Assembly (NCBI GenBank): GCA_044360195.1 | Contig: JBIKKT010000002.1 | Location: 31,247-95,246, forward strand | Reading direction: 5' to 3' | DNA: 64,000 nt | DNA from: Bdellovibrionota bacterium | GTDB taxonomy: Bacteria > Bdellovibrionota_C > UBA2361 > OMII01 | In this document: positions 1-64,000 of the stretch, piece by piece | Layout: the number at the start of each line of letters is the position of its first letter | How positions within the stretch are numbered: position 1 is the first letter of the stretch | Notes under the pieces: generated by a model | What the model was told of the DNA's origin: nothing | What the model saw: only the letters and a program-made list of their open reading frames with translations | Databases searched by the model: none | Made by a program: the position numbers and the translations under genes

Positions 1-104
1 GAGGTTTTTTCTTTGACGCATCACGAACGCTCGTTTGGTTTCCGTTTTTTGTTGCAGGATATCAGTGGCGAAGCCTCCTAACGGCTGAGGCTCCGTCGAC
101 TCTG

Positions 105-533
105 ATGCGCGCTGTAGCGTGCGGGGTGCTTGTCGGAGGTGTGGCCGTCGCATTTGAATTCCGTGGTGAGTATCCGCACTGGCTGTACGGCAGTGAAACC
201 TTTACTGCATTGGGTGTGACAACGGTGGTAGGATTATCGATTCGGCTCGGACTCTACATCCTCTCTGCAGCGCTAGTGTGGGCTGTAATATCGCTGCTGC
301 CGCGCTCTGAAACGCCTCTGGGCCAGCGCTCTAAAAACATTCTGTACGTATATTTGTGGCACGGTATCTTTATTCGGTTAGCCGATGATAGCGGTTTTTT
401 TGGGGTTATTGGCACATTCCCTCCAGCGCTTACGTACGCGTTATTCTGTGTTGTTGCGCTCCTAGCTTTCTTTCTGCTGAGCAGCAGTATCGCTACAAGG
501 CTCACAGATAGGGTTTTGTTCCTGAGGCGATGA
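105..533 (+). CDS. hypothetical integral membrane protein (hydrophobic, about 4 predicted TM segments)
   Basis: 142-aa ORF with several long hydrophobic stretches (VLVGGVAVAF, LYILSAALVWAVISLL, ALFCVVALLAFFLL). No recognisable catalytic motif. Confidence 0.3.
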   Translation: MRAVACGVLVGGVAVAFEFRGEYPHWLYGSETFTALGVTTVVGLSIRLGLYILSAALVWAVISLLPRSETPLGQRSKNILYVYLWHGIFIRLADDSGFFGVIGTFPPALTYALFCVVALLAFFLLSSSIATRLTDRVLFLRR

Positions 534-1450
534 AGGGGGTTGAAAATCAGAGCTATCCTTGTCTACTGTTCACCATGTCTTTTAAACAGCTATCAGTTAT
601 CGGCGCCGGCCGAGTCGGGCAAACCCTAGCAGCGCTACTTGCTCGCACTAAGTGCCTTGCCATAAACGAGGTGTGTAACCGTTCTCTAAGCTCAGCACAG
701 CTCGCAGTGGATTTCATAGGTCACGGGCAAGGTGTCGCTAACCTCTCCAGTATGCGTCCCTCGGAGCTGTGGATGATCTCTTGTGTTGATAGCGAGGTTG
801 CAGCCGTCGGTAAGTTGTTGGCTGCTACTGGTGTCGTTCGAGCTGGCGATGTTGTGTTTCATACAAGTGGAGCGCTCCCTTCGACCGTGCTTGCACCATT
901 GCATGCTTGTGGCGCGCATGTAGCAAGCATCCATCCAGTTAAGAGTTTTGCAGACCCTGCGCTTGCTGTAGAGACCTTTGACGGCACCTGGTGTGGGGTA
1001 GAGGGAGATGATAGCGCCTGCGTTGAGCTTACGCGACTATTTGGTTCTATCGGTGCATCTGTATTCCGCCTTACCGCAGAAGCAAAGGAGCTTTGTCATA
1101 TCGGACACGTTTTTGCTAGCAATTACCTGGTTACGATTTTAGACTATGCGCAACAGCTGTATAGCGCTGCTGGCGTCCCGGAGAGTGTGCGGGGGGCTTT
1201 TCTGAAATCTATCGTTGAGGGGACGCTACAGAACGTTGGTGTTCTTGGAGGTGAGCGTGCACTTACTGGTCCGGTTAAGCGAGGTGATACTGTAGTAATT
1301 GAAAGGCATCTTGAGCTTCTTCAGACTCAAGCTCCTGAGCTGTATGGCGCCTACGTTGAGTTAGCCGGGGGAGCGCTGCGTATCGCTGAGCGCGCAGGGC
1401 TTCCCTCAGAGAAAGTTGAAGCTGTCGCAAAACTTCTAGCAGCAAGGTAG
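530..1450 (+). CDS. Rossmann-fold NAD(P)-binding protein (DUF2520-like putative oxidoreductase)
   Basis: N-terminal dinucleotide-binding motif VIGAGRVGQTLA with overall alpha/beta composition. The likely true start is the ATG at 575 (MSFKQLSVIGAGRVG). Stop is 3 nt before rtcB. Confidence 0.45.
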   Translation: MKGVENQSYPCLLFTMSFKQLSVIGAGRVGQTLAALLARTKCLAINEVCNRSLSSAQLAVDFIGHGQGVANLSSMRPSELWMISCVDSEVAAVGKLLAATGVVRAGDVVFHTSGALPSTVLAPLHACGAHVASIHPVKSFADPALAVETFDGTWCGVEGDDSACVELTRLFGSIGASVFRLTAEAKELCHIGHVFASNYLVTILDYAQQLYSAAGVPESVRGAFLKSIVEGTLQNVGVLGGERALTGPVKRGDTVVIERHLELLQTQAPELYGAYVELAGGALRIAERAGLPSEKVEAVAKLLAAR

Positions 1451-1452
1451 CT

Positions 1453-2940
1453 ATGGCTGTGCACATCTTTCCAACCGATAATCCTGCTATCGGCACGATT
1501 GAAGTTCCCGGCAATGTAGGCTCAGCGATAACAGTTATCGGCACCCCTACGATTCGATCTGCCTTCGATCCGAAGTGCCTCGAGCAGGCGATAAACACAC
1601 GCACAGCGCCCGGCGTAGAGTCGATAGTCATCAATCCGGATGCGCACGCGGGATACGGAGCACCTATAGGGTGCGTACTCGCCTCTCGGACGCATGTGTA
1701 TCCTGGCCCCATCGGAGTCGACATTAAATGTTCGATGAGTCTTCTACAACTTGATCTTCCTGCTGAAAAAATTGCAGAGAAGCAAGTTCGGCGTAAGCTT
1801 ATCCAGGCTATCGGTGATCGTATTCCGACTGGGCCGGGGAAAGGGGCTCGTTCTGTGCCGCGCGGCAAGGTGTTTGACGATGCGGTAGCACGAGCTGCTG
1901 TCATTGGCGGTGCTACTCAAGAGGTATGCGAAAAACTCGGTATCCCGATTGCCTGGACCGAGCGGTGTGAAGATGCGTTCCATCCGGGACACGATGGTAC
2001 TCAAGCTGCGCTTGAAGAGCGGTTAAATACGCTGGTCAAGAGCGGCGTCATCAGGAATCTATCTGACAAATTTCATCAGCTTGGATCGTACGGTGGTGGT
2101 AACCACTTTGGCGAGTGCAGCACCGTGTCCATCGAGGACAGCGCAAGGGCAAGAGAGATAGCTCAAGTATTTGGTCTTCGCGATGGACATGTCGCCTTTC
2201 TGTCACACTGTGGCTCGCGTGGTTTCGGTAATGCACTGGCGCGCAATCAGTTTTCTCTGCTTTATGATCTCTTTTCTCAGCGTGGTGTGCCTCTGCCTGG
2301 TGGTGACAAGGAGCTAGTGTACGCGCAGCTCGGCACACCGGAAGCTGATGCTTACCTTGATGACATGGCACTCGGTGCTAATTTTGCAACGGTCAATCAC
2401 TTGGTAATAAATGCGCTGGTGCTTGAAGCCTTTCAGGAGGTTTTCCCGGGTGTGACCGGCGAGCTGGTGTATTTTATCAGTCACAACATCGCGCGTCGGG
2501 AGCCGCTTGATGGTGAGATGGCGTGGGTGCACCGCAAGGGAGCTACACGGGCCTTCCCGGCCGGTCATCCAGGCTTGAAGGGGACGCGCTATGAATCCAC
2601 GGGTCATCCAATTCTCCTTCCAGGAAACCCACGGGATGGGTCAGTGGTGATGGTAGCGGAAGAGGGGGCGCGTGTGAGTTGTTACAGCGTGAACCACGGC
2701 GCCGGTAGGGCGCTTGGACGTCGTGCTGCATTTCGAACCTTGGATCAGAGCGCCGTAGATACAGAACTTGACCGGTTGGACATCTTGAGCAACTGCAGGC
2801 AATACCCGCTCGATGAGGCGCCGGATGCATACAAAAATTTTAAAGAGGTTCTGCGTTCGGTTGAAACTGCGGGGCTCGCCTCGACAGTCGCACACCTCAA
2901 GAGCCGATTTGTCTTGAAGGACGCTGCCGAGGCGGAGTGA
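1453..2940 (+). CDS. rtcB: RtcB family RNA-splicing ligase (3-phosphate/5-hydroxy RNA ligase)
   Basis: 495-aa ORF with RtcB signature blocks NPDAHAGYGAPIGCVLA, GVDIKCSM, SHNIARRE and NHGAGR. RBS-ATG context aaggtagctATG. Confidence 0.8.
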   Translation: MAVHIFPTDNPAIGTIEVPGNVGSAITVIGTPTIRSAFDPKCLEQAINTRTAPGVESIVINPDAHAGYGAPIGCVLASRTHVYPGPIGVDIKCSMSLLQLDLPAEKIAEKQVRRKLIQAIGDRIPTGPGKGARSVPRGKVFDDAVARAAVIGGATQEVCEKLGIPIAWTERCEDAFHPGHDGTQAALEERLNTLVKSGVIRNLSDKFHQLGSYGGGNHFGECSTVSIEDSARAREIAQVFGLRDGHVAFLSHCGSRGFGNALARNQFSLLYDLFSQRGVPLPGGDKELVYAQLGTPEADAYLDDMALGANFATVNHLVINALVLEAFQEVFPGVTGELVYFISHNIARREPLDGEMAWVHRKGATRAFPAGHPGLKGTRYESTGHPILLPGNPRDGSVVMVAEEGARVSCYSVNHGAGRALGRRAAFRTLDQSAVDTELDRLDILSNCRQYPLDEAPDAYKNFKEVLRSVETAGLASTVAHLKSRFVLKDAAEAE

Positions 2941-2945
2941 GAAGG

Positions 2946-3644
2946 TTATCCAACGTGAGGAGGTAACACGTCCCGAATCTCGTTTACTTTCTGCTCCAGG
3001 TCAGCCGGCATCTTAGCGGTCTGAACAGTTTCACGAGTACCGTAGAAAGCACGTTCATCGCTGTCGTCTCGAGTAACACTTACCCCATCAACACTCGCGC
3101 CGAGAAAGAGCCCTTCTGTGCGTGAATAAGCCACCACCTCGGCTTGCGGAGCCTCGAAGGTTTTATCGAATTTTCCAGCAACTGCGCTGAGCTCCCCGCC
3201 CACCTTAAAGCTACCTTTGCGAAGCGCGCTAGCAGCTTTTTCTCCGGTTATGTAGAACACCATGTCAGCAGATTTCACTCCTGCTTGCAGTCCAATGCTC
3301 CCTCCAGTGAGGTTAAGAAACATCGGGTTTTCCCAGGCGCCTGCCGAAGATTTGCAGAAGCCAATACCATCGCCATGGCTGCCGCCTATTCCAGCAGATA
3401 CTGTTACTGTATTGGGAAATATGGCGACGCACCTAGTCTTGTCTAAAACCGATGCAGGTACTTTGTCGGTTTTTCTTTCTGAGATCGCCTTGTAAACCTC
3501 TGTCGATTTGGTCAGAGATTCCTGCGCTTCTTTAAATGCTCGTGACGAACGATCGAGATTTACATCCTCGGCTTGTGTCGTTGCTGCGGATAGACCCATA
3601 GCAAACGCAGACAGTAGCGATACCGTTACAGTGTGACTTTTCAT
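2946..3644 (-). CDS. secreted SYLF (Ysc84/DUF500) lipid-binding domain protein
   Basis: The ORF track gives 2946..3878. A strong SD (GAGAGGAAAG) precedes the ATG at 3644, giving MKSHTVTVSLLSAFAMGLSAATTQA (a signal peptide). A Gly-rich beta core (AIFPNTVTVSAGIGGSHGDGIGFC, LTGGSIGLQAGV, FKVGGELSAVAG) is typical of SYLF domains. Confidence 0.5.
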   Translation of the reverse strand: MKSHTVTVSLLSAFAMGLSAATTQAEDVNLDRSSRAFKEAQESLTKSTEVYKAISERKTDKVPASVLDKTRCVAIFPNTVTVSAGIGGSHGDGIGFCKSSAGAWENPMFLNLTGGSIGLQAGVKSADMVFYITGEKAASALRKGSFKVGGELSAVAGKFDKTFEAPQAEVVAYSRTEGLFLGASVDGVSVTRDDSDERAFYGTRETVQTAKMPADLEQKVNEIRDVLPPHVG

Positions 3645-3774
3645 ATTCTTTCCTCTCAATTTTCTAGAATAGTTTTTTTCTTGAATGGTCAATTGACCTC
3701 GTGGGGCGATTTTTACGCCCCGCTGCCGGCAAGGTTGGCCGAGGAGGTCATGAGGCGCTATGAGGGGTGTTAGG

Positions 3775-4137
3775 TTAAGCGCACAGCGCTCGTATTCGTC
3801 GCAGCAATGAGAGCATAAAACCAGACGAGCACAGGTATGGGAGGAGACTTTTATTGAGGCGGTCTGCTTGTACGGCAACTGTAACTAGGCGCTTGATCTC
3901 TTCGAGCGTGGCGTGCTCAAGCTGCTGTGGATTCTGCAGATAGGGCCGAGCCTCGTCTACATGTGCAAGCCAGTCAAAATCAGGTATCGCCAGGCTAGTC
4001 CTTTCCAGCTCGCATTTTATTTCACTAACCAGGGGGAGGTATTCTCCCGTAGTCACGTAAATATTCTGCGCTTCCTGGCAGTCGCCGGTTTCCAGCGACT
4101 CGATCAGATTAAAGAGTGAAGCGAACGGCTCCGACAT
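3775..4137 (-). CDS. hypothetical acidic protein
   Basis: 120-aa ORF with no recognisable motifs. A GGGGCG-loop-CGCCCC hairpin lies just downstream on its strand (3703..3721). Confidence 0.3.
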   Translation of the reverse strand: MSEPFASLFNLIESLETGDCQEAQNIYVTTGEYLPLVSEIKCELERTSLAIPDFDWLAHVDEARPYLQNPQQLEHATLEEIKRLVTVAVQADRLNKSLLPYLCSSGFMLSLLRRIRALCA

Positions 4138-4191
4138 GAGGTGGTAATTAAAGACGAGTTAGGCCGGAAAACTTACAGGAATATGGGGATA

Positions 4192-4264
4192 AGCTAACTG
4201 TGGGATTCGAACCCACGACCTGCGGTTTACAAAACCGCTGCTCTACCAACTGAGCTAAGTTAGC
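4192..4264 (-). tRNA. tRNA-Thr (anticodon TGT)
   Basis: Folded by hand on the minus strand. Acceptor GCTAACT/AGTTAGC, D-arm GCTC-AGTTGGTA-GAGC, anticodon arm GCGGT-TTTGTAA-ACCGC (U33, TGT, A37), T-arm GTGGG-TTCGAAT-CCCAC. No encoded CCA. Confidence 0.8.
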
Positions 4265-4526
4265 ATATTTCTTTACTACCAACTGCTTGTCCTCCGTAGC
4301 CTTGGCGAAGGAGGAAGCTAAGTTAGTAAACTGTAAACGAAACCCTACAGTAACTCGCACCTTTTTTCAATCGTTCAGCTCTATTGGGGTATGATTCTGC
4401 CCGGTTTACCTGTCCGAGGGGGTCATGCGACAGACAAAAAACTTACAAACTAGCCAACAGTTACAAGCCGCCGTATTTACTTGAAGAACGTAATTTACCA
4501 TAATGCCGCCCCATTGGAAGCTGTGT

Positions 4527-4602
<76 letters not shown>

Positions 4603-4610
4603 TTTTGTTG

Positions 4611-4742
4611 CCTACAACAACTTGGCTGCGCCAAGATTGTTGTGACGGGCAGGAGGTCCTGCACCCGTGTTTGATACCTACAGCAACTTGGCTGAGCCAA
4701 GATTGCTGTGACGGGCAGGGGGTCCTGCACCCGTGTTGCTGC
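4611..4742. repeat. tandem direct repeat, two copies of 66 nt, each with two stem-loops
   Basis: Unit A 4611..4676 and unit B 4677..4742 are about 90 percent identical. Hairpin 1 is ACAACAACTTGG-loop-CCAAGATTGTTGT and hairpin 2 is CGGGCAGG-AGGT-CCTGCACCCG. The A/B differences in hairpin 1 are base-pair compensatory (A-T to G-C). Confidence 0.6.
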
Positions 4743-4782
4743 GGGGGTAGCAATCGGCTTTCAATAAAGACCACTCTCAAGT

Positions 4783-4868
4783 GGTGAGGTGCCCGAGTGG
4801 CTAAAGGGGGCAGACTGTAAATCTGCTGGCTCCGGCCTACGGTGGTTCGAATCCACTCCTCACCACCA
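4783..4868 (+). tRNA. tRNA-Tyr (anticodon GTA), long variable arm
   Basis: Acceptor GGTGAGG/CCTCACC, D-loop CCGAGTGGCTAAAGG, anticodon arm GCAGA-CTGTAAA-TCTGC, long extra arm GGCTCCGGCCTACGG, T-loop TTCGAAT. Encoded CCA. Confidence 0.85.
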
Positions 4869-5414
4869 TTTTTCTCCTCCTCTGTAATAGCACGACATGT
4901 CGCTAGCCGGTTTTGGCCGACTGTTTTTGGACCGCGGACCTTCCAGGTCCGCTAGATATTTCAGCCAGCACGGAAGTACCGGGCGAAGCTAAACCTTCGC
5001 GGTCCCGGGGGCAGTCGCCAGCATGTTACTAGTAGCACTGCATTTTACGGTTGCGATCTTGCTCTCACCAGATACCGACCTTCCTGGGCCGGCTGGGGTA
5101 TGCTGTCCTCAGTGAAGCTGATCTCAAAAGAATCTGCGAGGCCAATGTTGCGAAAGCCTGCGCGCATAGCCTAGCTTACACTCCAAACTGTGTCCCCATT
5201 CCCACCCCCACGGCTAAGCCTTCGGCTACTGCAACCTCCAAAGCTGGAGGGTAAGGTTAATAACGGAGATACCGCCGCCCGGGGATTTTTACATCATGCC
5301 AGATCTGTAAAGGATCACCTGAGACGGTACATTTGGGGGGTTTATGCCCAACTTCCCCCAACCCACACCCCAGTGTTCCAATTTCCCCCGAATGTGATAG
5401 CATCCCCCGCACTT

Positions 5415-5490
<76 letters not shown>

Positions 5491-5517
5491 TTCTAAACGC
5501 GCCATTCTAGAAGTAGT

Positions 5518-6621
5518 ATGAGTCTTCCCCATGATGATTGCGTAGTTTTGGCACCTACGGCGGGCGATTCCGCCGAAGCCCGGACCCGTTCGCCGCTCTG
5601 GATGGTGAGTCAGGAGCCTCTGCTAAACGACCTCGTAGTCTACCTTGCTGCTGTTCGTGAGCAATTCACACAAGGCCCCAGTAAAGAGCTTCAACTCGTA
5701 TTTTCGCGCAAACACCTCAAAGAGTGCCGCAAAGCGTTTGACCGCATGATACGGAAAGGGGAGGAGAGCCTTCACCGCCTGTGTGAGCTGTTGTGTGCAG
5801 CATTAGTCGGGCGATATCAGCTTCAAAGTGTAGTCATCGGAGATGTTCCAACCAGTGGGGAGCGCTTTACTCTTACACAACTCATCTCGCAACGAGATCT
5901 CTACTCTACTATCGATCTTGACCTCGGTAACCGCCAACTTCAAAAGCTTAGATACTTCGACGGTCAATCGTGGATCGCGCCAGCGCTTGTAGCGAATATG
6001 GTTGAGTACCAACCTGTTGAACCCAATAGCTTCGGTGTTTTTAAGCTTATCAGTCGCATTAAAGCTGAAGAAGAGCTCTGGAATAAGGTAGTCGACGAGA
6101 TATTCGGGCTGGATTCCCTTGTAAAGCGCGATAAGCAGCTTCGGCATTTGAGTCACTACGTAAAGGATATCTTTGGAATAAAGATAGTTGTTGGGTCTCC
6201 TGATGAGGCTGCTGCTCTACATGCTCACCTGACAGAACTAACGTGGTCGGATGAGGCGCTAAAACTGCATCAGGCCGAGGTCACCTCTGAAACGGTTAGC
6301 CTTGATTTCGTTGAAACAAAGAACTACCTGGCTGAGCACGAAAAGAGTAGTGGCTGGGAAGCCATTAAGTCGGTGGTGTTGTGGAACGCCCGTATGTTTG
6401 AGATCCAGATTCAGCCGCTCTCAAACTTCTGGCGCGAGCGAGAGCACCTTACCAGAGAGAGCCACACTGGATTTAAGAGTCGTCGTGAAGAGATCCGTCA
6501 GCAGGTTGCAGAGAGTATTCCGCTCTTTCGCTTCTACCAAAATCTGTTGCGCTGGCTTTTCCAGAATCCTGACGGACCGGCTCCGGTCTTCCCGGGGATC
6601 TCGGTTGCGGTATCCGAGTAG
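5518..6621 (+). CDS. RelA/SpoT-homolog (RSH) nucleotidyltransferase-domain protein (small alarmone synthetase-like, possibly toxSAS-like)
   Basis: 367-aa ORF starting 28 nt after tRNA-Trp. The central region carries the synthetase-fold motifs GVFKLISRIKAEEELWNK (compare RelQ GRVKSxESIxEK), KDIFGIKIVVGSPDE (the Asp beta-strand, compare DIAGLRII) and FEIQIQPLSNFWREREH (compare EIQIRTxxMDFWAxLEH). Extra N- and C-terminal regions of about 120 and 50 aa have unknown function. Confidence 0.5.
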   Translation: MSLPHDDCVVLAPTAGDSAEARTRSPLWMVSQEPLLNDLVVYLAAVREQFTQGPSKELQLVFSRKHLKECRKAFDRMIRKGEESLHRLCELLCAALVGRYQLQSVVIGDVPTSGERFTLTQLISQRDLYSTIDLDLGNRQLQKLRYFDGQSWIAPALVANMVEYQPVEPNSFGVFKLISRIKAEEELWNKVVDEIFGLDSLVKRDKQLRHLSHYVKDIFGIKIVVGSPDEAAALHAHLTELTWSDEALKLHQAEVTSETVSLDFVETKNYLAEHEKSSGWEAIKSVVLWNARMFEIQIQPLSNFWREREHLTRESHTGFKSRREEIRQQVAESIPLFRFYQNLLRWLFQNPDGPAPVFPGISVAVSE

Positions 6622-6671
6622 GTCGTTATAGCTACCCAAGCTATCCTTTGTGTTGCTTAAAGTAGTCAAAG

Positions 6672-6717
6672 TTGCAGGTACTTACGGGATTAAGTATACT
6701 TGAATTAAAAGTTCAAG
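6672..6717 (+). promoter_or_regulatory. candidate sigma70 promoter with adjacent inverted-repeat operator upstream of sufBCD
   Basis: TTGCAG (6672..6677), 17-nt spacer, TATACT (6695..6700). It is immediately followed by the inverted repeat CTTGAA-N7-TTCAAG (6699..6717). Confidence 0.35.
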
Positions 6718-6808
6718 ATTGTTACCCTGACTTATCCGTCGGGTTTACGTTAAATAAAAGCGCGTCGCGAACGGGACTTAGAGTCTGGAAGGCGGTAGTG
6801 TTAGGTAG

Positions 6809-8269
6809 TTGAAAGCAGATTATTCACATATGAGCACAGACATCTTAGACGATTTTACCAACCAAGATTACAAGTACGGGTTCTATACCGATATAGAGGC
6901 TGAGTCGGCCCCGCCTGGGCTTAATGAAGGTACCATCGCCTTTATATCTCAGAAGAAGAACGAGCCGCAGTGGATGCTCGATTGGCGCTTGAAGGCTTTT
7001 AAGACCTGGAAGGAGATGCAGGAGCCTCACTGGGCGTTCATCGGTTACCCGCCGATTGATTACCAAGATATCATTTACTACTCCGCTCCAAAGAAGAAGC
7101 AGGGGCCTGCTAGCTTGGACGAGGTGGATCCTGAGATCTTAAAAACCTACGAAAAGCTCGGTATTCCAATTCATGAGCAGAAAGCCCTCGCTGGTGTTGC
7201 AGTTGATGCGGTCTTTGATTCGGTGTCGGTAGTTACCACGTTCAAGAAACAGCTTGAGGAAGTCGGTGTCATCTTCTGTTCAATGTCTGAGGCGATTCAG
7301 AATCACCCAGAGCTTGTGCAGAAATATCTTGGCTCGGTTGTTCCACATTCTGATAACTTTTTCTCGGCGCTAAATTCAGCGGTCTTCACCGACGGATCGT
7401 TTTGTTACATACCGAAAGGTGTGCGATGTCCGCTTGAGCTCTCGACGTATTTCCGCATAAACGCCGCTAAAACCGGGCAATTCGAGCGTACCCTCATCAT
7501 CGCTGATGAGGGGAGTTATGTGAGCTACATGGAGGGTTGCACAGCGCCGATGCGAGATGAGAACCAGCTCCACGCGGCTGTTGTTGAGCTCGTTGCTTTC
7601 GGTGATGCTCAGATCAAGTACTCAACTATTCAGAATTGGTACCCAGGAGACAAGGAGGGCAAGGGCGGTATTTACAACTTTGTCACGAAGCGTGGTCTCT
7701 GCGCGGGAACCAATTCAAAGATATCGTGGACGCAGGTTGAGACCGGATCTTCTATTACGTGGAAGTATCCGAGCTGTATCTTGAAAGGTGACAACTCCGT
7801 TGGTGAGTTCTACTCAGTTGCTATCACAAATAACAAGCAGCAAGCAGATACTGGAACCAAGATGGTGCACATCGGAAAGAATACTCGTAGCACCATCGTT
7901 TCTAAGGGTATATCCGCTGGACGGAGCAGTAACGCCTATCGCGGCCTCGTGAAGATAATGAAGAGCGCAGATGGCGCGAGAAACTTCTCGCAGTGTGATT
8001 CGATGTTGATGGGGAATGAGTGCGGCGCGCATACCTTCCCTTACATCGAAGTGAAGAATCCAACCGCAAAGGTCGAGCATGAAGCGTCGACGTCGAAGAT
8101 CGGTGAGGATCAGATTTTTTATTGCAATCAGCGCGGCATCTCTACTGAAGATGCCGTGTCGATGATCGTTCACGGATTCTGTAAAGAGGTTCTCGCTGAG
8201 CTTCCAATGGAGTTCGCGGTTGAGGCGCGCAGGTTGCTTGAAATTAGCCTTGAAGGAAGTGTCGGATAA
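6809..8269 (+). CDS. sufB: Fe-S cluster assembly protein SufB
   Basis: Near full-length collinear similarity to SufB ([91 protein letters not shown]). The start is either TTG 6809 or ATG 6830 (MSTDIL). Confidence 0.9.
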
Positions 8270-8278
8270 GAGGGATGT

Positions 8279-9043
8279 ATGAGCTTACTTAAGATTAAAG
8301 ACCTCCATGCAAAGATTGAAGGCGATGGTCGTGAGATCCTCAAAGGGATTAACCTAGAGATTAAGCCGGGTGAAGTTCACGCCATCATGGGTGTGAACGG
8401 CTCGGGTAAGAGCACACTCGCTAATATCCTCGCCGGTCGGGAAGGGTATGAGATTACTGCCGGGACGGTTGAATTCGACGGCAAGGATCTCTTAGAGATG
8501 GAGGCCGAGGTTCGAGCCCGTGAAGGGTTGTTCCTCGCGTTTCAATATCCAGTTGAGTTACCAGGAGTGCTTACAACCTATTTCTTGCGCACAGCGCTCA
8601 ATTCTATCCGTGAACACCGCGGTCAACCGGCGCTTGCAGTGCGCGAGTTTGCAGCGCTTGTAAAAGAGAAGGCGCAACTTCTTGAGCTTGGAGAGGAGCT
8701 TCTTAAGCGGTCGGTCAATGAAGGATTCTCCGGAGGAGAGAAGAAGCGTAACGAAGTGTTTCAGATGGCAGTGCTAGAGCCTAAAGTTGCCATTCTCGAT
8801 GAGACGGATTCTGGCCTCGACATCGACGCGCTACAAACCGTTGCAAAGGGAGTTAATCGCCTGCGCTCTTCTTCCAATGGAATGCTCGTGATAACTCACT
8901 ATCAACGCCTTCTGAATTATATCATCCCTGATGTCGTGCACGTTATGATCGATGGGCGCATCGTTCAGTCGGGTGGTAAAGAGCTCGCTCTGACACTTGA
9001 GAGCCAGGGATATTCGGCTTTCAAAGAGTCTCTCTCGGTATAG
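8279..9043 (+). CDS. sufC: Fe-S cluster assembly ATPase SufC
   Basis: Walker A GVNGSGKST, ABC signature FSGGEKKRNE, Walker B ILDETDSGLD. Confidence 0.9.
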   Translation: MSLLKIKDLHAKIEGDGREILKGINLEIKPGEVHAIMGVNGSGKSTLANILAGREGYEITAGTVEFDGKDLLEMEAEVRAREGLFLAFQYPVELPGVLTTYFLRTALNSIREHRGQPALAVREFAALVKEKAQLLELGEELLKRSVNEGFSGGEKKRNEVFQMAVLEPKVAILDETDSGLDIDALQTVAKGVNRLRSSSNGMLVITHYQRLLNYIIPDVVHVMIDGRIVQSGGKELALTLESQGYSAFKESLSV

Positions 9044-9076
9044 TTTCGTCGTATCGGGTGGACAGGAGAGAGAGTA

Positions 9077-10396
9077 ATGAGTACTGCAGGTAATCGGAAA
9101 AAAATTGTGACAGATACTAAGAGCTGGGCCGCAGAAGCCATTAGCGCAGCTGGCGGTTCGCGCTCTGGTGGCGCTGTGACCTCATTGGCTCAAGAGGGCC
9201 TGGCGGTGTGGAGCAAGGTGCTCTTCCCAACGCCGCAGCTTGAGGAGTGGAAGTACACTAACACTGAAGCGATCGCAAAGGGTGAGTTTCGGCTTGCGCC
9301 AGCGCCAGCTTCTGGACTCAGCCCAGAACTACTTGAGTCGAGTGTCATTCCGGAGCTTAACGCAGCAGCTATAGTTTTCGTCGATGGTCACTATGTACCA
9401 GCACTTTCTGCGCAGGAGATGCCCAAAGGTATATCGCTCAAGCGCCTCTCTGAATTGAGCTCAAGCGCTGCGGGAACTCTTGGGCTCCACCGCAGTGAGC
9501 CGTTCGCTGCGCTCGCAGCAGCGCTTCTTACTGATGGTGTAGAGATAACAGTAGAGCGCGGGGTAGTGGTTTCAACACCGCTTCACTTAATCAATGTTGT
9601 GACCAGTGCTTCGCGTGGATGTGTAGTCACACCTCGAGTGTGCTTGGTTGCTCACGAGAGCTCTCAGGTCACTGTTGTTGAGTCTCATCGCTCTAGTGAG
9701 GAGCTTGAATACCTCACTTTGCCAGTGTGTGAGGTGATCGCAGCGGCTAATTCGGTCGTAGATATGTATCGGGTTCAGAGCGATTCCCGTAGTGCATTCC
9801 ACGTCTCAGCTACTGCAATTGAGCAGCAAGCCTGCTCGGCAGTTAATAATCACATCTTTTCGTTTGGAAGCGCACTGGCGCGGAATAACGTTACGGTTGC
9901 TTTGAAGGGTAGTGGCTCGAATGCAGTTCTCAATGGACTCTCGGTACTCACCGGAAGCCAACACGTCGATAACTCAACCGAGATTCATCACATCGAACCC
10001 TCAGCTGAGAGTCGTGAGCACTTTAAGGGTATTTACTCCGACACGAGTCGTGGTGTTTTTTCGGGCACGATTACGGTTGATAAGATCGCTCAAAAGACGA
10101 ACGCCTTTCAGTCTAATCAGGCGCTGTTGCTTTCACCAACAGCGAGCATAGAGACCCGCCCGCAGCTTAAAATTTGGGCCGATGACGTTAAATGTACGCA
10201 CGGAGCAACGGTAGGGCAGCTCGATTCGGATGCTCTTTTCTATCTACGCTCTCGGGGGCTTAGTGAGGGAGATGCCAAGAAGTTCCTGATTCACGCCTTT
10301 GCAAGTGAGGTTCTGACCACGGTTCGGTGTGGTGCCGTGAGGGGCTATGTTGAGCAGATACTCAACGATAGGTTGGGGGGCGAGGCTAGCTGCTAA
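9077..10396 (+). CDS. sufD: Fe-S cluster assembly protein SufD
   Basis: 439 aa, directly after sufC, with the SufBD-family C-terminal beta-helix (GIYSDTSRGVFSGTITVDKIAQKTNAFQSNQALLLS, HGATVGQLD). Confidence 0.8.
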   Translation: MSTAGNRKKIVTDTKSWAAEAISAAGGSRSGGAVTSLAQEGLAVWSKVLFPTPQLEEWKYTNTEAIAKGEFRLAPAPASGLSPELLESSVIPELNAAAIVFVDGHYVPALSAQEMPKGISLKRLSELSSSAAGTLGLHRSEPFAALAAALLTDGVEITVERGVVVSTPLHLINVVTSASRGCVVTPRVCLVAHESSQVTVVESHRSSEELEYLTLPVCEVIAAANSVVDMYRVQSDSRSAFHVSATAIEQQACSAVNNHIFSFGSALARNNVTVALKGSGSNAVLNGLSVLTGSQHVDNSTEIHHIEPSAESREHFKGIYSDTSRGVFSGTITVDKIAQKTNAFQSNQALLLSPTASIETRPQLKIWADDVKCTHGATVGQLDSDALFYLRSRGLSEGDAKKFLIHAFASEVLTTVRCGAVRGYVEQILNDRLGGEASC

Positions 10397-10577
10397 CAAC
10401 GCATTTTTGACCCCCGGTAGCTCGTTATCGGGCCTGCCGTTTGCTCAGCTGGAGGATTTCTGTTAGGGTCCCGTGTCTTGTAAAAGATAGCAGCCTAACA
10501 GGTGCTACGTGCGGACCGTATGGCCCCGTGAGTTGGCGTTATAAGGTGTTGTTATTATTTGTAATTAAGGGTTCGAG

Positions 10578-10799
10578 ATGGGCGAACAGGTAGTGCAGGG
10601 AACGTCGGGTTCGATAGTTACGCGCACAAAAGACTACTTGGTTGGAAGCGTAGCGGAGCTCAAAAAGGTGCAGTCTCCCTCGCATCAGGAAACTCTGCGG
10701 ATGACCGGAGGGGTTATTTTGATAATCGTCTTTATTTCGTTGAGCCTTTTCTTTATCGATCTCGTTTGGAATTGGCTGATGTCTAAGATGATCGGCTAG
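10578..10799 (+). CDS. secE: preprotein translocase subunit SecE (single-TM short form)
   Basis: 73 aa with one C-terminal TM (GGVILIIVFISLSLFFIDLV), placed immediately upstream of nusG. Confidence 0.75.
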   Translation: MGEQVVQGTSGSIVTRTKDYLVGSVAELKKVQSPSHQETLRMTGGVILIIVFISLSLFFIDLVWNWLMSKMIG

Positions 10800-10823
10800 T
10801 TATAGGGTATTTGTCAGGAAGCT

Positions 10824-11375
10824 ATGGAAGCAACTACCACAGAGCAAAAGATGAATTGGTTCGTAGTACAGGCATACGCCGGCTTTGAAATGAAAGCCAA
10901 GCAGGCGCTTGAAGAGCGGATCCGCCTCAATAACCTTACCCACCTCTTCGGCGAAGTTCACGTGCCGCAAGAGACCGTAGTGGAGCTCGTGAAGGGTCAG
11001 AAAAAGACGTCCACTCGCAAATTCTTCCCCGGATACATGTTGGTGCAGATGGTCCTCAACGAGGAGACATGGCACCTGGTAAAGGAGACCCCTAAGATCT
11101 CAGGCTTCTTAGGTGATGCAACAACTCCGCTACCGTTAGCCGAGGAAGAGGTACAGCGTATCTTCAGTCAGGTGGAGGAGGGGGCGGCTTCTCCACGTTC
11201 TAAGATGAGCTTCGAACAGGGAGACGCTGTTAAGGTCATCGATGGTCCGTTTGCTGAGTTTAACGGCACTATCGAGGAAGTTCGTCCTGAGAAGGGTAAG
11301 GTCAAGGTGTTGATAAGCATCTTCGGTCGTGCTACTCCGGTCGAGCTTGATTTCATGCAGATTGAAAAAGCTTAG
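10824..11375 (+). CDS. nusG: transcription termination/antitermination factor NusG
   Basis: NGN domain (WFVVQAYAGFE) and C-terminal KOW (GDAVKVIDGPFAEFNGTIEEV). Confidence 0.9.
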   Translation: MEATTTEQKMNWFVVQAYAGFEMKAKQALEERIRLNNLTHLFGEVHVPQETVVELVKGQKKTSTRKFFPGYMLVQMVLNEETWHLVKETPKISGFLGDATTPLPLAEEEVQRIFSQVEEGAASPRSKMSFEQGDAVKVIDGPFAEFNGTIEEVRPEKGKVKVLISIFGRATPVELDFMQIEKA

Positions 11376-11499
11376 CTAGTAGGCTGAATGGGCGTCTGTG
11401 GGCCGGGGTCGTGCTTCTGAAAAAGACCCGTGTGCGAGCAGTAGACGTCGTGGCCTTATTAAAGTTAGTGGCGCTGAATTAACGTTGTAGGTGGTACAG

Positions 11500-11925
11500 A
11501 TGGCAAAAGAGATAAGCACAGTTATTAAATTACAAGTTTCTGGAGGGCAGGCAAATCCGGCTCCTCCTATCGGACCTGTGTTGGGTCAACACGGCGTTAA
11601 CATCATGGAGTTCTGTAAGCAGTTTAATGCCAGAACCCAGAAGCAGATCGGAGAAGTGGTCCCAGTTGTGCTCACGGTGTACAAGGATCGCTCCTTTACC
11701 TTTGAGCTCAAGACGCCACCGGTTTCATACCTCATCAAGAAGACTTTGAAGCTCGAGAAGGGCTCTGCGGTACCCAACAAGGATAAGGTAGGTAAGCTCA
11801 CAAAGGCTCAGGTCTATGAGATAGCTAGGGCTAAGATACAGGACCTAAACTGTTACGACGAGGAGGCTGCGTTCAAAATCGTGGCTGGCACGGCTCGTAG
11901 CATGGGAGTGGAAGTCGTCAATTAA
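11500..11925 (+). CDS. rplK: 50S ribosomal protein L11
   Basis: [53 protein letters not shown] lies 5 nt before the ATG at 11500 (the ORF track starts 9 nt earlier at a GTG). Confidence 0.9.
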
Positions 11926-12114
11926 GCCCGGAGATAATTAACCCCGGAGATATTGACATCTGGCCGGTAACTACCTAGGCTACCGGCCTCTTAAAAGTTT
12001 TACGTTGGAAAAACGGGCTTTTAGTGACATCCCAGAGTAAAGGATGCACCCAAAGACCTCAGTTGCCAATAAGAGATTTTAATAATTCAAGTTTTTACTC
12101 TATAGAGTGAAGTT

Positions 12115-12816
12115 ATGGCTCGTAAAAAAGAAGGCAAGCGAATCCGAGCGCAGCGCGACAAAGTTCAGCTCGATAAGCTCTATTCGATAGAAGATGGATG
12201 CAAGGTAGTAGCAAGTACTGCTTCTGCTAAATTCGACGAGAGCGTAGAGTTGGCAGTTCGGCTCGGTGTAGACCCTAAGAAGGCTGATCAAAACGTTCGC
12301 GGCTCAATACCGCTCCCTCACGGTCTCGGCAAGACGATCCGTGTTGCTGTATTCGCTAAGGGCGAAAAGGTGCAGGAGGCAACAGCGGCTGGTGCGGACA
12401 TCGTTGGCGGAGATGACCTCGTTGAGAAGATCAAGGGTGGATTCTTTGACTTCGACAGCGTTGTAGCTACACCTGACATGATGGCGCAGGTTGGTAAGGT
12501 AGGTAAGCTGCTTGGGCCACGCGGTTTGATGCCGTCGCCGAAGATCGGCACTGTGACTTTCGACGTAGCGGAGACCGTCAAGGGCCTCAAGGCTGGACGT
12601 GCTGAGTTCCGCGTTGATAAGGCTGGTATCGTTCACGCCGCAGTAGGAAAGGCTTCCTTCGGTGCTGATAAGATTCAGGAGAACGTTAATGCGCTTTTGC
12701 AGGCTCTGGGTCGTGCAAAGCCATCAACAAGCAAGGGCGTATACATGCAGTCAGCGACAGTTTCACTGACGATGGGTCCAGGCGTTGCGCTTGATGTATC
12801 GCCGCTGAGAGGTTAG
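12115..12816 (+). CDS. rplA: 50S ribosomal protein L1
   Basis: Collinear with L1 ([47 protein letters not shown]). Confidence 0.9.
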
Positions 12817-12853
12817 TAGCGGGCGGTTAGCGAATCGGTAAGGAGTTTAGATT

Positions 12854-13414
12854 ATGGAAAGAGCTGATAAAGAAGTCGCGTTGAACGCTCTGGTGGGTAG
12901 TTTCACACAGGCTCAGATCGCTGTATGCGCTGATCCACGTGGGCTTACCGTGGCCAAGATAACCGAGCTTCGCAGAGAGCTGCGCAAGGTCGGTGCTAAT
13001 GGGAAGGTCGTTCGTAATACGCTTGCACGTCTTGCTGTTAAGCAGGTCGAAGGTGGCAAGGGTTCGCGAGAGCAGGAGATAGAGAAGTTTCTTGGGACCA
13101 TCGTCGGTCCAACTTTCGTTGTTACCTCTGATTCGGATCCGATCGGTCCGACCAAGGTGCTAGTTAAGTTTGCTAAGGCAAATGATAAGTTTCGAGTGAA
13201 GGGATGTTGGCTTGATGGCGCGTACGTCGATCCTGCAGGTGTAGATTCGTTGTCGAATATGCCAGGCAGGGACGAGATGTTTGCCATGTTGCTGAACCTT
13301 ATTTCGGCGCCTGCTACTCGCCTCGTTCGCCTACTTTCTGAGCCTGGCTCTCAGGTAGCGCGCGTGGTTGAGGCAAACCGTAAGAAGCTCGGAGGAGAAT
13401 CGGCTGCAGCGTAG
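12854..13414 (+). CDS. rplJ: 50S ribosomal protein L10
   Basis: 186 aa between rplA and rplL with L10-like composition. Confidence 0.85.
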   Translation: MERADKEVALNALVGSFTQAQIAVCADPRGLTVAKITELRRELRKVGANGKVVRNTLARLAVKQVEGGKGSREQEIEKFLGTIVGPTFVVTSDSDPIGPTKVLVKFAKANDKFRVKGCWLDGAYVDPAGVDSLSNMPGRDEMFAMLLNLISAPATRLVRLLSEPGSQVARVVEANRKKLGGESAAA

Positions 13415-13481
13415 GCGCAGTTCGAAGAATGGGTTGGATAGTTAATTTTTTAGTTGTGTCGTTTGGAAAGGAGTAAAACCA

Positions 13482-13876
13482 TGTCAGAAGCGTCTGGAGT
13501 TACATTCGAGGGCGTTGTTGAGTTCATCAAGGGTATGTCCCTGATGGATGCTGCTAAGATGGTAAAGCAGCTTGAGGAAGAGCTCGGCGTTAGCGCTGCA
13601 GCTCCTGTTGCAATGATGGCCGGTGCTGGAGCTCCAGCTGCTGGTGCTGCTGCAGCTGAGGAGAAAACCGAGTTCACGATCATGCTTGATGAGGCCGGAG
13701 CCGAGAAGGTTAAGGTCATCAAGGTTGTTCGCGAAATCACAGGTCTCGGACTCAAGGAGGCTAAGGACCTCGTTGACGGAGCTCCTAAGCTCGTCAAAGA
13801 GGGTGTTGCTAAGGCCGACGCCGAGGATTTCGTTAAGAAACTTAAGGAAGCTGGCGCTAAGGCTAGCCTCAAGTAG
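13482..13876 (+). CDS. rplL: 50S ribosomal protein L7/L12
   Basis: SD AAAGGAG before the ATG at 13482. MSEAS...[17 protein letters not shown] hinge and the C-terminal domain [50 protein letters not shown]. Confidence 0.9.
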
Positions 13877-13896
13877 TTCGAAATCTAGAAATATAG

Positions 13897-14014
13897 TCGG
13901 GAGACCGTATCCCGATGAAAAAAGGGGTAAAGGTGACCACCGGGCAGTTGCCCAGGGGGAATCTTTAGTCCTATATTCGGAAAGCGCCTGGGAGGGGGTT
14001 CGCCCTTTCCCAGG
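13897..14014 (+). promoter_or_regulatory. rplL-rpoB intergenic stem-loops (candidate attenuator/processing site)
   Basis: Hairpins TCGGGA-N7-TCCCGA (13897..13915) and CCTGGGA-GGGGGTTCGCCCTT-TCCCAGG (13987..14014) lie in the 317-nt spacer. Confidence 0.3.
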
Positions 14015-14193
14015 CCTGTCGTTAGGTAGCTCGCTACCACACTTGTTGTACGACTTCCCAGCGCAAAGAACGTTCTGCGTTGGGGGTATGGAAGGCTTGG
14101 CAGGTTAAACCGCTTAAGGAGGGTAGTCTCCCCCAAACCCGGGGTTGGACACTTCTGTCGGGCTAGCCGTAACGCCTTGAAAGTCACTTACTT

Positions 14194-17100
14194 ATGGCAT
14201 CAAAAATCAAGACCAACCTCAGACTCCGCAGAAGTTACTCAAAAATCGGCGAATTCGCTGAAATCCCAAATTTAATAGGTATCCAGAGGCGTTCATACGA
14301 GCGCTTCCTTCAAACAAATGTCCCGCTTGAGAAGCGCGAAGATATTGGTTTGCAGAAGGTCTTCAAGTCGGTGTTCCCGATCCGGGACTACAACAACACC
14401 GCTTCGCTTGAGTTCGTATCGTACGACCTCGGCACACCGAAGTACGACATGGATGAGTGTCGCGACCGTGGTATGACGTGGGCCGCGCCGCTCCGCGTAA
14501 CGATTCAGCTGGTTCTTTGGGATGTTAATCCGGACACTGGTGCTCGCCACCTCAGCGCCTTGAAAGAGGATGTTGTTTATTTCGGTGAGATACCGCTGAT
14601 GACTGAGCGTGGAACGTTCGTTATCAACGGAACTGAGCGCGTAATCGTGTCCCAGCTACACCGCTCACCTGGCGTGTTCTTTGACCACGATGATGGAAAG
14701 AGCCACGTATCCGGCAAGTTACTCTATTCATCCCGAATCATCCCGTACCGCGGTTCGTGGATCGATTTCGAGTTCGACGTGAAGGATATCCTCCACGTTC
14801 GTATCGACCGTCGTCGTAAGTTGAACGCCACAGTGCTGCTGCGCGCTTTGGGAATGTCGGCCGACGATATCCTTGCTAACTACTACAAGAACGACGTCAT
14901 TGTCTTCGGCAAGAAGGGGTTGGTAACAAAGGAGTTTAAGGCTGACCAACTCGAAGGCCAGAAGTCGGTACGCGAGGTTAAGGTTGACGGTAAAGTGCTC
15001 GTGAAGCACGGTGGTAAGTTCAATAAGGCTGTAATCCGCCGCCTCAAGGAGGCTAAGATTCAAGAGATCGAGATCGGAGCCGAGGCTGTTCCGGGTATGG
15101 TTGCGGCTGAGACCGTCATACAGGCAACAGAGGATGTAGCCGATCCGAAGACAGGCGAAGTTATTGCAGAGAAGGGCGAGGTGCTCGTTGGATGGGAAGT
15201 CATCCGTGAGCGTCTGGGGTCGGTTGTACTTGAGCTCGATGAGAAAGATGCTCGCCATATCTGCTCGCAGTTTGCTGTAGTGGTAAATGCCGGTGATGAG
15301 CTGAAGGCAGATAAGATAAACTCTAAAGGCGAGATAGTTGATCGCGGTAACATCACTGCTCAGCGTGAGCTTGGACTAGATCGAATTCGTGTCCTCTTCA
15401 CTGACGATCACCACATCGGTGATGCGCTCTGGAAGACCTTGGCTTCAGATAAGATGGGAGGGGACCACTCTCTCTACTCACGCCTCGTAAGTCGTCCAAC
15501 GATCGACAGCTTGATAGAGATCTACCGTCGTTTGCGTCCAGGTGATCCTCCGCGTCCTGAGACTGCGCAAGCAACGTTCAAGAACCTCTTCTTTAACGCA
15601 GACCGCTATGACCTCTCGGATATCGGTCGCTACAAGATGAACCACAAGCTCTATATCTCTCACGGTAAAGAGGCTCCTCCGATGGATCAGGGAGTGCTCT
15701 CGCCGGAAGATATCAAGGAGACCGTACGTTATCTCGTTGAGCTTCGTAACTCGACAGACGCACAGCGCTACTCGGTCGACGATATCGATCACCTCGGTAA
15801 CCGCCGCGTTAGAGCAGTGGGTGAGTTGATTGAGAACCAGTACCGCATCGGCCTCGTGCGCATGGAGCGCGCGGTCAAAGAGCGCATGGGTATGCAGGAT
15901 ATTGATACCCTCGTACCGCAGGATCTTATCAACTATAAGCCAGTGGCTGCAGTTGTTAAGGAGTTCTTCGGTTCCTCGCAGCTTTCACAGTTCATGGATC
16001 AGACCAATCCTCTCTCAGAGATCACTCACAAGCGTCGATTGTCGGCACTTGGGCCAGGCGGTCTAACGCGAGATCGAGCAGGATTTGAGGTGCGTGACGT
16101 TAACGCAACTCACTACGGTCGTATCTGTCCGATTGAGACACCTGAAGGTCCAAATATCGGTCTTATCGCATCGCTTGCTGTATACGCGCGCGTAAATGAA
16201 TTCGGATTCGTTGAGACCCCGTACCGAGTCGTTGATAACAATAATCGTGTTACCAGTGATGTCGTGTACCTCTCAGCTCTTGAAGAGGAGCGCGAGACAA
16301 TAGCTCCAGCGATTACCGAGATGGATAAGAAGGGTAACCTCACTGAGTCAGCCGTACCAGTCCGTCGCAACGGGGAGTACCTCCTCGTTCCGCCAGCTGA
16401 GGTGACTAAGCTCGACGTTAGCCCGAAGCAGATTGTGAGCGTTGCGGCATCGCTGATTCCGTTCCTTGAGAACGATGATGCTAACCGCGCGTTGATGGGA
16501 TCTAATATGCAGCGCCAAGCAGTTCCGTGCTTACGAGCACAGGCTCCGCTGGTTGGAACTGGAATGGAGCACATCGTTGCTCGCGACTCCGGTGCCACTA
16601 TCGTTGCTAAGCGGTCTGGTCGCGTAATGTCGGTTGAATCTGAGCGAATCGTTATTAAGTCTGATAAGACCAGTGATGATCCGCTAGATACGGGAGTAGA
16701 TATCTACAAGCTCGTTAAGTATCGACGCTCCAACCAGAATACCTGCATTACACAGCGTCCGATCGTAAGTGTCAGCGAGAAGATCGAAGAGGGTGAGGTT
16801 ATTGCTGATGGTCCGTCGACGGATATGGCAGAGCTGGCGCTCGGTCAGAACTGTGTCGTGGCTTTCATGCCGTGGAACGGTTACAACTTCGAGGACTCAG
16901 TTCTTATCAGCGAAAATCTCGTGAAGAAGGACGTCTTTACGTCAGTCCACATTGAGGAGTTCGAGTGTATCGCTCGCGATACCAAGCTTGGTAAGGAAGA
17001 GATTACTCGTGATATTCCAAACGTTGGAGAGGAAGCACTCAAGAACCTCGACGAGTCAGGTATCATTCGTATCGGAGCTGAAGTTAAGCCTGGTGACATC

Positions 17101-18651
17101 CTCGTAGGAAAGATTACTCCTAAGAGCGAGACCCAGTTGAGCCCTGAAGAGAAGCTTTTGCGAGCAATCTTCGGAGAGAAGGCTGGTGAAGTTCGTGATA
17201 GCAGCTTGAAGCTCCCTCCAGGAGTTGAAGGAACTATCATATCGGCTCAGGTGTTCTCTCGTAAGGGAACCGACAAGGACGAGCGCACTATCGAGCTTGA
17301 GAAGCGTGATATCGCACTCCTTGAGCAGGACCAGCGCGATGAGATCAACATCCTGCGTGATGCAGCGATGAGGGAGATAATTGAGCTCCTCGTTGGGAAG
17401 AAGACAACGGGAAGACTTGTTGATGATAAGCGTCAGCAATTAATCGCGAAGGATACAGAGATAACTGCTGAGCTGCTCAACAGCACTCCGTTTGAGTATC
17501 TCCGTGATATTCAAGTTGGAGATGAGAAGATCGAGGAGCGCATCAACAAAGTTGTTGTGCGAACCGGCCAGCTCATTAACAACAAGCGTTCTCACCTGAA
17601 TGAGAAGATTAAGCGTCTCAAAGAGGGTGATGAGCTTGCGCCTGGAATAATCAAGATGGTGAAGGTGTTCATAGCCATCAAGAGAAAGATTCAGGTAGGA
17701 GACAAGGTTGCAGGTCGTCACGGAAACAAGGGAGTTCTCTCTCGCGTGCTTCCAGAAGAGGATATGCCGTACCTTGAGGATGGAACACCAGTAGATATGG
17801 TTCTCAATCCGCTCGGAGTACCGTCCCGAATGAACGTGGGACAGATTCTTGAGACGCACCTTGGGTGGGCATCGTACATGTTGGGTCGACGCATCCGTGA
17901 GATCGTCGAGTCAGTTGTTGATCCTCTGACTGGTACAGATCGAATCGAGACCACTGCTCAGTCAAAGAAGGAGGCAATCGCAAAGATTCGCTCTATCCTT
18001 CTGACTGCGTACAAGGGTAGCCAGCATGCAACGTTTGTTGAGTCGCTAAACGATTCAGACTTACTCGAGCTTGCACGGCGAGAGATGACAGGAGTTCGAT
18101 TTGCAACTCCAGTATTCGATGCAGCCCGTGAGCGAGAGATCCAAGAGATGCTCGCATTCTCAGGTGTCGCAGAGGATGGAAAAGTTCAGTTATACGACGG
18201 TCGCACCGGGGAGGCTTTCGCAGAGAGAGCTACGGTAGGTGTGATGTACATGCTGAAACTCGACCACTTGGTGGATGATAAGATCCACGCTCGTTCGATT
18301 GGGCCATACTCGCTTGTCACACAGCAGCCGTTGGGTGGTAAGGCGCAGTTCGGAGGTCAACGTCTCGGAGAGATGGAGGTATGGGCACTTGAGGCATACG
18401 GTGCGGCGTACTCTCTACAGGAGTTCTTGACCGTTAAGTCTGACGACGTAGCTGGACGTACTCGCATGTACGAGTCGATCGTGAAGGGCGAGCACGTTCT
18501 CGAGCCGGGTCTGCCGGAGTCGTTCAACGTTATGATGAAAGAGCTTCAATCGCTCTGTCTCGATGTTGAACTGGTTGAGGAGAAGGAGGCAGGAGCTGCG
18601 GCTGATGAGCCTACGGCTTCACTCGATACAGAGACACCAACTGCTGCGTAG
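14194..18651 (+). CDS. rpoB: DNA-directed RNA polymerase subunit beta
   Basis: 1485 aa. Rif-cluster region [30 protein letters not shown] and [15 protein letters not shown] are present. It carries a lineage-specific insertion around residues 230-400. Confidence 0.95.
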
Positions 18652-18724
18652 TGGTGGCGAAAGCCACAAGCGGTAGCCGATAACGTATCGGCTACCGCAT
18701 CTGATTTCAAACTGAGGGAGACAC

Positions 18725-21700
18725 ATGGACGATTTATTTAGTTTGTTTGAGCGACCTAAGAATCCAATTAAGTTTAATGCACTTAAGATTTCGCTCGCTA
18801 GCCCGGAGAGAATCCGAAGCTGGTCGTTTGGTGAAGTAACCAAGCCTGAGACCATCAACTATCGAACGCTTAAGCCTGAGCGAGATGGTCTCTTCTGCGC
18901 TAAGATATTCGGACCCGTGAAGGACTACGAATGTATCTGCGGAAAGTATAAGCGTCTTCGGCACCGCGGAGTGGTGTGCGAAAAGTGCGGAGTAGAGGTG
19001 ATTCAGTCCAAGGTGCGTCGTGAGCGCATGGGGCACATCGAGCTTGCTTGCCCAGTTGCACACATCTGGTTCCTGAAGAGCTTGCCAAGCCGCATAGGAA
19101 ATATCCTCGACCTGACTCTGCGTGACCTTGAGAAAGTTCTCTACTTCGAGAGCTACGTAGTTACTGATCCAGGGAAGACCTCGCTCAAGTTAGGAGAGCT
19201 TCTGACAGAGCGCGAGTACAGAACTGCTCGAGAGGAGTTCGGTTCGGGCTTTGACGCTGGAATGGGAGCTGAGGCTGTGTTCCTTCTCCTTCAAGCTATA
19301 AACGTTGATGCTGCTTGTGCAGAGCTGCGCGAAGAGATGAAGGACGTCACTTCCGAGGCTAAGAAGAAGAAGTTGGCTAAGCGTTTAAGAGTGTTGAGCT
19401 CATTCCAACAGAGCGGCAATAAGCCTGAGTGGATGATCCTTAACGTAGTACCCGTTATTCCTCCGGACCTCCGTCCGTTGGTTCCACTTGATGGTGGTCG
19501 TTTTGCGACATCAGATCTGAACGATCTCTATCGCCGCGTTATTAACCGTAACAACCGCCTCAAGAGGCTCATTGAACTTAATGCTCCAGACATCATCATC
19601 CGCAACGAGAAGCGCATGCTTCAAGAGTCTGTGGATGCCTTGTTTGACAACGGTCGTCGTGGTCGAACGATTACTGGACCTAACAAGCGTCCGCTCAAGT
19701 CTTTGAGCGATATGCTCAAAGGTAAGGGTGGTCGTTTCCGACAGAACCTGCTCGGTAAGCGCGTAGATTACTCTGGCCGTTCCGTTATCGTGGTTGGTCC
19801 GGAGCTTCGTTTGCACCAGTGCGGTCTGCCAAAGAAGATGGCGCTCGAGCTCTTTAAGCCCTTTATCTACAACAAGCTCGAAGAGCGTGGTTATGTGACC
19901 ACGATCAAGAGCGCTAAGAAGATGGTTGAGAAAGAGAAGCCGGTAGTATGGGATATCCTCGATGAAGTAATTCGCGAGCACCCAGTTCTGCTTAACCGAG
20001 CTCCTACGCTTCACCGTCTCGGTATCCAAGCTTTCGAGCCGATACTAATAGAAGGTAAGGCTATTCAGCTTCACCCACTCGTATGTACTGCATTTAACGC
20101 AGACTTCGACGGTGACCAGATGGCCGTGCACGTTCCGCTCTCGATCGAGGCTCAAGTTGAGGCTCGCGTACTTATGATGTCGACCAACAACATCTTGAGC
20201 CCAGCAAACGGTAAGCCGATCATCGTGCCTTCACAGGATATCGTTCTCGGTCTCTACTATATGACGCGTGAGCGTCCGTTCGCAGCCGGTGAGAATCGTG
20301 TCTACTCGTCTTCAGATGAGGTATGGCTCGCATGGCAGTCAGGGGAGACCCATCTGCAGGCCAAGATTCGGTGCCGCATTGACGGAAAGCTGGAGAGTAC
20401 CACAGTTGGAAGAACACTTCTGTATCACCTCTGTCCGCGTGTGCTCCCATTCTCTCACTTCAACAAGGTGATGAAGAAGAAAGAGATCTCGCAGCTTATT
20501 GATGAAGCGTTCCGAGTGGCTGGTAACAAGGCGACCGTGCTCCTCGCAGACAAGCTCAAGGACAACGGATACTTCTTCGCAACCATCTCGGGAATCTCAA
20601 TCGGTATTCAGGATATGGTTATCCCTGATGCGAAGAAGGGTCTCCTCGGTGAGGCTGATTCTAAGGTCGCAGAGATTGATTCGCAGTACCGTGAGGGTCT
20701 CGTTACGGCGGGAGAGCGTTACAATAAGGTCATCGATATCTGGTCAGATGTAGGAGACCGTATCGCTCAAGATATGATGGAGACTATCTCCACCACAGAA
20801 TTCAAAGACAGCGCTACCGGTGAGATGAAGCAGGGTCCGTCGTTTAACCCGATCTTCATCATGGCTGACTCTGGCGCTCGTGGATCGAGCCAACAGATTC
20901 GTCAGCTCGGCGGTATGCGAGGACTGATGGCTAAGCCAGACGGTTCGATCATCGAGCAGCCGATTAAGGCGAACCTGCGCGAAGGTCTAACGGTCCTTCA
21001 GTACTTCGTGTCAACGCACGGAGCTCGTAAGGGTCTCGCGGATACAGCGCTTAAGACAGCTAACTCAGGTTATCTGACTCGTAAGCTCGTAGATGTAGCT
21101 CAAGATAGTATAATTGCTGAGTACGATTGCGGTTCGGCTGAAGGTCTTGAAACGTCGGCGATGATCGAGGGCGGTGAGGAGATCGAATCCTTGTATAACC
21201 GCATCTTGGGTCGCGTCGCGGCTGAGGATGTTCGCGATACTATCACCAATGAAGTGTTGGTTGAGCGCAATCAGGTAATCGACGAAGAGATCGCGTCTAA
21301 GATCTCATCATCGGGCACTGACACGGTTCTTATCCGTTCAGTACTTACCTGCGAGGCTCAGCGCGGAGTGTGTGGACTGTGCTACGGACGCGACCTTGCT
21401 CGCGGACACTTGGTAAATATCGGTGAGGCTGTCGGTGTTATCGCAGCGCAATCGATCGGAGAGCCAGGAACTCAGCTGACTATGAGAACGTTCCACATCG
21501 GAGGAGCGGCGCTCGGTCGAGCTGAATCAACCTCGCTTGAGGCCCGTTACGCTGGACTCGTTAAGCTTGAGGGCGTGCGTCTTGCTCGCCGTCGGGATGG
21601 TAGCTCGGTGGTTATGAGCCGTAAGGCAGAGATCCTGATTGTCGATAAGGCTGACGGTCGTGAGCGTGAGCGTCATCCGCTTGTATACGGAGCGCGTTTA

Positions 21701-22855
21701 CGCGTTGAGGATGGTGCTGAAGTTAAGAGCGGCGCCCTTCTAACAGAGTGGGATCCGTTTACTATACCTATCTTGAGCGATGTTGCAGGACGCGTTGAGT
21801 GGGTTGACGTTAACGAGTACACCATGGAGGAGCGAACTGACGAGCGCACCGGTTTCGTAGAGCGAGAAATCGTTCAAGCGAAGGATCGTAGCTCGGAGCT
21901 CCGTCCACGAATCGTAATTCACGGTGAGAACGGTGAGAGTAGGGTATATAACGTCCCAGTAGGTATCCGTCTCGTAGTTGAACACAACAGTGATATCGAT
22001 GCCGGAGACGTCATCGCGAAGCGTGAACGTGCAACGACGAAGACTAAGGATATCACCGGAGGTCTGCCGCGAGTTGTAGAGCTCTTCGAGGCTCGTAAGC
22101 CAAAGGATCCAGCAGTTGTCAGCGACGTTGAAGGCGTAGTTGATTTCGGTGAAGATTCACGCGGTAAGCGAAAGATCGTTGTTACTCCGGAGGCTGGTGA
22201 TCCGCGCGAGTATCTCGTAGCCAAGACTAAGCACATCGCTGTGCAGAAGGGTGATCGAGTGAAGGCAGGTGAAGTTCTAACTGACGGATCCATTAACCCG
22301 CACGATATCCTCCGTATCGAGGGAACAAAGGCTCTCGCTGGATATCTTGTTAATGAAGTGCAGGAGATCTACCGATTGCAGGGTGTGCGCATCAACGATA
22401 AGCACATCGAGGTTATCGTTCGTCAGATGCTCAAGCGAGTTAAGATCGCTGAGTTCGGCGACAGTCCGTTCCTCGTAGGCGACAGTGTTGAGAGACTCCG
22501 GGTATCAGCAGAGAATCAGCGAGTTGTAGCAGCAGGTGGTAAGCCAGCTGTGTATGAGCCGCTCCTGCTCGGTATTACGAAGGCAGCTCTCGCAACGGAT
22601 TCGTTCATCTCAGCAGCAAGCTTCCAAGAGACCACAAAGGTTCTTACTGAAGCAGCTGTGTCCGGTAAGGTAGATCACCTACGCGGACTGAAAGAGAACG
22701 TGATCATGGGTCGTCTCATCCCAGCTGGATCTGGTGTTGCGGCTTACGCCGCTCGCCACGTCCGAGTGGAGGGTGACGAGGGCGCAGCCAAGAAGCCAGA
22801 GACGAGCTTCAAGGTTGGACCAACGAACCTGGAGAGCTTGCAAGGCTTGTTCTAA
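18725..22855 (+). CDS. rpoC: DNA-directed RNA polymerase subunit beta-prime
   Basis: 1376 aa. N-terminal Zn finger [23 protein letters not shown] and catalytic [16 protein letters not shown]. Confidence 0.95.
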
Positions 22856-22884
22856 TAGGGGGTTTTGACCTGTCCCGTTAGCAG

Positions 22885-22919
22885 CGGCCTCCCTCGGAAA
22901 CGAGGGGGGCCGTTTGCTT
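22885..22919 (+). terminator. rho-independent terminator after rpoC
   Basis: GGCCTCCCTCG-GAAA-CGAGGGGGGCC followed by GTTTGCTTT. Confidence 0.6.
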
Positions 22920-22983
22920 TGGTGGGTGCTGGTGCTGGGGTATGTCCCAGCATTATGTAAAAGATATAAAACAGCGAGCTAGC

Positions 22984-23319
22984 TTACTGCGAGCAGTCCT
23001 GTGGGCAGCTTTGCGGTGTCTCCGCGCATGGGCACCCTAGTGCCATGCACACCATCTCTTCGCATCTACCGTTTCCGCACACATCTTTGCACGGTTTCTC
23101 TTCCCTAAGAGGACGCGAGCCTTCATCAATAAAACGCATGCCCTCGGCTGATACGCACTGAGCGGGAAGGCTCTTTAGTATCTTGCCCCCCTGAGCCACA
23201 CATTCGCTGAAGGTCCGCGGGGCAGTGGGGGGCGTAAGTGGCTGAGCATGACTTACGCATCCAGCATGTGTCAGCAGGGTTCCTCCAAGGAGGAGAAGGT
23301 AAATGAGAGTTGTTTTCAT
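22984..23319 (-). CDS. small secreted cysteine-rich protein
   Basis: 111 aa. N-terminal signal peptide MKTTLIYLLLLGGTLLTHAGC and 14 Cys in the mature part (CKDVCGNGRCEEMVCMALGCPCAETPQSCPQDC). Confidence 0.4.
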   Translation of the reverse strand: MKTTLIYLLLLGGTLLTHAGCVSHAQPLTPPTAPRTFSECVAQGGKILKSLPAQCVSAEGMRFIDEGSRPLREEKPCKDVCGNGRCEEMVCMALGCPCAETPQSCPQDCSQ

Positions 23320-23427
23320 GGTTCTTTAAAGTTAGGTCTACAGCGTAGAAGCGCGCAGCACAAGAGCTTGCCTCAACAGGCCTAGCCATTGTAAGACACC
23401 CTCACTCATCATACAGGGGGCTAGCCT

Positions 23428-23895
23428 ATGAAACCATGTCGCGCATTATCTCTCCTGTGTTGTTTTCTTCTGAGCTGCGGTGGAACTGCAGCCGACTTCG
23501 CTGGGGTGTGGCAGGGGTCGTTTGTGCGACTTACCAATAGCTGCCAATTTCAGGTGGCTGCGGATATAAACCCACTCTTTCCTCTAACAGTCAATATCGA
23601 CGACCAAGAGGTCTACACGGTCCAAGCTATCGATGGAAGTAAGGCGGTAGGTGGGCAGGGCTCCGGTGAAACGAGCAGCTTTTTAGCCTCAGCAGCGGTC
23701 TTTGGCGACTATGGGTCAATAGCACCATATACGTGTGAATCGGTGCTCTCTTCAGTAGGGTTCCTTGATCGGGGAACAGATAAGGCTACGGTAACGCTTA
23801 AGATCTCGTTTACGAAGTGTCGACCGGCTGGTTCAACCTCCTCTCCTCGAAGCTGCGCCGCCATATACTCAAGTGAGTCTGAAAGGGTGGGGTAG
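23428..23895 (+). CDS. putative lipoprotein
   Basis: Signal peptide with lipobox LLSCGG. 155 aa with no known domain. Confidence 0.4.
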   Translation: MKPCRALSLLCCFLLSCGGTAADFAGVWQGSFVRLTNSCQFQVAADINPLFPLTVNIDDQEVYTVQAIDGSKAVGGQGSGETSSFLASAAVFGDYGSIAPYTCESVLSSVGFLDRGTDKATVTLKISFTKCRPAGSTSSPRSCAAIYSSESERVG

Positions 23896-23898
23896 GCG

Positions 23899-23923
23899 GG
23901 TGGCGTAATCGCCACCTTTTCTC
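23899..23923 (+). terminator. rho-independent terminator
   Basis: GGTGGCG-TAAT-CGCCACC followed by TTTTCTC, starting 4 nt after the lipoprotein stop. Confidence 0.5.
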
Positions 23924-24006
23924 AAGCCGTTGACCCCCTTACCGATAAGACAGGGGTGATGCTCGCTGGTTTAAGGCGCGAGCATTCGTGCCGCTTGGGA
24001 GGGGAT

Positions 24007-25692
24007 ATGAGCGAGTCAACAAAGCAGAAGGTTTCAATAGCAAGCGTTGTTTCAGACGCGCAAAAGATTAGAGATCGGCAAAAAGCTAACCAGCAGCAGG
24101 CTGACCAAACATTCACCCAATCGAATGCATTCGCCCAGATAATGCTTAATGATAGCCTTTCGCCCGAGCAGAAGCGTGACGCGATGGTTGCTCAGCTTGT
24201 CTTCTCCGCAGAGGCAACCAAGGAGCAAAACCGCCAGAAGCTTGATGCCTTTGGCGCCTTTAAGGAGTATCTGCAGGAGCAGCGCAAGATTCTAAACAGG
24301 GAGGGGATTAGACTTCAAGACACCGAGGCGTTCGCCGAATTGCAAAGCGTTGTTGATGAGATGACGAAAGCTAGCCTTGATTTTCAAGAGCGGGCGAAGC
24401 CTCTGATTGAGATATTGTCGGCAGTCTTTGAGATTAGAAAACAAGATAAGATCCCCGATGTCTACAGAGAGATACAGAAAGATAAGGAGTGGTCAGAGGA
24501 GCAGAATAACCGACTTATTGAGCTCGACGATCAGCTTAAAAAATTAGTAGCCGAGAACGAACGGTTGGAGCGATGGAAGGCACAGCTGTCGCAGGATAAG
24601 TCTCTTTTTGGTTTTGGTCCGACTAAGCGCAGCGCCCTTCAGCAGATCGCTCAGATTGACGCAGTCGATAAGGTAAAGACGTCCCAGGCTCTAGCAGATA
24701 CGCTAGAGCATATTCAGAATCAAAAGAATGTAATCGCAGCCGGTCGTAGCTCGGAGAATCCAGAGCTTGTTGAGCAAAAACGCATTTTACGCGAGTTCTT
24801 GAATCTCTCTAAGGAAGAAAATCGAGATAGACAGAAACGTCTCATAGAAGCTGCAGTTACGTATGTCGATACTTCCGATGCTCGGCTGAAGAGCGTTCTT
24901 GGCACCCTTGGACGTCTTGGTAAGCATGCAGAGGTCCTCTCTGATACCAATGGAATATTGAAGAACATGCACCTCGTTATGGATGAGGCGCTGAAGGATG
25001 CAGCTAAGTGCAACGATGACCTTAAACGCAACCTTTCAGAGCAGCCTGGAGATGAATCCGCGATTGCTCGCATGACCCGTGAGGAGAAGCTCGCCGATTT
25101 GAACGAATGCATCGGTCGCTCCGACGACCACGCCGTTGATGTCGCAAATTCAGTTGGTGGGCTCACCAAGCATGCAGTTCAGATACAGGCTTACAAAGAT
25201 ACGATCCGTAATGAAAGCGGTAGTACCAAGAGGCTGCACCTCGAAGGAGTATCGCAGATGGGCGAGCAGCTAATGTCTGTCATTAGTGCTATTTCGTCTG
25301 CGGCAACAACTGAATCACGTTCGCTAGCGGCGGATAACTTCGCTAAAATGGCGGCGCAGAATCAGACTATTATTTCGCAAGAGGTGGTTAAAAATGCCAC
25401 CACAATCGACCTTGAAGCGCAACAGATCTCGCGGCTAGTAGGTGAGCTGCAAGACTATGGTGATGTGTTAAAGGCTTCAAGTGATATAGCGAATGCCGGC
25501 TATGCTCGTATGCGCGATACGATTGGAGCGATTCGAAAGGTATCAGGCGCTGTTCAAGGTGCCATCCAGGACTTAGTCGAGGACAGGGCCGAGGCGCAGA
25601 TCGCGAGCGGAGAGCCAGCCTCCCAGGTTGAGGGCGGAGAAAAGGCACAGACTGGCTTCGTTAATCCTTTTGATAAGATTGGAAACTCATAA
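24007..25692 (+). CDS. long coiled-coil protein of unknown function
   Basis: SD GGGAGGGG before the ATG at 24007 (the ORF track starts at a GTG at 23956). About 560 aa, almost entirely predicted alpha-helical and heptad-rich (Q/E/K/L). No TM segment and no enzymatic motif. Confidence 0.45.
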   Translation: MSESTKQKVSIASVVSDAQKIRDRQKANQQQADQTFTQSNAFAQIMLNDSLSPEQKRDAMVAQLVFSAEATKEQNRQKLDAFGAFKEYLQEQRKILNREGIRLQDTEAFAELQSVVDEMTKASLDFQERAKPLIEILSAVFEIRKQDKIPDVYREIQKDKEWSEEQNNRLIELDDQLKKLVAENERLERWKAQLSQDKSLFGFGPTKRSALQQIAQIDAVDKVKTSQALADTLEHIQNQKNVIAAGRSSENPELVEQKRILREFLNLSKEENRDRQKRLIEAAVTYVDTSDARLKSVLGTLGRLGKHAEVLSDTNGILKNMHLVMDEALKDAAKCNDDLKRNLSEQPGDESAIARMTREEKLADLNECIGRSDDHAVDVANSVGGLTKHAVQIQAYKDTIRNESGSTKRLHLEGVSQMGEQLMSVISAISSAATTESRSLAADNFAKMAAQNQTIISQEVVKNATTIDLEAQQISRLVGELQDYGDVLKASSDIANAGYARMRDTIGAIRKVSGAVQGAIQDLVEDRAEAQIASGEPASQVEGGEKAQTGFVNPFDKIGNS

Positions 25693-25703
25693 CACAGAGA
25701 CGG

Positions 25704-27899
25704 ATGAGCCCCATGGCAGATCGAGTGAACAACGTAACCGTTGACGTCCTTACTCGCGGCTCAGATATTCTGGCGCGGTGCCCGAGCTTTGCGCTAGTCG
25801 GAAGAGACTCTGAGCTGGCCGAGCTCTCGACCGTGCTTATGAAGCTTAGGCGAAGAAACCTTATCGTCACTGGCCGCGGTGGAGTCGGAGTGAGCGCGAT
25901 TGTGCTGGGGCTCCAAGCAAGCAAGAAAAATTTAACCACTCCGGTTGATATCGTGGGAATGCGATTTTTCTGGTTGGATACAGACCGACTGTTTGAATCA
26001 GGGGATAACCGCGCTATTCACGCGGCTTTTGAGCGATCACGACAGACGCTTGCTGCAACTCCGTCTGCTGTTCTAGTAATCGAGGACAGCGCAGATTTTG
26101 TGCGCTCGGCGAGCACAAATGGATGTACGAGTTTGATCCACGGCTTGATGGGCGACTTAAAAGCACAGAAGTACCAGGCTATCTTGGAGACCAGCGATGA
26201 GGGGCTCGGAGAGATCCTGAAATGTGACGGTGACCTGCTCGAAAACTGTACACTCTACGAAGTTAAAGAGCCCGATGCTGAAAGTCTGCGATTGATCGTA
26301 GCACAATCAAAGAACGAACTTGAACGGCACCACAGAGTCAGGGTAAGCGAGGGCGCTCTTGAGGCGGCGGTGCAATTGACCGAGAAATATAAACTCACCG
26401 AGTTACGAGCGCAGCCAGATGCTGCCATCACACTCCTCGATCTCGCGTTGACGCATTTGTGTCGCGACGCGCATATTACTCCCCTGAATATCAAGGAGCT
26501 AAGGGATAACATGTTGAATGCTCCGGCGGTAGAAGCCGAGCAGTTGCAAGGTCAGCTGGCGGCGGCTGAAAAGGAGTGGGATGATCGCCAGCGCCTGGTG
26601 CGCGCACTTTATCGTGAGATAAGTGACGGAGAGGAACAGATTCGACTTCTCCAGCAGACAGTTGTTTCCCTCCGAGACCAGCACACTGCCCGGCTTGGGG
26701 AGCTTAATCGAAATAGGGACACCGCGTCAGGTCAGGCAAGCGGGGGACCACTTGAGGTGTATCGACAGGCAGACACTCCAGAGATGGCTGATGTAAAGAG
26801 GAAGATCTCAACGCTCGAATCGTTGGTAGCAGATGCCACCAGAAAATATGAGCAAAAGGTCGCAGAGGTCTATGCGGGTCTGTCTCTGCACGAATCCCAC
26901 GTGCTAAAATCCTTTAGCATTCTGTCCGGTATTCCTGTTGATAAGCTCACCGAAAACGAGCGCGGTAAGCTGCGAGGCTTACACGAGGTTCTGTCGGCGC
27001 GTGTAGTAGGTCAGCTGGAGCCAACTACCGAAGTAGCGAAAGCTGTAAAGCGTGCCCGCCTTGGGCTAAAGTTGCCGAATAAGCCGTCTGGCACCTTTAT
27101 GTTTCTTGGACCATCTGGGGTAGGTAAGACAGAGCTTGCAAAGTCTTTGGCTGAAGCATTATCTGTTCCCCTTCTACGATTCGATATGTCCGAGTATATG
27201 GAGAAGCATGCTGTTGCTAAGCTTATTGGAGCTCCTCCGGGGTACGAAGGGTATGAGCAGGGAGGAATCCTCACTAATCAAGTTCGTCGAAATCCTTACA
27301 GCGTTGTTCTCTTTGACGAAATCGAGAAAGCTCACACTGATGTTTTTAATGTAATGCTACAGCTTCTTGATGATGCGCGACTAACCGATAGTAGGGGACT
27401 AACGGCCTCCTTCAAGGATACTATCGTTATTATGACCACGAACATCGGCACTCCTCACTTCCTTGACGAAGCCGTCCCGTTTGAGGAGTCAAAAAAGCTA
27501 GCGCTCGCCGATTTGCGAGCCCAGTATCGCCCCGAATTCTTGGGGCGCTTCGGTGGTAACATCTACGCATTCCAGCGTCTTGGCTTTGATGTTTTAGAGG
27601 CGATTGCCCGCAAAGAAGTGCGCCGTATCAACGAGCTCGTTCAGCAGCAGGGGATATCACTTGTAATGGAGCAGGAAGATATTCAGCAGATGGTCAAGGG
27701 GGTCTATGTGGCCCGCGAAGGTGCACGAAGTATTCTAGGTTACCTTGATCGGAGCCTCACCTCCGCTCTGGCAGATCTTATTCTGCGCGAGGGAGGAATG
27801 ACCGGCGAGGTTGTAGCGCGCTTTGATACTGAGTCACGTAGCATACTCATAGACCCTCGTTCAGGTCCGAGAGCTGTGCCGAAGGCTCACGGTGCTTAA
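25704..27899 (+). CDS. ClpB-like AAA+ ATPase lacking the N-domain, with degenerate NBD1 and intact NBD2
   Basis: NBD2 is near-canonical ClpB (FLGPSGVGKTELAK, GAPPGYEGYEQGG, VVLFDEIEKAHTDVFNVMLQLLDDARLTDSRG). NBD1 aligns but has Walker A GRGGVGVSA (no Lys) and Walker B LVIEDSA in place of FIDELH. A coiled-coil M-domain is present. Only about 35 aa precede NBD1. Confidence 0.7.
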   Translation: MSPMADRVNNVTVDVLTRGSDILARCPSFALVGRDSELAELSTVLMKLRRRNLIVTGRGGVGVSAIVLGLQASKKNLTTPVDIVGMRFFWLDTDRLFESGDNRAIHAAFERSRQTLAATPSAVLVIEDSADFVRSASTNGCTSLIHGLMGDLKAQKYQAILETSDEGLGEILKCDGDLLENCTLYEVKEPDAESLRLIVAQSKNELERHHRVRVSEGALEAAVQLTEKYKLTELRAQPDAAITLLDLALTHLCRDAHITPLNIKELRDNMLNAPAVEAEQLQGQLAAAEKEWDDRQRLVRALYREISDGEEQIRLLQQTVVSLRDQHTARLGELNRNRDTASGQASGGPLEVYRQADTPEMADVKRKISTLESLVADATRKYEQKVAEVYAGLSLHESHVLKSFSILSGIPVDKLTENERGKLRGLHEVLSARVVGQLEPTTEVAKAVKRARLGLKLPNKPSGTFMFLGPSGVGKTELAKSLAEALSVPLLRFDMSEYMEKHAVAKLIGAPPGYEGYEQGGILTNQVRRNPYSVVLFDEIEKAHTDVFNVMLQLLDDARLTDSRGLTASFKDTIVIMTTNIGTPHFLDEAVPFEESKKLALADLRAQYRPEFLGRFGGNIYAFQRLGFDVLEAIARKEVRRINELVQQQGISLVMEQEDIQQMVKGVYVAREGARSILGYLDRSLTSALADLILREGGMTGEVVARFDTESRSILIDPRSGPRAVPKAHGA

Positions 27900-27911
27900 T
27901 CGTCGAATTGT

Positions 27912-28736
27912 ATGAGTAGCAGAGATGATCCGACTTTAAAGCGGGCTCGCGAGGAGATGGAGGGTGTATACTCTCGCGCCCGCAAAATCATCGAGGAACC
28001 GCGCCGAAGTAGCACGACAGGTCAGCAAGAGAAGAATGTCCTGCAAGCGCTCGCTGAGATGCAGGAAAATCTGAATTTCTTCAGCCGTCTTCTACGTGGA
28101 GGTCGCGAAGTAGTTGTTGGGGTGTGGCAGCAGGCTCTCGCTCCAGTGTGGAGGTTCGTTGCGCCTCCGCTACGCTTTATCGGACGAAACTACATGCGTG
28201 TGTGGAGTTCCGTGGTGTTTGTTGTCGATCCGTTGACCCGGGAGCGGAGCATTTCTCGAACACGCTCTACGCTGATGCTTGTAGCCACTGTTTTATGTCT
28301 ATCGATATTTACGGATACTCGCTTGGGCGAGGCGGCGCGCTTTTTTTCAACTGAGCCGCTATGTGACTCGGTCTTGATTGCGACATCGCTTAGGACTGAG
28401 GTGTTTTACCTCAGCCAATCAGAAGAAGTAGACCCAGAGCAAAACGTGCACGCAGTTCGTGGTTGTCGATCACGGGGAGAGTGCTCAGAGCTTGACGCAG
28501 TGTACTTTCGAGTGCGACCGCGGTTGGCTCACGACGTATGGAAGCTGTTCGCGTATGGCAATCCAGTATATGTGCCCGACCACGTAGTTGCGCCGATAGC
28601 ACCCGGTATCAACGAGTGTCATGTAACGTATTATGGATATCGGATGACCGCTTCCTGGATAGCTCGAATTTTACGATCCCTTCAGGTCTATCCAACCCTG
28701 TTAGAAGTTAAGTGCTCCCATCTGAATGCTGGCTAG
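27912..28736 (+). CDS. hypothetical protein with a central hydrophobic segment
   Basis: 274 aa, 12 nt after the ATPase gene. One hydrophobic stretch LMLVATVLCLSIF and a Cys/His/Tyr-rich C-terminus (NECHVTYYGYRM). Confidence 0.35.
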   Translation: MSSRDDPTLKRAREEMEGVYSRARKIIEEPRRSSTTGQQEKNVLQALAEMQENLNFFSRLLRGGREVVVGVWQQALAPVWRFVAPPLRFIGRNYMRVWSSVVFVVDPLTRERSISRTRSTLMLVATVLCLSIFTDTRLGEAARFFSTEPLCDSVLIATSLRTEVFYLSQSEEVDPEQNVHAVRGCRSRGECSELDAVYFRVRPRLAHDVWKLFAYGNPVYVPDHVVAPIAPGINECHVTYYGYRMTASWIARILRSLQVYPTLLEVKCSHLNAG

Positions 28737-28838
28737 AAGGCTGCCTAGGGACCTCGAGCGTAAGCTACCTTCAGATCTCGGCTATTCACTCCGTGTAACG
28801 TGGTTGCAAATGCTCACCTGGTGCAATAATCTGACGGC

Positions 28839-30038
28839 ATGTTTAACCCAAAAGTGGCCCAAATGCGCCCCTACACCGCCGCTCGCAAGGCGCAGCTCTT
28901 CTCTGTGCTAGAGCGACCCATAGTGGCCGACCTTACTATCGGGGAGCCGCAGCACACTCCTGATCCAAGAGTGGTTGAGATCCTTAATCAGTCAGCCAGT
29001 GATTCAATAGGGAAGTATCCAAAGACCAAACAGGAGCCTTTCCTTACCGAGGCGATAATTTCAGCCAACGTGAAATCAAAGAAGCTTGCTTCTTCAGCTA
29101 TCTCTGAATCGCAAGTGCTTGCGGGGTTAGGTAGTGGTGAGTTGTTGTATTCGTTTGCTACCGCTTGCCTCGATCCAGAGAAGCCGTATGTGCTCATCCC
29201 TAATCCTGCTTATCAGGTTTATTCATCAGCAACCGAGTTAGCAGGTGGGATCCCGTACTACTTTAATCTGCTGAAGGAGAATAACTTTCAGCCGGATTTG
29301 GCTCGGATTCCTAAGGATATCTTGGCGCGAACGAGTCTGTGTTATCTCAATAGTCCCAATAATCCGTGTGCCGCATCTTATTCGCAGCAGACCTTGCGTG
29401 ATGTTGTTCTGCTTGCGCGTGAATATGGTTTTGCATTGGCTTCTGATGAGTGTTACGCGGAGATATACTTCAACAACAGACCAACAAGTGTGCTTGAAGT
29501 GTGCGCGGCGCTTGATGGTGATAATTCGTTTAAAAATGTTGTGGCGTTTGATACGCTGTCGAAGCGCAGTAGCTTGCCAGGTTTACGCTCGGGTTCAATG
29601 GTAGGTGATGCCGCGTTAGTCTCTCATTACTTAAAAATTCGATTAAGCGAGCGGAAAGTTCTTCCCTTGAATGTGCAACGTGCATCGGCGTTCGCTTGGA
29701 CGAACTTCGATGATGTTGCGAACAATCGATCACTGTACCACCAGAAGTTTCTACTTGCTCGTGAAGCTTTTAAGGGGAGTGGGTGTTCTGAGGCGCTTCC
29801 GGATGGGACCTTTTACTGGTGGCTGGATATCTCGCAGTATAACTCAAGCGACGAGCAATTCGCATTGGATCTCGCAACCGCAACTGGTATCCTCACGTTC
29901 CCGGGCAGTTGCTTTTCGGTTGTCTGTGATGGGGTGAATCCTGGAGCTGGGTTTATCCGCATTGCGCTTATCGATTCAGTCGATGCGACAGCGTCAACCC
30001 TGAAGACTGCTTCGGAATTTATGAGAAATTATAGGTAG
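28839..30038 (+). CDS. dapC: N-succinyldiaminopimelate aminotransferase (class I PLP aminotransferase, DapC-type)
   Basis: N-terminus MRPYTAARKAQLF...LTIGEPQHTPDP...GKYPKTKQEP parallels Bordetella-type DapC. The PLP-Lys motif FDTLSKRSSLPGLRSG is present. Confidence 0.65.
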   Translation: MFNPKVAQMRPYTAARKAQLFSVLERPIVADLTIGEPQHTPDPRVVEILNQSASDSIGKYPKTKQEPFLTEAIISANVKSKKLASSAISESQVLAGLGSGELLYSFATACLDPEKPYVLIPNPAYQVYSSATELAGGIPYYFNLLKENNFQPDLARIPKDILARTSLCYLNSPNNPCAASYSQQTLRDVVLLAREYGFALASDECYAEIYFNNRPTSVLEVCAALDGDNSFKNVVAFDTLSKRSSLPGLRSGSMVGDAALVSHYLKIRLSERKVLPLNVQRASAFAWTNFDDVANNRSLYHQKFLLAREAFKGSGCSEALPDGTFYWWLDISQYNSSDEQFALDLATATGILTFPGSCFSVVCDGVNPGAGFIRIALIDSVDATASTLKTASEFMRNYR

Positions 30039-30043
30039 GTTGT

Positions 30044-31228
30044 ATGTCATCTGATCTCGCGCGGCAGTACTTTGTTGATAACCTCGAGCGCTTAACGGGC
30101 GCTGTACCACACGTTGCCCTGCTCAAAGTATATCTTGATGACCAGCTGATTCGAACGATTGCAAACGTACCCGGACAATCTGGCTCGTTGCGCGTGCTCT
30201 CTCATTTTCAAAGTGGTGGCGAACTTCTTCCGGCGGGCGTGGCAGGTGCTCTTGAAGTGTTTGCTCCTCTTGTTGAAGAGGCTAAGGCTCATCCGGGGAA
30301 ACATCCAACCATCGACCTCCTGCTAGGGCTTGGCGCTCAACAGATCCTACGCATAGAGCAGGTCGAGAGCTCGCCCAATCTTTTCGTGAAGCTATCGGAT
30401 GGGTCGGCGTCGCAAGACGAGAAGCAGAGAGCAGTTGATCTTCTCGATAAGGGACTTATTCGATGTGCCGAAAAGCTACGTGGCTACACGGTAGCGGGTG
30501 ATGGAATTAAGCTCGTTGATACCGGTACATGGGTCACGCAGCCCTATGCGATCGCGTGTATGAATGCTGCTTTCTCAGCTTTCCCGATGGAGAGAATAGG
30601 GGAGTACTTCTTTGATAAGGTACCGCTTAAAACCGAAGGCTGGGTTGAAGAAGATTATCAGAAAGCCGGAGTGCGATTCGTGCCGGGCTCCTTTGCTCGT
30701 AGGGGGGCTTTTATCGGTGCAGGCGCAACGATAATGCCAGGTGGTATCGTAAACATCGGCGCCTACGTTGCCGGCCAGGGTGTCATGATCGATGGTGGCG
30801 CCCGAGTTGGTTCAGGGGCGCAGGTTGGTAAGGGTGTTAAGCTCGGAGCGGGTTCTGGCATCGAGGGGATACTTGAGCCTGCGGGACGCTTGCCTTCGAT
30901 TATAGAAGATAATGTGCGCGTTGGCGCAAACTGCGAGTTGTGCGGCATTATTGAAGAGGGCGCTGTAATCGCCAGCGGCGTAATTATGGCTTCGGGGAAG
31001 AAGATCTTTGATTTACGAACGAACGCCGAAGTTGAGCCGCGCTACATGGCTATCGGCGAGAAGGTGCTTGAGATTCCTTTTATCCCTAAAAACCGTGTGG
31101 CGGTTGGTGGTGTGTACAGCAAGACCGCGCAGCTAGGGATCGATTGTATCGTGTTGCTTGAGAAAGATGCATCCGATACGAGCTTAAGCAAGATTCCCAA
31201 GAATACGGCTCTCTACATATCGATCTAG
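30044..31228 (+). CDS. dapD: 2,3,4,5-tetrahydropyridine-2,6-dicarboxylate N-succinyltransferase
   Basis: Left-handed beta-helix hexapeptide repeats matching DapD (GAFIGAGATIMPGGIVNIGAYVAGQGVMIDGGARVGSGAQVGKGV, LEPAGRLPSIIEDNVRVGANCEL). Confidence 0.75.
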   Translation: MSSDLARQYFVDNLERLTGAVPHVALLKVYLDDQLIRTIANVPGQSGSLRVLSHFQSGGELLPAGVAGALEVFAPLVEEAKAHPGKHPTIDLLLGLGAQQILRIEQVESSPNLFVKLSDGSASQDEKQRAVDLLDKGLIRCAEKLRGYTVAGDGIKLVDTGTWVTQPYAIACMNAAFSAFPMERIGEYFFDKVPLKTEGWVEEDYQKAGVRFVPGSFARRGAFIGAGATIMPGGIVNIGAYVAGQGVMIDGGARVGSGAQVGKGVKLGAGSGIEGILEPAGRLPSIIEDNVRVGANCELCGIIEEGAVIASGVIMASGKKIFDLRTNAEVEPRYMAIGEKVLEIPFIPKNRVAVGGVYSKTAQLGIDCIVLLEKDASDTSLSKIPKNTALYISI

Positions 31229-31519
31229 GGTGGTGTTCGGAAGCGTAGACCTTCCATGTCTACCAGAATCTTACGTGCGTCACCGCAGCGCCTGGTGAAG
31301 CTTCGCGCTCTAAAAGCGCTGTTAGGCGGCCCCCGAAGCCGCCTCTATACTCAAACAGCGCTGGTGCGTTGTCGCGCTTTCCTCAAGTTTATGAGTCAAT
31401 GTTACGTTTTCAAGTAAATAGGTATTCGATAGAGTATGGTAATAAAAGACGCGTCGACACTCTTTTAACCGAATTGAAGATGATTCAGAGTGGCTGCGAG
31501 ATTTTTAGGGGAATCGTAC

Positions 31520-32647
31520 ATGCAAACGTTTGATCCGGTTGAGCTGACCCGATTCTTGCTCCGGCACGACACTACCACTGGGCACATCGACCCGTCTTTT
31601 TTAAATAATTTTATGACACTTCTCTCTGATCGCGGGTTTCGCGTGCACAGTGTGGACGTTGAGGGCGTGCGACACCTAGCTGCAACGATTGGCCCACAAG
31701 AGTCTGCGCTTCGCATGGCGTTCGTCGGTCACTACGATACGGTTCCAGTAGGTGAGGGGTGGACCCGTCCGGCACACGCTGCACACCAGGAAGGAGATGT
31801 GCTCTTTGGCCGGGGTGCAAGCGATATGAAAAGTGGCGACGCTGCTGCGATCTGTGCCGCTGCCCGTCTTGCTTCGAAGGGTGTGCATTCAACAGTTTTT
31901 CTTCCAGGCGATGAAGAAACGTTTTCGCGCGGGATGCCAGCTTTGCTCGAGGCGTTGAAGTTAACGTTTGATTACTGTATCTGTGCAGAGCCTACGTCTC
32001 GGGATCTTCTCGGAGATTGTATTAAATTTGGCAGGCGTGGTATGATACGTGGGACGATCATCCTCAAAGGACAGCAGGGGCACGCAGCCTATGCGCACCG
32101 CACCCCTAATGTTATCCTTCGACTCCCTGAGGTCATAACGCAGCTTGCAAAGCCGTGGAACGATCACTGCCACGGCACGGACACCACATTATCTCTTACG
32201 AATATTACGACCAATAGTACAGCGTCGAATGTGATACCTGGAGCTGTCTACCTTTCCTTCAATCTTCGATTCGCACCGCATCGCAAGGTCGCAGAGATAC
32301 AGCACGAGATTGAGCAGCGACTCGAAGCTAGTACGGTACCGTACGAACTCGTTGTTGATAAGGTCACTGAGCCTTACATGACAGGTGTCGATGCTGATCC
32401 TGCTTCACCTCAGGGGCGACTGATCGCATCCGTCCGCCGAGCGATTCATGAGTTGCTCGCTACAGAGCCGGTATTGAGTTGTGATGGCGGAACAAGTGAT
32501 GCACGCTTTATTGCAGCTCAGGGTGTACCCACCATTGAATTCGGCGTTCCGCACGGGAACATGCATGGCCCAGATGAGTTCGTCTCTGTGCAGGACGTAG
32601 AGCGTCTTACTCAGGTCTATGAGCGGGTGGTTGAGCTGCTGCTTTAG
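31520..32647 (+). CDS. dapE: succinyl-diaminopimelate desuccinylase (M20 family)
   Basis: SD AGGGGAA 6 nt before the ATG at 31520. Metal-site motifs GHYDTVP, GRGASDMKSG and PGDEE. Confidence 0.75.
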   Translation: MQTFDPVELTRFLLRHDTTTGHIDPSFLNNFMTLLSDRGFRVHSVDVEGVRHLAATIGPQESALRMAFVGHYDTVPVGEGWTRPAHAAHQEGDVLFGRGASDMKSGDAAAICAAARLASKGVHSTVFLPGDEETFSRGMPALLEALKLTFDYCICAEPTSRDLLGDCIKFGRRGMIRGTIILKGQQGHAAYAHRTPNVILRLPEVITQLAKPWNDHCHGTDTTLSLTNITTNSTASNVIPGAVYLSFNLRFAPHRKVAEIQHEIEQRLEASTVPYELVVDKVTEPYMTGVDADPASPQGRLIASVRRAIHELLATEPVLSCDGGTSDARFIAAQGVPTIEFGVPHGNMHGPDEFVSVQDVERLTQVYERVVELLL

Positions 32648-32766
32648 AAGGTGTTCTCTTCCTTTTAAGAAGCTAAAAAACAATTCACAACGAGCACAAT
32701 GAGCACGACGAGAGAGGGAAAATTTCCCCTTGCTGGTCTCGTTGTACTCGTTGTGAGTTTTTAGGT

Positions 32767-33975
32767 TTATACCTGCTGGTGTTGAGAGGTGTGTGCAGTC
32801 ATCGTACCGGCGGGTGCGGTCAGCGTTGCACCGGCTGCCCCGGTGAGAACCTCGGTGCCGTGTTGCAGGGCCGCTCGGCGCCATTCGTTGCTTGATGGAC
32901 AGAAGAACTCGCGACTCACATTAAAAGCTGTGCTCGTTAAGCCGGTGTGAGGGTGATTCGCGGAGAAGTTCTCTAGGCACAAGACGGGGAGTAGTCCATC
33001 TGGGTAGGTTCCTATTTCATGTACTAGGCTAGCTGCGCCGTTTTCGGAAAAGATAGTGGCTAATCCGCCTGCTATGCTGCCGTGGACCTTGGAAAAGTAG
33101 GGGATCGTTTTCTCTGGTTGTCGGACTTCAAAGCGCGGCGAGAGAGCAGCAGCGACATCACTGAGCATCCTGTTATTACTCCCCAAAGAGAAAAGGGTGT
33201 TTTCCGAACTATTTCCGAGGCCGGTGTGAATATCGACAAACAGAACTCGCTGAGCAGCCGCTAGCCTCGACTCGAGGAATGACAGCAGGATTTCATTGTT
33301 CTCCTGCAGTCTGCTCCCTCCGTAGAAAGGTGCGCGTGGGTTGGTGTATTGCCCTGGTGATAAAATTTGGAGGTACTTCTTACGAGTTGACTCGTCCGAC
33401 GATGTTAGGAATTCTACTGCTTGCTCAAGGCCGTGTAAGGTTGTGGGTGTCAAGTGGTGCAGCGCTTCGCAGTTGCCGACCGGGTCGGCATTGAAATGAT
33501 ATGTAAAATTTCTATTGAGATCGATGTTATCTTTTGTGGTTCGGCGCTCGTAGGCCATGCCAAACGGGTTAAGCGCATGGACGAGTATGAGCGCTGAGTC
33601 TGGGGGAAGTATCGGCTTCGCAGCAAGTATGTCCAGCTGTATGGCAGATCCGACCCGCCCTTCGCTGCCGTGAACGCCTGAGATGGCTATAACCACACTT
33701 TTGGCTGTACGAGTCGAACCGATCTCGGAGAAATCAATAGCGAGCTCCTCTCCTTTTGGGCCCCGCTCGGTCAAGTTGTGCGAGGTGATAGTGGCACCTG
33801 CACATCGACTTAGGTTCAGAAATCTCTCTCGTGCAGCAGTGTAGTCATGACTGAATCTAAGATTAATAAAATGTTCGTCGACTTCTGTATTTTCGAGGTA
33901 GCAGGCAGGAAGACCTCGAAAGCGTAACTGCGAGGTGCGGTGCTCAAGTAGCGGGGCTGGTGGGTGAGATCTCAT
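32767..33975 (-). CDS. M14-like zinc hydrolase of the succinylglutamate desuccinylase/aspartoacylase (AstE_AspA, DUF2817-like) family
   Basis: Zinc-ligand blocks AISGVHGSEG (HxxE), DLNRNF and FVDIHTGLG. Confidence 0.55.
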   Translation of the reverse strand: MRSHPPAPLLEHRTSQLRFRGLPACYLENTEVDEHFINLRFSHDYTAARERFLNLSRCAGATITSHNLTERGPKGEELAIDFSEIGSTRTAKSVVIAISGVHGSEGRVGSAIQLDILAAKPILPPDSALILVHALNPFGMAYERRTTKDNIDLNRNFTYHFNADPVGNCEALHHLTPTTLHGLEQAVEFLTSSDESTRKKYLQILSPGQYTNPRAPFYGGSRLQENNEILLSFLESRLAAAQRVLFVDIHTGLGNSSENTLFSLGSNNRMLSDVAAALSPRFEVRQPEKTIPYFSKVHGSIAGGLATIFSENGAASLVHEIGTYPDGLLPVLCLENFSANHPHTGLTSTAFNVSREFFCPSSNEWRRAALQHGTEVLTGAAGATLTAPAGTMTAHTSQHQQV

Positions 33976-34733
33976 AAAGCAACTCTTGGTTTACATACAC
34001 CGTGAGCTGCCTGCTGCTCTTTGTCTACGCTATTGGATAATTTGCGCCGTGTAGTGCCCTGGCTGTTAATTGGAAGACTTTGTCCGGCTATTCTGGCAGT
34101 TTGCCCTAGAAGGGCAGCGGTGGTTGCTACCCTTCCGCCTTGTCTGGAGGGCATTAATCGCAGGTGTCGCGCCGGGCAGCGGATTGTTGACTGAAGATAT
34201 AAGGACCGAATCTACTGATAAACCGGCCTAAGTCTATGTTTTTAATCGGCCCCGACCTTGACTCACTTCTGGGCGCATGATACTCCTCGCGAGCAACAAA
34301 TGTTTGCATTTTCATCAGCTGCTCAGTTTTTGAGTAAGGGGTTGAATTAACTGCTTAATATATCAAGCAGAAGATGCACTGCCGCTTCCCGGGTGGTAAC
34401 ATCTTGCGAGCAAACGAGTTGTCAGAGGGTAATGCAAGGGATTCCTAAAGGAGTCCCAAGCAAAAGAGTTGAGCGGAAGACGGTGATACCAAAACCAGGT
34501 TAGCCTTCGCTCACGAGACCATTCTGCCCGGGAGTTACACAGATAGCCATTTGTGATGCGGTTTCTGACCGCGTTCGAAGCGCCCGCTACTCAGTAGTTA
34601 TGAGGTGGGGGGTAAGCGTCGAAGGCTGCTACGCGGCCAATCATTGGCACCGCAACGTCGGTCGGGTTCGGGCTCTTGTAGGGCCTGGGCTTTGAATTGT
34701 TCGCGGAATGTGTTAATCACGGCACCTCTTGGA

Positions 34734-34814
34734 GGGTAGTTCAGCTCGCAAGGTAGAGCTTACCAAGAGGGTCGTTAGAGAGGGTGGTGCCTCTCTAAGA
34801 GAAATGAACTACCC
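34734..34814 (+). promoter_or_regulatory. structured 5-prime leader element upstream of rpsL
   Basis: A 10-bp closing helix GGGTAGTTCA/TGAACTACCC encloses two hairpins (GCTC-GCAAGGTA-GAGC and AGAGAGG-GTGGTG-CCTCTCT). It ends 37 nt before the rpsL ATG. Confidence 0.35.
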
Positions 34815-34851
34815 GATGTGTTTCGCGCAAGAAGGAAGAGGCTAGGCAAAA

Positions 34852-35223
34852 ATGCCAACAATTAATCAGTTAGTTCGAAATCGTCGTCGCAGCAAAACAG
34901 CAAAGAGCAAGTCTCCTGCTCTCGTTCGATGTCCTCAGCGTCGTGGAGTGTGCACCCGTGTGTATACCCAGACACCGAAGAAGCCAAACTCAGCTCTCCG
35001 TAAGGTAGCGCGTGTTCGTTTGACAACCGGTATGGAGGTTACGAGCTACATCCCTGGCGTTGGTCACAATTTGCAAGAGCACTCGGTTGTTCTTATTCGT
35101 GGCGGCCGTGTGAAGGACCTTCCAGGAGTTCGATACCACATCGTTCGCGGAAAGCTTGAGGCTCACGGTGTTCAAGATAGGAAGCAGAGCCGATCTAAGT
35201 ACGGCGCAAAGCGACCTAAGTAG
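34852..35223 (+). CDS. rpsL: 30S ribosomal protein S12
   Basis: [15 protein letters not shown]...[11 protein letters not shown]...[18 protein letters not shown]. Confidence 0.95.
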
Positions 35224-35283
35224 TGAGTAGAAGAGATTTGACGGTAAGCTAAATAAGCTAAGAGTTTTGGTTGAGAGGGGAGA

Positions 35284-35754
35284 ATGTCACGTAAGAAGCG
35301 CGATTTTAAGAGACCGGTAACCGCTGATCCTCGATTCGGTGACGTGGTTGTAGGGAAGGCGATCAATGTGATCATGGACAGCGGCAAGAAGGGCGTTGCA
35401 GAGCGCGCTCTTTATGGAGCTCTCGATCAGATCGCTAAGAAGACTGGCAGCGATGCCGTTGAGGTTTTCCACAAGGCGCTGAGTAATATTAAGCCAGTTG
35501 TTGAAGTTCGTTCGCGACGCGTCGGCGGTGCAACGTACCAGGTTCCAACTGAGGTCCGCGCAGAGCGTGCTCAGTCGCTTGCTTTGCGGTGGTTGAAGGA
35601 CGCTGCTGAGGGTCGTGGGGAGCGCAGCCTCTCTGACCGGCTCGCAAATGAGTTGATGGATGCAACGCAGAACCGCGGCGCAGCAGTTAAGAAGCGTGAG
35701 GATACTCACCGAATGGCAGAAGCCAACAAGGCATTCGCTCACTTTAAGTGGTAA
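35284..35754 (+). CDS. rpsG: 30S ribosomal protein S7
   Basis: 156 aa collinear with S7 ([31 protein letters not shown]). Confidence 0.9.
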
Positions 35755-35789
35755 GCGAGATAGCATAGGAACTAGACGGAGATTATACA

Positions 35790-37883
35790 GTGGCTAAGAA
35801 GGATCTACATTTAGTACGTAACATCGGCATCATGGCGCACATCGATGCTGGTAAGACGACTACCACCGAGCGAGTGCTTTACTATACAGGCATGACCCAC
35901 AAGATTGGTGAAGTGCACGAAGGCGCTGCAACCATGGATTACATGGAGCTTGAGCAGGAGCGTGGTATTACGATCACATCTGCTGCGACCACTTGTAGCT
36001 GGAAGGGTTCTCACGGCGATCGGTCTGAGCACCAGATCAACGTTATCGATACTCCAGGCCACGTAGATTTCACCATCGAAGTTGAGCGAAGTCTCCGAGT
36101 TCTCGACGGTGCTGTTGCTGTATTCGACGCTGTAAGCGGGGTAGAGCCTCAGTCTGAAACAGTATGGCGACAAGCAAATAAGTTTCGAGTTCCTCGTTTC
36201 TGCTTTATCAACAAGATGGACCGTATCGGTTCTGATTTTGCAGGCGCTATAGCATCGATTCGCGATAAGCTCGGTGCTCGTGCGGTTCCTATTCAGATCC
36301 CGATCGGAGCTGAGAGCGCGTTTCTCGGTGTTGTAGACCTCGTGCTCATGAAGGCTATCCTGTACAAGGATGAGACCAAGGGCGCTAAGTTTGAGGTAAC
36401 TGATATCCCAGAAGAGCTCGTTGATGAAGCAAAGGCAGCGCGCGAATTCTTGCTCGAGAGCATAGCTGAGGTAGATGATACCTTGATGGAGAAGTACCTC
36501 GCAGGAAAGGAGCTCTCTGAGGCTGAGGTAAAGGCTGGTATCCGTACTGGTACATTGAAGATGGAGATCTTCCCAGTTATTTGCGGAAGTGCATTCAAGA
36601 ATAAAGGTGTTCAACCCCTCCTTGATGCAGTCGTTGATTACTTGCCAAGCCCCCTCGATCTCCCTCCAGTAAAGGGCACTGATCCCGATAAGAAGGAAGT
36701 TGTTGAGGTTGAGCGAGCTACTGATCCAGATGCTCCGATGTGCGCGCTTGCGTTTAAGATCATCACTGACCCATACGTAGGTATCCTTACGTTCTTCCGA
36801 GTTTACTCGGGTACGGTGTCAGCAGGGTCGGGTGTTCTTAATTCAACTCGTGGAAAGAAAGAGCGTATCGGTCGTGTGGTACGTATGCACGCCGAAAAGC
36901 GTGAGGAAGTTAAGGAAGTTTCGGCTGGAGACATCGGTGCTGCGGTAGGACTTAAAGAGACCATCACAGGAGATACCCTGTGTGATATCGAAAATCCTAT
37001 CGTTCTTGAGAGCATTCACGCTCCTGAGCCAGTTATCAGTATTGCCATCGAGCCAAAGACTAAGGCCGATGAAGGGAAGATGGGGCTGTCTTTGATGAAG
37101 CTTGCGAAGGAGGATCCTTCGCTTCGATTGAGCGTTGATAAGGAGTCCGGACAGACACTTATCGCCGGAATGGGTGAGCTCCATCTCGATATTATTAAGC
37201 AGCGTCTCTTTAGAGAGTTCGGCGTAGATACCACTGTCGGTAAGCCTCAGGTTGCTTACCGCGAGACTATCGTTAATAAAGCCGAGGCTGAGTGTAAGTA
37301 CGCTAAGCAGACCGGAGGTCGTGGACAGTTCGGACACGTTCTTCTCCGAGTTGAGCCGATGGAGCCAGGCAAAGGATTCGAGTTTGTTGATGAAATTAAG
37401 GGAGGAATTATCCCGAAAGAGTACGTACCTGCGGTTGAGAAGGGAATTGTTGAGGCCCTCGAAGGGGGTATCATGGCAGGCTTCCCGCTGATCGACCTCA
37501 AGGTTACGCTCTATTACGGTAGCTTCCACGAAGTTGACTCAAGTGAAATCGCGTTCAAGATTGCGGGCTCCATGTGTGTGAAGGACGCATGTCAGAAGGC
37601 GAAGATACAGTTGCTTGAGCCAGTTATGGCCGTGGAAGTAGTATGTCCTGATGATTTTATCAGCAATATCGTTGGGGACCTTAACAGACGTCGAGCACGA
37701 ATCCTTGGCATGGAGCCAAGAGCTGGTGCGCAGACTGTCAAGTGCGAGGTTCCGCTCGCTGAGATGTTCGGATATTCGACAGATCTGCGATCTAACTCGC
37801 AAGGGCGAGCAACCTTCACTATGGAGTACCATCACTATGCACCCGTACCGACTCACGTTGCGGAAAGCATAGCGAAAAAGTGA
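35790..37883 (+). CDS. fusA: elongation factor G
   Basis: GTG start. G motifs [20 protein letters not shown] and NKMD. 697 aa. Confidence 0.95.
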
Positions 37884-37925
37884 TGTTTTTAATGGTGTTT
37901 TAACTAATTAAAACCGGAGAAAGGC

Positions 37926-39122
37926 ATGTCAACTAAGAAATTTGAAAGAACAAAAGCGCACGTAAACGTGGGAACCATCGGTCACGTAGACCATGGTAAG
38001 ACCACAACAACAGCAGCCCTCGTGTCTGTTCAGGCAGCAAAGGGTTTGGCAACCGTTAAGTCGTACAAAGATATCGCTAAGGGCGGTACCGTGCGCGACG
38101 ATTCAAAGACGGTTACCATTGCTTCAGCTCACGTTGAGTATGAAACAGCAACTCGTCACTACGCTCACGTAGATTGCCCGGGTCACGCTGACTACGTTAA
38201 GAACATGATTACTGGTGCTGCTCAGATGGACGGCGCTATCCTCGTAGTAAGTGCGTCGGATGGACCGATGCCACAGACTCGAGAGCACATCCTCCTTGCT
38301 CGTCAGGTAGGAGTTCCTAAGATCGTTGTTTTCCTTAACAAGGTTGACACAGTTGATGACCCCGAGCTTCTCGACCTCGTTGAGATGGAAGTTCGTGACC
38401 TCCTTGCTGAGTACGATTTCCCAGGTGCTGAGACCCCGGTCATCCGTGGTTCGGCTCTCAAGGCTCTTCAGGGTGAGCAGAGCGATATCGGCGTAGGCGC
38501 TTTCGATAAGCTCCTTGCTACAATCGATGAGTACATCCCAGTTCCACAGCGCGATGTTGATAAGTCGTTCCTTATGCCGGTTGAGGATGTATTCTCAATC
38601 GCAGGACGCGGTACTGTAGCTACAGGACGTGTTGAGCGCGGTCGCATCAAGGTTGGAGAGGAAGTTGAGATCGTTGGAATTCGCGACACTCAGAAGACCG
38701 TTGTTACAGGCGTTGAGATGTTCAAGAAGCTCCTCGATGAAGGACAGGCAGGTGACAACGTTGGATGTCTCCTCCGTGGTCTCAAGCGTGACGATGTTGA
38801 GCGCGGACAGATCCTCTGCCAGCCTGGCAGCGTTAAGCCTCATAAGAAGTTCAAGGCAGAGGCATACATCCTTAAGAAGGAAGAGGGCGGACGTCATAAG
38901 CCTTTCTTTTCTGGATACCGACCTCAGTTCTTCTTCAGAACAACTGATGTAACCGGATCGATCAAGTTGCCTGATGGTGTTGAGATGGCTATGCCTGGTG
39001 ACCACATCAATCTTGATGTTGAGCTCTATCAGCCAATCGGCATCGAGAAGACTCTCCGATTTGCTATCCGAGAGGGTGGTAAGACGGTTGGTTCAGGTGT
39101 TGTAACTGACATCGTCGAGTAG
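37926..39122 (+). CDS. tuf: elongation factor Tu
   Basis: [17 protein letters not shown] and NKVD. 398 aa. Confidence 0.95.
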
Positions 39123-39138
39123 TTCGATAGAATGAAAA

Positions 39139-39168
39139 CAGGGCGACTGGCGAGAGCTAGTCGCCCTG
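39139..39168 (+). promoter_or_regulatory. tuf-rpsJ intergenic stem-loop (partial terminator/attenuator)
   Basis: 10-bp stem CAGGGCGACT/AGTCGCCCTG with a 10-nt loop. The downstream tract is only weakly U-rich. Confidence 0.35.
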
Positions 39169-39225
39169 TAGAAAGAAGGTTTTCGCGAAGAAATTTTCTA
39201 AACGTGAACGTGAGAGGAAGAAGCC

Positions 39226-39540
39226 ATGATTGGCGGGCAGTTAATTAGAATTAGACTTAAAGGATACGATCACAAGCTGTTGGACTCAGCAGTCGTGGAG
39301 ATCGTTCAGACAGTTCGGCGCACAGGCGGCCGTGTAGCCGGCCCTATTCCTCTACCGACGCGAATTCAGAAGTTTACGGTGAACCGGTCACCGTTCGTTG
39401 ATAAGAAGTCGCGTGAGCAGTTTGAGATCCGCACTCACAAGAGGCTTCTCGACATTTTAGAGCCCACTCAGCAAACGATCGATGAGCTGGGGAAGCTTGA
39501 GCTCTCAACCGGTATCGATGTTGAGATTAAGCTACAGTAG
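39226..39540 (+). CDS. rpsJ: 30S ribosomal protein S10
   Basis: [14 protein letters not shown]...GPIPLPTR...[11 protein letters not shown]. Confidence 0.9.
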
Positions 39541-39577
39541 GCGAGTTTGAATTAGTTTTAACGAGGGGGACCTCTTC

Positions 39578-40237
39578 ATGAGTACGGTAAAGCACTATCC
39601 CGAGGGATTGTTAGGGAAGAAGTTGGGAATGACCCAGGTGTTTACACCTGAAGGACAGAGCATTCCAGTGACCATAATTCAGGCTGGACCCTGTTTCGTT
39701 CTTGATGTCCGTGGCGACGATGTTCACGGTTACAGCGCGGTTCAATTTGGTTTTGAGCCAAAGAAGAACCAGCGCTGCTCCAAGTCCGAACTTGGCCAGT
39801 TCAAAAAGGCAGGGCGCGGCGCCTTCTGTCACGTCAAAGAGGTCCGGTGCGACGCACAGGGTCTTGGCTGGAACGAGGTAGGTAAAGAAGTAACGGTCGC
39901 TGATGTCTTCAAAGACGGCGAAACCGTAGATGTTTCTGGCGTTTCGATAGGACGTGGATTTCAAGGCGTTGTTCGTCGGCACCACATCAAGGGCCAGCCG
40001 ATGACTCGCGGTACGCACGAAGTTAGACGTCACGTAGGAGCTATCGGTTGTCGTAAGTTTCCTGGACGTGTGTTCAAGAACAAGCGTATGCCAGGACGGA
40101 TGGGCGGAGAGAACGTTACTGTTCAGAACCTAACTGTCGTTGGAGTTCGGCCCGAAGAGAACGTGTTGCTTGTAAAGGGTGGCATTCCAGGAGCTCGAGG
40201 AAGCCTTGTTGTTATCCGAAAAGCTACTAAGGCGTAA
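39578..40237 (+). CDS. rplC: 50S ribosomal protein L3
   Basis: 219 aa in the L3 position. Confidence 0.9.
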   Translation: MSTVKHYPEGLLGKKLGMTQVFTPEGQSIPVTIIQAGPCFVLDVRGDDVHGYSAVQFGFEPKKNQRCSKSELGQFKKAGRGAFCHVKEVRCDAQGLGWNEVGKEVTVADVFKDGETVDVSGVSIGRGFQGVVRRHHIKGQPMTRGTHEVRRHVGAIGCRKFPGRVFKNKRMPGRMGGENVTVQNLTVVGVRPEENVLLVKGGIPGARGSLVVIRKATKA

Positions 40238-40263
40238 CCGAAGGAGCGGTGGAGGAACTAGAT

Positions 40264-40926
40264 ATGTCTTCAGATGTAGTAAGCGCAAAGTTGGTTGATG
40301 GTGCTGGAAAAGAGAAGGGCGTAGTGGCTCTCTCAGCAGAAGTGTTCAAGGCAACCGTCAAGGCGGAGCTGGTGCACACCGCAGTTCGGTGGCAGCGAGC
40401 TAAGCGTCGTGCTGGAACGCACGACGTGTTGACCCGCAGCGAGATTCAGGGTGGAAAGAAGAAGCCGTTCAAGCAGAAGGGTACTGGAAACGCGCGAGCT
40501 GGTAGCTCCGTATCGCCCCTGATGGTCGGTGGAGCTGTTGTTCACGGCCCAACCCCTCGTAGTTATGAGTTCCGCTTCTCAAAGAAGATGAAGAAGGCTG
40601 CTCTGGCTTCTGCTCTTGCTGTAAAGAGTTCAAGCAGCAGCTGGATAGTTCTTGAGAGCATGGATTCAGCAACGGGGAAAACTAAGGATGCAGTAAAGCT
40701 CCTTAAGACAGTCGGTCTCAGCGGTTCTAAGGTGCTTGTAATAGTTCCAAACGAAGCCAGCGATGCACGAGAGAAGTTCGCATTTGGGCTTGGTAACATT
40801 CCAAAAGTGACGGTCGTACCGGTAGCAGGAGTTAACGTGTACGATTTAATTAACAGCACGAACGTTTTGTGTGTTCAGTCTGCTCTCGCCGAGTTAGAGG
40901 CGCGAGTTGGTGTGAGCTCTAAGTAG
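40264..40926 (+). CDS. rplD: 50S ribosomal protein L4
   Basis: SD GGAGGA 7 nt before the ATG at 40264. 220 aa. Confidence 0.9.
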   Translation: MSSDVVSAKLVDGAGKEKGVVALSAEVFKATVKAELVHTAVRWQRAKRRAGTHDVLTRSEIQGGKKKPFKQKGTGNARAGSSVSPLMVGGAVVHGPTPRSYEFRFSKKMKKAALASALAVKSSSSSWIVLESMDSATGKTKDAVKLLKTVGLSGSKVLVIVPNEASDAREKFAFGLGNIPKVTVVPVAGVNVYDLINSTNVLCVQSALAELEARVGVSSK

Positions 40927-40944
40927 TTTCGAGGGGAAGGGCGT

Positions 40945-41268
40945 ATGGCAAAGAAAAATGCAGCTACCACATCGGCAAAGGTTACTGACTACGGCATCAT
41001 CCTGTCTCCGGTTATTACGGAGAAGAGCGCAATAGTTGGCGGAGCAGGTCGGGTCGTTACCTTCCGAGTTGACCCTCGTGCGTCGAAAGAGGAGATAAGC
41101 GGTGCCGTTGAGCGAGTTTTCTCCGTGAAAGTTGAAGGTGTTCGAACCAGCCGGTTTCTCGGCAAGACGAAGCGCTCGGTAACAGGAGTTGCTCGTCGCG
41201 CGGGATACAAGAAGGCGTACGTTACTCTTGTTGAGGGACACAAGATCGACATCGTAGAAGGCTTGTAA
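40945..41268 (+). CDS. rplW: 50S ribosomal protein L23
   Basis: 107 aa in the L23 position. Confidence 0.9.
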   Translation: MAKKNAATTSAKVTDYGIILSPVITEKSAIVGGAGRVVTFRVDPRASKEEISGAVERVFSVKVEGVRTSRFLGKTKRSVTGVARRAGYKKAYVTLVEGHKIDIVEGL

Positions 41269-41287
41269 TCAGAGATAGAGGTATCAC

Positions 41288-42112
41288 ATGGCTCTTAGAA
41301 ACTTTAGACCAATAACACCGACTCGCCGATTTCTAACGGTGGCGGACTTCTCGGAGATCACAACTGATCGTCCAGAGAAGAGCCTGCTCGCTAAGTACGG
41401 AAGCACCGGTGGTCGCAACAACTATGGTCGTAACACAAATATCAATAAGGGTGGTGGGCATAAGCGTCGCTACCGTTTGGTAGATTTCCGTCGTGACAAA
41501 GTTGGTATCAAGGGTACCGTTGCTACAATCGAGTACGATCCGAATCGTACGGCCCGTATAGCGTTGGTCGTTTATACGGATGGAGAGAAGAGGTATATCC
41601 TTGCACCGCAGGGCTTGAGTGTTGGTCAGGTGATCAGCGCAGGTCCAGACGCTGATATCAAGCCTGGTAACGCTTTGCCGCTTCGCTCTGTTCCACTCGG
41701 TGAGAACATTTATAACATCGAGTTGAAGAGGAACGGCGGTGCTCAGCTGGTTCGTTCCGCCGGAGCAGCAGCTCAGCTAGTTGCTAAAGAAGGTGACTAT
41801 GCACTCGTTAAGCTCCCTTCGGGCGAAACCCGCAAGGTTCTCCTTGAGTGCTATGCATCTATCGGGTCTGTAAGTAATCCTGACCACCAGAACGTGGTAA
41901 TTGGTAAAGCGGGACGTAGTCGATGGCTAAACCGTCGACCTCATAACCGTGGAGTTACCAAGAACCCAGTCGACCATCCGATGGGAGGAGGAGAAGGAAA
42001 AAGTGCAGGAGGACGTCATCCATGTTCTCCGCGAGGATTGCTTGCTAAGGGCCTTAAGACCCGAACTAACAAGCGAACTCAGAAGTTTATTATACGTCGT
42101 CGTAGTAAGTAA
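41288..42112 (+). CDS. rplB: 50S ribosomal protein L2
   Basis: 274 aa. Motifs [13 protein letters not shown] and [15 protein letters not shown]. Confidence 0.95.
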
Positions 42113-42124
42113 GAGGGGAGAGCC

Positions 42125-42400
42125 ATGGCTCGTTCGGTAAAAAAAGGACCATTTGTTGATCAAAGTTTGTTAAAGTGGATAGAGAGGGCCAAGTCTGGCG
42201 CTCTCAAGGGACCAATTAAGACCTGGTCTCGTCGTTCAACGATAACACCTGACATGATTGGATTAACCTTCGCCGTGCACAACGGAAAGAAGTTCAATGC
42301 GGTGTTTGTGACTGAGAATATGGTAGGGCACAAGTTGGGTGAGTTCTCACCAACTCGAACTTATCACGGACACTCAGTGAAGTCGGCATCAGCAGCATAA
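42125..42400 (+). CDS. rpsS: 30S ribosomal protein S19
   Basis: [12 protein letters not shown]...HNGKKF...GHKLGEF. Confidence 0.95.
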
Positions 42401-42459
42401 GGTGTTGTAGCGTAACGCTGACACGGGTGACGCAGGGATTTTAGTTAAGGATTGCGGTT

Positions 42460-42831
42460 ATGACTAAGAAAGTAAAGCAGAATTCGCAGAAAGAGGGTGA
42501 GGTAGCGAGAGCTACGTTGCGACACATTCGCCTCTCGCCCCGTAAGGCGCGTCTCGTCGTGGATCTGATCCGTGGCAAGCAAGTTGAGCCAGCGTTGCAG
42601 GTGTTGCGCTTCTCCAATAAGAAGATGGCGAGCTATGCGAAGAAGCTGCTTGAATCAGCGATTGCAAATGCACGCGAGCAGGCTCGAGCTGACGTGGACC
42701 GTTTGTGGATAACAGGCGGATGGGTTGACCCCAGCAGTACACTTAAGCGGTACATGCCCGCCGCACACGGTCGTGCTAACCCTATTCGCAAGCGGTCGTC
42801 AAATGTGACCATCGTTCTTGGTGAGAAGTAA
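42460..42831 (+). CDS. rplV: 50S ribosomal protein L22
   Basis: 123 aa in the L22 position (RHIRLSPRKARLVVDLIRGK). Confidence 0.9.
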   Translation: MTKKVKQNSQKEGEVARATLRHIRLSPRKARLVVDLIRGKQVEPALQVLRFSNKKMASYAKKLLESAIANAREQARADVDRLWITGGWVDPSSTLKRYMPAAHGRANPIRKRSSNVTIVLGEK

Positions 42832-42849
42832 GATTTTAGGAGAGTCGTT

Positions 42850-43512
42850 ATGGGACAAAAAGTTAACCCCCGCGGTTTGCGATTAGGAATCACCGAAGGA
42901 TGGCAGTCAAAGTGGTTTGCAGGAAAGGAGTTCTCACGCTACATCGGTGAGGACGTAAAGATCCGCAAGTTCGTAAAGAGCAAGCTGAACGCAGCCGGTA
43001 TATCGCGCATCGAGATTGAGCGCGCAGCGGCTCGCATTAAGGTGAACATCCACACCGCAAAGCCTGGTCTTGTGATCGGTAAGAAGGGTAAGGATATTGA
43101 GGACCTTCGTAAAGAGCTGAAGTCTCTCGTGCAGAAAGATGTGAACTTGAGCATCATTGAGGCTCGTAAGGCTGATATGGATGCTCAGCTTGTTGCAGAA
43201 AGCATCGCTTTCCAGCTTGAGCGTCGTGTTAATTTCCGTCGTGCTCTTAAGGAGTCTGTTAACCGCGCGCTTCGTGTCGGTGCTGAAGGTATCAAGGTGC
43301 GCGTGTCGGGCCGTTTAAACGGGGCAGAGATTGCACGTACAGAGAGCTACCGTGAGGGGCGCGTGCCGCTTCATACGCTGCGAGCCGATATCGACTACGG
43401 TCTTGCTGAAGCTAGCACCACGTATGGAATTATCGGAGTGAAAGTTTGGGTATTCAAGGGCGAGAAGTTCGCCCCAGGTGAAGAAGTAGCTGCTGAGGCG
43501 ATTGACCTATAG
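42850..43512 (+). CDS. rpsC: 30S ribosomal protein S3
   Basis: [14 protein letters not shown]...KH domain. 220 aa. Confidence 0.95.
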
Positions 43513-43550
43513 TAGTGCTAGCCTGAAAGGGGATTTTCTCGGAGTAGAAT

Positions 43551-43976
43551 ATGTTACAGCCAAAGAAGCCGCGTTACCGCAAGCAGATGAAGCTTTATCG
43601 CCACCTGAAAATCAAGGAGACACGAGGGTGTACCTTGGAGTTCGGAGAGTTTGGTTTGAGAGCTATGGAGGCCGGTTGGGTCACTAACCGTCAGATCGAG
43701 GCTGCTCGTCAAACCATGGTTAGACACATCAAGCGTGGTGGTAAGGTGTGGATTAAGGTTTATCCAGATAAGCCCCTGACATCTAAGCCTGCCGAAGTGC
43801 GTATGGGTAAAGGAAAGGGAGCTGTAGAGCACTGGGTAGCTGAAGTGAAATCCGGACGTATTATGTACGAAATCACCGGTGTCGCTGAAAAGGTTGCAGT
43901 TCAGGCGTTGGAGCTCGCTTCTGCGAAGCTTCCAATCAAGACAAAGATAGTTGTTCGGTCCGCCAGCTTGATTTAA
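43551..43976 (+). CDS. rplP: 50S ribosomal protein L16
   Basis: [14 protein letters not shown]. 141 aa. Confidence 0.95.
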
Positions 43977-44039
43977 GGGGCGGAAGAAGGCATAGTTCGG
44001 CCTCGTTTTGGCCATGTAGACGGATAGGTAGTTTAAATT

Positions 44040-44246
44040 ATGAAACGTCGAGATTTTCTAAAAGAGATCGCGGGATTCGACAAGGCTGCATTGCATCAGA
44101 AGGCAGGTCAGTTGGCCGAGGAGCTCATGAAGTTGCGATTCAAGCAAGCCTCACGGCAGCTTGAGAAGCCGCATATGCTCAGGGAAACCCGGGTAGCACT
44201 CGCTCGCGTACAGTCTGAACTCAGTAAGAGGGGTAAGGCTAAATAG
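44040..44246 (+). CDS. rpmC: 50S ribosomal protein L29
   Basis: 68 aa helical protein in the L29 position. Confidence 0.85.
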   Translation: MKRRDFLKEIAGFDKAALHQKAGQLAEELMKLRFKQASRQLEKPHMLRETRVALARVQSELSKRGKAK

Positions 44247-44323
44247 GGAAGCCTGCGCTGCATGGCAGCGCGAGAGTATTGCGCAGGGACGCAAGAGATT
44301 TCGGATAGGTAAAAGGTAGTTAT

Positions 44324-44629
44324 ATGGCAGAGGCAAAGAACAGTTCAAAGGGCGTATCCGCTTCGGCGAGTACAACCTCTCGCGGTCTTCGCAAGAGTGA
44401 GGACGGGGTTGTTGTTAGCAACAAGATGGACAAGACGATAGTGGTGGCAGTTGTTCGACAAGTTCGACACGCAACCTATGGTAAGTTTATCCGTAAGACC
44501 AAGAAGTACTATGCGCACGATGAAGGTCGTCAGTGCTCTGTTGGTGACAAGGTTCGGATCGTCGAGACGCGCCCCTTGAGTAAACTCAAGCGGTGGAAAC
44601 TTGAGACTATCCTCACTAAGGCTGAGTAG
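44324..44629 (+). CDS. rpsQ: 30S ribosomal protein S17
   Basis: [40 protein letters not shown]. Confidence 0.9.
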
Positions 44630-44693
44630 TCGCGTTAAGGGATAGTGTAGCGGGGGATTTCTGAGTCGAGATCTGAAGGGGAAGTAGAGAGAT

Positions 44694-45062
44694 ATGATTC
44701 AATTAAAGACCGTGCTCGAAGTAGCTGATAATTCGGGCGCAAAAAAAGTGGTGTGTGTGAAGGTTCTCGGCGGCACTCGTAAGCGATACGCCTCTGTTGG
44801 TGATGTTGTGGTAGTTGCTGTGCGAGAAGCGATAGCAAACTCAAAGATCGCTAAGGGGTCGGTGCACAAGGCGGTTATCGTTCGAACGGCCAAGGCTGTA
44901 GCGCGCGAGGATGGATCGTTTATCCGGTTTGATGACAACAGTGCTGTTCTTATTAATGCGTCGTTTGAGCCAGTTGGTACTCGAATTTTCGGACCTGTGG
45001 CTCGCGAGCTGCGCGGAAAGAAGTTCATGAAGATCGTGTCATTGGCGCCAGAAGTTCTGTAG
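44694..45062 (+). CDS. rplN: 50S ribosomal protein L14
   Basis: [27 protein letters not shown]. 122 aa. Confidence 0.95.
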
Positions 45063-45091
45063 TTGAAGATCTGAAGTAGAGGAGTTAGAAA

Positions 45092-45475
45092 GTGGCAGCT
45101 AAAACGTCAAAAAATGGAAGACAAGCGCGGGTCTCCTCGGTTCTCCGAAAGGGAGATTCGGTGATGGTGATATCCGGCGGGAATAAGAACAAGCGCCCCC
45201 TTAAGGGACAGGTCGGTAAGATCAAGGCTTTTGTCGGTGACAAGCGACAACGTGTTATCATCGAGGGTTTAAACCTCATGGTTAAACACAAGAAAGCTTC
45301 TACTCCTGGCGAGGAAGGCGGAAAGATTAAGGTTGAAAGCTCTATTCACATCTCCAACGTAATGTTTTACGTGGAGGCTATCAAGCGTCCGGTGCGGCTC
45401 GTATCGGGATTGGTGGATGGGAAGAGGGTTCGGGGTTATAAGGATCCCAAAACTAAGGCATTTGTTAAGATTTAG
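45092..45475 (+). CDS. rplX: 50S ribosomal protein L24
   Basis: GTG start after SD GAGGAG. KOW motif [15 protein letters not shown]. Confidence 0.9.
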
Positions 45476-45486
45476 TAGGTGTTGTT

Positions 45487-46026
45487 ATGAGTCGTTTGGC
45501 GGAGCACTACAAGAACAATGTTGTTCCTGCGCTAATGAAGAAGTTTAACTACTCTTCTCCCATGCAGGTTCCAAAGCTCGAGAAGATCGTGCTTAACACG
45601 GGTGTTAGGGACGCGGTTAACAATTCAAAGGCTATTCAATTCGTTGAGTATGCCATGACGCAGATAAGCGGACAGAAGCCGGTGGTAACCCGCGCTCGTA
45701 AGTCGATAGCAGCCTTTAAGTTGCGTGAAGGTCTTCCAATTGGAGTGATGGTCACAATGCGCAAGCAGCGCATGAATGAGTTCCTCGATCGTCTCATCAC
45801 AGTAGCTCTTCCTCGCGTGCGAGATTTCAGAGGTGTTCCTCGTAAGGGGTTCGATGGGCGCGGTAACTACACGATGGGCATCAAGGAGCAGATCGTGTTC
45901 CCAGAAATCGAAATTGAGAAGCTCGATACAGTTCGAGGTATGGACGTTACTTTCGTAACAACCGCCAAGACCGATGAAGAGGGTCTTGAGCTTCTTGAAC
46001 TCATGGGTATGCCGTTTCGTAAGTAG
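45487..46026 (+). CDS. rplE: 50S ribosomal protein L5
   Basis: 179 aa in the L5 position ([20 protein letters not shown]). Confidence 0.95.
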
Positions 46027-46044
46027 TAGGCAGGGAATAACGTT

Positions 46045-46443
46045 ATGATAAACGATCACGTATCAGACATGGTCACTAGAATTCGCAACGGTCAACGGGC
46101 TGGTCACAAGGCAGTTGTCGTTACCTCGTCAAAGCTGAATAAGAGCGTGCTTGAGGTTCTCAAGCGAGAGGGGCTTATTGAAGACTTTGAGCTTGGACAG
46201 GATGATGGCGGAAAGCCAGCAATCCTCGTTTCGCTCAAGTACTATTCAAGCGGCCGTCCAGTAATCAGCAAGGCTGTGCGCGTATCGCGTCCGGGTTGCA
46301 GAAAGTATTTCAGAGTGGAGAAGCTTCCAAAGGTGAGCAGCGGTCTTGGTATCTCGATCGTTTCTACATCTCGTGGAGTTCTTGCCGACCACGAAGCTCG
46401 TAAGCAGCGAGTGGGCGGGGAAGTTATTGCGCTCTTCGGCTAG
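46045..46443 (+). CDS. rpsH: 30S ribosomal protein S8
   Basis: DMVTRIRNGQRAGH...GISIVSTSRGVL. It begins 18 nt after rplE, so there is no room for rpsN. Confidence 0.95.
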   Translation: MINDHVSDMVTRIRNGQRAGHKAVVVTSSKLNKSVLEVLKREGLIEDFELGQDDGGKPAILVSLKYYSSGRPVISKAVRVSRPGCRKYFRVEKLPKVSSGLGISIVSTSRGVLADHEARKQRVGGEVIALFG

Positions 46444-46462
46444 TTTTTGAAAGAGGTGTTTC

Positions 46463-46999
46463 ATGTCACGTATCGGTAAGTTGCCAGTGGCGCTTCCCCA
46501 AGGAGTAAAGGGGGCGGTATCGGGCGCAGTTGTTTCAGTAGAGGGGCCCAAAGGGACGCTCTCGTTCTCTATCACCCGCGGTGTTTCCGTTGAGGTAGTT
46601 GATGGGAAGTTCGTGGTGTCGTTATCAGGGTCTGACGCGCAAGCGAAGGCTAATTACGGTACCGTACGCGCAACCATCAACAACATGGTGAAGGGCGTTA
46701 GTACCGGTTGGAAGCGCACGCTTGAGTTGAACGGAGTTGGATTTACCGCGAAAGTTCAGGGCAAGTCGCTCGTTCTAGTGGTTGGATTCTCTCACGATGT
46801 CATTCTGGATATCCCAGAGGGGGTTAAGGCTACAGTGAATAAGAATATCATTGACCTTGAGTCCTCGGATCGAGAGGTTGTTGGAACGTTCGCAGCAAAG
46901 ATCAGGGGCGTTCAACCTCCAGAGCCTTACCTCGGTAAGGGGATTAAGTATTCGGAAGAGAAGATCCGCCGTAAGGCTGGTAAGACCGGTAAGAAGTAA
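46463..46999 (+). CDS. rplF: 50S ribosomal protein L6
   Basis: MSRIGKLPVALPQGVK. 178 aa. Confidence 0.95.
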   Translation: MSRIGKLPVALPQGVKGAVSGAVVSVEGPKGTLSFSITRGVSVEVVDGKFVVSLSGSDAQAKANYGTVRATINNMVKGVSTGWKRTLELNGVGFTAKVQGKSLVLVVGFSHDVILDIPEGVKATVNKNIIDLESSDREVVGTFAAKIRGVQPPEPYLGKGIKYSEEKIRRKAGKTGKK

Positions 47000-47040
47000 C
47001 CGGAAATTCAATTTGGTAGGGCTGTAGGAGTAGGGGCCGT

Positions 47041-47448
47041 ATGGCAACGCAAGGAAAAAAGATAGCTTCGTCAAAGAGGCATAAGACCAAGCTTAAGATT
47101 CGCAAGAAAATTGCGGGCACAAGTGAGCGCCCGCGCTTAAGCGTGTTTAGGAGCTCAAAGCACATCTATGCGCAGCTTATCCACGACAATAGTGGAAAGA
47201 CGGTAGCAAGTGCGTCGACGTTGGAGAAGGACGTAGTCGCTAAGATCGCCGCTCTTCCAAAGGATGAGTCTAACGGCAAGACAAGCACTAAGTCGTGCGC
47301 AGCAGCGCGCGCGGTAGGTCTCATCCTCGCTGAGAGAGCGAAGGGGGCTAAGGTCGCACAAGTGGTATTCGACCGAAATGGATTTGTGTATTGTGGGCGT
47401 ATAAAGGCTTTGGCTGATGGCGCACGCGATGGCGGCCTTGATTTTTAG
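47041..47448 (+). CDS. rplR: 50S ribosomal protein L18
   Basis: 135 aa ([20 protein letters not shown]). Confidence 0.9.
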
Positions 47449-47459
47449 TTCGGAGACGT

Positions 47460-47996
47460 ATGGCTTTTAAAGATATTCTAGACAAGCGAAGGGTAACGAT
47501 TGACCAGTGCGGGGAGCTCACCGATAAGACGGTTTTCATTAACCGTGTTTCTAAGGTGGTTAAGGGCGGTCGTCGCTTCAGCTTTAGTGCGCTAGTAGTA
47601 ACCGGTGACGGAAGAGGTCACATTGGTTATGGCCTTGGAAAGGCAGCGGAGGTTCCTGATGCAATTCGGAAGGCTTCCGAGCAGGCTCGCAAGCGGCTCA
47701 TCAAGGTTCCCCTTAAGGGAACTACGATTCCTCATGATATAATCGGCAAGGCAGGTCCCTCAACCGTTATCATGAAGCCTGGTGCTCCAGGAACAGGAGT
47801 TATCGCAGGTGCCTCTGTTCGAGCTATAATGGACGTTTGTGGAATTAAGGATATCCGGACTAAGTGTATCGGTTCCAGTACACCGCAGAACGTTCTCCAG
47901 AGCACGTTGATGGGTCTTCTCTCGCTTGAGGAACCAGAAGTGGTGGCAGCAGTTCGAGGGGTTACCCTTGAGGAGATGGGATACCATCCATTCTAG
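47460..47996 (+). CDS. rpsE: 30S ribosomal protein S5
   Basis: [36 protein letters not shown]. Confidence 0.95.
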
Positions 47997-48047
47997 TGGA
48001 TTGGATTTAGGATTTCGGTGTTAAGTAGGTAGAGCTTACGGTGTTGT

Positions 48048-48230
48048 ATGAGCAAAGTACGGGTCAAGCAAGTTAGAAGTGATATTGGCCGCGCGCCAAC
48101 CGTTAGAAGAACTCTTAAGGCCATTGGCCTTGGGGCGATCGGGAAGAGCAAGGAGCTCCCACTGAATGATTCAGTACGGGGTATGCTGCGCAAGGTCGAG
48201 CATCTTCTAACGATAGAGCCAGTTAAGTAG
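48048..48230 (+). CDS. rpmD: 50S ribosomal protein L30
   Basis: 60 aa (VKQVRSDIGRAPTVRRTLKAIGL). Confidence 0.85.
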   Translation: MSKVRVKQVRSDIGRAPTVRRTLKAIGLGAIGKSKELPLNDSVRGMLRKVEHLLTIEPVK

Positions 48231-48261
48231 TCTCAAAAGCAGTATATAGGTGAGTGTAGTC

Positions 48262-48741
48262 ATGGCTAAGAATTTAACTCTTCATACACTAAAGCCGAAC
48301 GCCGGCTCGCGTAAGAATCGTACTCGTGTTGGACGCGGAGAAGGTTCCGGTCACGGAAAGACCTCCGGTCGCGGAGGAAAAGGTCAAACAGCACGGTCTG
48401 GCGGAGGAGTTCGTCCAGGATTTGAGGGAGGTCAGATGCCTCTCTATCGGCGTCTTCCTAAGGTTGGTTTTACCTCCGGCAAAACAGCTCGCGGTGACAA
48501 TAAATACAACGTAGTCCGTTTATCTGCGCTACAGCGACTTGATAACGGAACCACTGTCGATGCTGTTGTAATCCGAGGTATGGGCCACGGAAAGCACAGT
48601 GGTAATAAGGCAGGGATCAAGGTTCTTGCTGACAACGGCGAGTTTTCCAAGAAGCTGCACCTTAAGGTGAACGCTATATCGGAAGGTGCTCGAGCTAAGG
48701 TTGAAGCTGCGGGCGGGACCGTAGAGATCCTTGGAGCTTAA
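48262..48741 (+). CDS. rplO: 50S ribosomal protein L15
   Basis: ATG at 48262 after SD AGGTGAG. GRGEGSGHGKTSGRGGKGQ...GGQMPLYRRLPK. Confidence 0.9.
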   Translation: MAKNLTLHTLKPNAGSRKNRTRVGRGEGSGHGKTSGRGGKGQTARSGGGVRPGFEGGQMPLYRRLPKVGFTSGKTARGDNKYNVVRLSALQRLDNGTTVDAVVIRGMGHGKHSGNKAGIKVLADNGEFSKKLHLKVNAISEGARAKVEAAGGTVEILGA

Positions 48742-48915
48742 GGGTATCGGACGTCGTAGGGATATTTTTCTCGCGGATGACGACTACCTCGCCGGCGATC
48801 TCAGTCAGAAGTCTTCAAAAGTCTTGACGGCGTGGCTGCTTGAGCAGCATTCTGCTCAAGATAATAACGTGGGCACAAATTTCAAACAGTAATGTGTGTG
48901 TACTGAGGGGGTTCG

Positions 48916-50250
48916 ATGAGCGGCCTGGCGCAGGTTTTTCAGATTCCGGAGCTTAAGAAGCGACTGCTTTTTACCATATCAATGTTGGCCGTGTATCGCT
49001 TTGGAGTGTTTGTTTCCACCCCAGGTGTTAACGTTGATGCGATTCGTCGCATGTTTGAGGACTCCTCGAATACTCTCTTTGGTCTCATTAACCTATTTTC
49101 CGGAGGAGCACTCGAACAGTTCTCCATCTTTACTCTGGGAATATCGCCTTACATTACAGTTTCGATCATTATTCAGCTGCTATCTCCCAGCATTCCTCTC
49201 CTTGAGAACCTGAAGAAAGAAGGGGAGGCGGGGCGTAAGGTGATAACGCGGTACACCCGTCAGGGGACGATCCTTCTCGCGCTCTTTCAGAGTTTTATGA
49301 TTGCGCGGGCCCTTGAGTCTAAGGGGCTTGCCACTCCAAGTTTATCATTCGAATTGATTACTATGGTAACGCTGACAGCTGGTACGGCGTTCATCATGTG
49401 GTTAGCAGAGCAGATAACTGAGCGCGGGTTAGGTAACGGCACAAGTGTCATCATCTTTGCAGGAATCGCGGCACGTATGCCCTCAGTTATGGGTTCAACA
49501 GTTGAGCTTGCGCGAACAGGTGAAGTGTCGCCTTTTGCGATTCTCTTCCTGTTGGCTTTCTGCTTGGCCTCGATTTACGGAATTATATACGTGGAGCGAT
49601 CATCGCGCCGCATACCGGTACAGTATCCGCGTCGCATGGTTGGTAAGCGCATGACGCAGGCACAGACTCAGTACATGCCGCTTAAGCTCAACATGACCAG
49701 TGTAATACCGCCGATCTTCGCCTCAGCTCTTATGATGCTTCCAGCCACCATCATGACGGTAGTGCCTGGAGCGCAGGACACCGCCTTGGCAAGTTTCTTT
49801 ACCCCAGGCGAGTGGGGATATGAGGGTGTTTTTGTGGCGCTTATCATCCTGTTTGCTTTCTTCTACACCGCTGTTGTTTTTAATCCGCAAGAGGTTGCCG
49901 AAAATCTGAAGAAAAATGGCGGCTTCATACCTCTGGTGCGTGCCGGCCAAGAGACAGCAGATTATCTGTACGGGATTCTCAATCGGCTAACGTTGTGGGG
50001 AGCTCTCTATCTCTGCTTGGTGTGTGTATTGCCGCAGATGGTGTACGTCAATCTTGGTGCATCGCAATTTGCTTACGTGTTTGGGGGAACTGCCGTGCTA
50101 ATCGTAGTGGGAGTTACCCTTGACACGGCATCGCAGATTGAGTCGATGTTAGTGGCGCGTAACTATGAGGCGTTCATGTCGCGCTCAACGAAGGCTCGCA
50201 GCGGCGCGGGTTCTATGAGCCAAGCGCGCGGAAGACTTATCCGTCGTTGA
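48916..50250 (+). CDS. secY: preprotein translocase subunit SecY
   Basis: 444 aa with 10 TM segments, in the SecY position after rplO. Confidence 0.95.
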   Translation: MSGLAQVFQIPELKKRLLFTISMLAVYRFGVFVSTPGVNVDAIRRMFEDSSNTLFGLINLFSGGALEQFSIFTLGISPYITVSIIIQLLSPSIPLLENLKKEGEAGRKVITRYTRQGTILLALFQSFMIARALESKGLATPSLSFELITMVTLTAGTAFIMWLAEQITERGLGNGTSVIIFAGIAARMPSVMGSTVELARTGEVSPFAILFLLAFCLASIYGIIYVERSSRRIPVQYPRRMVGKRMTQAQTQYMPLKLNMTSVIPPIFASALMMLPATIMTVVPGAQDTALASFFTPGEWGYEGVFVALIILFAFFYTAVVFNPQEVAENLKKNGGFIPLVRAGQETADYLYGILNRLTLWGALYLCLVCVLPQMVYVNLGASQFAYVFGGTAVLIVVGVTLDTASQIESMLVARNYEAFMSRSTKARSGAGSMSQARGRLIRR

Positions 50251-50282
50251 GACTTAAACAAACCGATAGGGGAGAACGAACC

Positions 50283-50849
50283 ATGCGAGTAGTTCTGTTG
50301 GGTCCGCCAGGAGCAGGCAAAGGTACTCAGGCCACGCTTATCTGCAAGAAGTTCGGCATTCCTCACATTTCGACAGGAGAGATTCTGCGTGAGCAGGTCG
50401 CTTCAGGCTCTCCTCTCGGTCTTAAGGTTAGGTCTGTCCTGGACGCAGGGGAATTGGTGAGCGACGAGCTAGTCATGCAGGTGGTTGAGGAGAGACTCAG
50501 CCGACCGGATTGTACTGCAGGGTTCCTTCTTGATGGTGTACCCAGGACCGTGCGGCAGGCTGAGATATTAGTTTCAATCTTGGCAAAGAATGGCCTTAAG
50601 CTGTCCGGGGTGGTTCAGGTTACGGTACCAGAAGATGTGCTCCTTGAGCGAATCCGGCTGCGGGGAGGGGGTTCTGCCCGCACTGATGATACTGCAGAGG
50701 TCGCAGTTCGGCGCTTGCATGTTTATCGGGAGCAGACAGCCCCAGTAGCAGCCTTTTACGAGCAGGAGGGGCTTCTAAGAGGGGTTGATGGGGTCGGTGC
50801 TGTTGAGGAGGTTTCTGTCCGAATACTCTCTGCTTTAGGCGTGGGCTAG
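50283..50849 (+). CDS. adk: adenylate kinase (short-LID form)
   Basis: SD AGGGGAGA before the ATG at 50283. P-loop GPPGAGKGTQA. Short LID segment without a Cys4 zinc motif. Confidence 0.9.
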   Translation: MRVVLLGPPGAGKGTQATLICKKFGIPHISTGEILREQVASGSPLGLKVRSVLDAGELVSDELVMQVVEERLSRPDCTAGFLLDGVPRTVRQAEILVSILAKNGLKLSGVVQVTVPEDVLLERIRLRGGGSARTDDTAEVAVRRLHVYREQTAPVAAFYEQEGLLRGVDGVGAVEEVSVRILSALGVG

Positions 50850-51183
50850 CCGTCTGGCTCCGGATTCAATCTTTGTGCCGGTTGGGGTGTAAGCCTTGGT
50901 GCGTTGAGTTTGTTGGGGCGGTTTTTCGCTGGGGCATCAAAAAAACCTTGACGAGCTTCGTGAAAAGCCAGGAAAAGGAGCCGTTAGCGGGGTGGAGGGC
51001 TTGTAAAGGCGGTGGAAATATGTAGAATCTGGCGTCCTTGATTTTGGACGTCCAATCGCCCCGGTTTCGTTAAATAAACCATCGGAGAGCGGTTCTGTCG
51101 AGGGAATAGTCGGTTCTTTTAGGGCCTCATCCTCTTAGACCGTGTGTTTGGCGTAGTGTAATGCGTTTTTTGGAGATGATGTT

Positions 51184-51300
51184 GTGAAGGTCCGAGCCTC
51201 TGTCAAGCCAATATGCGGCTACTGTAAGGTAATCAGGCGTAAAGGCAAGGTCTACGTATTCTGTAGCCGAACGCCCAAACATAAGCAGCGTCAAGGTTAA
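51184..51300 (+). CDS. rpmJ: 50S ribosomal protein L36
   Basis: Not in the ORF track (38 aa). GTG start after GGAG. Translation (M)[37 protein letters not shown] carries the Zn-ribbon Cys/His pattern. It sits immediately upstream of rpsM. Confidence 0.85.
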
Positions 51301-51319
51301 TTGTAGTAGGAGTTAGTAC

Positions 51320-51703
51320 ATGCCACGTATAGCAGGTGTAGACCTCCCCCGTAATAAGAGAGTTCTTCTCGGTTTGACCTATATCTACGGTATAGGCGTA
51401 ACCAAGTCGAAGCGGATTCTCTCCGAGGCAGGGATCAACGAGTCAACAAGAACAGATAGCCTCACTGAAGAGGAGGTTGATAAGATCCGCAAGGTGATCG
51501 AACGCAAGGAAAAGGTAGAGGGAGACCTCCGCCGAGAGGTAAGTGCTTCGCTCAAGCGATTGATGGATCTTGGATGTTACCGAGGGCTCCGTCACCGTAA
51601 GAATCTTCCAGCTCGCGGACAACGTACGCGTACTAACGCTCGTACTCGTAAGGGTCCACGACGCGCTCCGATAACCGGAAAGAAGGCTGCAACTAAGACC
51701 TAG
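51320..51703 (+). CDS. rpsM: 30S ribosomal protein S13
   Basis: [26 protein letters not shown]. Confidence 0.95.
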
Positions 51704-51750
51704 TAAGTAAAGGCGCAGAGTTTAGATAGTCACCAACAAAGGAGTCTTTT

Positions 51751-52155
51751 GTGGCAGAAGTTCGCGGAACCAGTGCAACAGCAACGAAAAAGAAGAAGGT
51801 AAAAAGGAACGTCCCCGTAGGTGTGGCGCATGTCCACGCAACCTTCAATAACACCATCGTCACGATAACGGACCCAGCCGGTAACGTGATAGCTACATCC
51901 AGCTCGGGTGCTAACGGATTCAAGGGCTCGCGCAAATCCACTCCATTCGCTGCTCAGGTAGCGGGAGATACGGCAGCTCGTAAAGCTAAAGAAGCAGGAG
52001 TTCGGACGGTGAGTGTTCGTATCAAGGGGCCGGGATCTGGTCGTGAATCAGCGCTTCGCGCGTTGCATCTCGCTGGATTGCAGGTGACCTTAATCAAGGA
52101 CATTACCCCCGTGCCACACAACGGCTGTCGCGCACGAAAGAGTCGTCGAGTTTAA
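51751..52155 (+). CDS. rpsK: 30S ribosomal protein S11
   Basis: GTG start after [29 protein letters not shown]. Confidence 0.95.
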
Positions 52156-52175
52156 TTGAGAGGATAGATTACGTC

Positions 52176-52802
52176 ATGGCAAGGTATTGCGGATCGGTTT
52201 GCAGATTGTGTCGTCGAGAGGGGGAGAAGCTCTTCCTCAAGGGCGAGCGTTGCTTTACTGGAAAGTGTGCAGTTGAGAAGCGAGAGGGAGGCCCAGGACA
52301 ACACGGTCGTGGTCGCCAGGCTTTCTCAAACTTCAAGATTCAGCTTCGTGAGAAGCAGAAGGTAAAGCGTTCCTACGGTCTTCTCGAGAAGAAGTTCCGT
52401 GGTACGTTCGAGGTCGCTGCTAGCACCAAGGGAGTAACGGGAACAGAGCTTCTTGTACTTCTGGAGCGTCGACTTGATAACGTTGTTTATAAGCTAGGCT
52501 TCGGGTCTTCGAGACCTCAGGCACGGCAGATTGTTAATCACGGACATGTCCTCGTAAACGGAAAGCGAGTTTCTATTCCGTCATACACGGTTTCGCCAGG
52601 GGATGTAGTAGAGGTTGCTCAGCGTAGCAAGGCAAACCCTCTCGTGGTTGCGGGTATGGAAGCAGCACGGTCGCGAATTATCCCTGAGTGGCTCTCTCTA
52701 GACCAGCAGGCTGTGAAGGGTACCGTTAACGCTCTCCCAACACGCGAGCAGTTACCAGCAACCTTCCGTGAGCAGTTGATCGTTGAACTGTACTCAAGGT
52801 AG
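52176..52802 (+). CDS. rpsD: 30S ribosomal protein S4
   Basis: [26 protein letters not shown] (a zinc-type N-terminus) and an S4 domain. Confidence 0.95.
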
Positions 52803-52891
52803 TTTATCGTCGTTAGCCCGGGCTTCTGTGAAACAAACAAGGCCCTGGCGTTACATGTTATAGGCACTTTTACGAATTGGGGAATAGGGGC

Positions 52892-53908
52892 ATGAAGAAG
52901 GTCAGTCTCAAAGACTTGATAAGGCCAAGTAAGGTTGAAGTTGAAGGCAGCACTGCGGATAGCCGTTATGGCAAGTTTATCGCAGAGCCCCTTGAGCGCG
53001 GGTACGGAATGACTATCGGTACCGCTCTGAGGAGGATTCTTCTTTCGAGCCTTCAGGGAGCAGCGATTACGTCGATTCGTATCGACGGTGTGTCTCATGA
53101 GTTTTCAACTGTCCCAGGCATCGCCGAGGACGTAACAGAGATTTCGCTTAACCTCAAAGAGGTTGTTCTCCGTCTCGAGGATAAAGAGGAAGCAGTGTTG
53201 TTCGTTGAGGCGCAGGGACCAGGAAAGCTAACCGCTGGCATGCTGCAGGGCGACCCAGCAGTTGCTGTGCTCAATCCAGACCTCGTTATCGCAACCCTGG
53301 GCGAGGGTGCTTCCATCAAGATGGAGGTATCAGTCAAGGTAGGACGAGGTTATGTGCCTGCTGATAAGAATAAGGTTGAAGGCGCTCCAGTTGGAACGAT
53401 CTTTATTGATTCGATCTTCTCGCCAGTACGCAGGGTGAACCTTGCAGTTACTAATGCGCGTGTTGGTCAACGAACTGACTACGACAAGCTCTCGATGGAG
53501 ATTTGGAGTAACGGAAGTATAGATCCGCGATCTGCCGTAGCGCAGGCTGCACATATCTTCGTTGATCAACTCGGAATCTTCGTTGGTGAGGATCTGATCG
53601 TTGAGCGTGAGGAACCCAAGAGCGAAGAGCCTTCGAAGCGTTGGAATGAGAACCTCTTCCGTCGCATCGACGAGCTTGAGCTTAGCGTACGCTCGGCTAA
53701 CTGCCTTGAGAATGCGGATATTAAGTACATCGGAGAGTTGGTTCAGAAGAGCGAGGCTGAGATGCTTCGTACCAAGAACTTTGGGCGTAAGTCTCTCAAC
53801 GAGATCAAAGAGATCCTATCTGAGATGGGACTATCGTTGGGGCTCAAGCTGGAGGAGTTTCCAGCTCGCCGCGAGCTCGATCAGATGAAAGAACAGACCG
53901 ATCACTAA
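52892..53908 (+). CDS. rpoA: DNA-directed RNA polymerase subunit alpha
   Basis: ATG at 52892. [22 protein letters not shown] matches the alpha NTD. The CTD ends with the LNEIKEIL helix. Confidence 0.95.
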
Positions 53909-53920
53909 ACGAGGTGCAGT

Positions 53921-54397
53921 ATGAGACATGGAAAGGGTCTAAGGAAGTTAAGCAGGACCTGGAGCCACAGACGCTCCCTGTTGCGAAATCTCGCAACGTC
54001 CTTTATCAAGTACGAGCGTTTTGAGACGACCGTTGAGAAGGCTAAGGAGCTGCGACCTGTAGTTGAGCGGCTTATCACCCTTGGAAAGGATGATACGCTT
54101 GCAGCTCGTCGTCAGGCGTACAGCTATCTGCTCGATAAGGCGGTAGTTCATAAGTTATTCACTGATGTTGGCCCGCGATGCGCGTCACGCGCTGGCGGAT
54201 ACACCCGCATCATTAGAACCCGCGTTCGCCACGGCGACGCTGCAGAGCTGGCAGTAATTGAACTGGTCGACAAGGCTGGTTCAGATGCAGCAGGAGCAGA
54301 GAAGAGCAGCAAGAAGAGCGCTCCCAAGAAGAGCCCAGCTGCAAAGAAAGCACCTGCGGCTAAGAAAGCCAAGAAGGCGACAGAAGCTTCAGCCTAG
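53921..54397 (+). CDS. rplQ: 50S ribosomal protein L17 with Lys/Ala-rich C-terminal extension
   Basis: L17 core, then a roughly 35-aa tail KSSKKSAPKKSPAAKKAPAAKKAKKATEASA. Confidence 0.9.
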   Translation: MRHGKGLRKLSRTWSHRRSLLRNLATSFIKYERFETTVEKAKELRPVVERLITLGKDDTLAARRQAYSYLLDKAVVHKLFTDVGPRCASRAGGYTRIIRTRVRHGDAAELAVIELVDKAGSDAAGAEKSSKKSAPKKSPAAKKAPAAKKAKKATEASA

Positions 54398-54636
54398 TTT
54401 GACCAGTGGGCCGATAGGATCCTCGGTTGGGCATTGACGGGCCAGTCTGATTGAAGGCTGGCTGTGTCATGTTCATTGAGGTACTATCGCAAAGCTACTT
54501 CGTTACCGCAGTATTGCTGCTAAGAGCTTTTTGTGGCCTCCAGAGGGTCCAAGGCTACGATGGCCATGTGTAGTAACGGACTGTGGATTAGGCAACTAAA
54601 AATCGTAGTTTTATAGTTTCTCAGGCGGCTTCTTCG

Positions 54637-55005
54637 GTGACTTCTCATAACCCTGTAGTGCACGAGAGTGCCGTCGTGATTGAGAGAGGCAGTAGGGCCC
54701 TTGAGCTTGTAATGCAGCGGTCGCCGGAGTCTGTCGAGGCGCTGGAGGCTTATGCCAAGGCATTAGAGTCTTGGCAGCGGGTATTCGATGAGGCTATCAA
54801 ATCAGACGGAAATGATACTGCAGAGTGTCTAGAAGTTGCCTCAGCGATTAGTGAGCAGCATGATAAGATAGTGGCTGCGACCAAAGAATTGCACGGAGAG
54901 TTGGGGAGTTCAATTAAAAATCTAGGTGGTTGGATGAAGGGGGTGCGCGCTTACATGGGCGGTTCTTCAGAGCGATTGACTACCATGAGGCCAAAAAAGG
55001 GGTAG
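54637..55005 (+). CDS. hypothetical protein
   Basis: 122-aa ORF (GTG start) ending 4 nt before lptE. No motifs. Confidence 0.3.
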   Translation: MTSHNPVVHESAVVIERGSRALELVMQRSPESVEALEAYAKALESWQRVFDEAIKSDGNDTAECLEVASAISEQHDKIVAATKELHGELGSSIKNLGGWMKGVRAYMGGSSERLTTMRPKKG

Positions 55006-55008
55006 GAG

Positions 55009-55593
55009 ATGAAGCGTATTCTTGCGGCGTTGTTGTTGGTTGTGGTGAGTGGTTGCGGCTATACGTTTCGAGGTAGCACAACCGCTTTGCCACCTGACGT
55101 AAAGAAGATATTCATCCCTGAGGTTGAAAATAACTCAACTCAGCTAGGCCTTGGAGATAAAGTTACAAATGCTTTGCGAGAGGAGTTCGAAAGTTACGGT
55201 GCTCTCTCTGTGGTTGAGCGGCAAGGTGATGCTGATGCAACTTTGAAGGTTCAGATCCTTGATGTTGTGCAATCAACGGCTGCAACGCGCTCGAATACAA
55301 ACACCGCTCTCCAAATGGATACTACCATGTTTATCTCTGGAGAGTTGCGTCGGGTAACGGGCCCATTACTCTGGAGAGAAGGAAAGCTTCGAGTTACCAA
55401 GAATTACGGGGCAGACAGTAGTGTTGTTGTCGCTAGCTCTCCCGATTTCGCCGCTGGATCAATATCCAGCCGTGATCTTGCCGGCTTGAGTAGTCGAGAG
55501 ATCTCCCGTGGTCAGGAGCAGGATGCGCTTGGTACGTTGGCAACCGATGCTGCCCGCATGGTGTATGACAAAGCCGTAGCGCCTGATTTTTAG
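55009..55593 (+). CDS. lptE: LPS-assembly lipoprotein LptE-like
   Basis: Signal peptide plus lipobox VVSGCGYTFRG (compare E. coli LptE AGCGWHLRD). About 190 aa. Confidence 0.55.
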   Translation: MKRILAALLLVVVSGCGYTFRGSTTALPPDVKKIFIPEVENNSTQLGLGDKVTNALREEFESYGALSVVERQGDADATLKVQILDVVQSTAATRSNTNTALQMDTTMFISGELRRVTGPLLWREGKLRVTKNYGADSSVVVASSPDFAAGSISSRDLAGLSSREISRGQEQDALGTLATDAARMVYDKAVAPDF

Positions 55594-56115
55594 TTGATAG
55601 ACGAAGTGGTAGGTATGCTTGATACAAATGTAGACGAAATTGACGGGGCACTCGCTGCCGCAAAAAACTTAAATGCTGCACTGAAGAAATTCCTGCGGGT
55701 TGAGGGAACAAGCAGCCCTCAAGTAAATGCTTTTGCAAAGGACTTTCGTGGTGCAGTTTCGCGTGGCCGCCCCGAAGCAGTGCGGGGCTTTATTGAAAAG
55801 AACTTTCCGAAGCGCGAGCTATATTTTCTTGGCGTAGTTCGCTATGCGCATGCTGAGTTTTTTGAAGGTGTACTTGGTGACGTATTCCGAGAGTATGCAG
55901 ATCGTTTTAATGCAACCTACGAAAAAACCTCTAGCGGCGTGAAGCTCTCAGATGAAAAGGAGTTCTCATCAATTGCTAGGGCCGTACTCGATATGGTCAG
56001 CGAGCGGATTAAGGCTGCTGAACTCCCTGAATCGAATTTCCTCAAAAAAGCGATGTTGGTATCGATCTTTGAGCAAGAAGTCTTGGCTGAGGTGGTGAAG
56101 GTTCTGCGGGCCTAG
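55594..56115 (+). CDS. hypothetical protein
   Basis: 173 aa, start adjacent to the lptE stop. No recognisable motif. Confidence 0.3.
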   Translation: MIDEVVGMLDTNVDEIDGALAAAKNLNAALKKFLRVEGTSSPQVNAFAKDFRGAVSRGRPEAVRGFIEKNFPKRELYFLGVVRYAHAEFFEGVLGDVFREYADRFNATYEKTSSGVKLSDEKEFSSIARAVLDMVSERIKAAELPESNFLKKAMLVSIFEQEVLAEVVKVLRA

Positions 56116-56119
56116 GGGG

Positions 56120-57181
56120 ATGTGGTCTTTCTGCTTGTTTAGTGGGTTTAGAGGCCGTACTATTGAAGGGATGCGCTCATTCCTTCGCCCGTTGCTTCTC
56201 TGTGCCCTCTTGCTTTGCAGTCTGTCGGCAAATGCACAGCTAAGCCCTTCCCCAAGCGGCACTCCTACTCCTGTAGGTACGGTAGTCACCAAAGCGAACA
56301 ATAACTGTTGCTTTTGCATATATCCTGACAAGGGTAAGCGCGACTCTGAGAGGCTCGCAAGAGAGTGCGAACTATGTGGTAAGGCATTCTCTAAAGGCTG
56401 CGACCTCTATCGCGCCATGCAGCAGATCGATTTTACCGAGGAAAAGATCCAAGCTTTTTCATGCGGGTCAATCTCGGTTGTTAATAATCAACATGGACCA
56501 AACACGGCCGCCACGCTGGCGCAGGTTAAGGTGTGTCAGGCTGCCTTTCCGGGGTGTCCTACTAAGATAAACGATCTCTCCTGCTCCAGTTACCGTGATG
56601 ATGCCTCTGCCTGGGCGGCGATTAGGGATATTCAGCGGTCTATACCCGTTGGGTCAACCGTCCAGCTTTGCGGTAGTGCTTCCGACAACTTTGAGTCTGA
56701 CTGCAGTTTCCAGCGCATCTCCAAGCACTGGATTATCGCTCCTTCGGTGGTAAAGGAAGAGCTTGGGTTGTGTCCGGAGTTCGGAGAGAACTGCAATATG
56801 CCATATGACGGCGGAAAGAAATTCAACTGCACTGACACCTTAGGCAGGAGAGTATCCATTCCGTGTTGTAGGGGGAGGATCCAATCTACCAACGATGAAG
56901 GGCAGCGCGGTGCTTATGGAGCAGCTGCTGGCTTCTGGGGTAACCAGAATGGCTGCGACGGGCGGGGCTGCGACTCGGTACGATGTCCGCCTGTAGAATC
57001 CTGCCTTGATGCAAACCGATACAAAGTGCAACGTTGCGTGGGAGATGCTCGGACGGGTTTCTGTCAAACATACGTATCGAAATGCCCGCCCAGCAGTGAG
57101 TGCAGGAAGAAGGGAAATTCGAGTGATAAGTGCTGGAGCATCGAAACGCCTGTGCCCATGACAACGTCGAGACCTCGCTAA
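56120..57181 (+). CDS. secreted cysteine-rich protein
   Basis: Signal peptide MRSFLRPLLLCALLLCSLSANA. More than 30 Cys in the mature region. Confidence 0.4.
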   Translation: MWSFCLFSGFRGRTIEGMRSFLRPLLLCALLLCSLSANAQLSPSPSGTPTPVGTVVTKANNNCCFCIYPDKGKRDSERLARECELCGKAFSKGCDLYRAMQQIDFTEEKIQAFSCGSISVVNNQHGPNTAATLAQVKVCQAAFPGCPTKINDLSCSSYRDDASAWAAIRDIQRSIPVGSTVQLCGSASDNFESDCSFQRISKHWIIAPSVVKEELGLCPEFGENCNMPYDGGKKFNCTDTLGRRVSIPCCRGRIQSTNDEGQRGAYGAAAGFWGNQNGCDGRGCDSVRCPPVESCLDANRYKVQRCVGDARTGFCQTYVSKCPPSSECRKKGNSSDKCWSIETPVPMTTSRPR

Positions 57182-57200
57182 GGTGTTGGTTCCATCCCTT

Positions 57201-58673
57201 CTACCGGGATACCTCCCCCAGTTCCACAAACCGCGTTGCCACCCGCTCAAGAAATCGTCGGTCGTGAGAGACAAAGACTACGGTTCCTCCACCACTTATG
57301 AGCGTTTCTTCAAGTTGCTCGATCCCCTCAAGATCCAGATGATTCGTTGGCTCATCAAGGATGAGTAGGTGAGGGTGTGATAACTTTAGAATAAGAAACG
57401 TCAAGCGAGCGCGCTCGCCGCCACTTAAGGTCGCTACCAAGGTGTTGTGCCGAGAGTATTCAAATCCCGCCTCAACAAGTTCAGCTGTTACTCGTTGGTG
57501 TGGTATCGAAGACCGCGCAGCGACTGCCTCGGCTAGCCGTTCACCGACTTTAAAGTGTGCTAAATCCTGGTCGTAGTATCCGATGGTGGTGGATGGGTGA
57601 AAGAAAATCCCCGGTGCACCTGTGCTACTCGAGAACGCAGCCACCAGCGTCCTGATAAATGTCGATTTCCCGCATCCATTCGGTCCTACGATAGCGAGCC
57701 GCTCTCCTCTACGAACGGCAAGATGCTCAAGTGTCCGCAATCTATGACCACCTGGTGTTACGAGTGGTAGCCGACTGATTTCGACCATTCGAGCGGAGTG
57801 TGTTTCGGCAGCTGTAAGGGATACAGACGCTCGTCGGTTTACGGGGAGTTCTGTAACGTCCTGCTCCATGCGGTTAATGCGCTTCTGCATCGATTTGGCA
57901 CGGTACGAAAACTTTTCGTTGCTATAGATCCGTCCCCATTCAGCCAGCCGGTGAGCTGACTCGCGCAGCCGCTCAAGCTCCCGTTCTTCGCTCTCGCGGC
58001 GAGCGCGTGCCGCTGCATCGTGTGCCGCAAGTGCTTCGCGCGCTTCGGAGAAGGGGAGATTAAAAGAGTGAATCGTGGAGTCCCGCAGAAATAAGGTGCG
58101 TGATGTGACGTTATCCAACAAAGCTCGGTCGTGCGAGACGATAAGAGCAGCCGCGTTTAGGTCTTCAGTCACAAAGCGCTCAAAGAGCCCTACCTGCTCT
58201 ATATCCATGTGGTTCGTTGGCTCATCGAGCAAGACGATGTCGGGATCGTTTATGAGAGCTCGAGCAAGGAGCGCTCTGTTTACCTCGCCGCCGCTTAGAG
58301 TTCCTAGCGGTTGCATGTGGCGTTGGGCAGGAAAGCCTGCCGCAATCAAGCGCTGCTCAATGAGGTACTCAAAGCCTGTAAATCTGAGTGCAGGAGGTAA
58401 CTTCTCAGTTAGTGCGTCAAAGAGAGATACATTACGCAGTGAATCGGGGAGCACTTGCGGCACATACTCAATTACTACGCCGTTTCTCCGAGCTATAACG
58501 CCACTATCAGCTTCGACCTCACCAGCGATGAGTTTTAGGAGCGTTGATTTACCGGAGCCGTTTAATCCAACAAGCGCTGCACGCTCGCCAGGATTTACAG
58601 CAAAAGAGAGACCAGTGAATAGATTCCTTACTCCAATAGAGTAGGAGACCTGTGAAAGGGAGATAAGAGACAT
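57201..58673 (-). CDS. ABC-F family ATPase (two tandem ABC domains, no TMD)
   Basis: Walker A GLNGSGKST and GPNGCGKST, each followed by an LSGGE signature. A charged inter-domain linker is present. Confidence 0.8.
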   Translation of the reverse strand: MSLISLSQVSYSIGVRNLFTGLSFAVNPGERAALVGLNGSGKSTLLKLIAGEVEADSGVIARRNGVVIEYVPQVLPDSLRNVSLFDALTEKLPPALRFTGFEYLIEQRLIAAGFPAQRHMQPLGTLSGGEVNRALLARALINDPDIVLLDEPTNHMDIEQVGLFERFVTEDLNAAALIVSHDRALLDNVTSRTLFLRDSTIHSFNLPFSEAREALAAHDAAARARRESEERELERLRESAHRLAEWGRIYSNEKFSYRAKSMQKRINRMEQDVTELPVNRRASVSLTAAETHSARMVEISRLPLVTPGGHRLRTLEHLAVRRGERLAIVGPNGCGKSTFIRTLVAAFSSSTGAPGIFFHPSTTIGYYDQDLAHFKVGERLAEAVAARSSIPHQRVTAELVEAGFEYSRHNTLVATLSGGERARLTFLILKLSHPHLLILDEPTNHLDLEGIEQLEETLISGGGTVVFVSHDRRFLERVATRFVELGEVSR

Positions 58674-59046
58674 ACGTACCTGTAAAAATGTAAAAAGAAG
58701 GCTCCTCGTGAGCCGTAAGCATGCAAGCGAAGGGAGAAGCAGGATCTATGTCAAACTGTAGATACACCTCTCCCGTGGTTACGCGGAGAGTGGACCACGA
58801 CGGTTAAGCCCAACGAGGATGCGGGCTACCCGTCGCGTCGTTCCTAAGGACGCAAAAAGATTTCGAAGTGAGAAAAATGAGGGGCTCATAGAGTTCCGTC
58901 TGCTATCTCGGTAGGATGCAGGTAAGTCACGTTTAAGTCAAAATAATTCGACCCGTATCTGAATTCTTGGCGGGCAGTGAGTGACAGAGACCTCTACATA
59001 GCCAGAGATCTCCGTAACTCCCCGCTGTTATTGGTCATTGGTTTTC

Positions 59047-59895
59047 TTACTTGTTTCCTGGTTGCACAATAACACTCGGGGTTGCGCCGGGTATTGGGCC
59101 AGGTACTCCAGCTTTGCCGATACCCTCTGCGTCTCTTAGAAGCTGGAGATAGTACATGGTAGCGAGTTGAGATTCCGGGACACCAGCCTCTTTGAGCTTT
59201 TGCAGAGCTCTTATCGTAACTGCGGTTTGGGCATCTGTTACATGCACTGCGTTACTTGCTACCTGAGCCTGTACGCGCTGTAGGTCAAGCTTGCGCTCCT
59301 CAGAGACGATCTGTTCAAGATCTGCATTCGCTTTTTGCGATAGTCCAACTCCCGAAGGTATTACAGCTTCAATTCGAATGTAGGGGAGATTGTTTGACTC
59401 CAACGTCTGTTGAAGCTTAACAGCTACCTTTTTGCCCAAATCGGTAAGGTTATCATTAACCGCCGACGTGGGGACCTCGCGATAGGTATCGATGATTGCA
59501 GGCAAGGCAAAATTACGAATAAACGGTTCAAGATCGGTGACGTCGTCGCATTTTAGCTTGGTATAGATCTCTCCAAAATCTTTATGGTCGCTCTTCAGCA
59601 GGTAGTGAATTTCAAAATGGCCAAACACCTGAGCTTTCTCCTTGGTTCGCACAGCTACCTGATCTTTTTCGCTTGCATCCACCGTCATGCGTTGAAGCCA
59701 CTTAGGAAGGCGAATGTACTCTAGCTGTGGCAGAACGGCGTCCATCTTTACTCCGGGTTCGACGTGAGAGTTTGCAAGCTCGCCACCAACAATCTTAAGG
59801 GCTGCTTCGCGTTCGGTAACCCGCGGCACAACCGCATAGAGCGCCATTGCAAGAGCGCCGATTCCAGCCGTTCTAGTTATGACTTTAGCCTGCAT
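59047..59895 (-). CDS. SPFH/Band-7 (prohibitin/HflC-like) membrane protein
   Basis: Strong SD GGGAGAG before the ATG at 59895. N-terminal TM, then an SPFH-like region and a coiled-coil C-terminal part. Confidence 0.55.
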   Translation of the reverse strand: MQAKVITRTAGIGALAMALYAVVPRVTEREAALKIVGGELANSHVEPGVKMDAVLPQLEYIRLPKWLQRMTVDASEKDQVAVRTKEKAQVFGHFEIHYLLKSDHKDFGEIYTKLKCDDVTDLEPFIRNFALPAIIDTYREVPTSAVNDNLTDLGKKVAVKLQQTLESNNLPYIRIEAVIPSGVGLSQKANADLEQIVSEERKLDLQRVQAQVASNAVHVTDAQTAVTIRALQKLKEAGVPESQLATMYYLQLLRDAEGIGKAGVPGPIPGATPSVIVQPGNK

Positions 59896-60471
59896 ACTTC
59901 TCTCCCTTTTAGTTGCCTGATCTAGTGAGCGCACTAATCGCCGCCCTGCTAGTGGTCCTTAGAGGCAGTTAAGTCGAGTCGGGGGGTTTTTGTTCGATTA
60001 ATTCGTATTCGTTGCGCTAAAAAGATTTGCTTAAATATGAGCGTAGCCTAGAAGGTAGTTCGGGGCCCCGTGAAAGAGGGTTGTAACCATGCTAAGAACC
60101 CTAGCAGTATAATGAAAAAAGATTTCCTGTTGCGCATTTTGACAGTTTGGCTTCGTCCCGCGCCAAGGCGTCGGCGGACAAGGCAACTTCGTTGGACACG
60201 TCAAAAATATCTTCGACGTATCTCAGAGGATACGCCGCCGGTTTTTTAGGCGTCTCCGCCTCGTTTCGCCTAAACTCTCAAAATGCCCGCGACGGAACCT
60301 TTTTTTACCACCCAGCTAGTCGTCTATTTGCACGGCAAAGCATGGAGCACACGAAAAAAAGACCCAGTGCTACGACCTGAAGGCAGCACAATCAGAGTGG
60401 CTTTTAGCTTCAACAGTGGTTAACTGAGCTCGCCGGTTGCTTATGATATTCGTACAGTAACTGCCTGACTA

Positions 60472-60741
60472 CTAAGCAGCGCCCTTGCTAGCCTGGGAAG
60501 ACAGTCGGCTAATCTTTCGTGCTAGTGTTGCTTTGTGAAAGAGGCCCTTCTTAACGGCCTTTGACATGAGAGACTCAGCTTCACGAGCTAGCTTCTTCGC
60601 TTCAGCAGAATTTCCGGCAGTAGCGACAGCAGCAGTAGCCTTCTTGAGCGCAGTACGAACCTCTGCTCGGCGAGCACGGTTGTGCTCACGGCGCTTAATG
60701 TTCTGACGGTTACGCTTAATAGCTGATTTATGATTTGCCAT
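60472..60741 (-). CDS. rpsT: 30S ribosomal protein S20
   Basis: MANHKSAIKRNRQNIKRREHNRARR.... Confidence 0.9.
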   Translation of the reverse strand: MANHKSAIKRNRQNIKRREHNRARRAEVRTALKKATAAVATAGNSAEAKKLAREAESLMSKAVKKGLFHKATLARKISRLSSQASKGAA

Positions 60742-61288
60742 AACTACTTTTACTTACTGTTCGAAAGGGGTCTGCTATCTTCATTACGTAGAGACCACAA
60801 TTTAAATCGGAGCTCAGTCGTTACTCAGCCCCAGCTAGCTTTGTCCCAAGGGGTGGTTCGCAGAACCCCCGAGGCCGGGAAGGTATACCACGATGCTGCA
60901 AGGGACTCAACTTTCAGGGGTGGCGGGCGGAATACGAAAAAGTTTGTCATCCCTTCGCAACGACGCCTGTTTGGTGGGTGGAGCCTTTGGGTCCTTACCA
61001 GTCTGGGAGTAAGATGGTGCGCCTGGTAGTTCATGGAGTATTGACAAATATCCAAGTAAATCAAACACATGAAGGCGATTTCCTGTAGCCAAATCTGGCT
61101 TTTTTAACCTATCAAAACAGCCAAGCGGCTCATCTCTTCGTAACAAAATGCCTTCAAGCGTGCGAAATTCATCAGATGTTCAGTCGTTTCAGTATCTTAT
61201 CTGTTTTTATGGGTTTTGTCCTAAATACCAGGAATCCAATCGCTCAGATTAGTCATTCTTACTACCACACCAGCCGAGATCTAGCGGA

Positions 61289-62821
61289 GTGGTGAAAGAA
61301 GATCGCCCCCAATCGCTTATGCAACAGCCGCTACCGCTATTTGCCAATGTTCTCCTGCTTGAGGATGAGCCAGCGCACGCCTTGCTCATTGAGCGAGCGC
61401 TTAAGGGATTAGGTGAGCACGTTGTTGCATGCGGCACTGTAAAGAGCGCGTTAGAGGAGTTATCGCACAGGTCCTTTGATCTTGTAGTTAGCGACCTAAA
61501 CCTCCCAGACTTGCGTAGTGATGCAGTGGTGAGTGCGCTCAGATCTCAGGCTCCTAAAGTTCCACTCCTTGTGCTCACATCATCTGCTACGGTGTCAGAT
61601 GGTGTCTCTGCGATGCGGTCTGGTGCTAATGATTTCTTGGTGAAGAATTTTGATGCTACGTTTCGTGACGTGTTGCAGTTATCGCTTTCACGCCTGAAAG
61701 AGTCGCTGCGTAGTGAGGAGCTACGCGAACAACTCACACGTGACAGAGATCTCTTGCGTGAGGCGCTTGAGAATAGTGGTGATGGATTGGCCGTAGTCAC
61801 TGCTGACGGTGCTGTGCGCTATTGCAACTCAAGCTTTGAGCGTTTTCTTGCGGTATTCAAGGCGTCATCTCGAAATGTGCTCTCCGTTAACCCTACTGAA
61901 GTTGAGCGTGGTGCGGAAGTTCTTGCTACCCTTGAGCAACGCTTTGCGTCGCATGAACCCGGTTCAGTATGGACGACAGAGATAGTTCAGCGTTCAGGGA
62001 GCGAGTGGGCTTTTGATCTCTCGGTCTCATGTGTTAAAGGTGCGACCAGTGAGCCTACATGTGTAGTGTGGACGCGAGATGTGCGTGAACGGAAGAAGCG
62101 CGAGCAGTTCCAACGCGAGATACTCTCAACCACAACACACGACCTCAAAGGTCCCCTGGGGGCGATCTCTGTCTCGTGTGATGTGTTGCTTGGGAAAGAG
62201 GGTGCAGACGATCGTACCTATGCACTCGTTGAGCGGATCTCAAGCTCAGCTCATTCGGCGATACATCTCATCGAGGAGTTTTTGAGTTTGCGGCGCATAG
62301 AGGAGGGGACCTTCATCCTACGACCGGTTGCCTACGACTTGGTGCGCACGGTGAGAAAAGTCGCTGAGCAGTATCGGCTAGAGGCCAAGAACAAGGGGGT
62401 TACCTTGCACGTTGATTGTGAGACACCAGAGCTCTCAGGGTGTGTCGACCCACTTGGTTTAGAACGTGTCCTCTCGAACCTTGTTTCAAACGGCATTAAG
62501 TTCACGCCGCGTGATGGCGATATCACTGTGTCTCTGCGGAGGTTACAGGACGGGGCTGTGCTATCGGTGAAGGATTCAGGGTGTGGAATGGAACCGGCTG
62601 ACGCCCAACGGCTCTTTACTCGCTACGCCAGACTACAGCAGCATGAAAGTGTCGCTGGAACAGGGCTGGGACTATTTATCGTAAAGTGTATAGTATCGGC
62701 CCATGGAGGGGTGATTGATGTTATCTCGAGTCCAGGAAAGGGAACGGTGTTCTCTGTGTTTCTTCCGGATTCTCCCCCTCGTAACGAACGGGGAGAGGTA
62801 GTGTGTTTGGATTTTGCGTAA
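61289..62821 (+). CDS. hybrid sensor histidine kinase (N-terminal receiver, PAS, HisKA, HATPase_c)
   Basis: REC (LLLEDE...DLVVSDLNLPD...K), H-box TTTHDLKGPLGAI, G-box GTGLGLFIVKCIVSAHGG. The start is uncertain (GTG 61289 or ATG 61319). Confidence 0.75.
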   Translation: MVKEDRPQSLMQQPLPLFANVLLLEDEPAHALLIERALKGLGEHVVACGTVKSALEELSHRSFDLVVSDLNLPDLRSDAVVSALRSQAPKVPLLVLTSSATVSDGVSAMRSGANDFLVKNFDATFRDVLQLSLSRLKESLRSEELREQLTRDRDLLREALENSGDGLAVVTADGAVRYCNSSFERFLAVFKASSRNVLSVNPTEVERGAEVLATLEQRFASHEPGSVWTTEIVQRSGSEWAFDLSVSCVKGATSEPTCVVWTRDVRERKKREQFQREILSTTTHDLKGPLGAISVSCDVLLGKEGADDRTYALVERISSSAHSAIHLIEEFLSLRRIEEGTFILRPVAYDLVRTVRKVAEQYRLEAKNKGVTLHVDCETPELSGCVDPLGLERVLSNLVSNGIKFTPRDGDITVSLRRLQDGAVLSVKDSGCGMEPADAQRLFTRYARLQQHESVAGTGLGLFIVKCIVSAHGGVIDVISSPGKGTVFSVFLPDSPPRNERGEVVCLDFA

Positions 62822-63852
62822 CGACTCGAGGGCGCAGGCACTTTCTCTACGCGGGTAACTCTCCGCGCTTGTTCGCTCGCCACTCCTTTCTGCTTGTACT
62901 CGCCGCGTTTCTTTTCTGCTTCTGCTCCATAGCGAGTGCATCTCCTCTTGCTATCTTTGATAAATCCTCTGAGCGTTCGTGCTCAGGCACAGATGTATGT
63001 GACCTCACACTGTTCTCTCGACAAACAGTTGGTGGATATACAGGTATGACTCTCTCCCGTAGCGGGTCAGGTAAGGGACGCATATCAATTGCCCCAGGGC
63101 GTTCGTCGTCAGTAGTGCAGATTGAGAGTCAGGGGGCAGGGATAAGCACCACAACACTCTCATGGGATGGAGACCCGAATGCGCGCGTGCTCTCGGGTGC
63201 GGGTCTTGGATGCTTTGATTTTAGGGCTTTCCACGGAGTTGCCTTCGTTATCAAAGATTTTGTTGCAAGTGCTGACTGTCGTGATGACGCTGGGGCAGTA
63301 ACGCCCTGCGCTGACCTTAGTATTGAGAGTAGGCTCTACGCGGCATCAGACCCCACGGGGCAGGTGTTTTCGTGGTCGCGCATCAGGAGAAAGATCGCCC
63401 CAGGCAGTGCGCGTGACCTTGTAATTCCGTTCTCTAATTTTGTGCGCAGCTCCCCGCGCGGGCCAGGGCTTTTCGAATGTGCTGGTGCGCTGACGATAAC
63501 GTTCAAGGCTGTTGGCACAAAGACACTTAAGCTCGGAATGAGTAGTGTGCTGATCGACGATGAGTTAGGGGCATCCGTACGACCTACGCCGATTGTCACA
63601 CGTGCAGCGAACGTGGTGTTTTCTCCGACTCCCACAGAGCTTGCTCCAACACCGGACCCAACAAGCTCACCAACTGCAGCCGTTGCACCTACTGGAGTTG
63701 TTGAGTTGCCCGCCACTAGTGCTCAAACAGCGACTGCGGTGCCGCCTGTGCTATCACCTCAGCCAACCCCGGCCGTGCCGCCAGCCTCTCAGCTCAGTAA
63801 AGAAGGGGAGTCTGACGTTGTAACTACCTATGGCAACGTTATCGCCGAGTAG
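62803..63852 (+). CDS. secreted protein with Pro/Thr-rich C-terminal region
   Basis: Signal-like segment HSFLLVLAAFLFCFCSIASA. The alternative start TTG 62869 gives a cleaner signal peptide. The C-terminal 90 aa are P/T/A-rich. Confidence 0.4.
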   Translation: MFGFCVTTRGRRHFLYAGNSPRLFARHSFLLVLAAFLFCFCSIASASPLAIFDKSSERSCSGTDVCDLTLFSRQTVGGYTGMTLSRSGSGKGRISIAPGRSSSVVQIESQGAGISTTTLSWDGDPNARVLSGAGLGCFDFRAFHGVAFVIKDFVASADCRDDAGAVTPCADLSIESRLYAASDPTGQVFSWSRIRRKIAPGSARDLVIPFSNFVRSSPRGPGLFECAGALTITFKAVGTKTLKLGMSSVLIDDELGASVRPTPIVTRAANVVFSPTPTELAPTPDPTSSPTAAVAPTGVVELPATSAQTATAVPPVLSPQPTPAVPPASQLSKEGESDVVTTYGNVIAE

Positions 63853-63899
63853 GCCCATGCGTAGACTCTGCGCGCATTCGCGTGATAAGGTTTCCAGAT

Positions 63900-64000
63900 A
63901 TGGCAAAGCAGTTTTCGATACCGCGTTCTTACCGCTCTGATTTTATTGGCGCGATTAAAACAAAGAGGGCGCAAGCTGATACCCGAAAGCAGGACTTATC
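63900..64000 (+). CDS. 5-prime fragment of an ORF truncated by the window end
   Basis: ATG at 63900 begins MAKQFSIPRSYRSDFIGAIKTKRAQ... and is still open at position 64000. Confidence 0.25.
   Translation, partial: MAKQFSIPRSYRSDFIGAIKTKRAQADTRKQDL

Follow-up and report, generated by a model that had tools for sequence, protein, structure and literature searches.

Our analysis identified the two adjacent repeats between the tRNA-Thr and tRNA-Tyr genes of the window (the whole stretch of DNA analysed, 64,000 nt) as members of a conserved family of folded repeats linked to the 3′ ends of tRNA genes in uncultivated freshwater Bdellovibrionota. The family is apparently undescribed and, as far as searched, restricted to one clade of these bacteria. 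Selection on its hairpins is well supported, because the unit recurs at many tRNA loci and the variation in its first hairpin is compensated. We propose, with a probability of about one half, that the unit is a structured module specific to this lineage, which would form part of pre-tRNA trailers and spacers, would putatively be bound by a protein, and would change in copy number by slippage.

Results

A tandem double hairpin between tRNA-Thr and tRNA-Tyr

The spacer between tRNA-Thr(GGT) (4527–4602, with an encoded CCA; 72.7 bits with the Rfam tRNA model) and tRNA-Tyr(GTA) (4783–4868) is 180 nt long (4603–4782). Both flanking genes, named in a first, sequence-only reading of this DNA, were recovered by ARAGORN and Rfam, and these genes and all features between them lie on the plus strand. 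Tandem Repeats Finder reports a single tandem array at 4604–4737 (period 66, 2.0 copies, 91% matches, no indels, score 226), and a repeat comparison places the copies at 4604–4669 and 4670–4735. Together with a check of the base pairs, these analyses agree that the two adjacent 66-nt double-hairpin copies of the sequence-only reading are real, the phase given there (4611/4677) being an equivalent registration of 4604/4670.

The first unit opens with a U-rich linker, TTTTGTTGCCT (4603–4613), which leads from the 3′ end of tRNA-Thr to hairpin 1 and closes with CCU. Hairpin 1, delimited by folding and by the family alignment (4614–4643; ACAACAA-CUUGGC-UGC-GCCAAG-(A)-UUGUUGU), comprises 7 bp, a bulged A, 6 bp and a 3-nt loop, and thus 13 bp in total. 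Hairpin 2 follows at 4644–4669 (GA-CGGGCAGG-AGGU-CCUG(CA)CCCG-UG) and forms, between 4646 and 4667, a GC stem with a CA bulge (CGGG-CAGG / CCUG-CA-CCCG); across the family the tip of this hairpin differs in length, and the window has its minimal form. The second unit repeats the arrangement, with the linker TTTGATACCT at 4670–4679 located by the repeat comparison, hairpin 1 at 4680–4709, and hairpin 2, found by motif search, at 4710–4735 (paired region 4712–4733). In the minimum free energy fold both copies of hairpin 1 and the second hairpin 2 are formed and the first hairpin 2 only partly; the CA-bulged pairing of the latter is taken from the pair check, not from this fold. The spacer as a whole has a folding z score of −4.07 relative to shuffled sequences. 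Neither hairpin motif occurs again within the 64-kb window, where shuffles likewise give an expectation of 0.

The two copies differ at six positions, and no stem pair is broken by any of them: 4608 and 4610 fall in the linker, 4629 and 4654 in the two loops, and 4617 and 4640 in hairpin 1. The A-to-G change at 4617 and the T-to-C change at 4640, which the sequence-only reading had matched across the arms of hairpin 1, do concern pairing partners, and the A-U pair of unit 1 corresponds to a G-C pair in unit 2 (4683/4706). When six random substitutions were simulated, the combination of no broken pair and at least one double change arose with P of about 0.005. By itself, this single compensated pair is suggestive; it becomes decisive only with the family data.

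Behind the second unit lies a further hairpin, TTGCT-GCGGGGGT-AGCAA (4736–4753), which the sequence-only reading had listed as a third, related element. The hairpin is present, but it is not a third kind of element. Its TTGCTG matches the 3′ arm of a hairpin 1, as comparison with a relative (L033) shows: the seven-module array of L033 ends ...CCAAGATTGCTGTGGTGGGGGACAGTAAACGGCTTTCAATAAAG / ...AUUGCUGUGGUGGGGGACAGUAAACGGC, and this end is homologous to 4736–4753. The hairpin in the window is therefore the remainder of a truncated terminal unit. The rest of the spacer is the tRNA-Tyr leader TCGGCTTTCAATAAAGACCACTCTCAAG (4754–4782), the part common to relatives without the repeat, and a ...TTCAA..CCACTCATC-like block stands 5′ of tRNA-Tyr in six other loci (L008, L011, L012, L014, L031 and L034). 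On the 3′ side of the Thr–Tyr pair, the gene order is tRNA-Trp, a 367-aa RelA/SpoT-like protein, sufBCD and then secE-nusG-rplK and following genes. One JGI metagenome contig (L001) is identical to the window.

How is tRNA-Tyr transcribed? A sigma-70-like scan of the plus strand over 4100–5700 returned one site only, upstream of tRNA-Thr at 4476–4504 (TTTACT / 17 nt / CATAAT), and none inside the Thr–Tyr spacer. The block GTATTTACTTGA-N17-CATAAT/CATACT, at 4473–4504 in the window, is invariant in seven relatives. With a promoter-like site ahead of tRNA-Thr and none in the spacer, tRNA-Tyr would therefore belong to a Thr–Tyr transcription unit and be reached only by transcription across the repeat.

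Recurrence of the unit at tRNA 3′ ends

The search for further copies in relatives, which the sequence-only reading had proposed as a check, showed that no fewer than 16 related genomes carry the unit, which recurs at numerous tRNA loci. A core pattern that contains no tRNA sequence, ACTTGGC-N2-5-GCCAAGA-N5-10-GACGGGCAGG, matched 26 loci in 16 assemblies of a species-representative genome collection, and all carriers are metagenome-assembled genomes labelled Bdellovibrionota, Bdellovibrionales or older proteobacterial names. Several assemblies hold two or three loci, and the maximum is three per genome, these genomes being incomplete. A slightly looser pattern added further metagenome contigs; five of its matches (L043, L049, L056, L057 and L060) arose by chance in GC-rich DNA of no relation to the family, and four other loci (L045, L047, L051 and L061), which carry a different motif, were excluded from the family. 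A covariance model built from 35 units (R1) detects 101 non-overlapping units in the DNA that was fetched.

Based on ARAGORN predictions, 36 of the 37 arrays uncut by a contig edge adjoin the 3′ end of a tRNA gene on the same strand. The linkage extends to nine tRNA species (Thr-GGT, Thr-TGT, Tyr, Gly-GCC, Gly-TCC, Gly-CCC, Ile-GAT, Lys and Met). The Ile-GAT array is located ahead of tRNA-Ala, in an Ile–Ala pair typical of rRNA spacers, and arrays also occur between two tRNA-Gly genes. The exception, L028, lies 3′ of the stop codon of an open reading frame, with no tRNA. The distance is nearly as constant as the orientation: hairpin 1 starts 9–11 nt past the tRNA end in 33 of 37 tRNA-linked arrays measured, and the four that deviate have a partial or degenerate first module.

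Counted by hairpin 1, arrays hold between one and seven modules. A single unit makes up 13 of 37 arrays, and in seven single-unit arrays every unit is complete with a perfect hairpin 1 (7/7). Longer arrays are mosaics of complete units and modules reduced to hairpin 1, with occasional chimeric arms, as in unit 3 of L017, whose arms are mismatched; many modules are without hairpin 2. The next open reading frame is convergent in 11 of the 19 arrays with enough downstream DNA. Four metagenome contigs (L016, L030, L037 and L046) end inside arrays. Arrays of this kind thus break metagenome assemblies.

Database comparison gave the family no known name. At the gathering score, Rfam models found nothing but tRNA in the window, and nothing overlapped the spacer at E values up to 10. 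A literature search on tRNA repeats of Bdellovibrionota gave no description of the family. The repeats also carry no copy of the tRNA 3′ end: at 16 loci, the longest exact word that the array has in common with the final 22 nt of the tRNA measures 5–7 nt, against a shuffled control in which the longest shared words average 5.1–6.1 nt and reach a maximum of 9–11 nt.

Conserved core and compensated variation

Throughout the family, the module runs from a U-rich linker ending in CCU through hairpin 1 and GA to hairpin 2, over a unit length of 66–80 nt. Hairpin 1 has a stem of 13–14 bp made up of an apical CUUGGC/GCCAAG helix, the bulged A and a 4-bp box of free sequence. Hairpin 2 stands on a base of CGGGCAGG/CCUG-CA-CCC and carries an apical GC stem of variable length; its tip is always a GC hairpin, with 0–5 extra pairs and 34 variants of length or sequence. 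Nearly invariant are CUUGGC/GCCAAG, the bulged A, the A-A/U-U pairs, CCU, GA, the base of hairpin 2 and its CA bulge, whereas sequence is free to change in the loops, in the box and at the tip of hairpin 2. Some of this core was dictated by the seed pattern, so that the conservation of those 24 bases stems partly from the way the loci were discovered; the extra units that R1 found inside the same arrays show equal conservation of the core. With box and loops free to vary, the near-complete constancy of both bulges (A and CA) and of CCU and GA argues for specific recognition over mere stability.

The variable part of hairpin 1 carries the evidence for selection on structure. On a MAFFT alignment of 35 units, which was not fitted to the structure, 93% of cells are paired in the two-hairpin structure and 98.5% in hairpin 1. 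Four pairs of hairpin 1 are hypervariable (alignment columns 15–18 with 40–43), and one of them shows U-A, G-C, C-G and A-U. Together, these four pairs account for 56 double changes, no one-sided change and 5 mismatches in the 35 units, cell counts that overstate the number of evolutionary events, since neither the units of one array nor orthologous loci can be taken as independent. This caveat does not touch the box sequences, of which more than 20 occur, almost always Watson–Crick paired. The covariation score of this alignment is 0.208, compared with 0.062 for shuffled alignments (0/500) and 0.04–0.08 when the pairing is slid by 1–3 columns, and over the alignments analysed the score is 0.21–0.22 against 0.06–0.08 in shuffles, so that the alignment check suggested by the sequence-only reading yielded compensated pairs beyond both controls. 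RNAalifold independently predicts the same two stems, and the 101-unit alignment fitted to the model contains 17 pairs with double changes.

Several resemblances of individual parts were considered and set aside. The linker sequence TTGTTG can pair with the 5′ arm of hairpin 1 in the first unit of the window, but not in unit 2 or at other loci, and we attribute it to chance, given the T-rich and A-rich composition. The likeness of CUUGGC/GCCAAG to the acceptor stem of tRNA-Thr (CTTGGGC/GCCCAAG) extends over 5–6 nt, which is the level of chance, and the same motif occurs at Gly, Ile and Lys loci. A relation of the box to the anticodon or codon was suggested by Gly-TCC loci with ATTCCAA/TTGGAAT, but other Gly-TCC loci have TTGC, TTTC and TTAC, and the boxes at Thr and Gly-GCC loci show no such relation. 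Domains V and VI of group II introns likewise combine a bulged-A hairpin with a neighbouring hairpin that has a 2-nt bulge, but they have the reverse hairpin order and different helix lengths, and no Rfam match was obtained; an array of the type III antitoxin kind is disfavoured, since no toxin gene follows; and the loops are not conserved as a T-box or riboswitch-like element would require.

The Thr–Tyr locus in relatives

Relatives were retrieved through homologues of the 367-aa RelA/SpoT-like protein. In three of them (L008, L011 and L012) the Thr–Tyr spacer measures 24–29 nt and the repeat is absent, and in a fourth (L014) it consists of 102 nt of unrelated sequence. Because some close relatives thus have Thr–Tyr spacers without it, the element is dispensable at a given locus. 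Another relative (L005/L007, equivalent to L040) has a spacer of 308 nt with homologous units, in which the lower stem of hairpin 1 reads AUGCAAA/UUUGCAU against ACAACAA/UUGUUGU in the window, with four pairs changed on both sides. The closest species representative (L033), 86% identical to the window over 4.7 kb, has seven hairpin 1 modules at this position as against two in the window; L033, L034 and L040 derive from the Lake Mendota series. L002 shows an alternative Thr–Tyr spacer, which may be either a real allele in the window's population or a chimera of assembly.

Across genomes, the box variants track the identity of the tRNA: TTNC follows Gly-TCC, TCCG, TCCA or CCCG follows Gly-GCC, and TGCA, TGCG or CAAC follows Thr-GGT. 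At Gly-TCC loci the box is UUNC and the linker UUUUGUUCCU is common to them; six of these loci (L022, L025, L039, L044, L054 and L064) have exactly the same linker, TTTTGTTCCT. Since box and linker variants are specific to loci, the orthologous loci have been kept since before the species diverged and are not recent copies of a master element.

Discussion

Based on the strict co-orientation with tRNA genes, the fixed spacing of 9–11 nt and the operon context, the modules are most likely transcribed within tRNA or rRNA precursors, and it is from the same three features that we infer the selected structure to be RNA and not single-stranded DNA. Of the sequence-only reading's claim of selection on RNA structure, selection on the hairpins is thus borne out by massive compensated variation, and its attribution to RNA is our inference from genomic context.

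In conjunction with the structural conservation, we propose the following model. The transcript of tRNA-Thr, the array and tRNA-Tyr would start at the promoter-like site at 4476–4504. The module would act at the RNA level, in the 3′ trailer or the spacer, where a putative protein would recognise it, and it would most likely position or control an endonucleolytic cut in the U-rich linker beside the tRNA 3′ end. RNase E acts on tRNA precursors in E. coli, which is the basis for expecting a 3′ cut in the linker. The module may then be released as a small folded RNA, and its copy number may shift through replication slippage or unequal recombination between units; the extra copies are probably not individually required. 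Several observations speak against a trailer module of this kind: a processing signal needs no multiple tandem copies, hairpin 2 is missing from many modules, some close relatives do without the element at the Thr–Tyr spacer, and the L028 array follows a protein-coding gene.

Could the arrays instead be DNA-level repetitive or selfish elements, akin to REP/BIME, BOX or MITE sequences, that insert or amplify beside tRNA 3′ ends? The arms would then be kept by a transposase or recombinase that recognises single-stranded hairpins, or by template-switch correction. We regard this explanation as unlikely, while recognising that a number of observations are in its favour. Tandem copy number differs between close relatives (two versus seven modules), the arrays are mosaics with chimeric and truncated modules such as L017 unit 3, orthologous spacers without the element exist, one copy lies 3′ of an open reading frame, and other hairpin repeats also accumulate near tRNAs in this clade. 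The pairing itself bears on the question, as G-U cells would be acceptable only in an RNA fold of the tRNA-sense strand. On that strand, 52 G-U cells stand against 38 A-C cells, an asymmetry that is not significant (p = 0.17). The four variable pairs are strictly Watson–Crick, with no G-U in the 35 units and with flips from C-G to G-C that have no wobble intermediate; the absence of G-U from the box would fit a DNA hairpin or templated quasi-palindrome correction as well as RNA. The invariant bulges, however, argue against pure templated correction, which should have removed them. A DNA element would also have to accommodate the small number of loci in each of these incomplete genomes, nearly all of them tRNA-linked, the common orientation and fixed 9–11 nt distance at nine tRNA species, and box and linker variants that are locus-specific across genomes instead of uniform within each, a pattern that gives no hint of a master copy having spread recently. 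No transposase open reading frame was noticed beside the arrays. A phage origin was rejected as well: in the sole viral match a prophage ends at tRNA-Gly(GCC), and the element belongs to the host flank of that boundary.

The placement of the arrays within tRNA and rRNA precursors would guarantee high, growth-coupled expression, and one may consider the units as small RNAs or protein sponges that are released from the precursor and act in trans, with tandem copies raising the dose. Sequence-specific conservation of stem and bulge suits a protein-binding module, tandem multiplication suits several binding sites, and precedents exist in the 3′ETS-leuZ RNA and in rrA, rrB and rrF, which bind Hfq and CsrA (PMC8144298). 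On the other hand, a function in trans leaves the fixed distance from the tRNA end unexplained, and the units contain no conserved single-stranded seed, their loops being variable. A CsrA-type GGA motif in the loop of hairpin 2 in the window is not conserved, and many arrays (13/37) have a single unit. On balance, a role in trans seems to us rather improbable.

A more specific form of the trailer module deserves mention, because hairpin 1 stands 9–11 nt from the tRNA end and has an invariant bulged A and apical stem. It is conceivable, though we consider it quite a speculative idea, that a nuclease or RNA-binding protein peculiar to this lineage docks on hairpin 1 and from there gauges the distance back to the tRNA end. 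Bdellovibrionota would then possess a hairpin-guided, previously unknown pathway of tRNA 3′ maturation or quality control, in which the 4-bp box might mark individual precursors.

A role as a transcription signal appears very unlikely, be it in termination or attenuation, in polymerase pausing or, as with put, in antitermination in cis through two hairpins that modify RNA polymerase. The put RNA of phage HK022 is about 65–70 nt long, folds into two stem-loops 1–2 nt apart with conserved irregularities, and acts in cis; put elements precede terminators and protect downstream genes. The present unit resembles it in size, in its two adjacent stem-loops and in its conserved irregularities, but the family is tandem, shows no sequence similarity to put and faces convergent genes in 11 of 19 arrays; neither an antiterminator nor a leader for downstream genes would be expected in that position. 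These same eleven arrays end a transcription unit and could for that reason favour a terminator, and a simple scan marks the tip of hairpin 1 together with ATTGTTGT as terminator-like. Most units, however, have no U-run after either hairpin, and arrays between co-transcribed tRNAs and inside the Ile–Ala spacer make efficient termination impossible; at L035, separate canonical terminator-like hairpins with T-runs stand behind the unit.

Finally, a recent, functionless local duplication of a spacer hairpin, which the sequence-only reading had kept as its fallback and which would suit the presence of just two copies in the window and none elsewhere in its 64 kb, has next to no likelihood, being contradicted by a unit that recurs, core conserved and stems compensated, in no fewer than 16 genomes and beside nine kinds of tRNA.

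How does the family compare with known repeats? The sequence-only reading had offered as its precedent the rtT repeat of E. coli, which is about 178 bp long, and the parallel holds for position only, as the copied tRNA 3′ end is absent and no Rfam match was found. In E. coli, ten tRNA or rRNA loci carry between one and five tRNA-linked repeats each, 22 in all; these repeats lie immediately 3′ of a stable-RNA gene, are co-transcribed and processed, and are defined by 18–19 bp at their 3′ end that exactly reproduce the 3′ end of the gene upstream (PMC8144298). Their function is mostly unknown; described since 1978, they still have no general function (PMC8144298). The Bdellovibrionota family is like these repeats (rtT after tyrT-tyrV; rrA, rrB and rrF after 5S rRNA) in its position 3′ of stable-RNA genes and in its multiplicity, here one to seven modules at nine kinds of tRNA. 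It differs in that it has no copied tRNA 3′ end and no similarity in sequence or to Rfam families, and in its shorter unit (66–80 nt), its covariation-supported double hairpin and its occurrence in another phylum.

RNase E releases pieces of tRNA precursors, namely 3′ETS-leuZ and the internal spacers of tRNA operons, that serve in their own right as sponges of small RNAs (PMC8144298). The trailer module that we favour would be similar in that RNA pieces arise from tRNA precursors. 3′ETS-leuZ and its kind, in contrast, pair through single-stranded regions with specific small RNAs, are single-copy and have no conserved hairpin modules, whereas the present family conserves stems and bulges and has variable loops. 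REP/BIME, pneumococcal BOX and MIRU sequences are short, imperfect extragenic palindromes, often tandem or modular, whose copy number varies between strains, and each such family is scattered, in both orientations, over intergenic sites that number in the tens to hundreds. The family described here is likewise composed of short hairpin repeats in tandem and of variable copy number, but all its loci seen except one lie in the 3′ flank of a tRNA, 9–11 nt away and with the strand in common. Judged by its sequence and position, we would place the family among the repeats embedded in stable-RNA operons and regard it as a member of no described family.

What is the relevance of these repeats? With its compact and strongly covarying structure, the family provides a cleaner case for the old problem of tRNA-linked repeats, and its strict distance and orientation to nine different tRNAs add to its value as a test case. 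Close relatives supply natural variants in copy number and in presence or absence. Bdellovibrionota are a phylum largely made up of predatory bacteria, and their RNA biology is, to our knowledge, almost unexplored. Should the arrays prove to be DNA elements, they would represent an unusually target-specific hairpin repeat; if they act at the RNA level, one would expect this lineage to have a factor of its own that works on tRNA precursors.

Genomic Setting of the tRNA Cluster

The GC skew of the window (positions 1–64,000, 2-kb bins) is positive in every bin except 4001–6000, where it is slightly negative, and its cumulative value climbs almost steadily to 3.4. This pattern suggests that the whole window lies on a single replichore, with the plus strand, which carries the tRNA operon, as the leading strand. 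The tRNA cluster is preceded, at a distance of 1.6 kb, by a gene for the RNA ligase RtcB (1453–2940), an arrangement also seen in L014 (L-numbers denote contigs fetched from relatives and metagenomes). We found no connection between this gene and the tRNA-3′-linked double-hairpin repeat (family A), because the repeat is present at unrelated tRNA loci too.

Following the repeat-bearing Thr–Tyr spacer, tRNA-Tyr and tRNA-Trp are separated by 546 nt of non-coding DNA (4869–5414), an interval occupied by tuf in many bacteria; no tandem repeats were found in this spacer of the window. Immediately upstream of tRNA-Trp, the motif GTTCCAAT...TGTGATAG (5375–5400) is conserved among relatives and resembles a promoter that would serve tRNA-Trp separately. 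A 367-residue open reading frame (5518–6621) sits between tRNA-Trp and sufBCD, upstream of secE–nusG, a position from which insertions are usually absent. Its sole Pfam match, a weak one, is to RelA/SpoT (small alarmone synthetase–like), and its more than 800 homologs include Anaerolineae sequences.

Boundaries and Variants at tRNA Loci

What is the nature of the alternative Thr–Tyr spacer in L002? When L002:1–177 is compared with window positions 4557–4782, 99.97% identity begins 7 nt upstream of tRNA-Tyr and continues onward, while upstream of that point the L002 spacer, 134 nt long, differs from that of the window. The 3′ half of its tRNA-Thr shows one acceptor-stem difference from the window, and CCA is not encoded. 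The variant spacer reflects either a genuine allele that arose by recombination or a chimeric assembly at the tip of the contig.

In L042:1–1221, the end of a viral-database (IMG/VR) contig, a family A unit comes after the 3′ half of tRNA-Gly(GCC), which in turn comes after an integrase-like open reading frame. This end is a prophage or integrative-element boundary within tRNA-Gly of this lineage, and the double-hairpin unit falls on its host flank.

Other Repeats and Related Motifs

A conserved motif, CCTGTCGCGNCTTGGCNNCGCCAAGCGAGCCAMGACGGGCAGG, is common to four contigs with no tRNA nearby (L045:3337–3400, L047:3086–3140, L051:4718–4775, and L061:1000–1055). It shares CTTGGC..GCCAAG and GACGGGCAGG with family A but differs in that CCTG is placed ahead of the hairpin. 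The motif has no Rfam match, and covariance model R1, built from 35 family A units, scored only L045 among these contigs (23.6 bits). The motif may be related to the family, either distantly or through circular permutation, or it may have no relation to it.

Downstream of a family A unit that itself follows tRNA-Gly-TCC, L035:1–209 (minus strand) holds about seven tandem terminator-like hairpins with a T-run, GGGGCGGCGCTTCGCTGGCCCC TTTTTTTT, reaching the contig end. In the Tyr–Trp spacer of L031, downstream of tRNA-Tyr, lies a (CACCGG)n hexanucleotide microsatellite of about eight copies (about 2380–2470, minus strand).

Another tandem repeat family, unrelated to the double-hairpin family (approximate unit TTTCCCGCTCGRCGYTNNGGYCCAGGGGCTGNCGCCCCTCTCGCC...), occurs 3′ of tRNAs in the same clade, at L011:2204–2470, L012:885–1110, L019:2870–3140, L002:44–170, and L026 (downstream of tRNA-Ala, about 1500–1750, minus strand). 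Its settings are 3′ of tRNA-Tyr, 3′ of tRNA-Ala, and behind a family A unit; in L002, it possibly stands where the double-hairpin array would be. Structured tandem repeats seem to gather at tRNA 3′ flanks generally in these genomes.

Follow-up and report, generated by a model that had tools for sequence, protein, structure and literature searches.

The window analyzed here, a stretch of 64,000 nt, contains a gene whose 367-aa product is probably a competent stand-alone member of a narrow and very divergent subfamily of RelA/SpoT-homolog (RSH) synthetases, likely acting as a housekeeping pyrophosphokinase. The bacterial stringent response is built around RSH enzymes, and small members of the group were recently shown to be able to produce (pp)pApp or to modify tRNA. 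The RSH superfamily label as such is not new, as it had already been given by automated annotation: the gene is listed as 'ppGpp synthetase/RelA/SpoT-type nucleotidyltransferase' in IMG, and as 'hypothetical protein' at NCBI. The gene lies between a tRNA cluster and the sufBCD genes, and the locus is composed as follows.

4192..4264, minus strand: tRNA-Thr(TGT), divergent (ARAGORN and Rfam)
4476..4504, plus strand: sigma-70-like promoter match TTTACT-17-CATAAT, candidate promoter of the tRNA cluster and, through read-through, of the 367-aa gene (consensus scan)
4527..4602, plus strand: tRNA-Thr(GGT) (ARAGORN and Rfam)
4783..4868, plus strand: tRNA-Tyr(GTA) (ARAGORN and Rfam)
5415..5490, plus strand: tRNA-Trp(CCA) with an encoded CCA end, 27 nt 5′ of the start codon (ARAGORN and Rfam, 73.6 bits)
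5518..6621 including the stop codon, plus strand: gene of the divergent RSH (small-alarmone-synthetase-like) protein, 367 aa (open reading frame, homologues, dN/dS and gene calls of other assemblies)
6809..8269, downstream of the gene: sufB, followed by sufC and sufD
10578..10799 and 10824..11375, about 4 kb downstream and past sufBCD: secE and nusG, followed by rplK, rplA, rplJ/L and rpoB/C

In the ORF list of the window the reading frame starts with ATG, and the gene predictions of three further public assemblies contain the same 367-aa gene. The three motif strings quoted in the first-pass annotation are all found in its translation, namely GVFKLISRIKAEEELWNK at residues 173-190, DIFGIKIVV at residues 217-225, and FEIQIQPLSNFWREREH at residues 294-310. 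The same annotation placed the reading frame 28 nt after the CCA end of tRNA-Trp; the reading frame stands, and the spacing, counted by coordinates, is 27 nt. Four tRNA genes were identified in the window by ARAGORN and Rfam, only three of which (Thr-GGT, Tyr-GTA, and Trp-CCA) are upstream on the strand of the gene. There is no ORF in the 27-nt gap upstream or in the 187-nt gap downstream of the gene, and the 546-nt spacer between tRNA-Tyr and tRNA-Trp holds no hidden tRNA or RNA family (ARAGORN; Rfam at E ≤ 1), its folding score (z = -2.07) being unremarkable. The usual place of tRNA-Trp is directly 5′ of the secE-nusG block, and here the gene together with sufBCD is situated between the two. 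To describe the position as the spot usually occupied by rpmG or secE was therefore reasonable, given that secE, nusG, rplK, and rplA follow beyond sufBCD.

The protein is supported as a single-domain RSH synthetase-fold protein without a hydrolase domain. The Pfam model PF04607 (RelA_SpoT) matches residues 180-305 with an E-value of 3.3e-4 and 21.3 bits, so that the window protein alone stays below the curated gathering score of 27 bits; the signal is nevertheless family-wide, since 28 of the 29 aligned family members match the model at E < 0.01 (best 9.8e-7). A precomputed PF04607 match is present in about a quarter of the homologues listed. The core profile A2, built from residues 172-336 of 19 diverse members, retrieved from PDB the Bacillus subtilis YwaC/SAS2 structure 6fgk (E 4.4e-7), Staphylococcus aureus RelP (1.4e-5), and the RelQ-type entry 2be3 (3.5e-3), with further matches to RelA, SAS1, and RelSeq; entries from outside the RSH group begin at E 0.24, and after them come another three SpoT/RelA entries at E 0.66. 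When PDB was searched with the single full-length sequence or the full-length profile A1, only chance matches were obtained (neurotensin receptor, PPR proteins). The predicted structural model has the RSH synthetase fold, and RSH structures align with it over about 130-160 residues only. Pfam and NCBIfam revealed no HD hydrolase, TGS, or ACT domain in the protein. Thus the Pfam signal, the A2 profile, the structure comparison, and the alignment of catalytic motifs all back the earlier description of a single-domain RSH lacking the hydrolase.

Within the protein, the following parts are distinguished (all on the plus strand).

5518..5589: variable N-terminal tail, residues 1-24, unconserved in A1 and modeled with a pLDDT of 31-42
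5590..6036: family-specific N-terminal module, residues 25-173, with invariant A1 columns and a pLDDT of 77-95
6037..6456: RSH synthetase (SYNTH) catalytic core, residues 174-313
6055..6087: R180-I-K182 ... K190, the ATP-phosphate-binding R-x-K helix motif, aligned to SRVK...NK of YwaC and invariant in A1 and A2
6166..6183: D217-IFGI-K222, strand 'syn2' with the Asp that binds Mg2+ and with Lys for the usual Arg, aligned to D-IAGV-R of YwaC/RelP, D and G invariant
6352..6369: G279-W280-E-A282-I-K284, the acceptor-binding loop 'syn3' or G-loop, aligned to G-Y-R-S-L-H of YwaC/RelP
6400..6414: E295-I-Q297-I-Q299, the catalytic E-x-Q strand 'syn4' with Gln for the usual Arg, aligned to EIQIR of YwaC/RelP, E and Q invariant
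6457..6618: conserved C-terminal helices and final strand, residues 314-367 (model; A1)

The motif correspondences were taken from the HMMER alignment to YwaC/RelP. In this alignment, S-R180-I-K182 ... N-K190 corresponds to SRVK...NK and K268-N-Y270 ... K276 to KDY...PK. Even the diverse A2 set shows no variation at R180, K182, K190, D217, K284, E295, and Q297, and W280 is kept in at least 90% of the members. The ATP/Mg2+-binding and catalytic residues are therefore intact, and the three blocks that had been picked out from the sequence are indeed the R-x-K, Asp, and E-x-Q catalytic motifs.

The acceptor site has changed relative to the (p)ppGpp synthetases. The stacking Tyr, which is Y128 of FaRel2 and has been described as a highly conserved or invariant residue of the SAS enzymes (bioRxiv 10.1101/2021.04.30.441581), is replaced by Trp (W280); SxH, the guanosine-recognizing signature (PMC12226406), by AxK (A282-x-K284); EIQIR by EIQIQ (Q299); and syn2 reads G-I-K222. 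Hence the acceptor signatures of guanosine 3′-pyrophosphokinases (Tyr plus SxH, A/G-x-R, E-I-Q-I-R) are not matched. The signatures described for adenosine 3′-pyrophosphokinases, GxN in syn3, RYT in syn2, and YH in syn4 (PMC12226406), are likewise absent from the respective segments in the alignment to YwaC/RelP. Exchange of these motifs is insufficient alone to switch specificity, so the acceptor motifs serve as a lead and not as a predictor (PMC12226406). The pocket substitutions are conservative, with an aromatic residue for an aromatic one and Lys for Arg or His, and the function may persist.

The N-terminal module of about 150 residues is kept across phyla and is predicted to form helices and extra strands. 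Its invariant motifs in A1 are SPLW, ERF, D127-x-Y-x3-D-x-DLG-x-RQL-x-KL, W152, and Y164-Q165, and it has no sequence match in Pfam, NCBIfam, or PDB. An insertion of about 75 residues separates the first long helix from the R-x-K strand; judging from the RelQ/RelP layout, we take helix 64-96 to be the N-terminal helix of the small synthetases and residues ~97-173 to be the insertion. Another insertion, of 18 residues, follows the Asp strand in the alignment to YwaC/RelP. In the model, the C-terminal part consists of the helices 317-333 and 335-349 and the strand 361-366, and S315, H316, F319, R323, R327, and P335-L-F are invariant in A1. Distant homologues have long N-terminal extensions, in which a Pfam scan detected no domains.

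At E ≤ 1e-3, 831 homologues were found among 5.8 billion proteins, many of them 65-75% identical, and others, from other phyla, still 54-59% identical. When 1.84 billion cluster representatives (clustering at 50% identity) were searched exhaustively with the profile, only 215 clusters were obtained at the same threshold, and the family profile did not reach canonical RSHs in this set. By its sequence relationships, the family is a closed and distant branch of the RSH superfamily. Relatives occur at 262 loci in 185,579 species genomes. The best 80 of these 262 comprise Bdellovibrionota metagenome-assembled genomes with 65-96% identity and, at 50-59% identity, Anaerolineales, Caldilineaceae, Herpetosiphonaceae, and Roseiflexaceae, Vicinamibacterales and other Acidobacteriota, Myxococcota, Bradymonadales, and Eremiobacterota/Vulcanimicrobiota. 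No sign of an earlier characterization of this branch was found, the full-length protein having no sequence match in PDB and no NCBIfam model; the tables of the 2011 RSH census (Atkinson 2011) give no SAS under Chloroflexi, and their Acidobacteria rows contain only divRel[HS] (Cand. Koribacter).

The gene is real and under strong purifying selection. Compared with the closest genome (L001, 96% amino-acid identity), dN/dS is 0.038; against all other relatives the synonymous sites are saturated, at amino-acid identities of 55-75%. Within the clade and in the same genomes, the protein is conserved above SufD (52-60%) and below SufB, SufC, and NusG (84-93%), and the gene thus behaves as an ordinary vertically inherited core gene. 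Horizontal acquisition was considered and rejected, as the GC content of the gene equals that of its flanks and relatives are absent from 2.9 million viral contigs, 50,697 phage records, and 72,556 plasmids.

The first-pass annotation called the probable co-transcription with tRNA genes unusual. In the Bdellovibrionota clade, tRNA-Trp is found 5′ of the gene at each of the 26 loci with upstream sequence, usually accompanied by Tyr, Thr-GGT, and the divergent Thr-TGT, and sufB-sufC-sufD and then nusG follow downstream. The distance from the 3′ end of tRNA-Trp to the likely start varies from 13 nt in L001 and 27 nt here to 45 nt in L024 and is mostly 66-125 nt, with the longest spacers, 209-535 and ~900 nt, in other clade loci. 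The tRNA cluster is present at none of the loci examined from other phyla (L031-L060). From this absence we conclude that the tRNA linkage is the inherited synteny of one clade, not a trait of the family; the idea that it is a clue to function is not supported. At two of the L031-L060 loci, ARAGORN gave a stray call, unusually long and located on the opposite strand. Clustering of neighboring ORFs of 80 aa or more in 80 genomes and the window revealed no neighbor gene common across phyla; the neighbors depend on the lineage and include a response regulator, a cyclophilin-like protein, a PQQ-type dehydrogenase, an ABC permease, an SDR, and a cytochrome c.

The candidate promoter at 4476..4504 is the sole sigma-70-like match on the plus strand of 4000-7000, where 2.1 such sites are expected by chance; the stretch 4473-4526 is conserved at 74-87% in seven relatives (L002, L007, L008, L010, L011, L021, and L026). 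Since no promoter would fit into the 27-nt gap, the mRNA of the gene in this genome is most likely produced by read-through from the tRNA cluster and subsequent processing. Co-transcription with four tRNAs, as originally suggested, is therefore plausible as regards the co-transcription; the number is to be corrected, three tRNA genes being on this strand. In most relatives the spacer is wide enough to accommodate a putative separate promoter. On the other side of the gene, the 187-nt spacer preceding sufB contains the palindrome CTTGAA-N7-TTCAAG (6699-6717), and the ~35-nt block around it (6695-6732) is conserved in about a dozen genomes, which suggests that sufBCD has its own control region. 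A functional link to sufBCD was rejected, because the association is restricted to the clade and sufB has this conserved palindrome upstream. Also rejected was a link to the upstream RtcB RNA ligase gene (1453..2937): two minus-strand genes lie between, and an RtcB-like cluster occurs at 4 of ~30 clade loci.

Among characterized enzymes, the closest are RelP (SAS2, YwaC) and RelQ (SAS1, YjbM) of Firmicutes, with an identity of only 16-17%. They have about 210-230 aa, as compared to 367 aa here, and lack the N-terminal module and both insertions; they also differ by the stacking Tyr and the SxH and EIQIR motifs, and by taxonomy, the present family being found in Bdellovibrionota, Chloroflexota, Acidobacteriota, Myxococcota, and Eremiobacterota. 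The long RSHs (Rel, RelA, SpoT) have the HD hydrolase and TGS/ACT domains that are missing from this protein. The HD hydrolase domain is all-helical, whereas the N-terminal module described here contains beta strands and is not aligned to the N-terminal region of Rel, only 150 of 331 residues being aligned in that comparison. The (pp)pApp synthetases Tas1 and Apk2 carry the GxN, RYT, and YH signatures; unlike them, the protein does not form part of a polymorphic or secreted toxin, and no immunity-like gene lies next to it.

By analogy with RelP/RelQ, ATP-Mg2+ would be bound through R180, K182, K190, and D217, a purine nucleotide acceptor would stack on W280, with its phosphates held by K268, K276, and K284, and E295 would promote the transfer of the beta,gamma-pyrophosphate of ATP to the 3′-OH of the acceptor. 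For the added N-terminal module, a role in regulation or in substrate selection is probable. The product would most likely be (p)ppGpp or a close analogue, and the enzyme would play a housekeeping signaling role in the cell, not that of a toxin. We favor this housekeeping (p)ppGpp-type synthetase because the nearest relatives by sequence and structure are RelP, RelQ, and Rel, not Tas1 or FaRel2, and because the genomic findings all indicate a gene that is neither mobile nor toxic; (p)ppGpp itself is a guess, as the acceptor-site motifs differ from those of guanosine 3′-pyrophosphokinases. Doubt about the product leads to another explanation, to which we assign a smallish probability, that the protein is an active RSH-fold pyrophosphokinase with a non-guanine acceptor, producing (pp)pApp or another 3′-pyrophosphorylated nucleotide as a housekeeping signal, its specificity being set by the altered pocket (Trp, AxK, Gln) and the N-terminal module. 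It is favored by the invariance across phyla of syn3 and syn4 residues that deviate from the (p)ppGpp-synthetase consensus, by the invariant motifs of the N-terminal module, and by the closed nature of the family. Slightly more credible, and still tentative, is a wider reading in which the proteins form an antitoxin-free housekeeping RSH lineage whose re-tooled pocket and N-terminal module would serve a non-(p)ppGpp signal or some other 3′-OH acceptor. This lineage would be patchy, covering Bdellovibrionota, Myxococcota, Bradymonadales, Herpetosiphonaceae, Anaerolineae, and Vicinamibacterales, with catalytically dead descendants in marine protists.

In distant, eukaryote-derived relatives of the same family, the R-x-K, Asp, and Glu residues are gone. 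The scaffold can thus outlast catalysis, and the window protein could by analogy be a catalytically silent RSH-fold regulator that binds nucleotides or a partner. In the bacterial family, however, every catalytic residue is invariant over four or more phyla, which is the pattern of an active enzyme, and we consider a silent regulator the least probable of the explanations. Scarcely more probable is a toxSAS that, like FaRel2, PhRel2, and CapRel, pyrophosphorylates tRNA 3′-CCA ends, so that the tRNA neighborhood would reflect the substrate; such a toxin would be restrained by an antitoxin that has escaped notice, or else by its own N- or C-terminal extension in the manner of the fused CapRel. 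Structurally, CapRel matches the protein well, and tRNA-targeting toxSAS have no sequence signature (bioRxiv 10.1101/2021.04.30.441581) by which membership could be read off. The toxSAS were discovered through conserved operons of two or three genes that include an antitoxin (PMC7229694), but among ORFs of 80 aa or more no operon of this type and no conserved antitoxin-like gene was found in the homologue neighborhoods of the 80 genomes and the window, where the immediate neighbors in the clade are tRNA-Trp and, past the spacer, sufB. The linkage to tRNA genes is lacking outside this clade, PADLOC gave no match, and the phage, plasmid, and viral-contig collections contain no relatives. The toxSAS use a conserved and highly basic groove for CCA recognition (PMC11559606), whereas this protein is acidic, with a pI of 5.9 (5.5-6.9 among the members), the whole-protein pI being only a proxy for the groove. 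Finally, the identity of 50-59% retained across phyla and the low dN/dS argue against a toxin. Defence and toxin genes usually evolve fast, and the evolution of this gene is of the vertical type. The hint at a toxSAS or tRNA-end modifier in the first-pass annotation thus found no support in these comparisons.

The family represents a conserved, chromosomal, partner-less branch of RSH proteins in mostly uncultured lineages. Its main interest is in the altered acceptor pocket and the N-terminal module, the adjacency to tRNA genes being uninformative on function. If the product is (p)ppGpp, the list of housekeeping small alarmone synthetases would become longer; if it differs from (p)ppGpp, these bacteria would possess a new nucleotide signal.

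Outside the RSH-like gene itself, the window contains the following features:

1453-2940, + strand: gene encoding an RtcB RNA ligase (Pfam E 4.9e-98)
4869-5414: spacer of 546 nt from tRNA-Tyr to tRNA-Trp, with C-rich tracts
6699-6717: palindrome CTTGAA-N7-TTCAAG, lying inside the conserved block 6695-6732
within 23956-28736: gene encoding a 731-aa ClpB/AAA_2-type ATPase, flanked by ORFs of 578 and 274 aa

The block of approximately 35 nt at 6695-6732, upstream of sufB, shows 87-94% conservation in about a dozen related genomes, and probably acts as a promoter or operator for the suf operon. The RtcB gene precedes the tRNA cluster by 1.6 kb. A link between it and the RSH-like gene is unsupported, since two minus-strand genes (Ysc84-like and DUF6508) intervene, and an RtcB-like ORF cluster occupies the position upstream of the tRNAs only in some genomes of the clade, that is, the Bdellovibrionota group with the gene order tRNA-Trp, RSH-like gene, sufBCD.

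The spacer between tRNA-Tyr and tRNA-Trp yielded no tRNA or Rfam match. In related genomes it can be as short as about 40 nt or exceed 1.8 kb, and two pieces of the window spacer also occur, 91-95% identical and about 900 nt apart, at the locus of the closest relative (L001). The tuf gene is frequently located between tRNA-Tyr and tRNA-Trp. In the window it lies elsewhere, presumably as the 398-aa ORF at 37926..39122 following the putative fusA, judging only by size and position. The stretch from rpoC to the rpsL/rpsG-fusA-tuf block holds, at 23956-28736, several non-ribosomal genes, among them that of the ClpB/AAA_2-type ATPase; neither of the two ORFs flanking the ATPase gene has a Pfam match.

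In the set L001-L080, the best 80 of 262 loci, many of the family's host lineages are known or suspected predatory bacteria: Bdellovibrionota, Myxococcota, Bradymonadales, and Herpetosiphonaceae. This overlap may be a coincidence, because in the same set of loci the family is likewise present in Anaerolineales and Vicinamibacterales. A distant bacterial branch is represented by the protein P0145 (E 1.7e-60 against the family profile), encoded at two loci in a tight array with 4-nt overlaps:

L082 232-9441, and L083: four genes encoding proteins of 771, 224, 408 (RSH-like), and 97 aa, followed directly downstream by the gene of a protein that is longer than 2300 aa and carries an eCIS_core domain

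These toxin/effector-like surroundings are unlike the context of the window gene.

Nine distant homologs outside the window (P0173, P0176, P0181, P0185, P0189, P0193, P0199, P0221, and P0244) are longer, 354-777 aa, with at least 512 aa in six of them. They retain the family N-terminal module and the fold motifs, while R-x-K, Asp, and/or the catalytic Glu are gone. Signal- or transit-peptide-like N-termini were seen in all six of the nine whose sequence was read, and the source of P0199 is the transcriptome of a marine eukaryote (MMETSP). These proteins look like eukaryotic pseudo-enzyme descendants of the family, and may be the same as the unplaced diatom 'divRel' that PMC3153485 mentions.

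Follow-up and report, generated by a model that had tools for sequence, protein, structure and literature searches.

A conserved three-gene module that links a ClpB-like ATPase with a degenerate first ring to two orphan protein families

Few AAA+ machines have been studied as well as the Hsp100 unfoldases, and to our knowledge all their characterised bacterial members (ClpA, ClpB, ClpC, ClpE, ClpL, ClpG/K and ClpV) are thought to use both of their rings. ClpB is coupled to DnaK through its M-domain, while ClpV, both of whose rings are active, recognises TssC through its N-domain. A further double-ring class of Clp unfoldases, ClpI, set apart from ClpB and ClpC, has been defined bioinformatically and is uncharacterised, as outlined in PMC10149685. 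There, the ATPase modules of ClpI are given as intact, its N-domain as variable and its M-domain as of ClpC length, some members carry ClpP-binding LGF loops, and the class is found in Actinomycetota only (PMC10149685).

Three co-directional genes occupy positions 24007 to 28736 on the forward strand of the window, the whole stretch of 64,000 nucleotides that was analysed. They encode, in order, a helical protein referred to here as CC, a ClpB-like ATPase and a third protein, P3 (Table 1). The gaps between them are 11 nt (CC to ATPase) and 12 nt (ATPase to P3), in agreement with the original prediction of a tightly spaced operon of three genes. The longest open reading frame for CC opens at GTG 23956; the homologs all begin with 'MS.S' at the position of 24007, and the ATG there is preceded by the Shine-Dalgarno sequence GGGAGGGG, so that ATG 24007 was taken as the start rather than the GTG. 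In the public annotation the ATPase begins three codons later, at ATG 25713, which gives a protein of 728 aa. Upstream, a hairpin with the sequence GGTGGCGTAATCGCCACC and a T-run matches the terminator consensus, and the module would begin its own transcription unit there.

Table 1. Positions in the window of the three genes and of the features discussed in the text
Feature	Position	Strand	Description	Basis
Terminator-like hairpin	23899..23913	+	GGTGGCGTAATCGCCACC plus T-run, 3' of the upstream lipoprotein gene	Consensus match only
Shine-Dalgarno	23998..24005	+	GGGAGGGG, before the CC ATG	Sequence reading
CC	24007..25692	+	561 aa; all-helical bundle protein, orphan family	ORF
CC N-x-F motif	24124..24132	+	N-terminal; N40-A41-F42, N40 invariant	Alignments
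CC C-terminal tail	25582..25671	+	Disordered, aa 526-551 with pLDDT < 50, then NPF at aa 553-555	AlphaFold2, sequence
ATPase	25704..27899	+	731 aa; ClpB-like double-ring AAA+ ATPase without N-domain or ClpP loop	
NBD1 Walker A	25872..25895	+	Degenerate, G57-RGGVG-V63-S64, Lys to Val	Sequence, family alignments
NBD1 Walker B	26070..26087	+	Altered, V123-LVI-E127-D128, DE to ED	Sequence, family alignments
M-domain-like segment	26556..26903	+	aa ~285-400, ClpB length	HMMER alignment to ClpB and Hsp104 structures
NBD2 Walker A	27108..27131	+	Canonical, GPSGVGKT (K475)	Lys in 68/68
NBD2 pore loop	27240..27254	+	G-Y514-E-G-Y	Tyr in 68/68
NBD2 Walker B	27303..27320	+	Canonical, VVLFDE (D538, E539); FDEIEK	D and E in 68/68
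P3	27912..28736	+	274 aa; bitopic membrane protein, orphan family	ORF
P3 transmembrane helix	28260..28316	+	aa ~117-135, preceded by the Arg-rich flank RERSISRTRS	Hydropathy
P3 OB-fold-like beta domain	28389..28721	+	aa ~160-270, conserved Cys236 and Cys268	Predicted fold

Conservation of the gene neighbourhood had been put forward as a check on the original prediction, and the order proved to be kept across several phyla. CC, ATPase and P3 were found in the same order and on the same strand at all the informative loci (those on a sufficiently long contig) of a set of about 78 non-redundant ones, which takes their adjacency far beyond chance. The hosts belong to the Bdellovibrionota, the Alpha- and Gammaproteobacteria, the Desulfuromonadales and the Bradymonadales, and the module is rare, with 84 relatives among 185,579 species genomes. 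With a profile HMM, a P3 homolog was detected immediately 3' of the ATPase gene in all the loci with sufficient contig (70, non-redundant), and the gap between the two genes had a median of 9 nt. Between the three proteins, the matrices of pairwise identity are correlated (r = 0.79-0.89); as judged from their sequences, CC, ATPase and P3 co-evolve. No fourth conserved gene was found around the module loci. The candidate for such a gene, a same-strand ORF of 245 to 285 aa lying close downstream at many loci, turned out to encode an SDR, a methyltransferase, GATase_4, Peptidase_M50B or TerC, and not a single family.

The ATPase carries the Pfam domains AAA_lid_9, AAA_2 and ClpB_D2-small, its closest sequence relatives are ClpB, ClpC and Hsp104, and it falls in the Hsp100 clade, not in the NSF/Cdc48 or meiotic clade. 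Its scores fell well short of all the curated Clp cutoffs, among them those of the models for ClpB (389 bits against 1232 for TIGR03346, and 311 against 1417 for PRK10865) and for ClpV/TssH (322 against 885 for TIGR03345). Among the three proteins it alone matched PHROGs, to the generic Clp family. The N-domain is absent, as had been proposed, because the alignment to ClpB structures begins only at ClpB residue ~171-179 (query residue 30); Pfam gave no Clp_N match in the protein. NBD2 lacks the IGF/LGF ClpP-docking loop of the ClpA, ClpC and ClpE type, and a 10-residue gap lies where Staphylococcus aureus ClpC has RFAGFGGSSD. For its part, the M region aligned by HMMER in a single continuous stretch with ClpB and Hsp104 (query 30-696), whereas the match to ClpC, in which this region is shorter, broke into two. 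The segment is thus of ClpB length, in accordance with the M-domain originally proposed, and is poorly conserved among the members of the ATPase family.

NBD2, originally read as near-canonical, is fully so (Table 1). In NBD1, the loss of the Walker A lysine was confirmed: the residue was present in none of the 68 loci and in none of 120 database homologs, in which the position is occupied by Cys (64), Ile (21), Val (18), Leu (8) or others. The loss of the Walker B acidic pair, also proposed, held only in part. The pair is retained in altered order, while the catalytic Glu is indeed gone, the second acidic position being Asp in 68/68. Closer alignment gave no sign of a competent NBD1, since both arginine fingers are missing as well (ERRF replaced by ENCT, RR by NC), together with the pore-loop-1 Tyr, which is replaced by N. 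These defects are common to the whole ATPase family, and NBD1 is predicted to be dead, incapable of normal ATP binding or hydrolysis. The family has discarded all the catalytic and substrate-gripping elements of NBD1 while keeping the domain, and is a natural experiment on the roles that the M-domain and the first ring have apart from hydrolysing ATP.

CC belongs to a family of 335 clusters at 50% identity among 1.84 billion proteins. Pfam, NCBIfam, PADLOC, PHROGs and the PDB gave no match to it; when the CC alignment was run as a profile against the PDB sequences, nothing rose above noise, and no Pfam family recurred among 69 diverse members at E <= 1 (the best, FlaC_arch, appeared in 6/69). 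The view of CC as essentially one long coiled coil was right as regards its long helices and all-helical character and has to be amended as regards its shape. The AlphaFold2 model, of moderate confidence only (mean pLDDT 72, pTM 0.48), shows about eight long helices packed as bundles (among them 72-103, 107-145, 149-195, 208-245, 270-344, 352-434 and 440-531), with a disordered C-terminal tail. The structural matches of the model were generic helical bundles. Two short motifs stand out in the alignments. The N-terminal N-x-[FY] is present in 62/68 orthologs, and [N/S/D]PF lies within the last 20 residues in 57/68 (absent in 11/68), although among full-length cluster representatives [N/D/S]PF occurs in only 40/132. 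A Pokkaliibacter homolog is labelled in UniRef as a methyl-accepting transducer; this identity was rejected after comparison with Tsr/Tar/Tap (hhalign probability 0.5%, E 0.11), and no MCPsignal Pfam match recurred among the 69 members.

The same five resources gave no match to P3 either. Neither partner of the ATPase thus matches a characterised, unrelated family, and a literature search found no description of CC, of P3 or of the three-gene module, in agreement with the original impression that the combination is not a described system. The single hydrophobic segment noticed in P3 is a conserved trait, 57/68 orthologs having one transmembrane segment, bordered on its N-terminal side by a K/R-rich stretch; 7/68 have a further hydrophobic segment, which is weaker. 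In the AlphaFold2 model (mean pLDDT 85.8) a long N-terminal helix spans residues 36-102. The predicted topology is N-in, C-out. Judged only from the positive-inside rule and the two conserved cysteines, the OB-like domain is probably periplasmic, and it is probably disulfide-bonded. Such a bitopic protein with an OB-like ectodomain would place the module at the inner membrane, a location that the original prediction had not inferred.

Taken together, these features suggest that the module is probably a specialised protein-remodelling machine. We infer that the three proteins interact physically, that CC is the substrate and that the role is related to the envelope. In its specific form our preferred reading is tentative, and we place it somewhat short of an even chance: the three genes would encode a remodelling machine of the AAA+ type that is self-contained, is tethered to the inner membrane and works on CC. 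The ATPase would form a ClpB-type double-ring hexamer in which the NBD1 ring would act as a structural platform bearing the M-domain and the NBD2 ring as the sole motor. Without an N-domain or a ClpP loop, it would neither pick up general aggregates through an N-domain nor feed a protease. CC would be its dedicated client or partner, would probably self-assemble through its long helices, and would offer in its tail, with the terminal [N/S/D]PF, a likely site for docking or for the start of threading. P3 would anchor the system at the cytoplasmic membrane by its single transmembrane helix, present its cytoplasmic helix of ~65 residues to CC and/or the ATPase, and expose its OB-like, probably disulfide-bonded domain to the periplasm. 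CC would thus assemble at the membrane and be recycled by ATP-driven disassembly. Within this same explanation, CC could be an adaptor or regulator and not the substrate. Through the linkage to two orphan families, of which one crosses the inner membrane, a ClpB-type motor gains a candidate client that is defined and tractable, and Gram-negative bacteria may prove to have a new process associated with the envelope. Since the hosts include cultured organisms (Pokkaliibacter plantistimulans, Mameliella alba, Taklimakanibacter and Plastoroseomonas hellenica), the hypothesis is directly testable.

The module might alternatively be a specialised disaggregase for envelope, oxidative or desiccation stress, with CC and P3 serving as co-chaperones or adaptors that deliver membrane-proximal aggregates, and not as substrates. 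We regard this as rather unlikely. The kinship of the ATPase with ClpB, ClpC and Hsp104 and the retention of a full-length M-domain would fit such a role, but the weak conservation of that domain within the family would be unexpected if it docked the conserved DnaK, and two aids to aggregate binding, the N-domain and the pore-loop Tyr of NBD1, are missing. A stress function would also be in accordance with the Cys that replaces the Walker A Lys in 64 of the 120 homologs, which could be redox-sensitive, and with the envelope or membrane genes among some of the neighbours (DsbA, TerC, Peptidase_M50B and Band_7). However, essentially no RpoH, sigma-E or sigma-54 consensus was found upstream of CC in 80 loci, and the lack of an RpoH-type heat-shock promoter there is a weak argument against a general heat-shock role. 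Finally, the rarity of the module counts against this explanation, and a machine with a dedicated task would more typically show the strict 1:1:1 linkage to two orphan proteins, and the co-variation with them, that are seen here.

An anti-phage or abortive-infection system, in which CC would be a latent helical effector that damages membranes in the manner of ClyA or the translocators, P3 its membrane receptor or sensor, and the ATPase the component that senses infection and activates or restrains CC, appears improbable. In its favour, the three genes form a compact cassette of patchy phyletic distribution; near-identical P3 transmembrane segments in one 'Pseudobdellovibrionaceae' MAG and one 'Alphaproteobacteria' MAG point to horizontal transfer, the genomic context differs even between close relatives, and IS110 transposases flank the module at two loci. 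Against it, the immediate neighbours in 60 loci are for the most part metabolic or housekeeping genes, and in the window the module sits between rpoC and a dap operon. PADLOC found no enrichment of defence models in the flanking genes, its matches being sporadic singles plus four to mad2, at loci whose neighbours include four methyltransferases, and tblastn found no match for CC among 72,556 plasmids. As for the proteins themselves, NBD2 of the ATPase, and no other part of it, resembles PDC-M37B and DolB, which are PADLOC candidates, whereas CC and P3 match no PADLOC or PHROG model. For CC, the maximum Kyte-Doolittle value (0.82) indicates no TM-grade hydrophobic hairpin, no Pfam match to ClyA-type toxins and no hydrophobic beta-tongue or hairpin were found, and its fold matches to ClyA, AhlC, YaxB/XaxA and IpaB did not surpass those to CorA, SMC, prefoldin and designed bundles (none significant in Foldseek, with E > 0.01 and TM < 0.3 against ClyA-type toxins and T3SS translocators). 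Very improbable, finally, is an export or insertion device in which the ATPase would unfold CC and drive it into or across the inner membrane via oligomeric P3, for instance to serve in predation or in a contact-dependent process. Predatory groups figure prominently among the hosts (Bdellovibrionota, Micavibrio and Bradymonadales), CC is generically like long helical translocator and toxin folds, and P3 crosses the membrane, but it does so with one helix and no channel-like features, CC lacks a signal peptide and a hydrophobic hairpin, the majority of the hosts are Alpha- and Gammaproteobacteria with an ordinary free-living habit, and no other secretion genes are linked to the module.

The remodelling machine preferred here can be set against the known systems. 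With ClpB and Hsp104 (TIGR03346) the ATPase has in common the double AAA+ ring, AAA_lid_9, a middle segment of ClpB length, a canonical NBD2 with its GYxGY pore loop, ClpB_D2-small and the lack of a ClpP-docking loop. It differs from them in having no N-domain, in the family-wide NBD1 losses described above (Walker A Lys, catalytic Glu, arginine fingers, pore-loop Tyr), in its strict linkage to two orphan genes, and in that no heat-shock promoter was detected in the 80 loci. Nor can the family be identified with ClpI, a different class on the outline in PMC10149685, from which it is set apart by its dead NBD1, the absence of an N-domain and its occurrence in Proteobacteria and Bdellovibrionota. 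The likeness to ClpV (TssH) with TssB/TssC, drawn in the original prediction for ClpV and VipA/B, is an analogy in logic only: in both, a ClpB-derived unfoldase would be devoted to one co-encoded structural client and not to general aggregates. In contrast to ClpV, the ATPase has no N-domain and a first ring that is predicted to be dead, and T6SS families are absent from the Pfam content of its neighbours; CC, unlike the TssB/TssC sheath, is helical and unrelated to the sheath proteins.

A conceptual parallel may also be drawn with NSF and the SNAREs, and with Vps4 and ESCRT-III (eukaryotic, archaeal), in which a hexameric AAA+ protein dismantles helical-bundle assemblies at a membrane. CC is related to SNAREs or to ESCRT-III/PspA neither by sequence nor, to a significant degree, by fold, and its membership of the ESCRT-III/PspA/Vipp1 group was rejected, as the PspA_IM30 or Snf7 profile match or hairpin fold was not found. 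NSF combines one catalytic ring with one non-hydrolysing structural ring; the inactive ring is D2 in NSF, whereas in the ATPase it would be the first. ESCRT-III proteins bear short C-terminal motifs that are recognised by their ATPase, and the CC tail motif is reminiscent of these. An extended version of the preferred reading, which we hold to be unlikely, would carry the parallel further and envisage an Hsp100-based cycle of membrane remodelling or repair, in which CC would polymerise on or under the inner membrane from a nucleus provided by the cytoplasmic P3 helix, the OB-like domain in the periplasm would sense an envelope cue, and the ATPase, with its single active ring, would disassemble the polymer via the CC tail motif. 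Such a cycle would be a counterpart of NSF-SNAREs and Vps4-ESCRT-III that arose independently, from ClpB.

Four plus-strand genes lie between rpoC and the dapC/dapD/dapE-like cluster, and the last three, encoding a helical protein (CC), a ClpB-like ATPase and a third product (P3), constitute the module, with intergenic gaps of 11 nt (CC-ATPase) and 12 nt (ATPase-P3). A strong Shine-Dalgarno sequence, GGGAGGGG, was found just 5' of the CC ATG at 24007, and all the CC homologs start with 'MS.S' at the equivalent position. Therefore, the start proposed in the original prediction was kept, and the longer ORF beginning at GTG 23956 was ruled out. The same module contig was also met in freshwater metagenomes, and the genomes closest to the window were Bdellovibrionota MAGs.

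Features of the window in and around the module
Feature	Window position	Strand	Length	Remarks
tRNA cluster	4192-5490	minus, then plus		Thr-TGT (minus), then Thr-GGT, Tyr-GTA and Trp-CCA (plus); upstream of the ORFs preceding rpoB
rpoC	18725-22855			upstream side of the module region
Predicted lipoprotein gene	23428-23895	+	155 aa	
Terminator-like hairpin	23899-23913			directly 3' of the lipoprotein gene
CC gene	24007-25692	+	561 aa	
ClpB-like ATPase gene	25704-27899	+	731 aa	
P3 gene	27912-28736	+	274 aa	
dapC/dapD/dapE-like cluster	28839-32647			downstream side of the module region
DapD-like gene	30044-31228	+		tetrahydrodipicolinate N-succinyltransferase (hexapeptide repeats) fused to an N-terminal DUF2322 domain
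rpsL/rpsG/fusA/tuf	34852-39122			

Since the rpoBC operon adjoins the str operon in many bacteria, the approximately 12 kb (22856-34851) that separate rpoC from rpsL/rpsG/fusA/tuf, containing the lipoprotein gene, the module, the dap-like cluster and a minus-strand DUF2817 gene, look like a hot spot for insertions in this lineage. In relatives at 56 to 73% identity, the module is set in other contexts, and no match to rpoC was found near it in four of the collected genome loci (L004 to L007). The lipoprotein ORF, which matched no family and has a lipoprotein-type signal (…CCFLLSCGG), was confined to the identical contigs L001 and L002; it did not occur beside the module in other taxa. For its part, the DapD-like protein scored 167 bits against PRK11830 (cutoff, 204), and the adjoining DapC-like and DapE-like proteins scored near or below curated cutoffs.

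A word-index search yielded 54 CC homologs, while a full HMM scan of 1.84 billion representatives rendered 335 clusters at 50% identity, nearly all of them of 530 to 615 aa. Pattern scanning, with each species represented by one genome, gave 84 relatives, from which 80 loci were retained. Hosts included Bdellovibrionota, Micavibrio, Alphaproteobacteria (Dongia, Parvibaculaceae, Taklimakanibacter, Maritalea, Plastoroseomonas and the Rhodobacteraceae Mameliella alba and Sagittula), Gammaproteobacteria (Woeseiaceae, Wenzhouxiangellaceae, Cellvibrionaceae, Alcanivorax, Pokkaliibacter and Pseudohongiella), Geopsychrobacteraceae, Bradymonadales, and single Verrucomicrobiota and 'Patescibacteria' bins. 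The ClpB-like ATPase was the next plus-strand gene after CC in every locus, and a profile HMM placed a P3 homolog right behind it in 70 nonredundant loci, the loci devoid of P3 being exactly those whose contig ended before it. All-against-all clustering of flanking ORFs revealed no fourth conserved family in more than 10 loci, besides shadow ORFs antisense to the three genes, and the immediate neighbors on both sides varied (GATase_4, SDR, methyltransferase, Band_7, Peptidase_M50B, TerC, DsbA and IS110). Two unrelated loci, one from a Bdellovibrionota relative (L084, 4467-5426, minus strand) and one from Pseudohongiella (L085, 5829-6893, plus strand), have a gene with a Ser/Thr protein kinase domain no more than about 2 kb upstream of the module; this gene is not kept across the family.

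Pairwise identities co-varied across 67 loci (r = 0.89 for CC/ATPase, 0.79 for CC/P3 and 0.84 for ATPase/P3), and the ATPase-P3 gap had a median of 9 nt; thus, the three genes behave as a single inherited and transferred unit. The operon originally proposed from the tight spacing in the window was therefore borne out by the gene order kept across loci, the short gaps and this co-variation. The module is real and clean, but rare, and the existence of cultured hosts makes it experimentally tractable. Its patchy, mobile-looking distribution would suit an abortive-infection or defense cassette, but there was no match to defense models, no defense-island context and no copy on plasmids or phages.

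By sequence, the ATPase is assigned to the Hsp100/Clp superfamily. Pfam detected AAA_lid_9 (aa 198 to 284), AAA_2 (460 to 616) and ClpB_D2-small (627 to 697), and no Clp_N domain. ClpB was the top NCBIfam match, followed by ClpA and ClpV, but the scores fell far below the curated cutoffs (389 versus 1232 for ClpB; 322 versus 885 for ClpV), and the protein did not qualify as a ClpB, a ClpV or a ClpA/C. Against PDB sequences, a single unbroken alignment was obtained with ClpB and Hsp104, beginning at their residues ∼171 to 186, so the N-domain is missing; the M-domain segment is of ClpB length. The match to ClpC, whose M-domain is shorter, was broken into two pieces, with a gap at the site of the ClpP-docking loop. 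The protein lacks an N-domain with which to bind general aggregates and is predicted not to be coupled to a protease. A stress disaggregase working with adaptors would be another reading of the module, but no heat-shock promoter was found upstream of CC in 80 loci, and conservation is low in the M region.

Residue-level alignment to the first nucleotide-binding domain (NBD1) of ClpC revealed changes in Walker A (GEPGVGKT in ClpC, GRGGVGVS in the ATPase), the pore loop (KYRG, DNRA), Walker B (ILFIDE, VLVIED) and the arginine fingers (ERRF, ENCT). The second domain (NBD2) is canonical (GPSGVGKT, FDEIEK, a GYEGY pore loop, an EFLxR arginine and a GAR sensor 2). Among 68 orthologs from the genome loci, K was absent from the Walker A Lys site of NBD1, which held C, V, I, S, A or G, in agreement with the dead NBD1 of the original prediction. 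The Walker B acids, which it had considered lost, are instead altered from DE to ED, with Asp at the catalytic Glu position; this second acid was Asp in 68/68 orthologs. Hydrophobic or aromatic residues occupied the arginine-finger sites, and the NBD2 K, D, E and pore Tyr were present in all 68. Similarly, each of the 120 best database homologs (43 to 100% identity, about 680 to 790 aa) contained exactly one GxxGxGK[ST], the NBD1 Lys site being C in 64, I in 21, V in 18, L in 8, M in 3, G in 2, S in 1 and A in 1. Judged from these alignments, the NBD1 defects are a hallmark of the whole family and not local decay, and purifying selection acts on a pseudo-ATPase ring. Taken together, the comparisons establish a conserved and autonomous three-gene operon whose motor is an Hsp100 in which only one ring is predicted to be active. 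In the clade of the window, Val or Ile occupies the former Lys site (aa 63; nt 25890-25892), and in most members outside it (64/120 homologs) Cys substitutes for Lys in GxGGVGC[ST], so that a conserved Cys sits in the former phosphate-binding loop.

CC had no family match in Pfam, NCBIfam, PADLOC or PHROG, and no recurrent family appeared among 69 diverse members at E values up to 1. AlphaFold2, with a 40-sequence alignment (mean pLDDT, 72; pTM, 0.48), predicted an all-alpha protein with long helices (72-103, 107-145, 149-195, 208-245, 270-344, 352-434 and 440-531), a short nonhelical tip at the conserved FGFG (196-207), and a disordered stretch (526-551) followed by a terminal motif. The N-terminal N-x-F (N40 being invariant) and helix 414-441, rich in small residues, are conserved, and [N/S/D]PF occurs in the final 20 residues of 57/68 orthologs. 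The UniRef name of the Pokkaliibacter plantistimulans homolog (WP_110188772.1; L003, 6086-7780), 'Methyl-accepting transducer domain-containing protein', is probably a false positive, as profile-profile comparison with Escherichia coli Tsr, Tar and Tap gave a probability of 0.5%.

P3 likewise had no family match. Its AlphaFold2 model (mean pLDDT, 85.8) begins with two helices (7-28 and 36-102), followed by a hydrophobic one (116-131) and by a C-terminal domain rich in beta structure. Hydropathy revealed exactly one TM-grade segment in 57/68 orthologs, and, because its N-terminal flank is K/R-rich, an N-in, C-out topology is predicted. Two MAGs, one classed as 'Alphaproteobacteria' and the other as 'Pseudobdellovibrionaceae' (L049 and L076), have identical segments (LMVLSTLAFLWILPALISL), which suggests that the module was recently transferred horizontally or else that one of the MAGs was mis-binned or misclassified. 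Genes for membrane proteins are often located 3' of P3 on the same strand: a TerC gene is found in two Bdellovibrionota loci (L084, 12176-12913; L004, 7747-8493), and a Peptidase_M50B-like gene is found in an Alphaproteobacteria MAG (L048, 10712-11458) and an Alcanivorax MAG (L054, 10539-11342); Band_7/SPFH genes adjoin the module in 4 of about 60 loci. These membrane-protein neighbors could point to a connection with the membrane or be a coincidence. An export device for CC is hard to reconcile with a P3 without channel features and a CC without signal peptide or hydrophobic hairpin.

The most economical reading, drawn from linkage, co-variation and anatomy, is that the ATPase would be a dedicated remodeler with CC as its client or partner, and that P3 would tether it to the inner membrane; the disordered tail of CC and its terminal motif would form a plausible docking or threading-initiation site. 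That the module remodels membranes seems unlikely, and only in that case would it be categorically new.

Full-text searching of the literature found no description of the module, and public annotations name its proteins only 'AAA family ATPase' and 'hypothetical protein', in concordance with the first impression that this was not a described system. In ClpI of Actinomycetota (PMC10149685), the Clp class most recently defined by bioinformatics, the ATPase modules are intact; ClpI is distinct from the ATPase studied here. The module would, like ClpV, pair an Hsp100 unfoldase with dedicated, co-encoded partners; it has two orphan partner families and a universally dead first ring.
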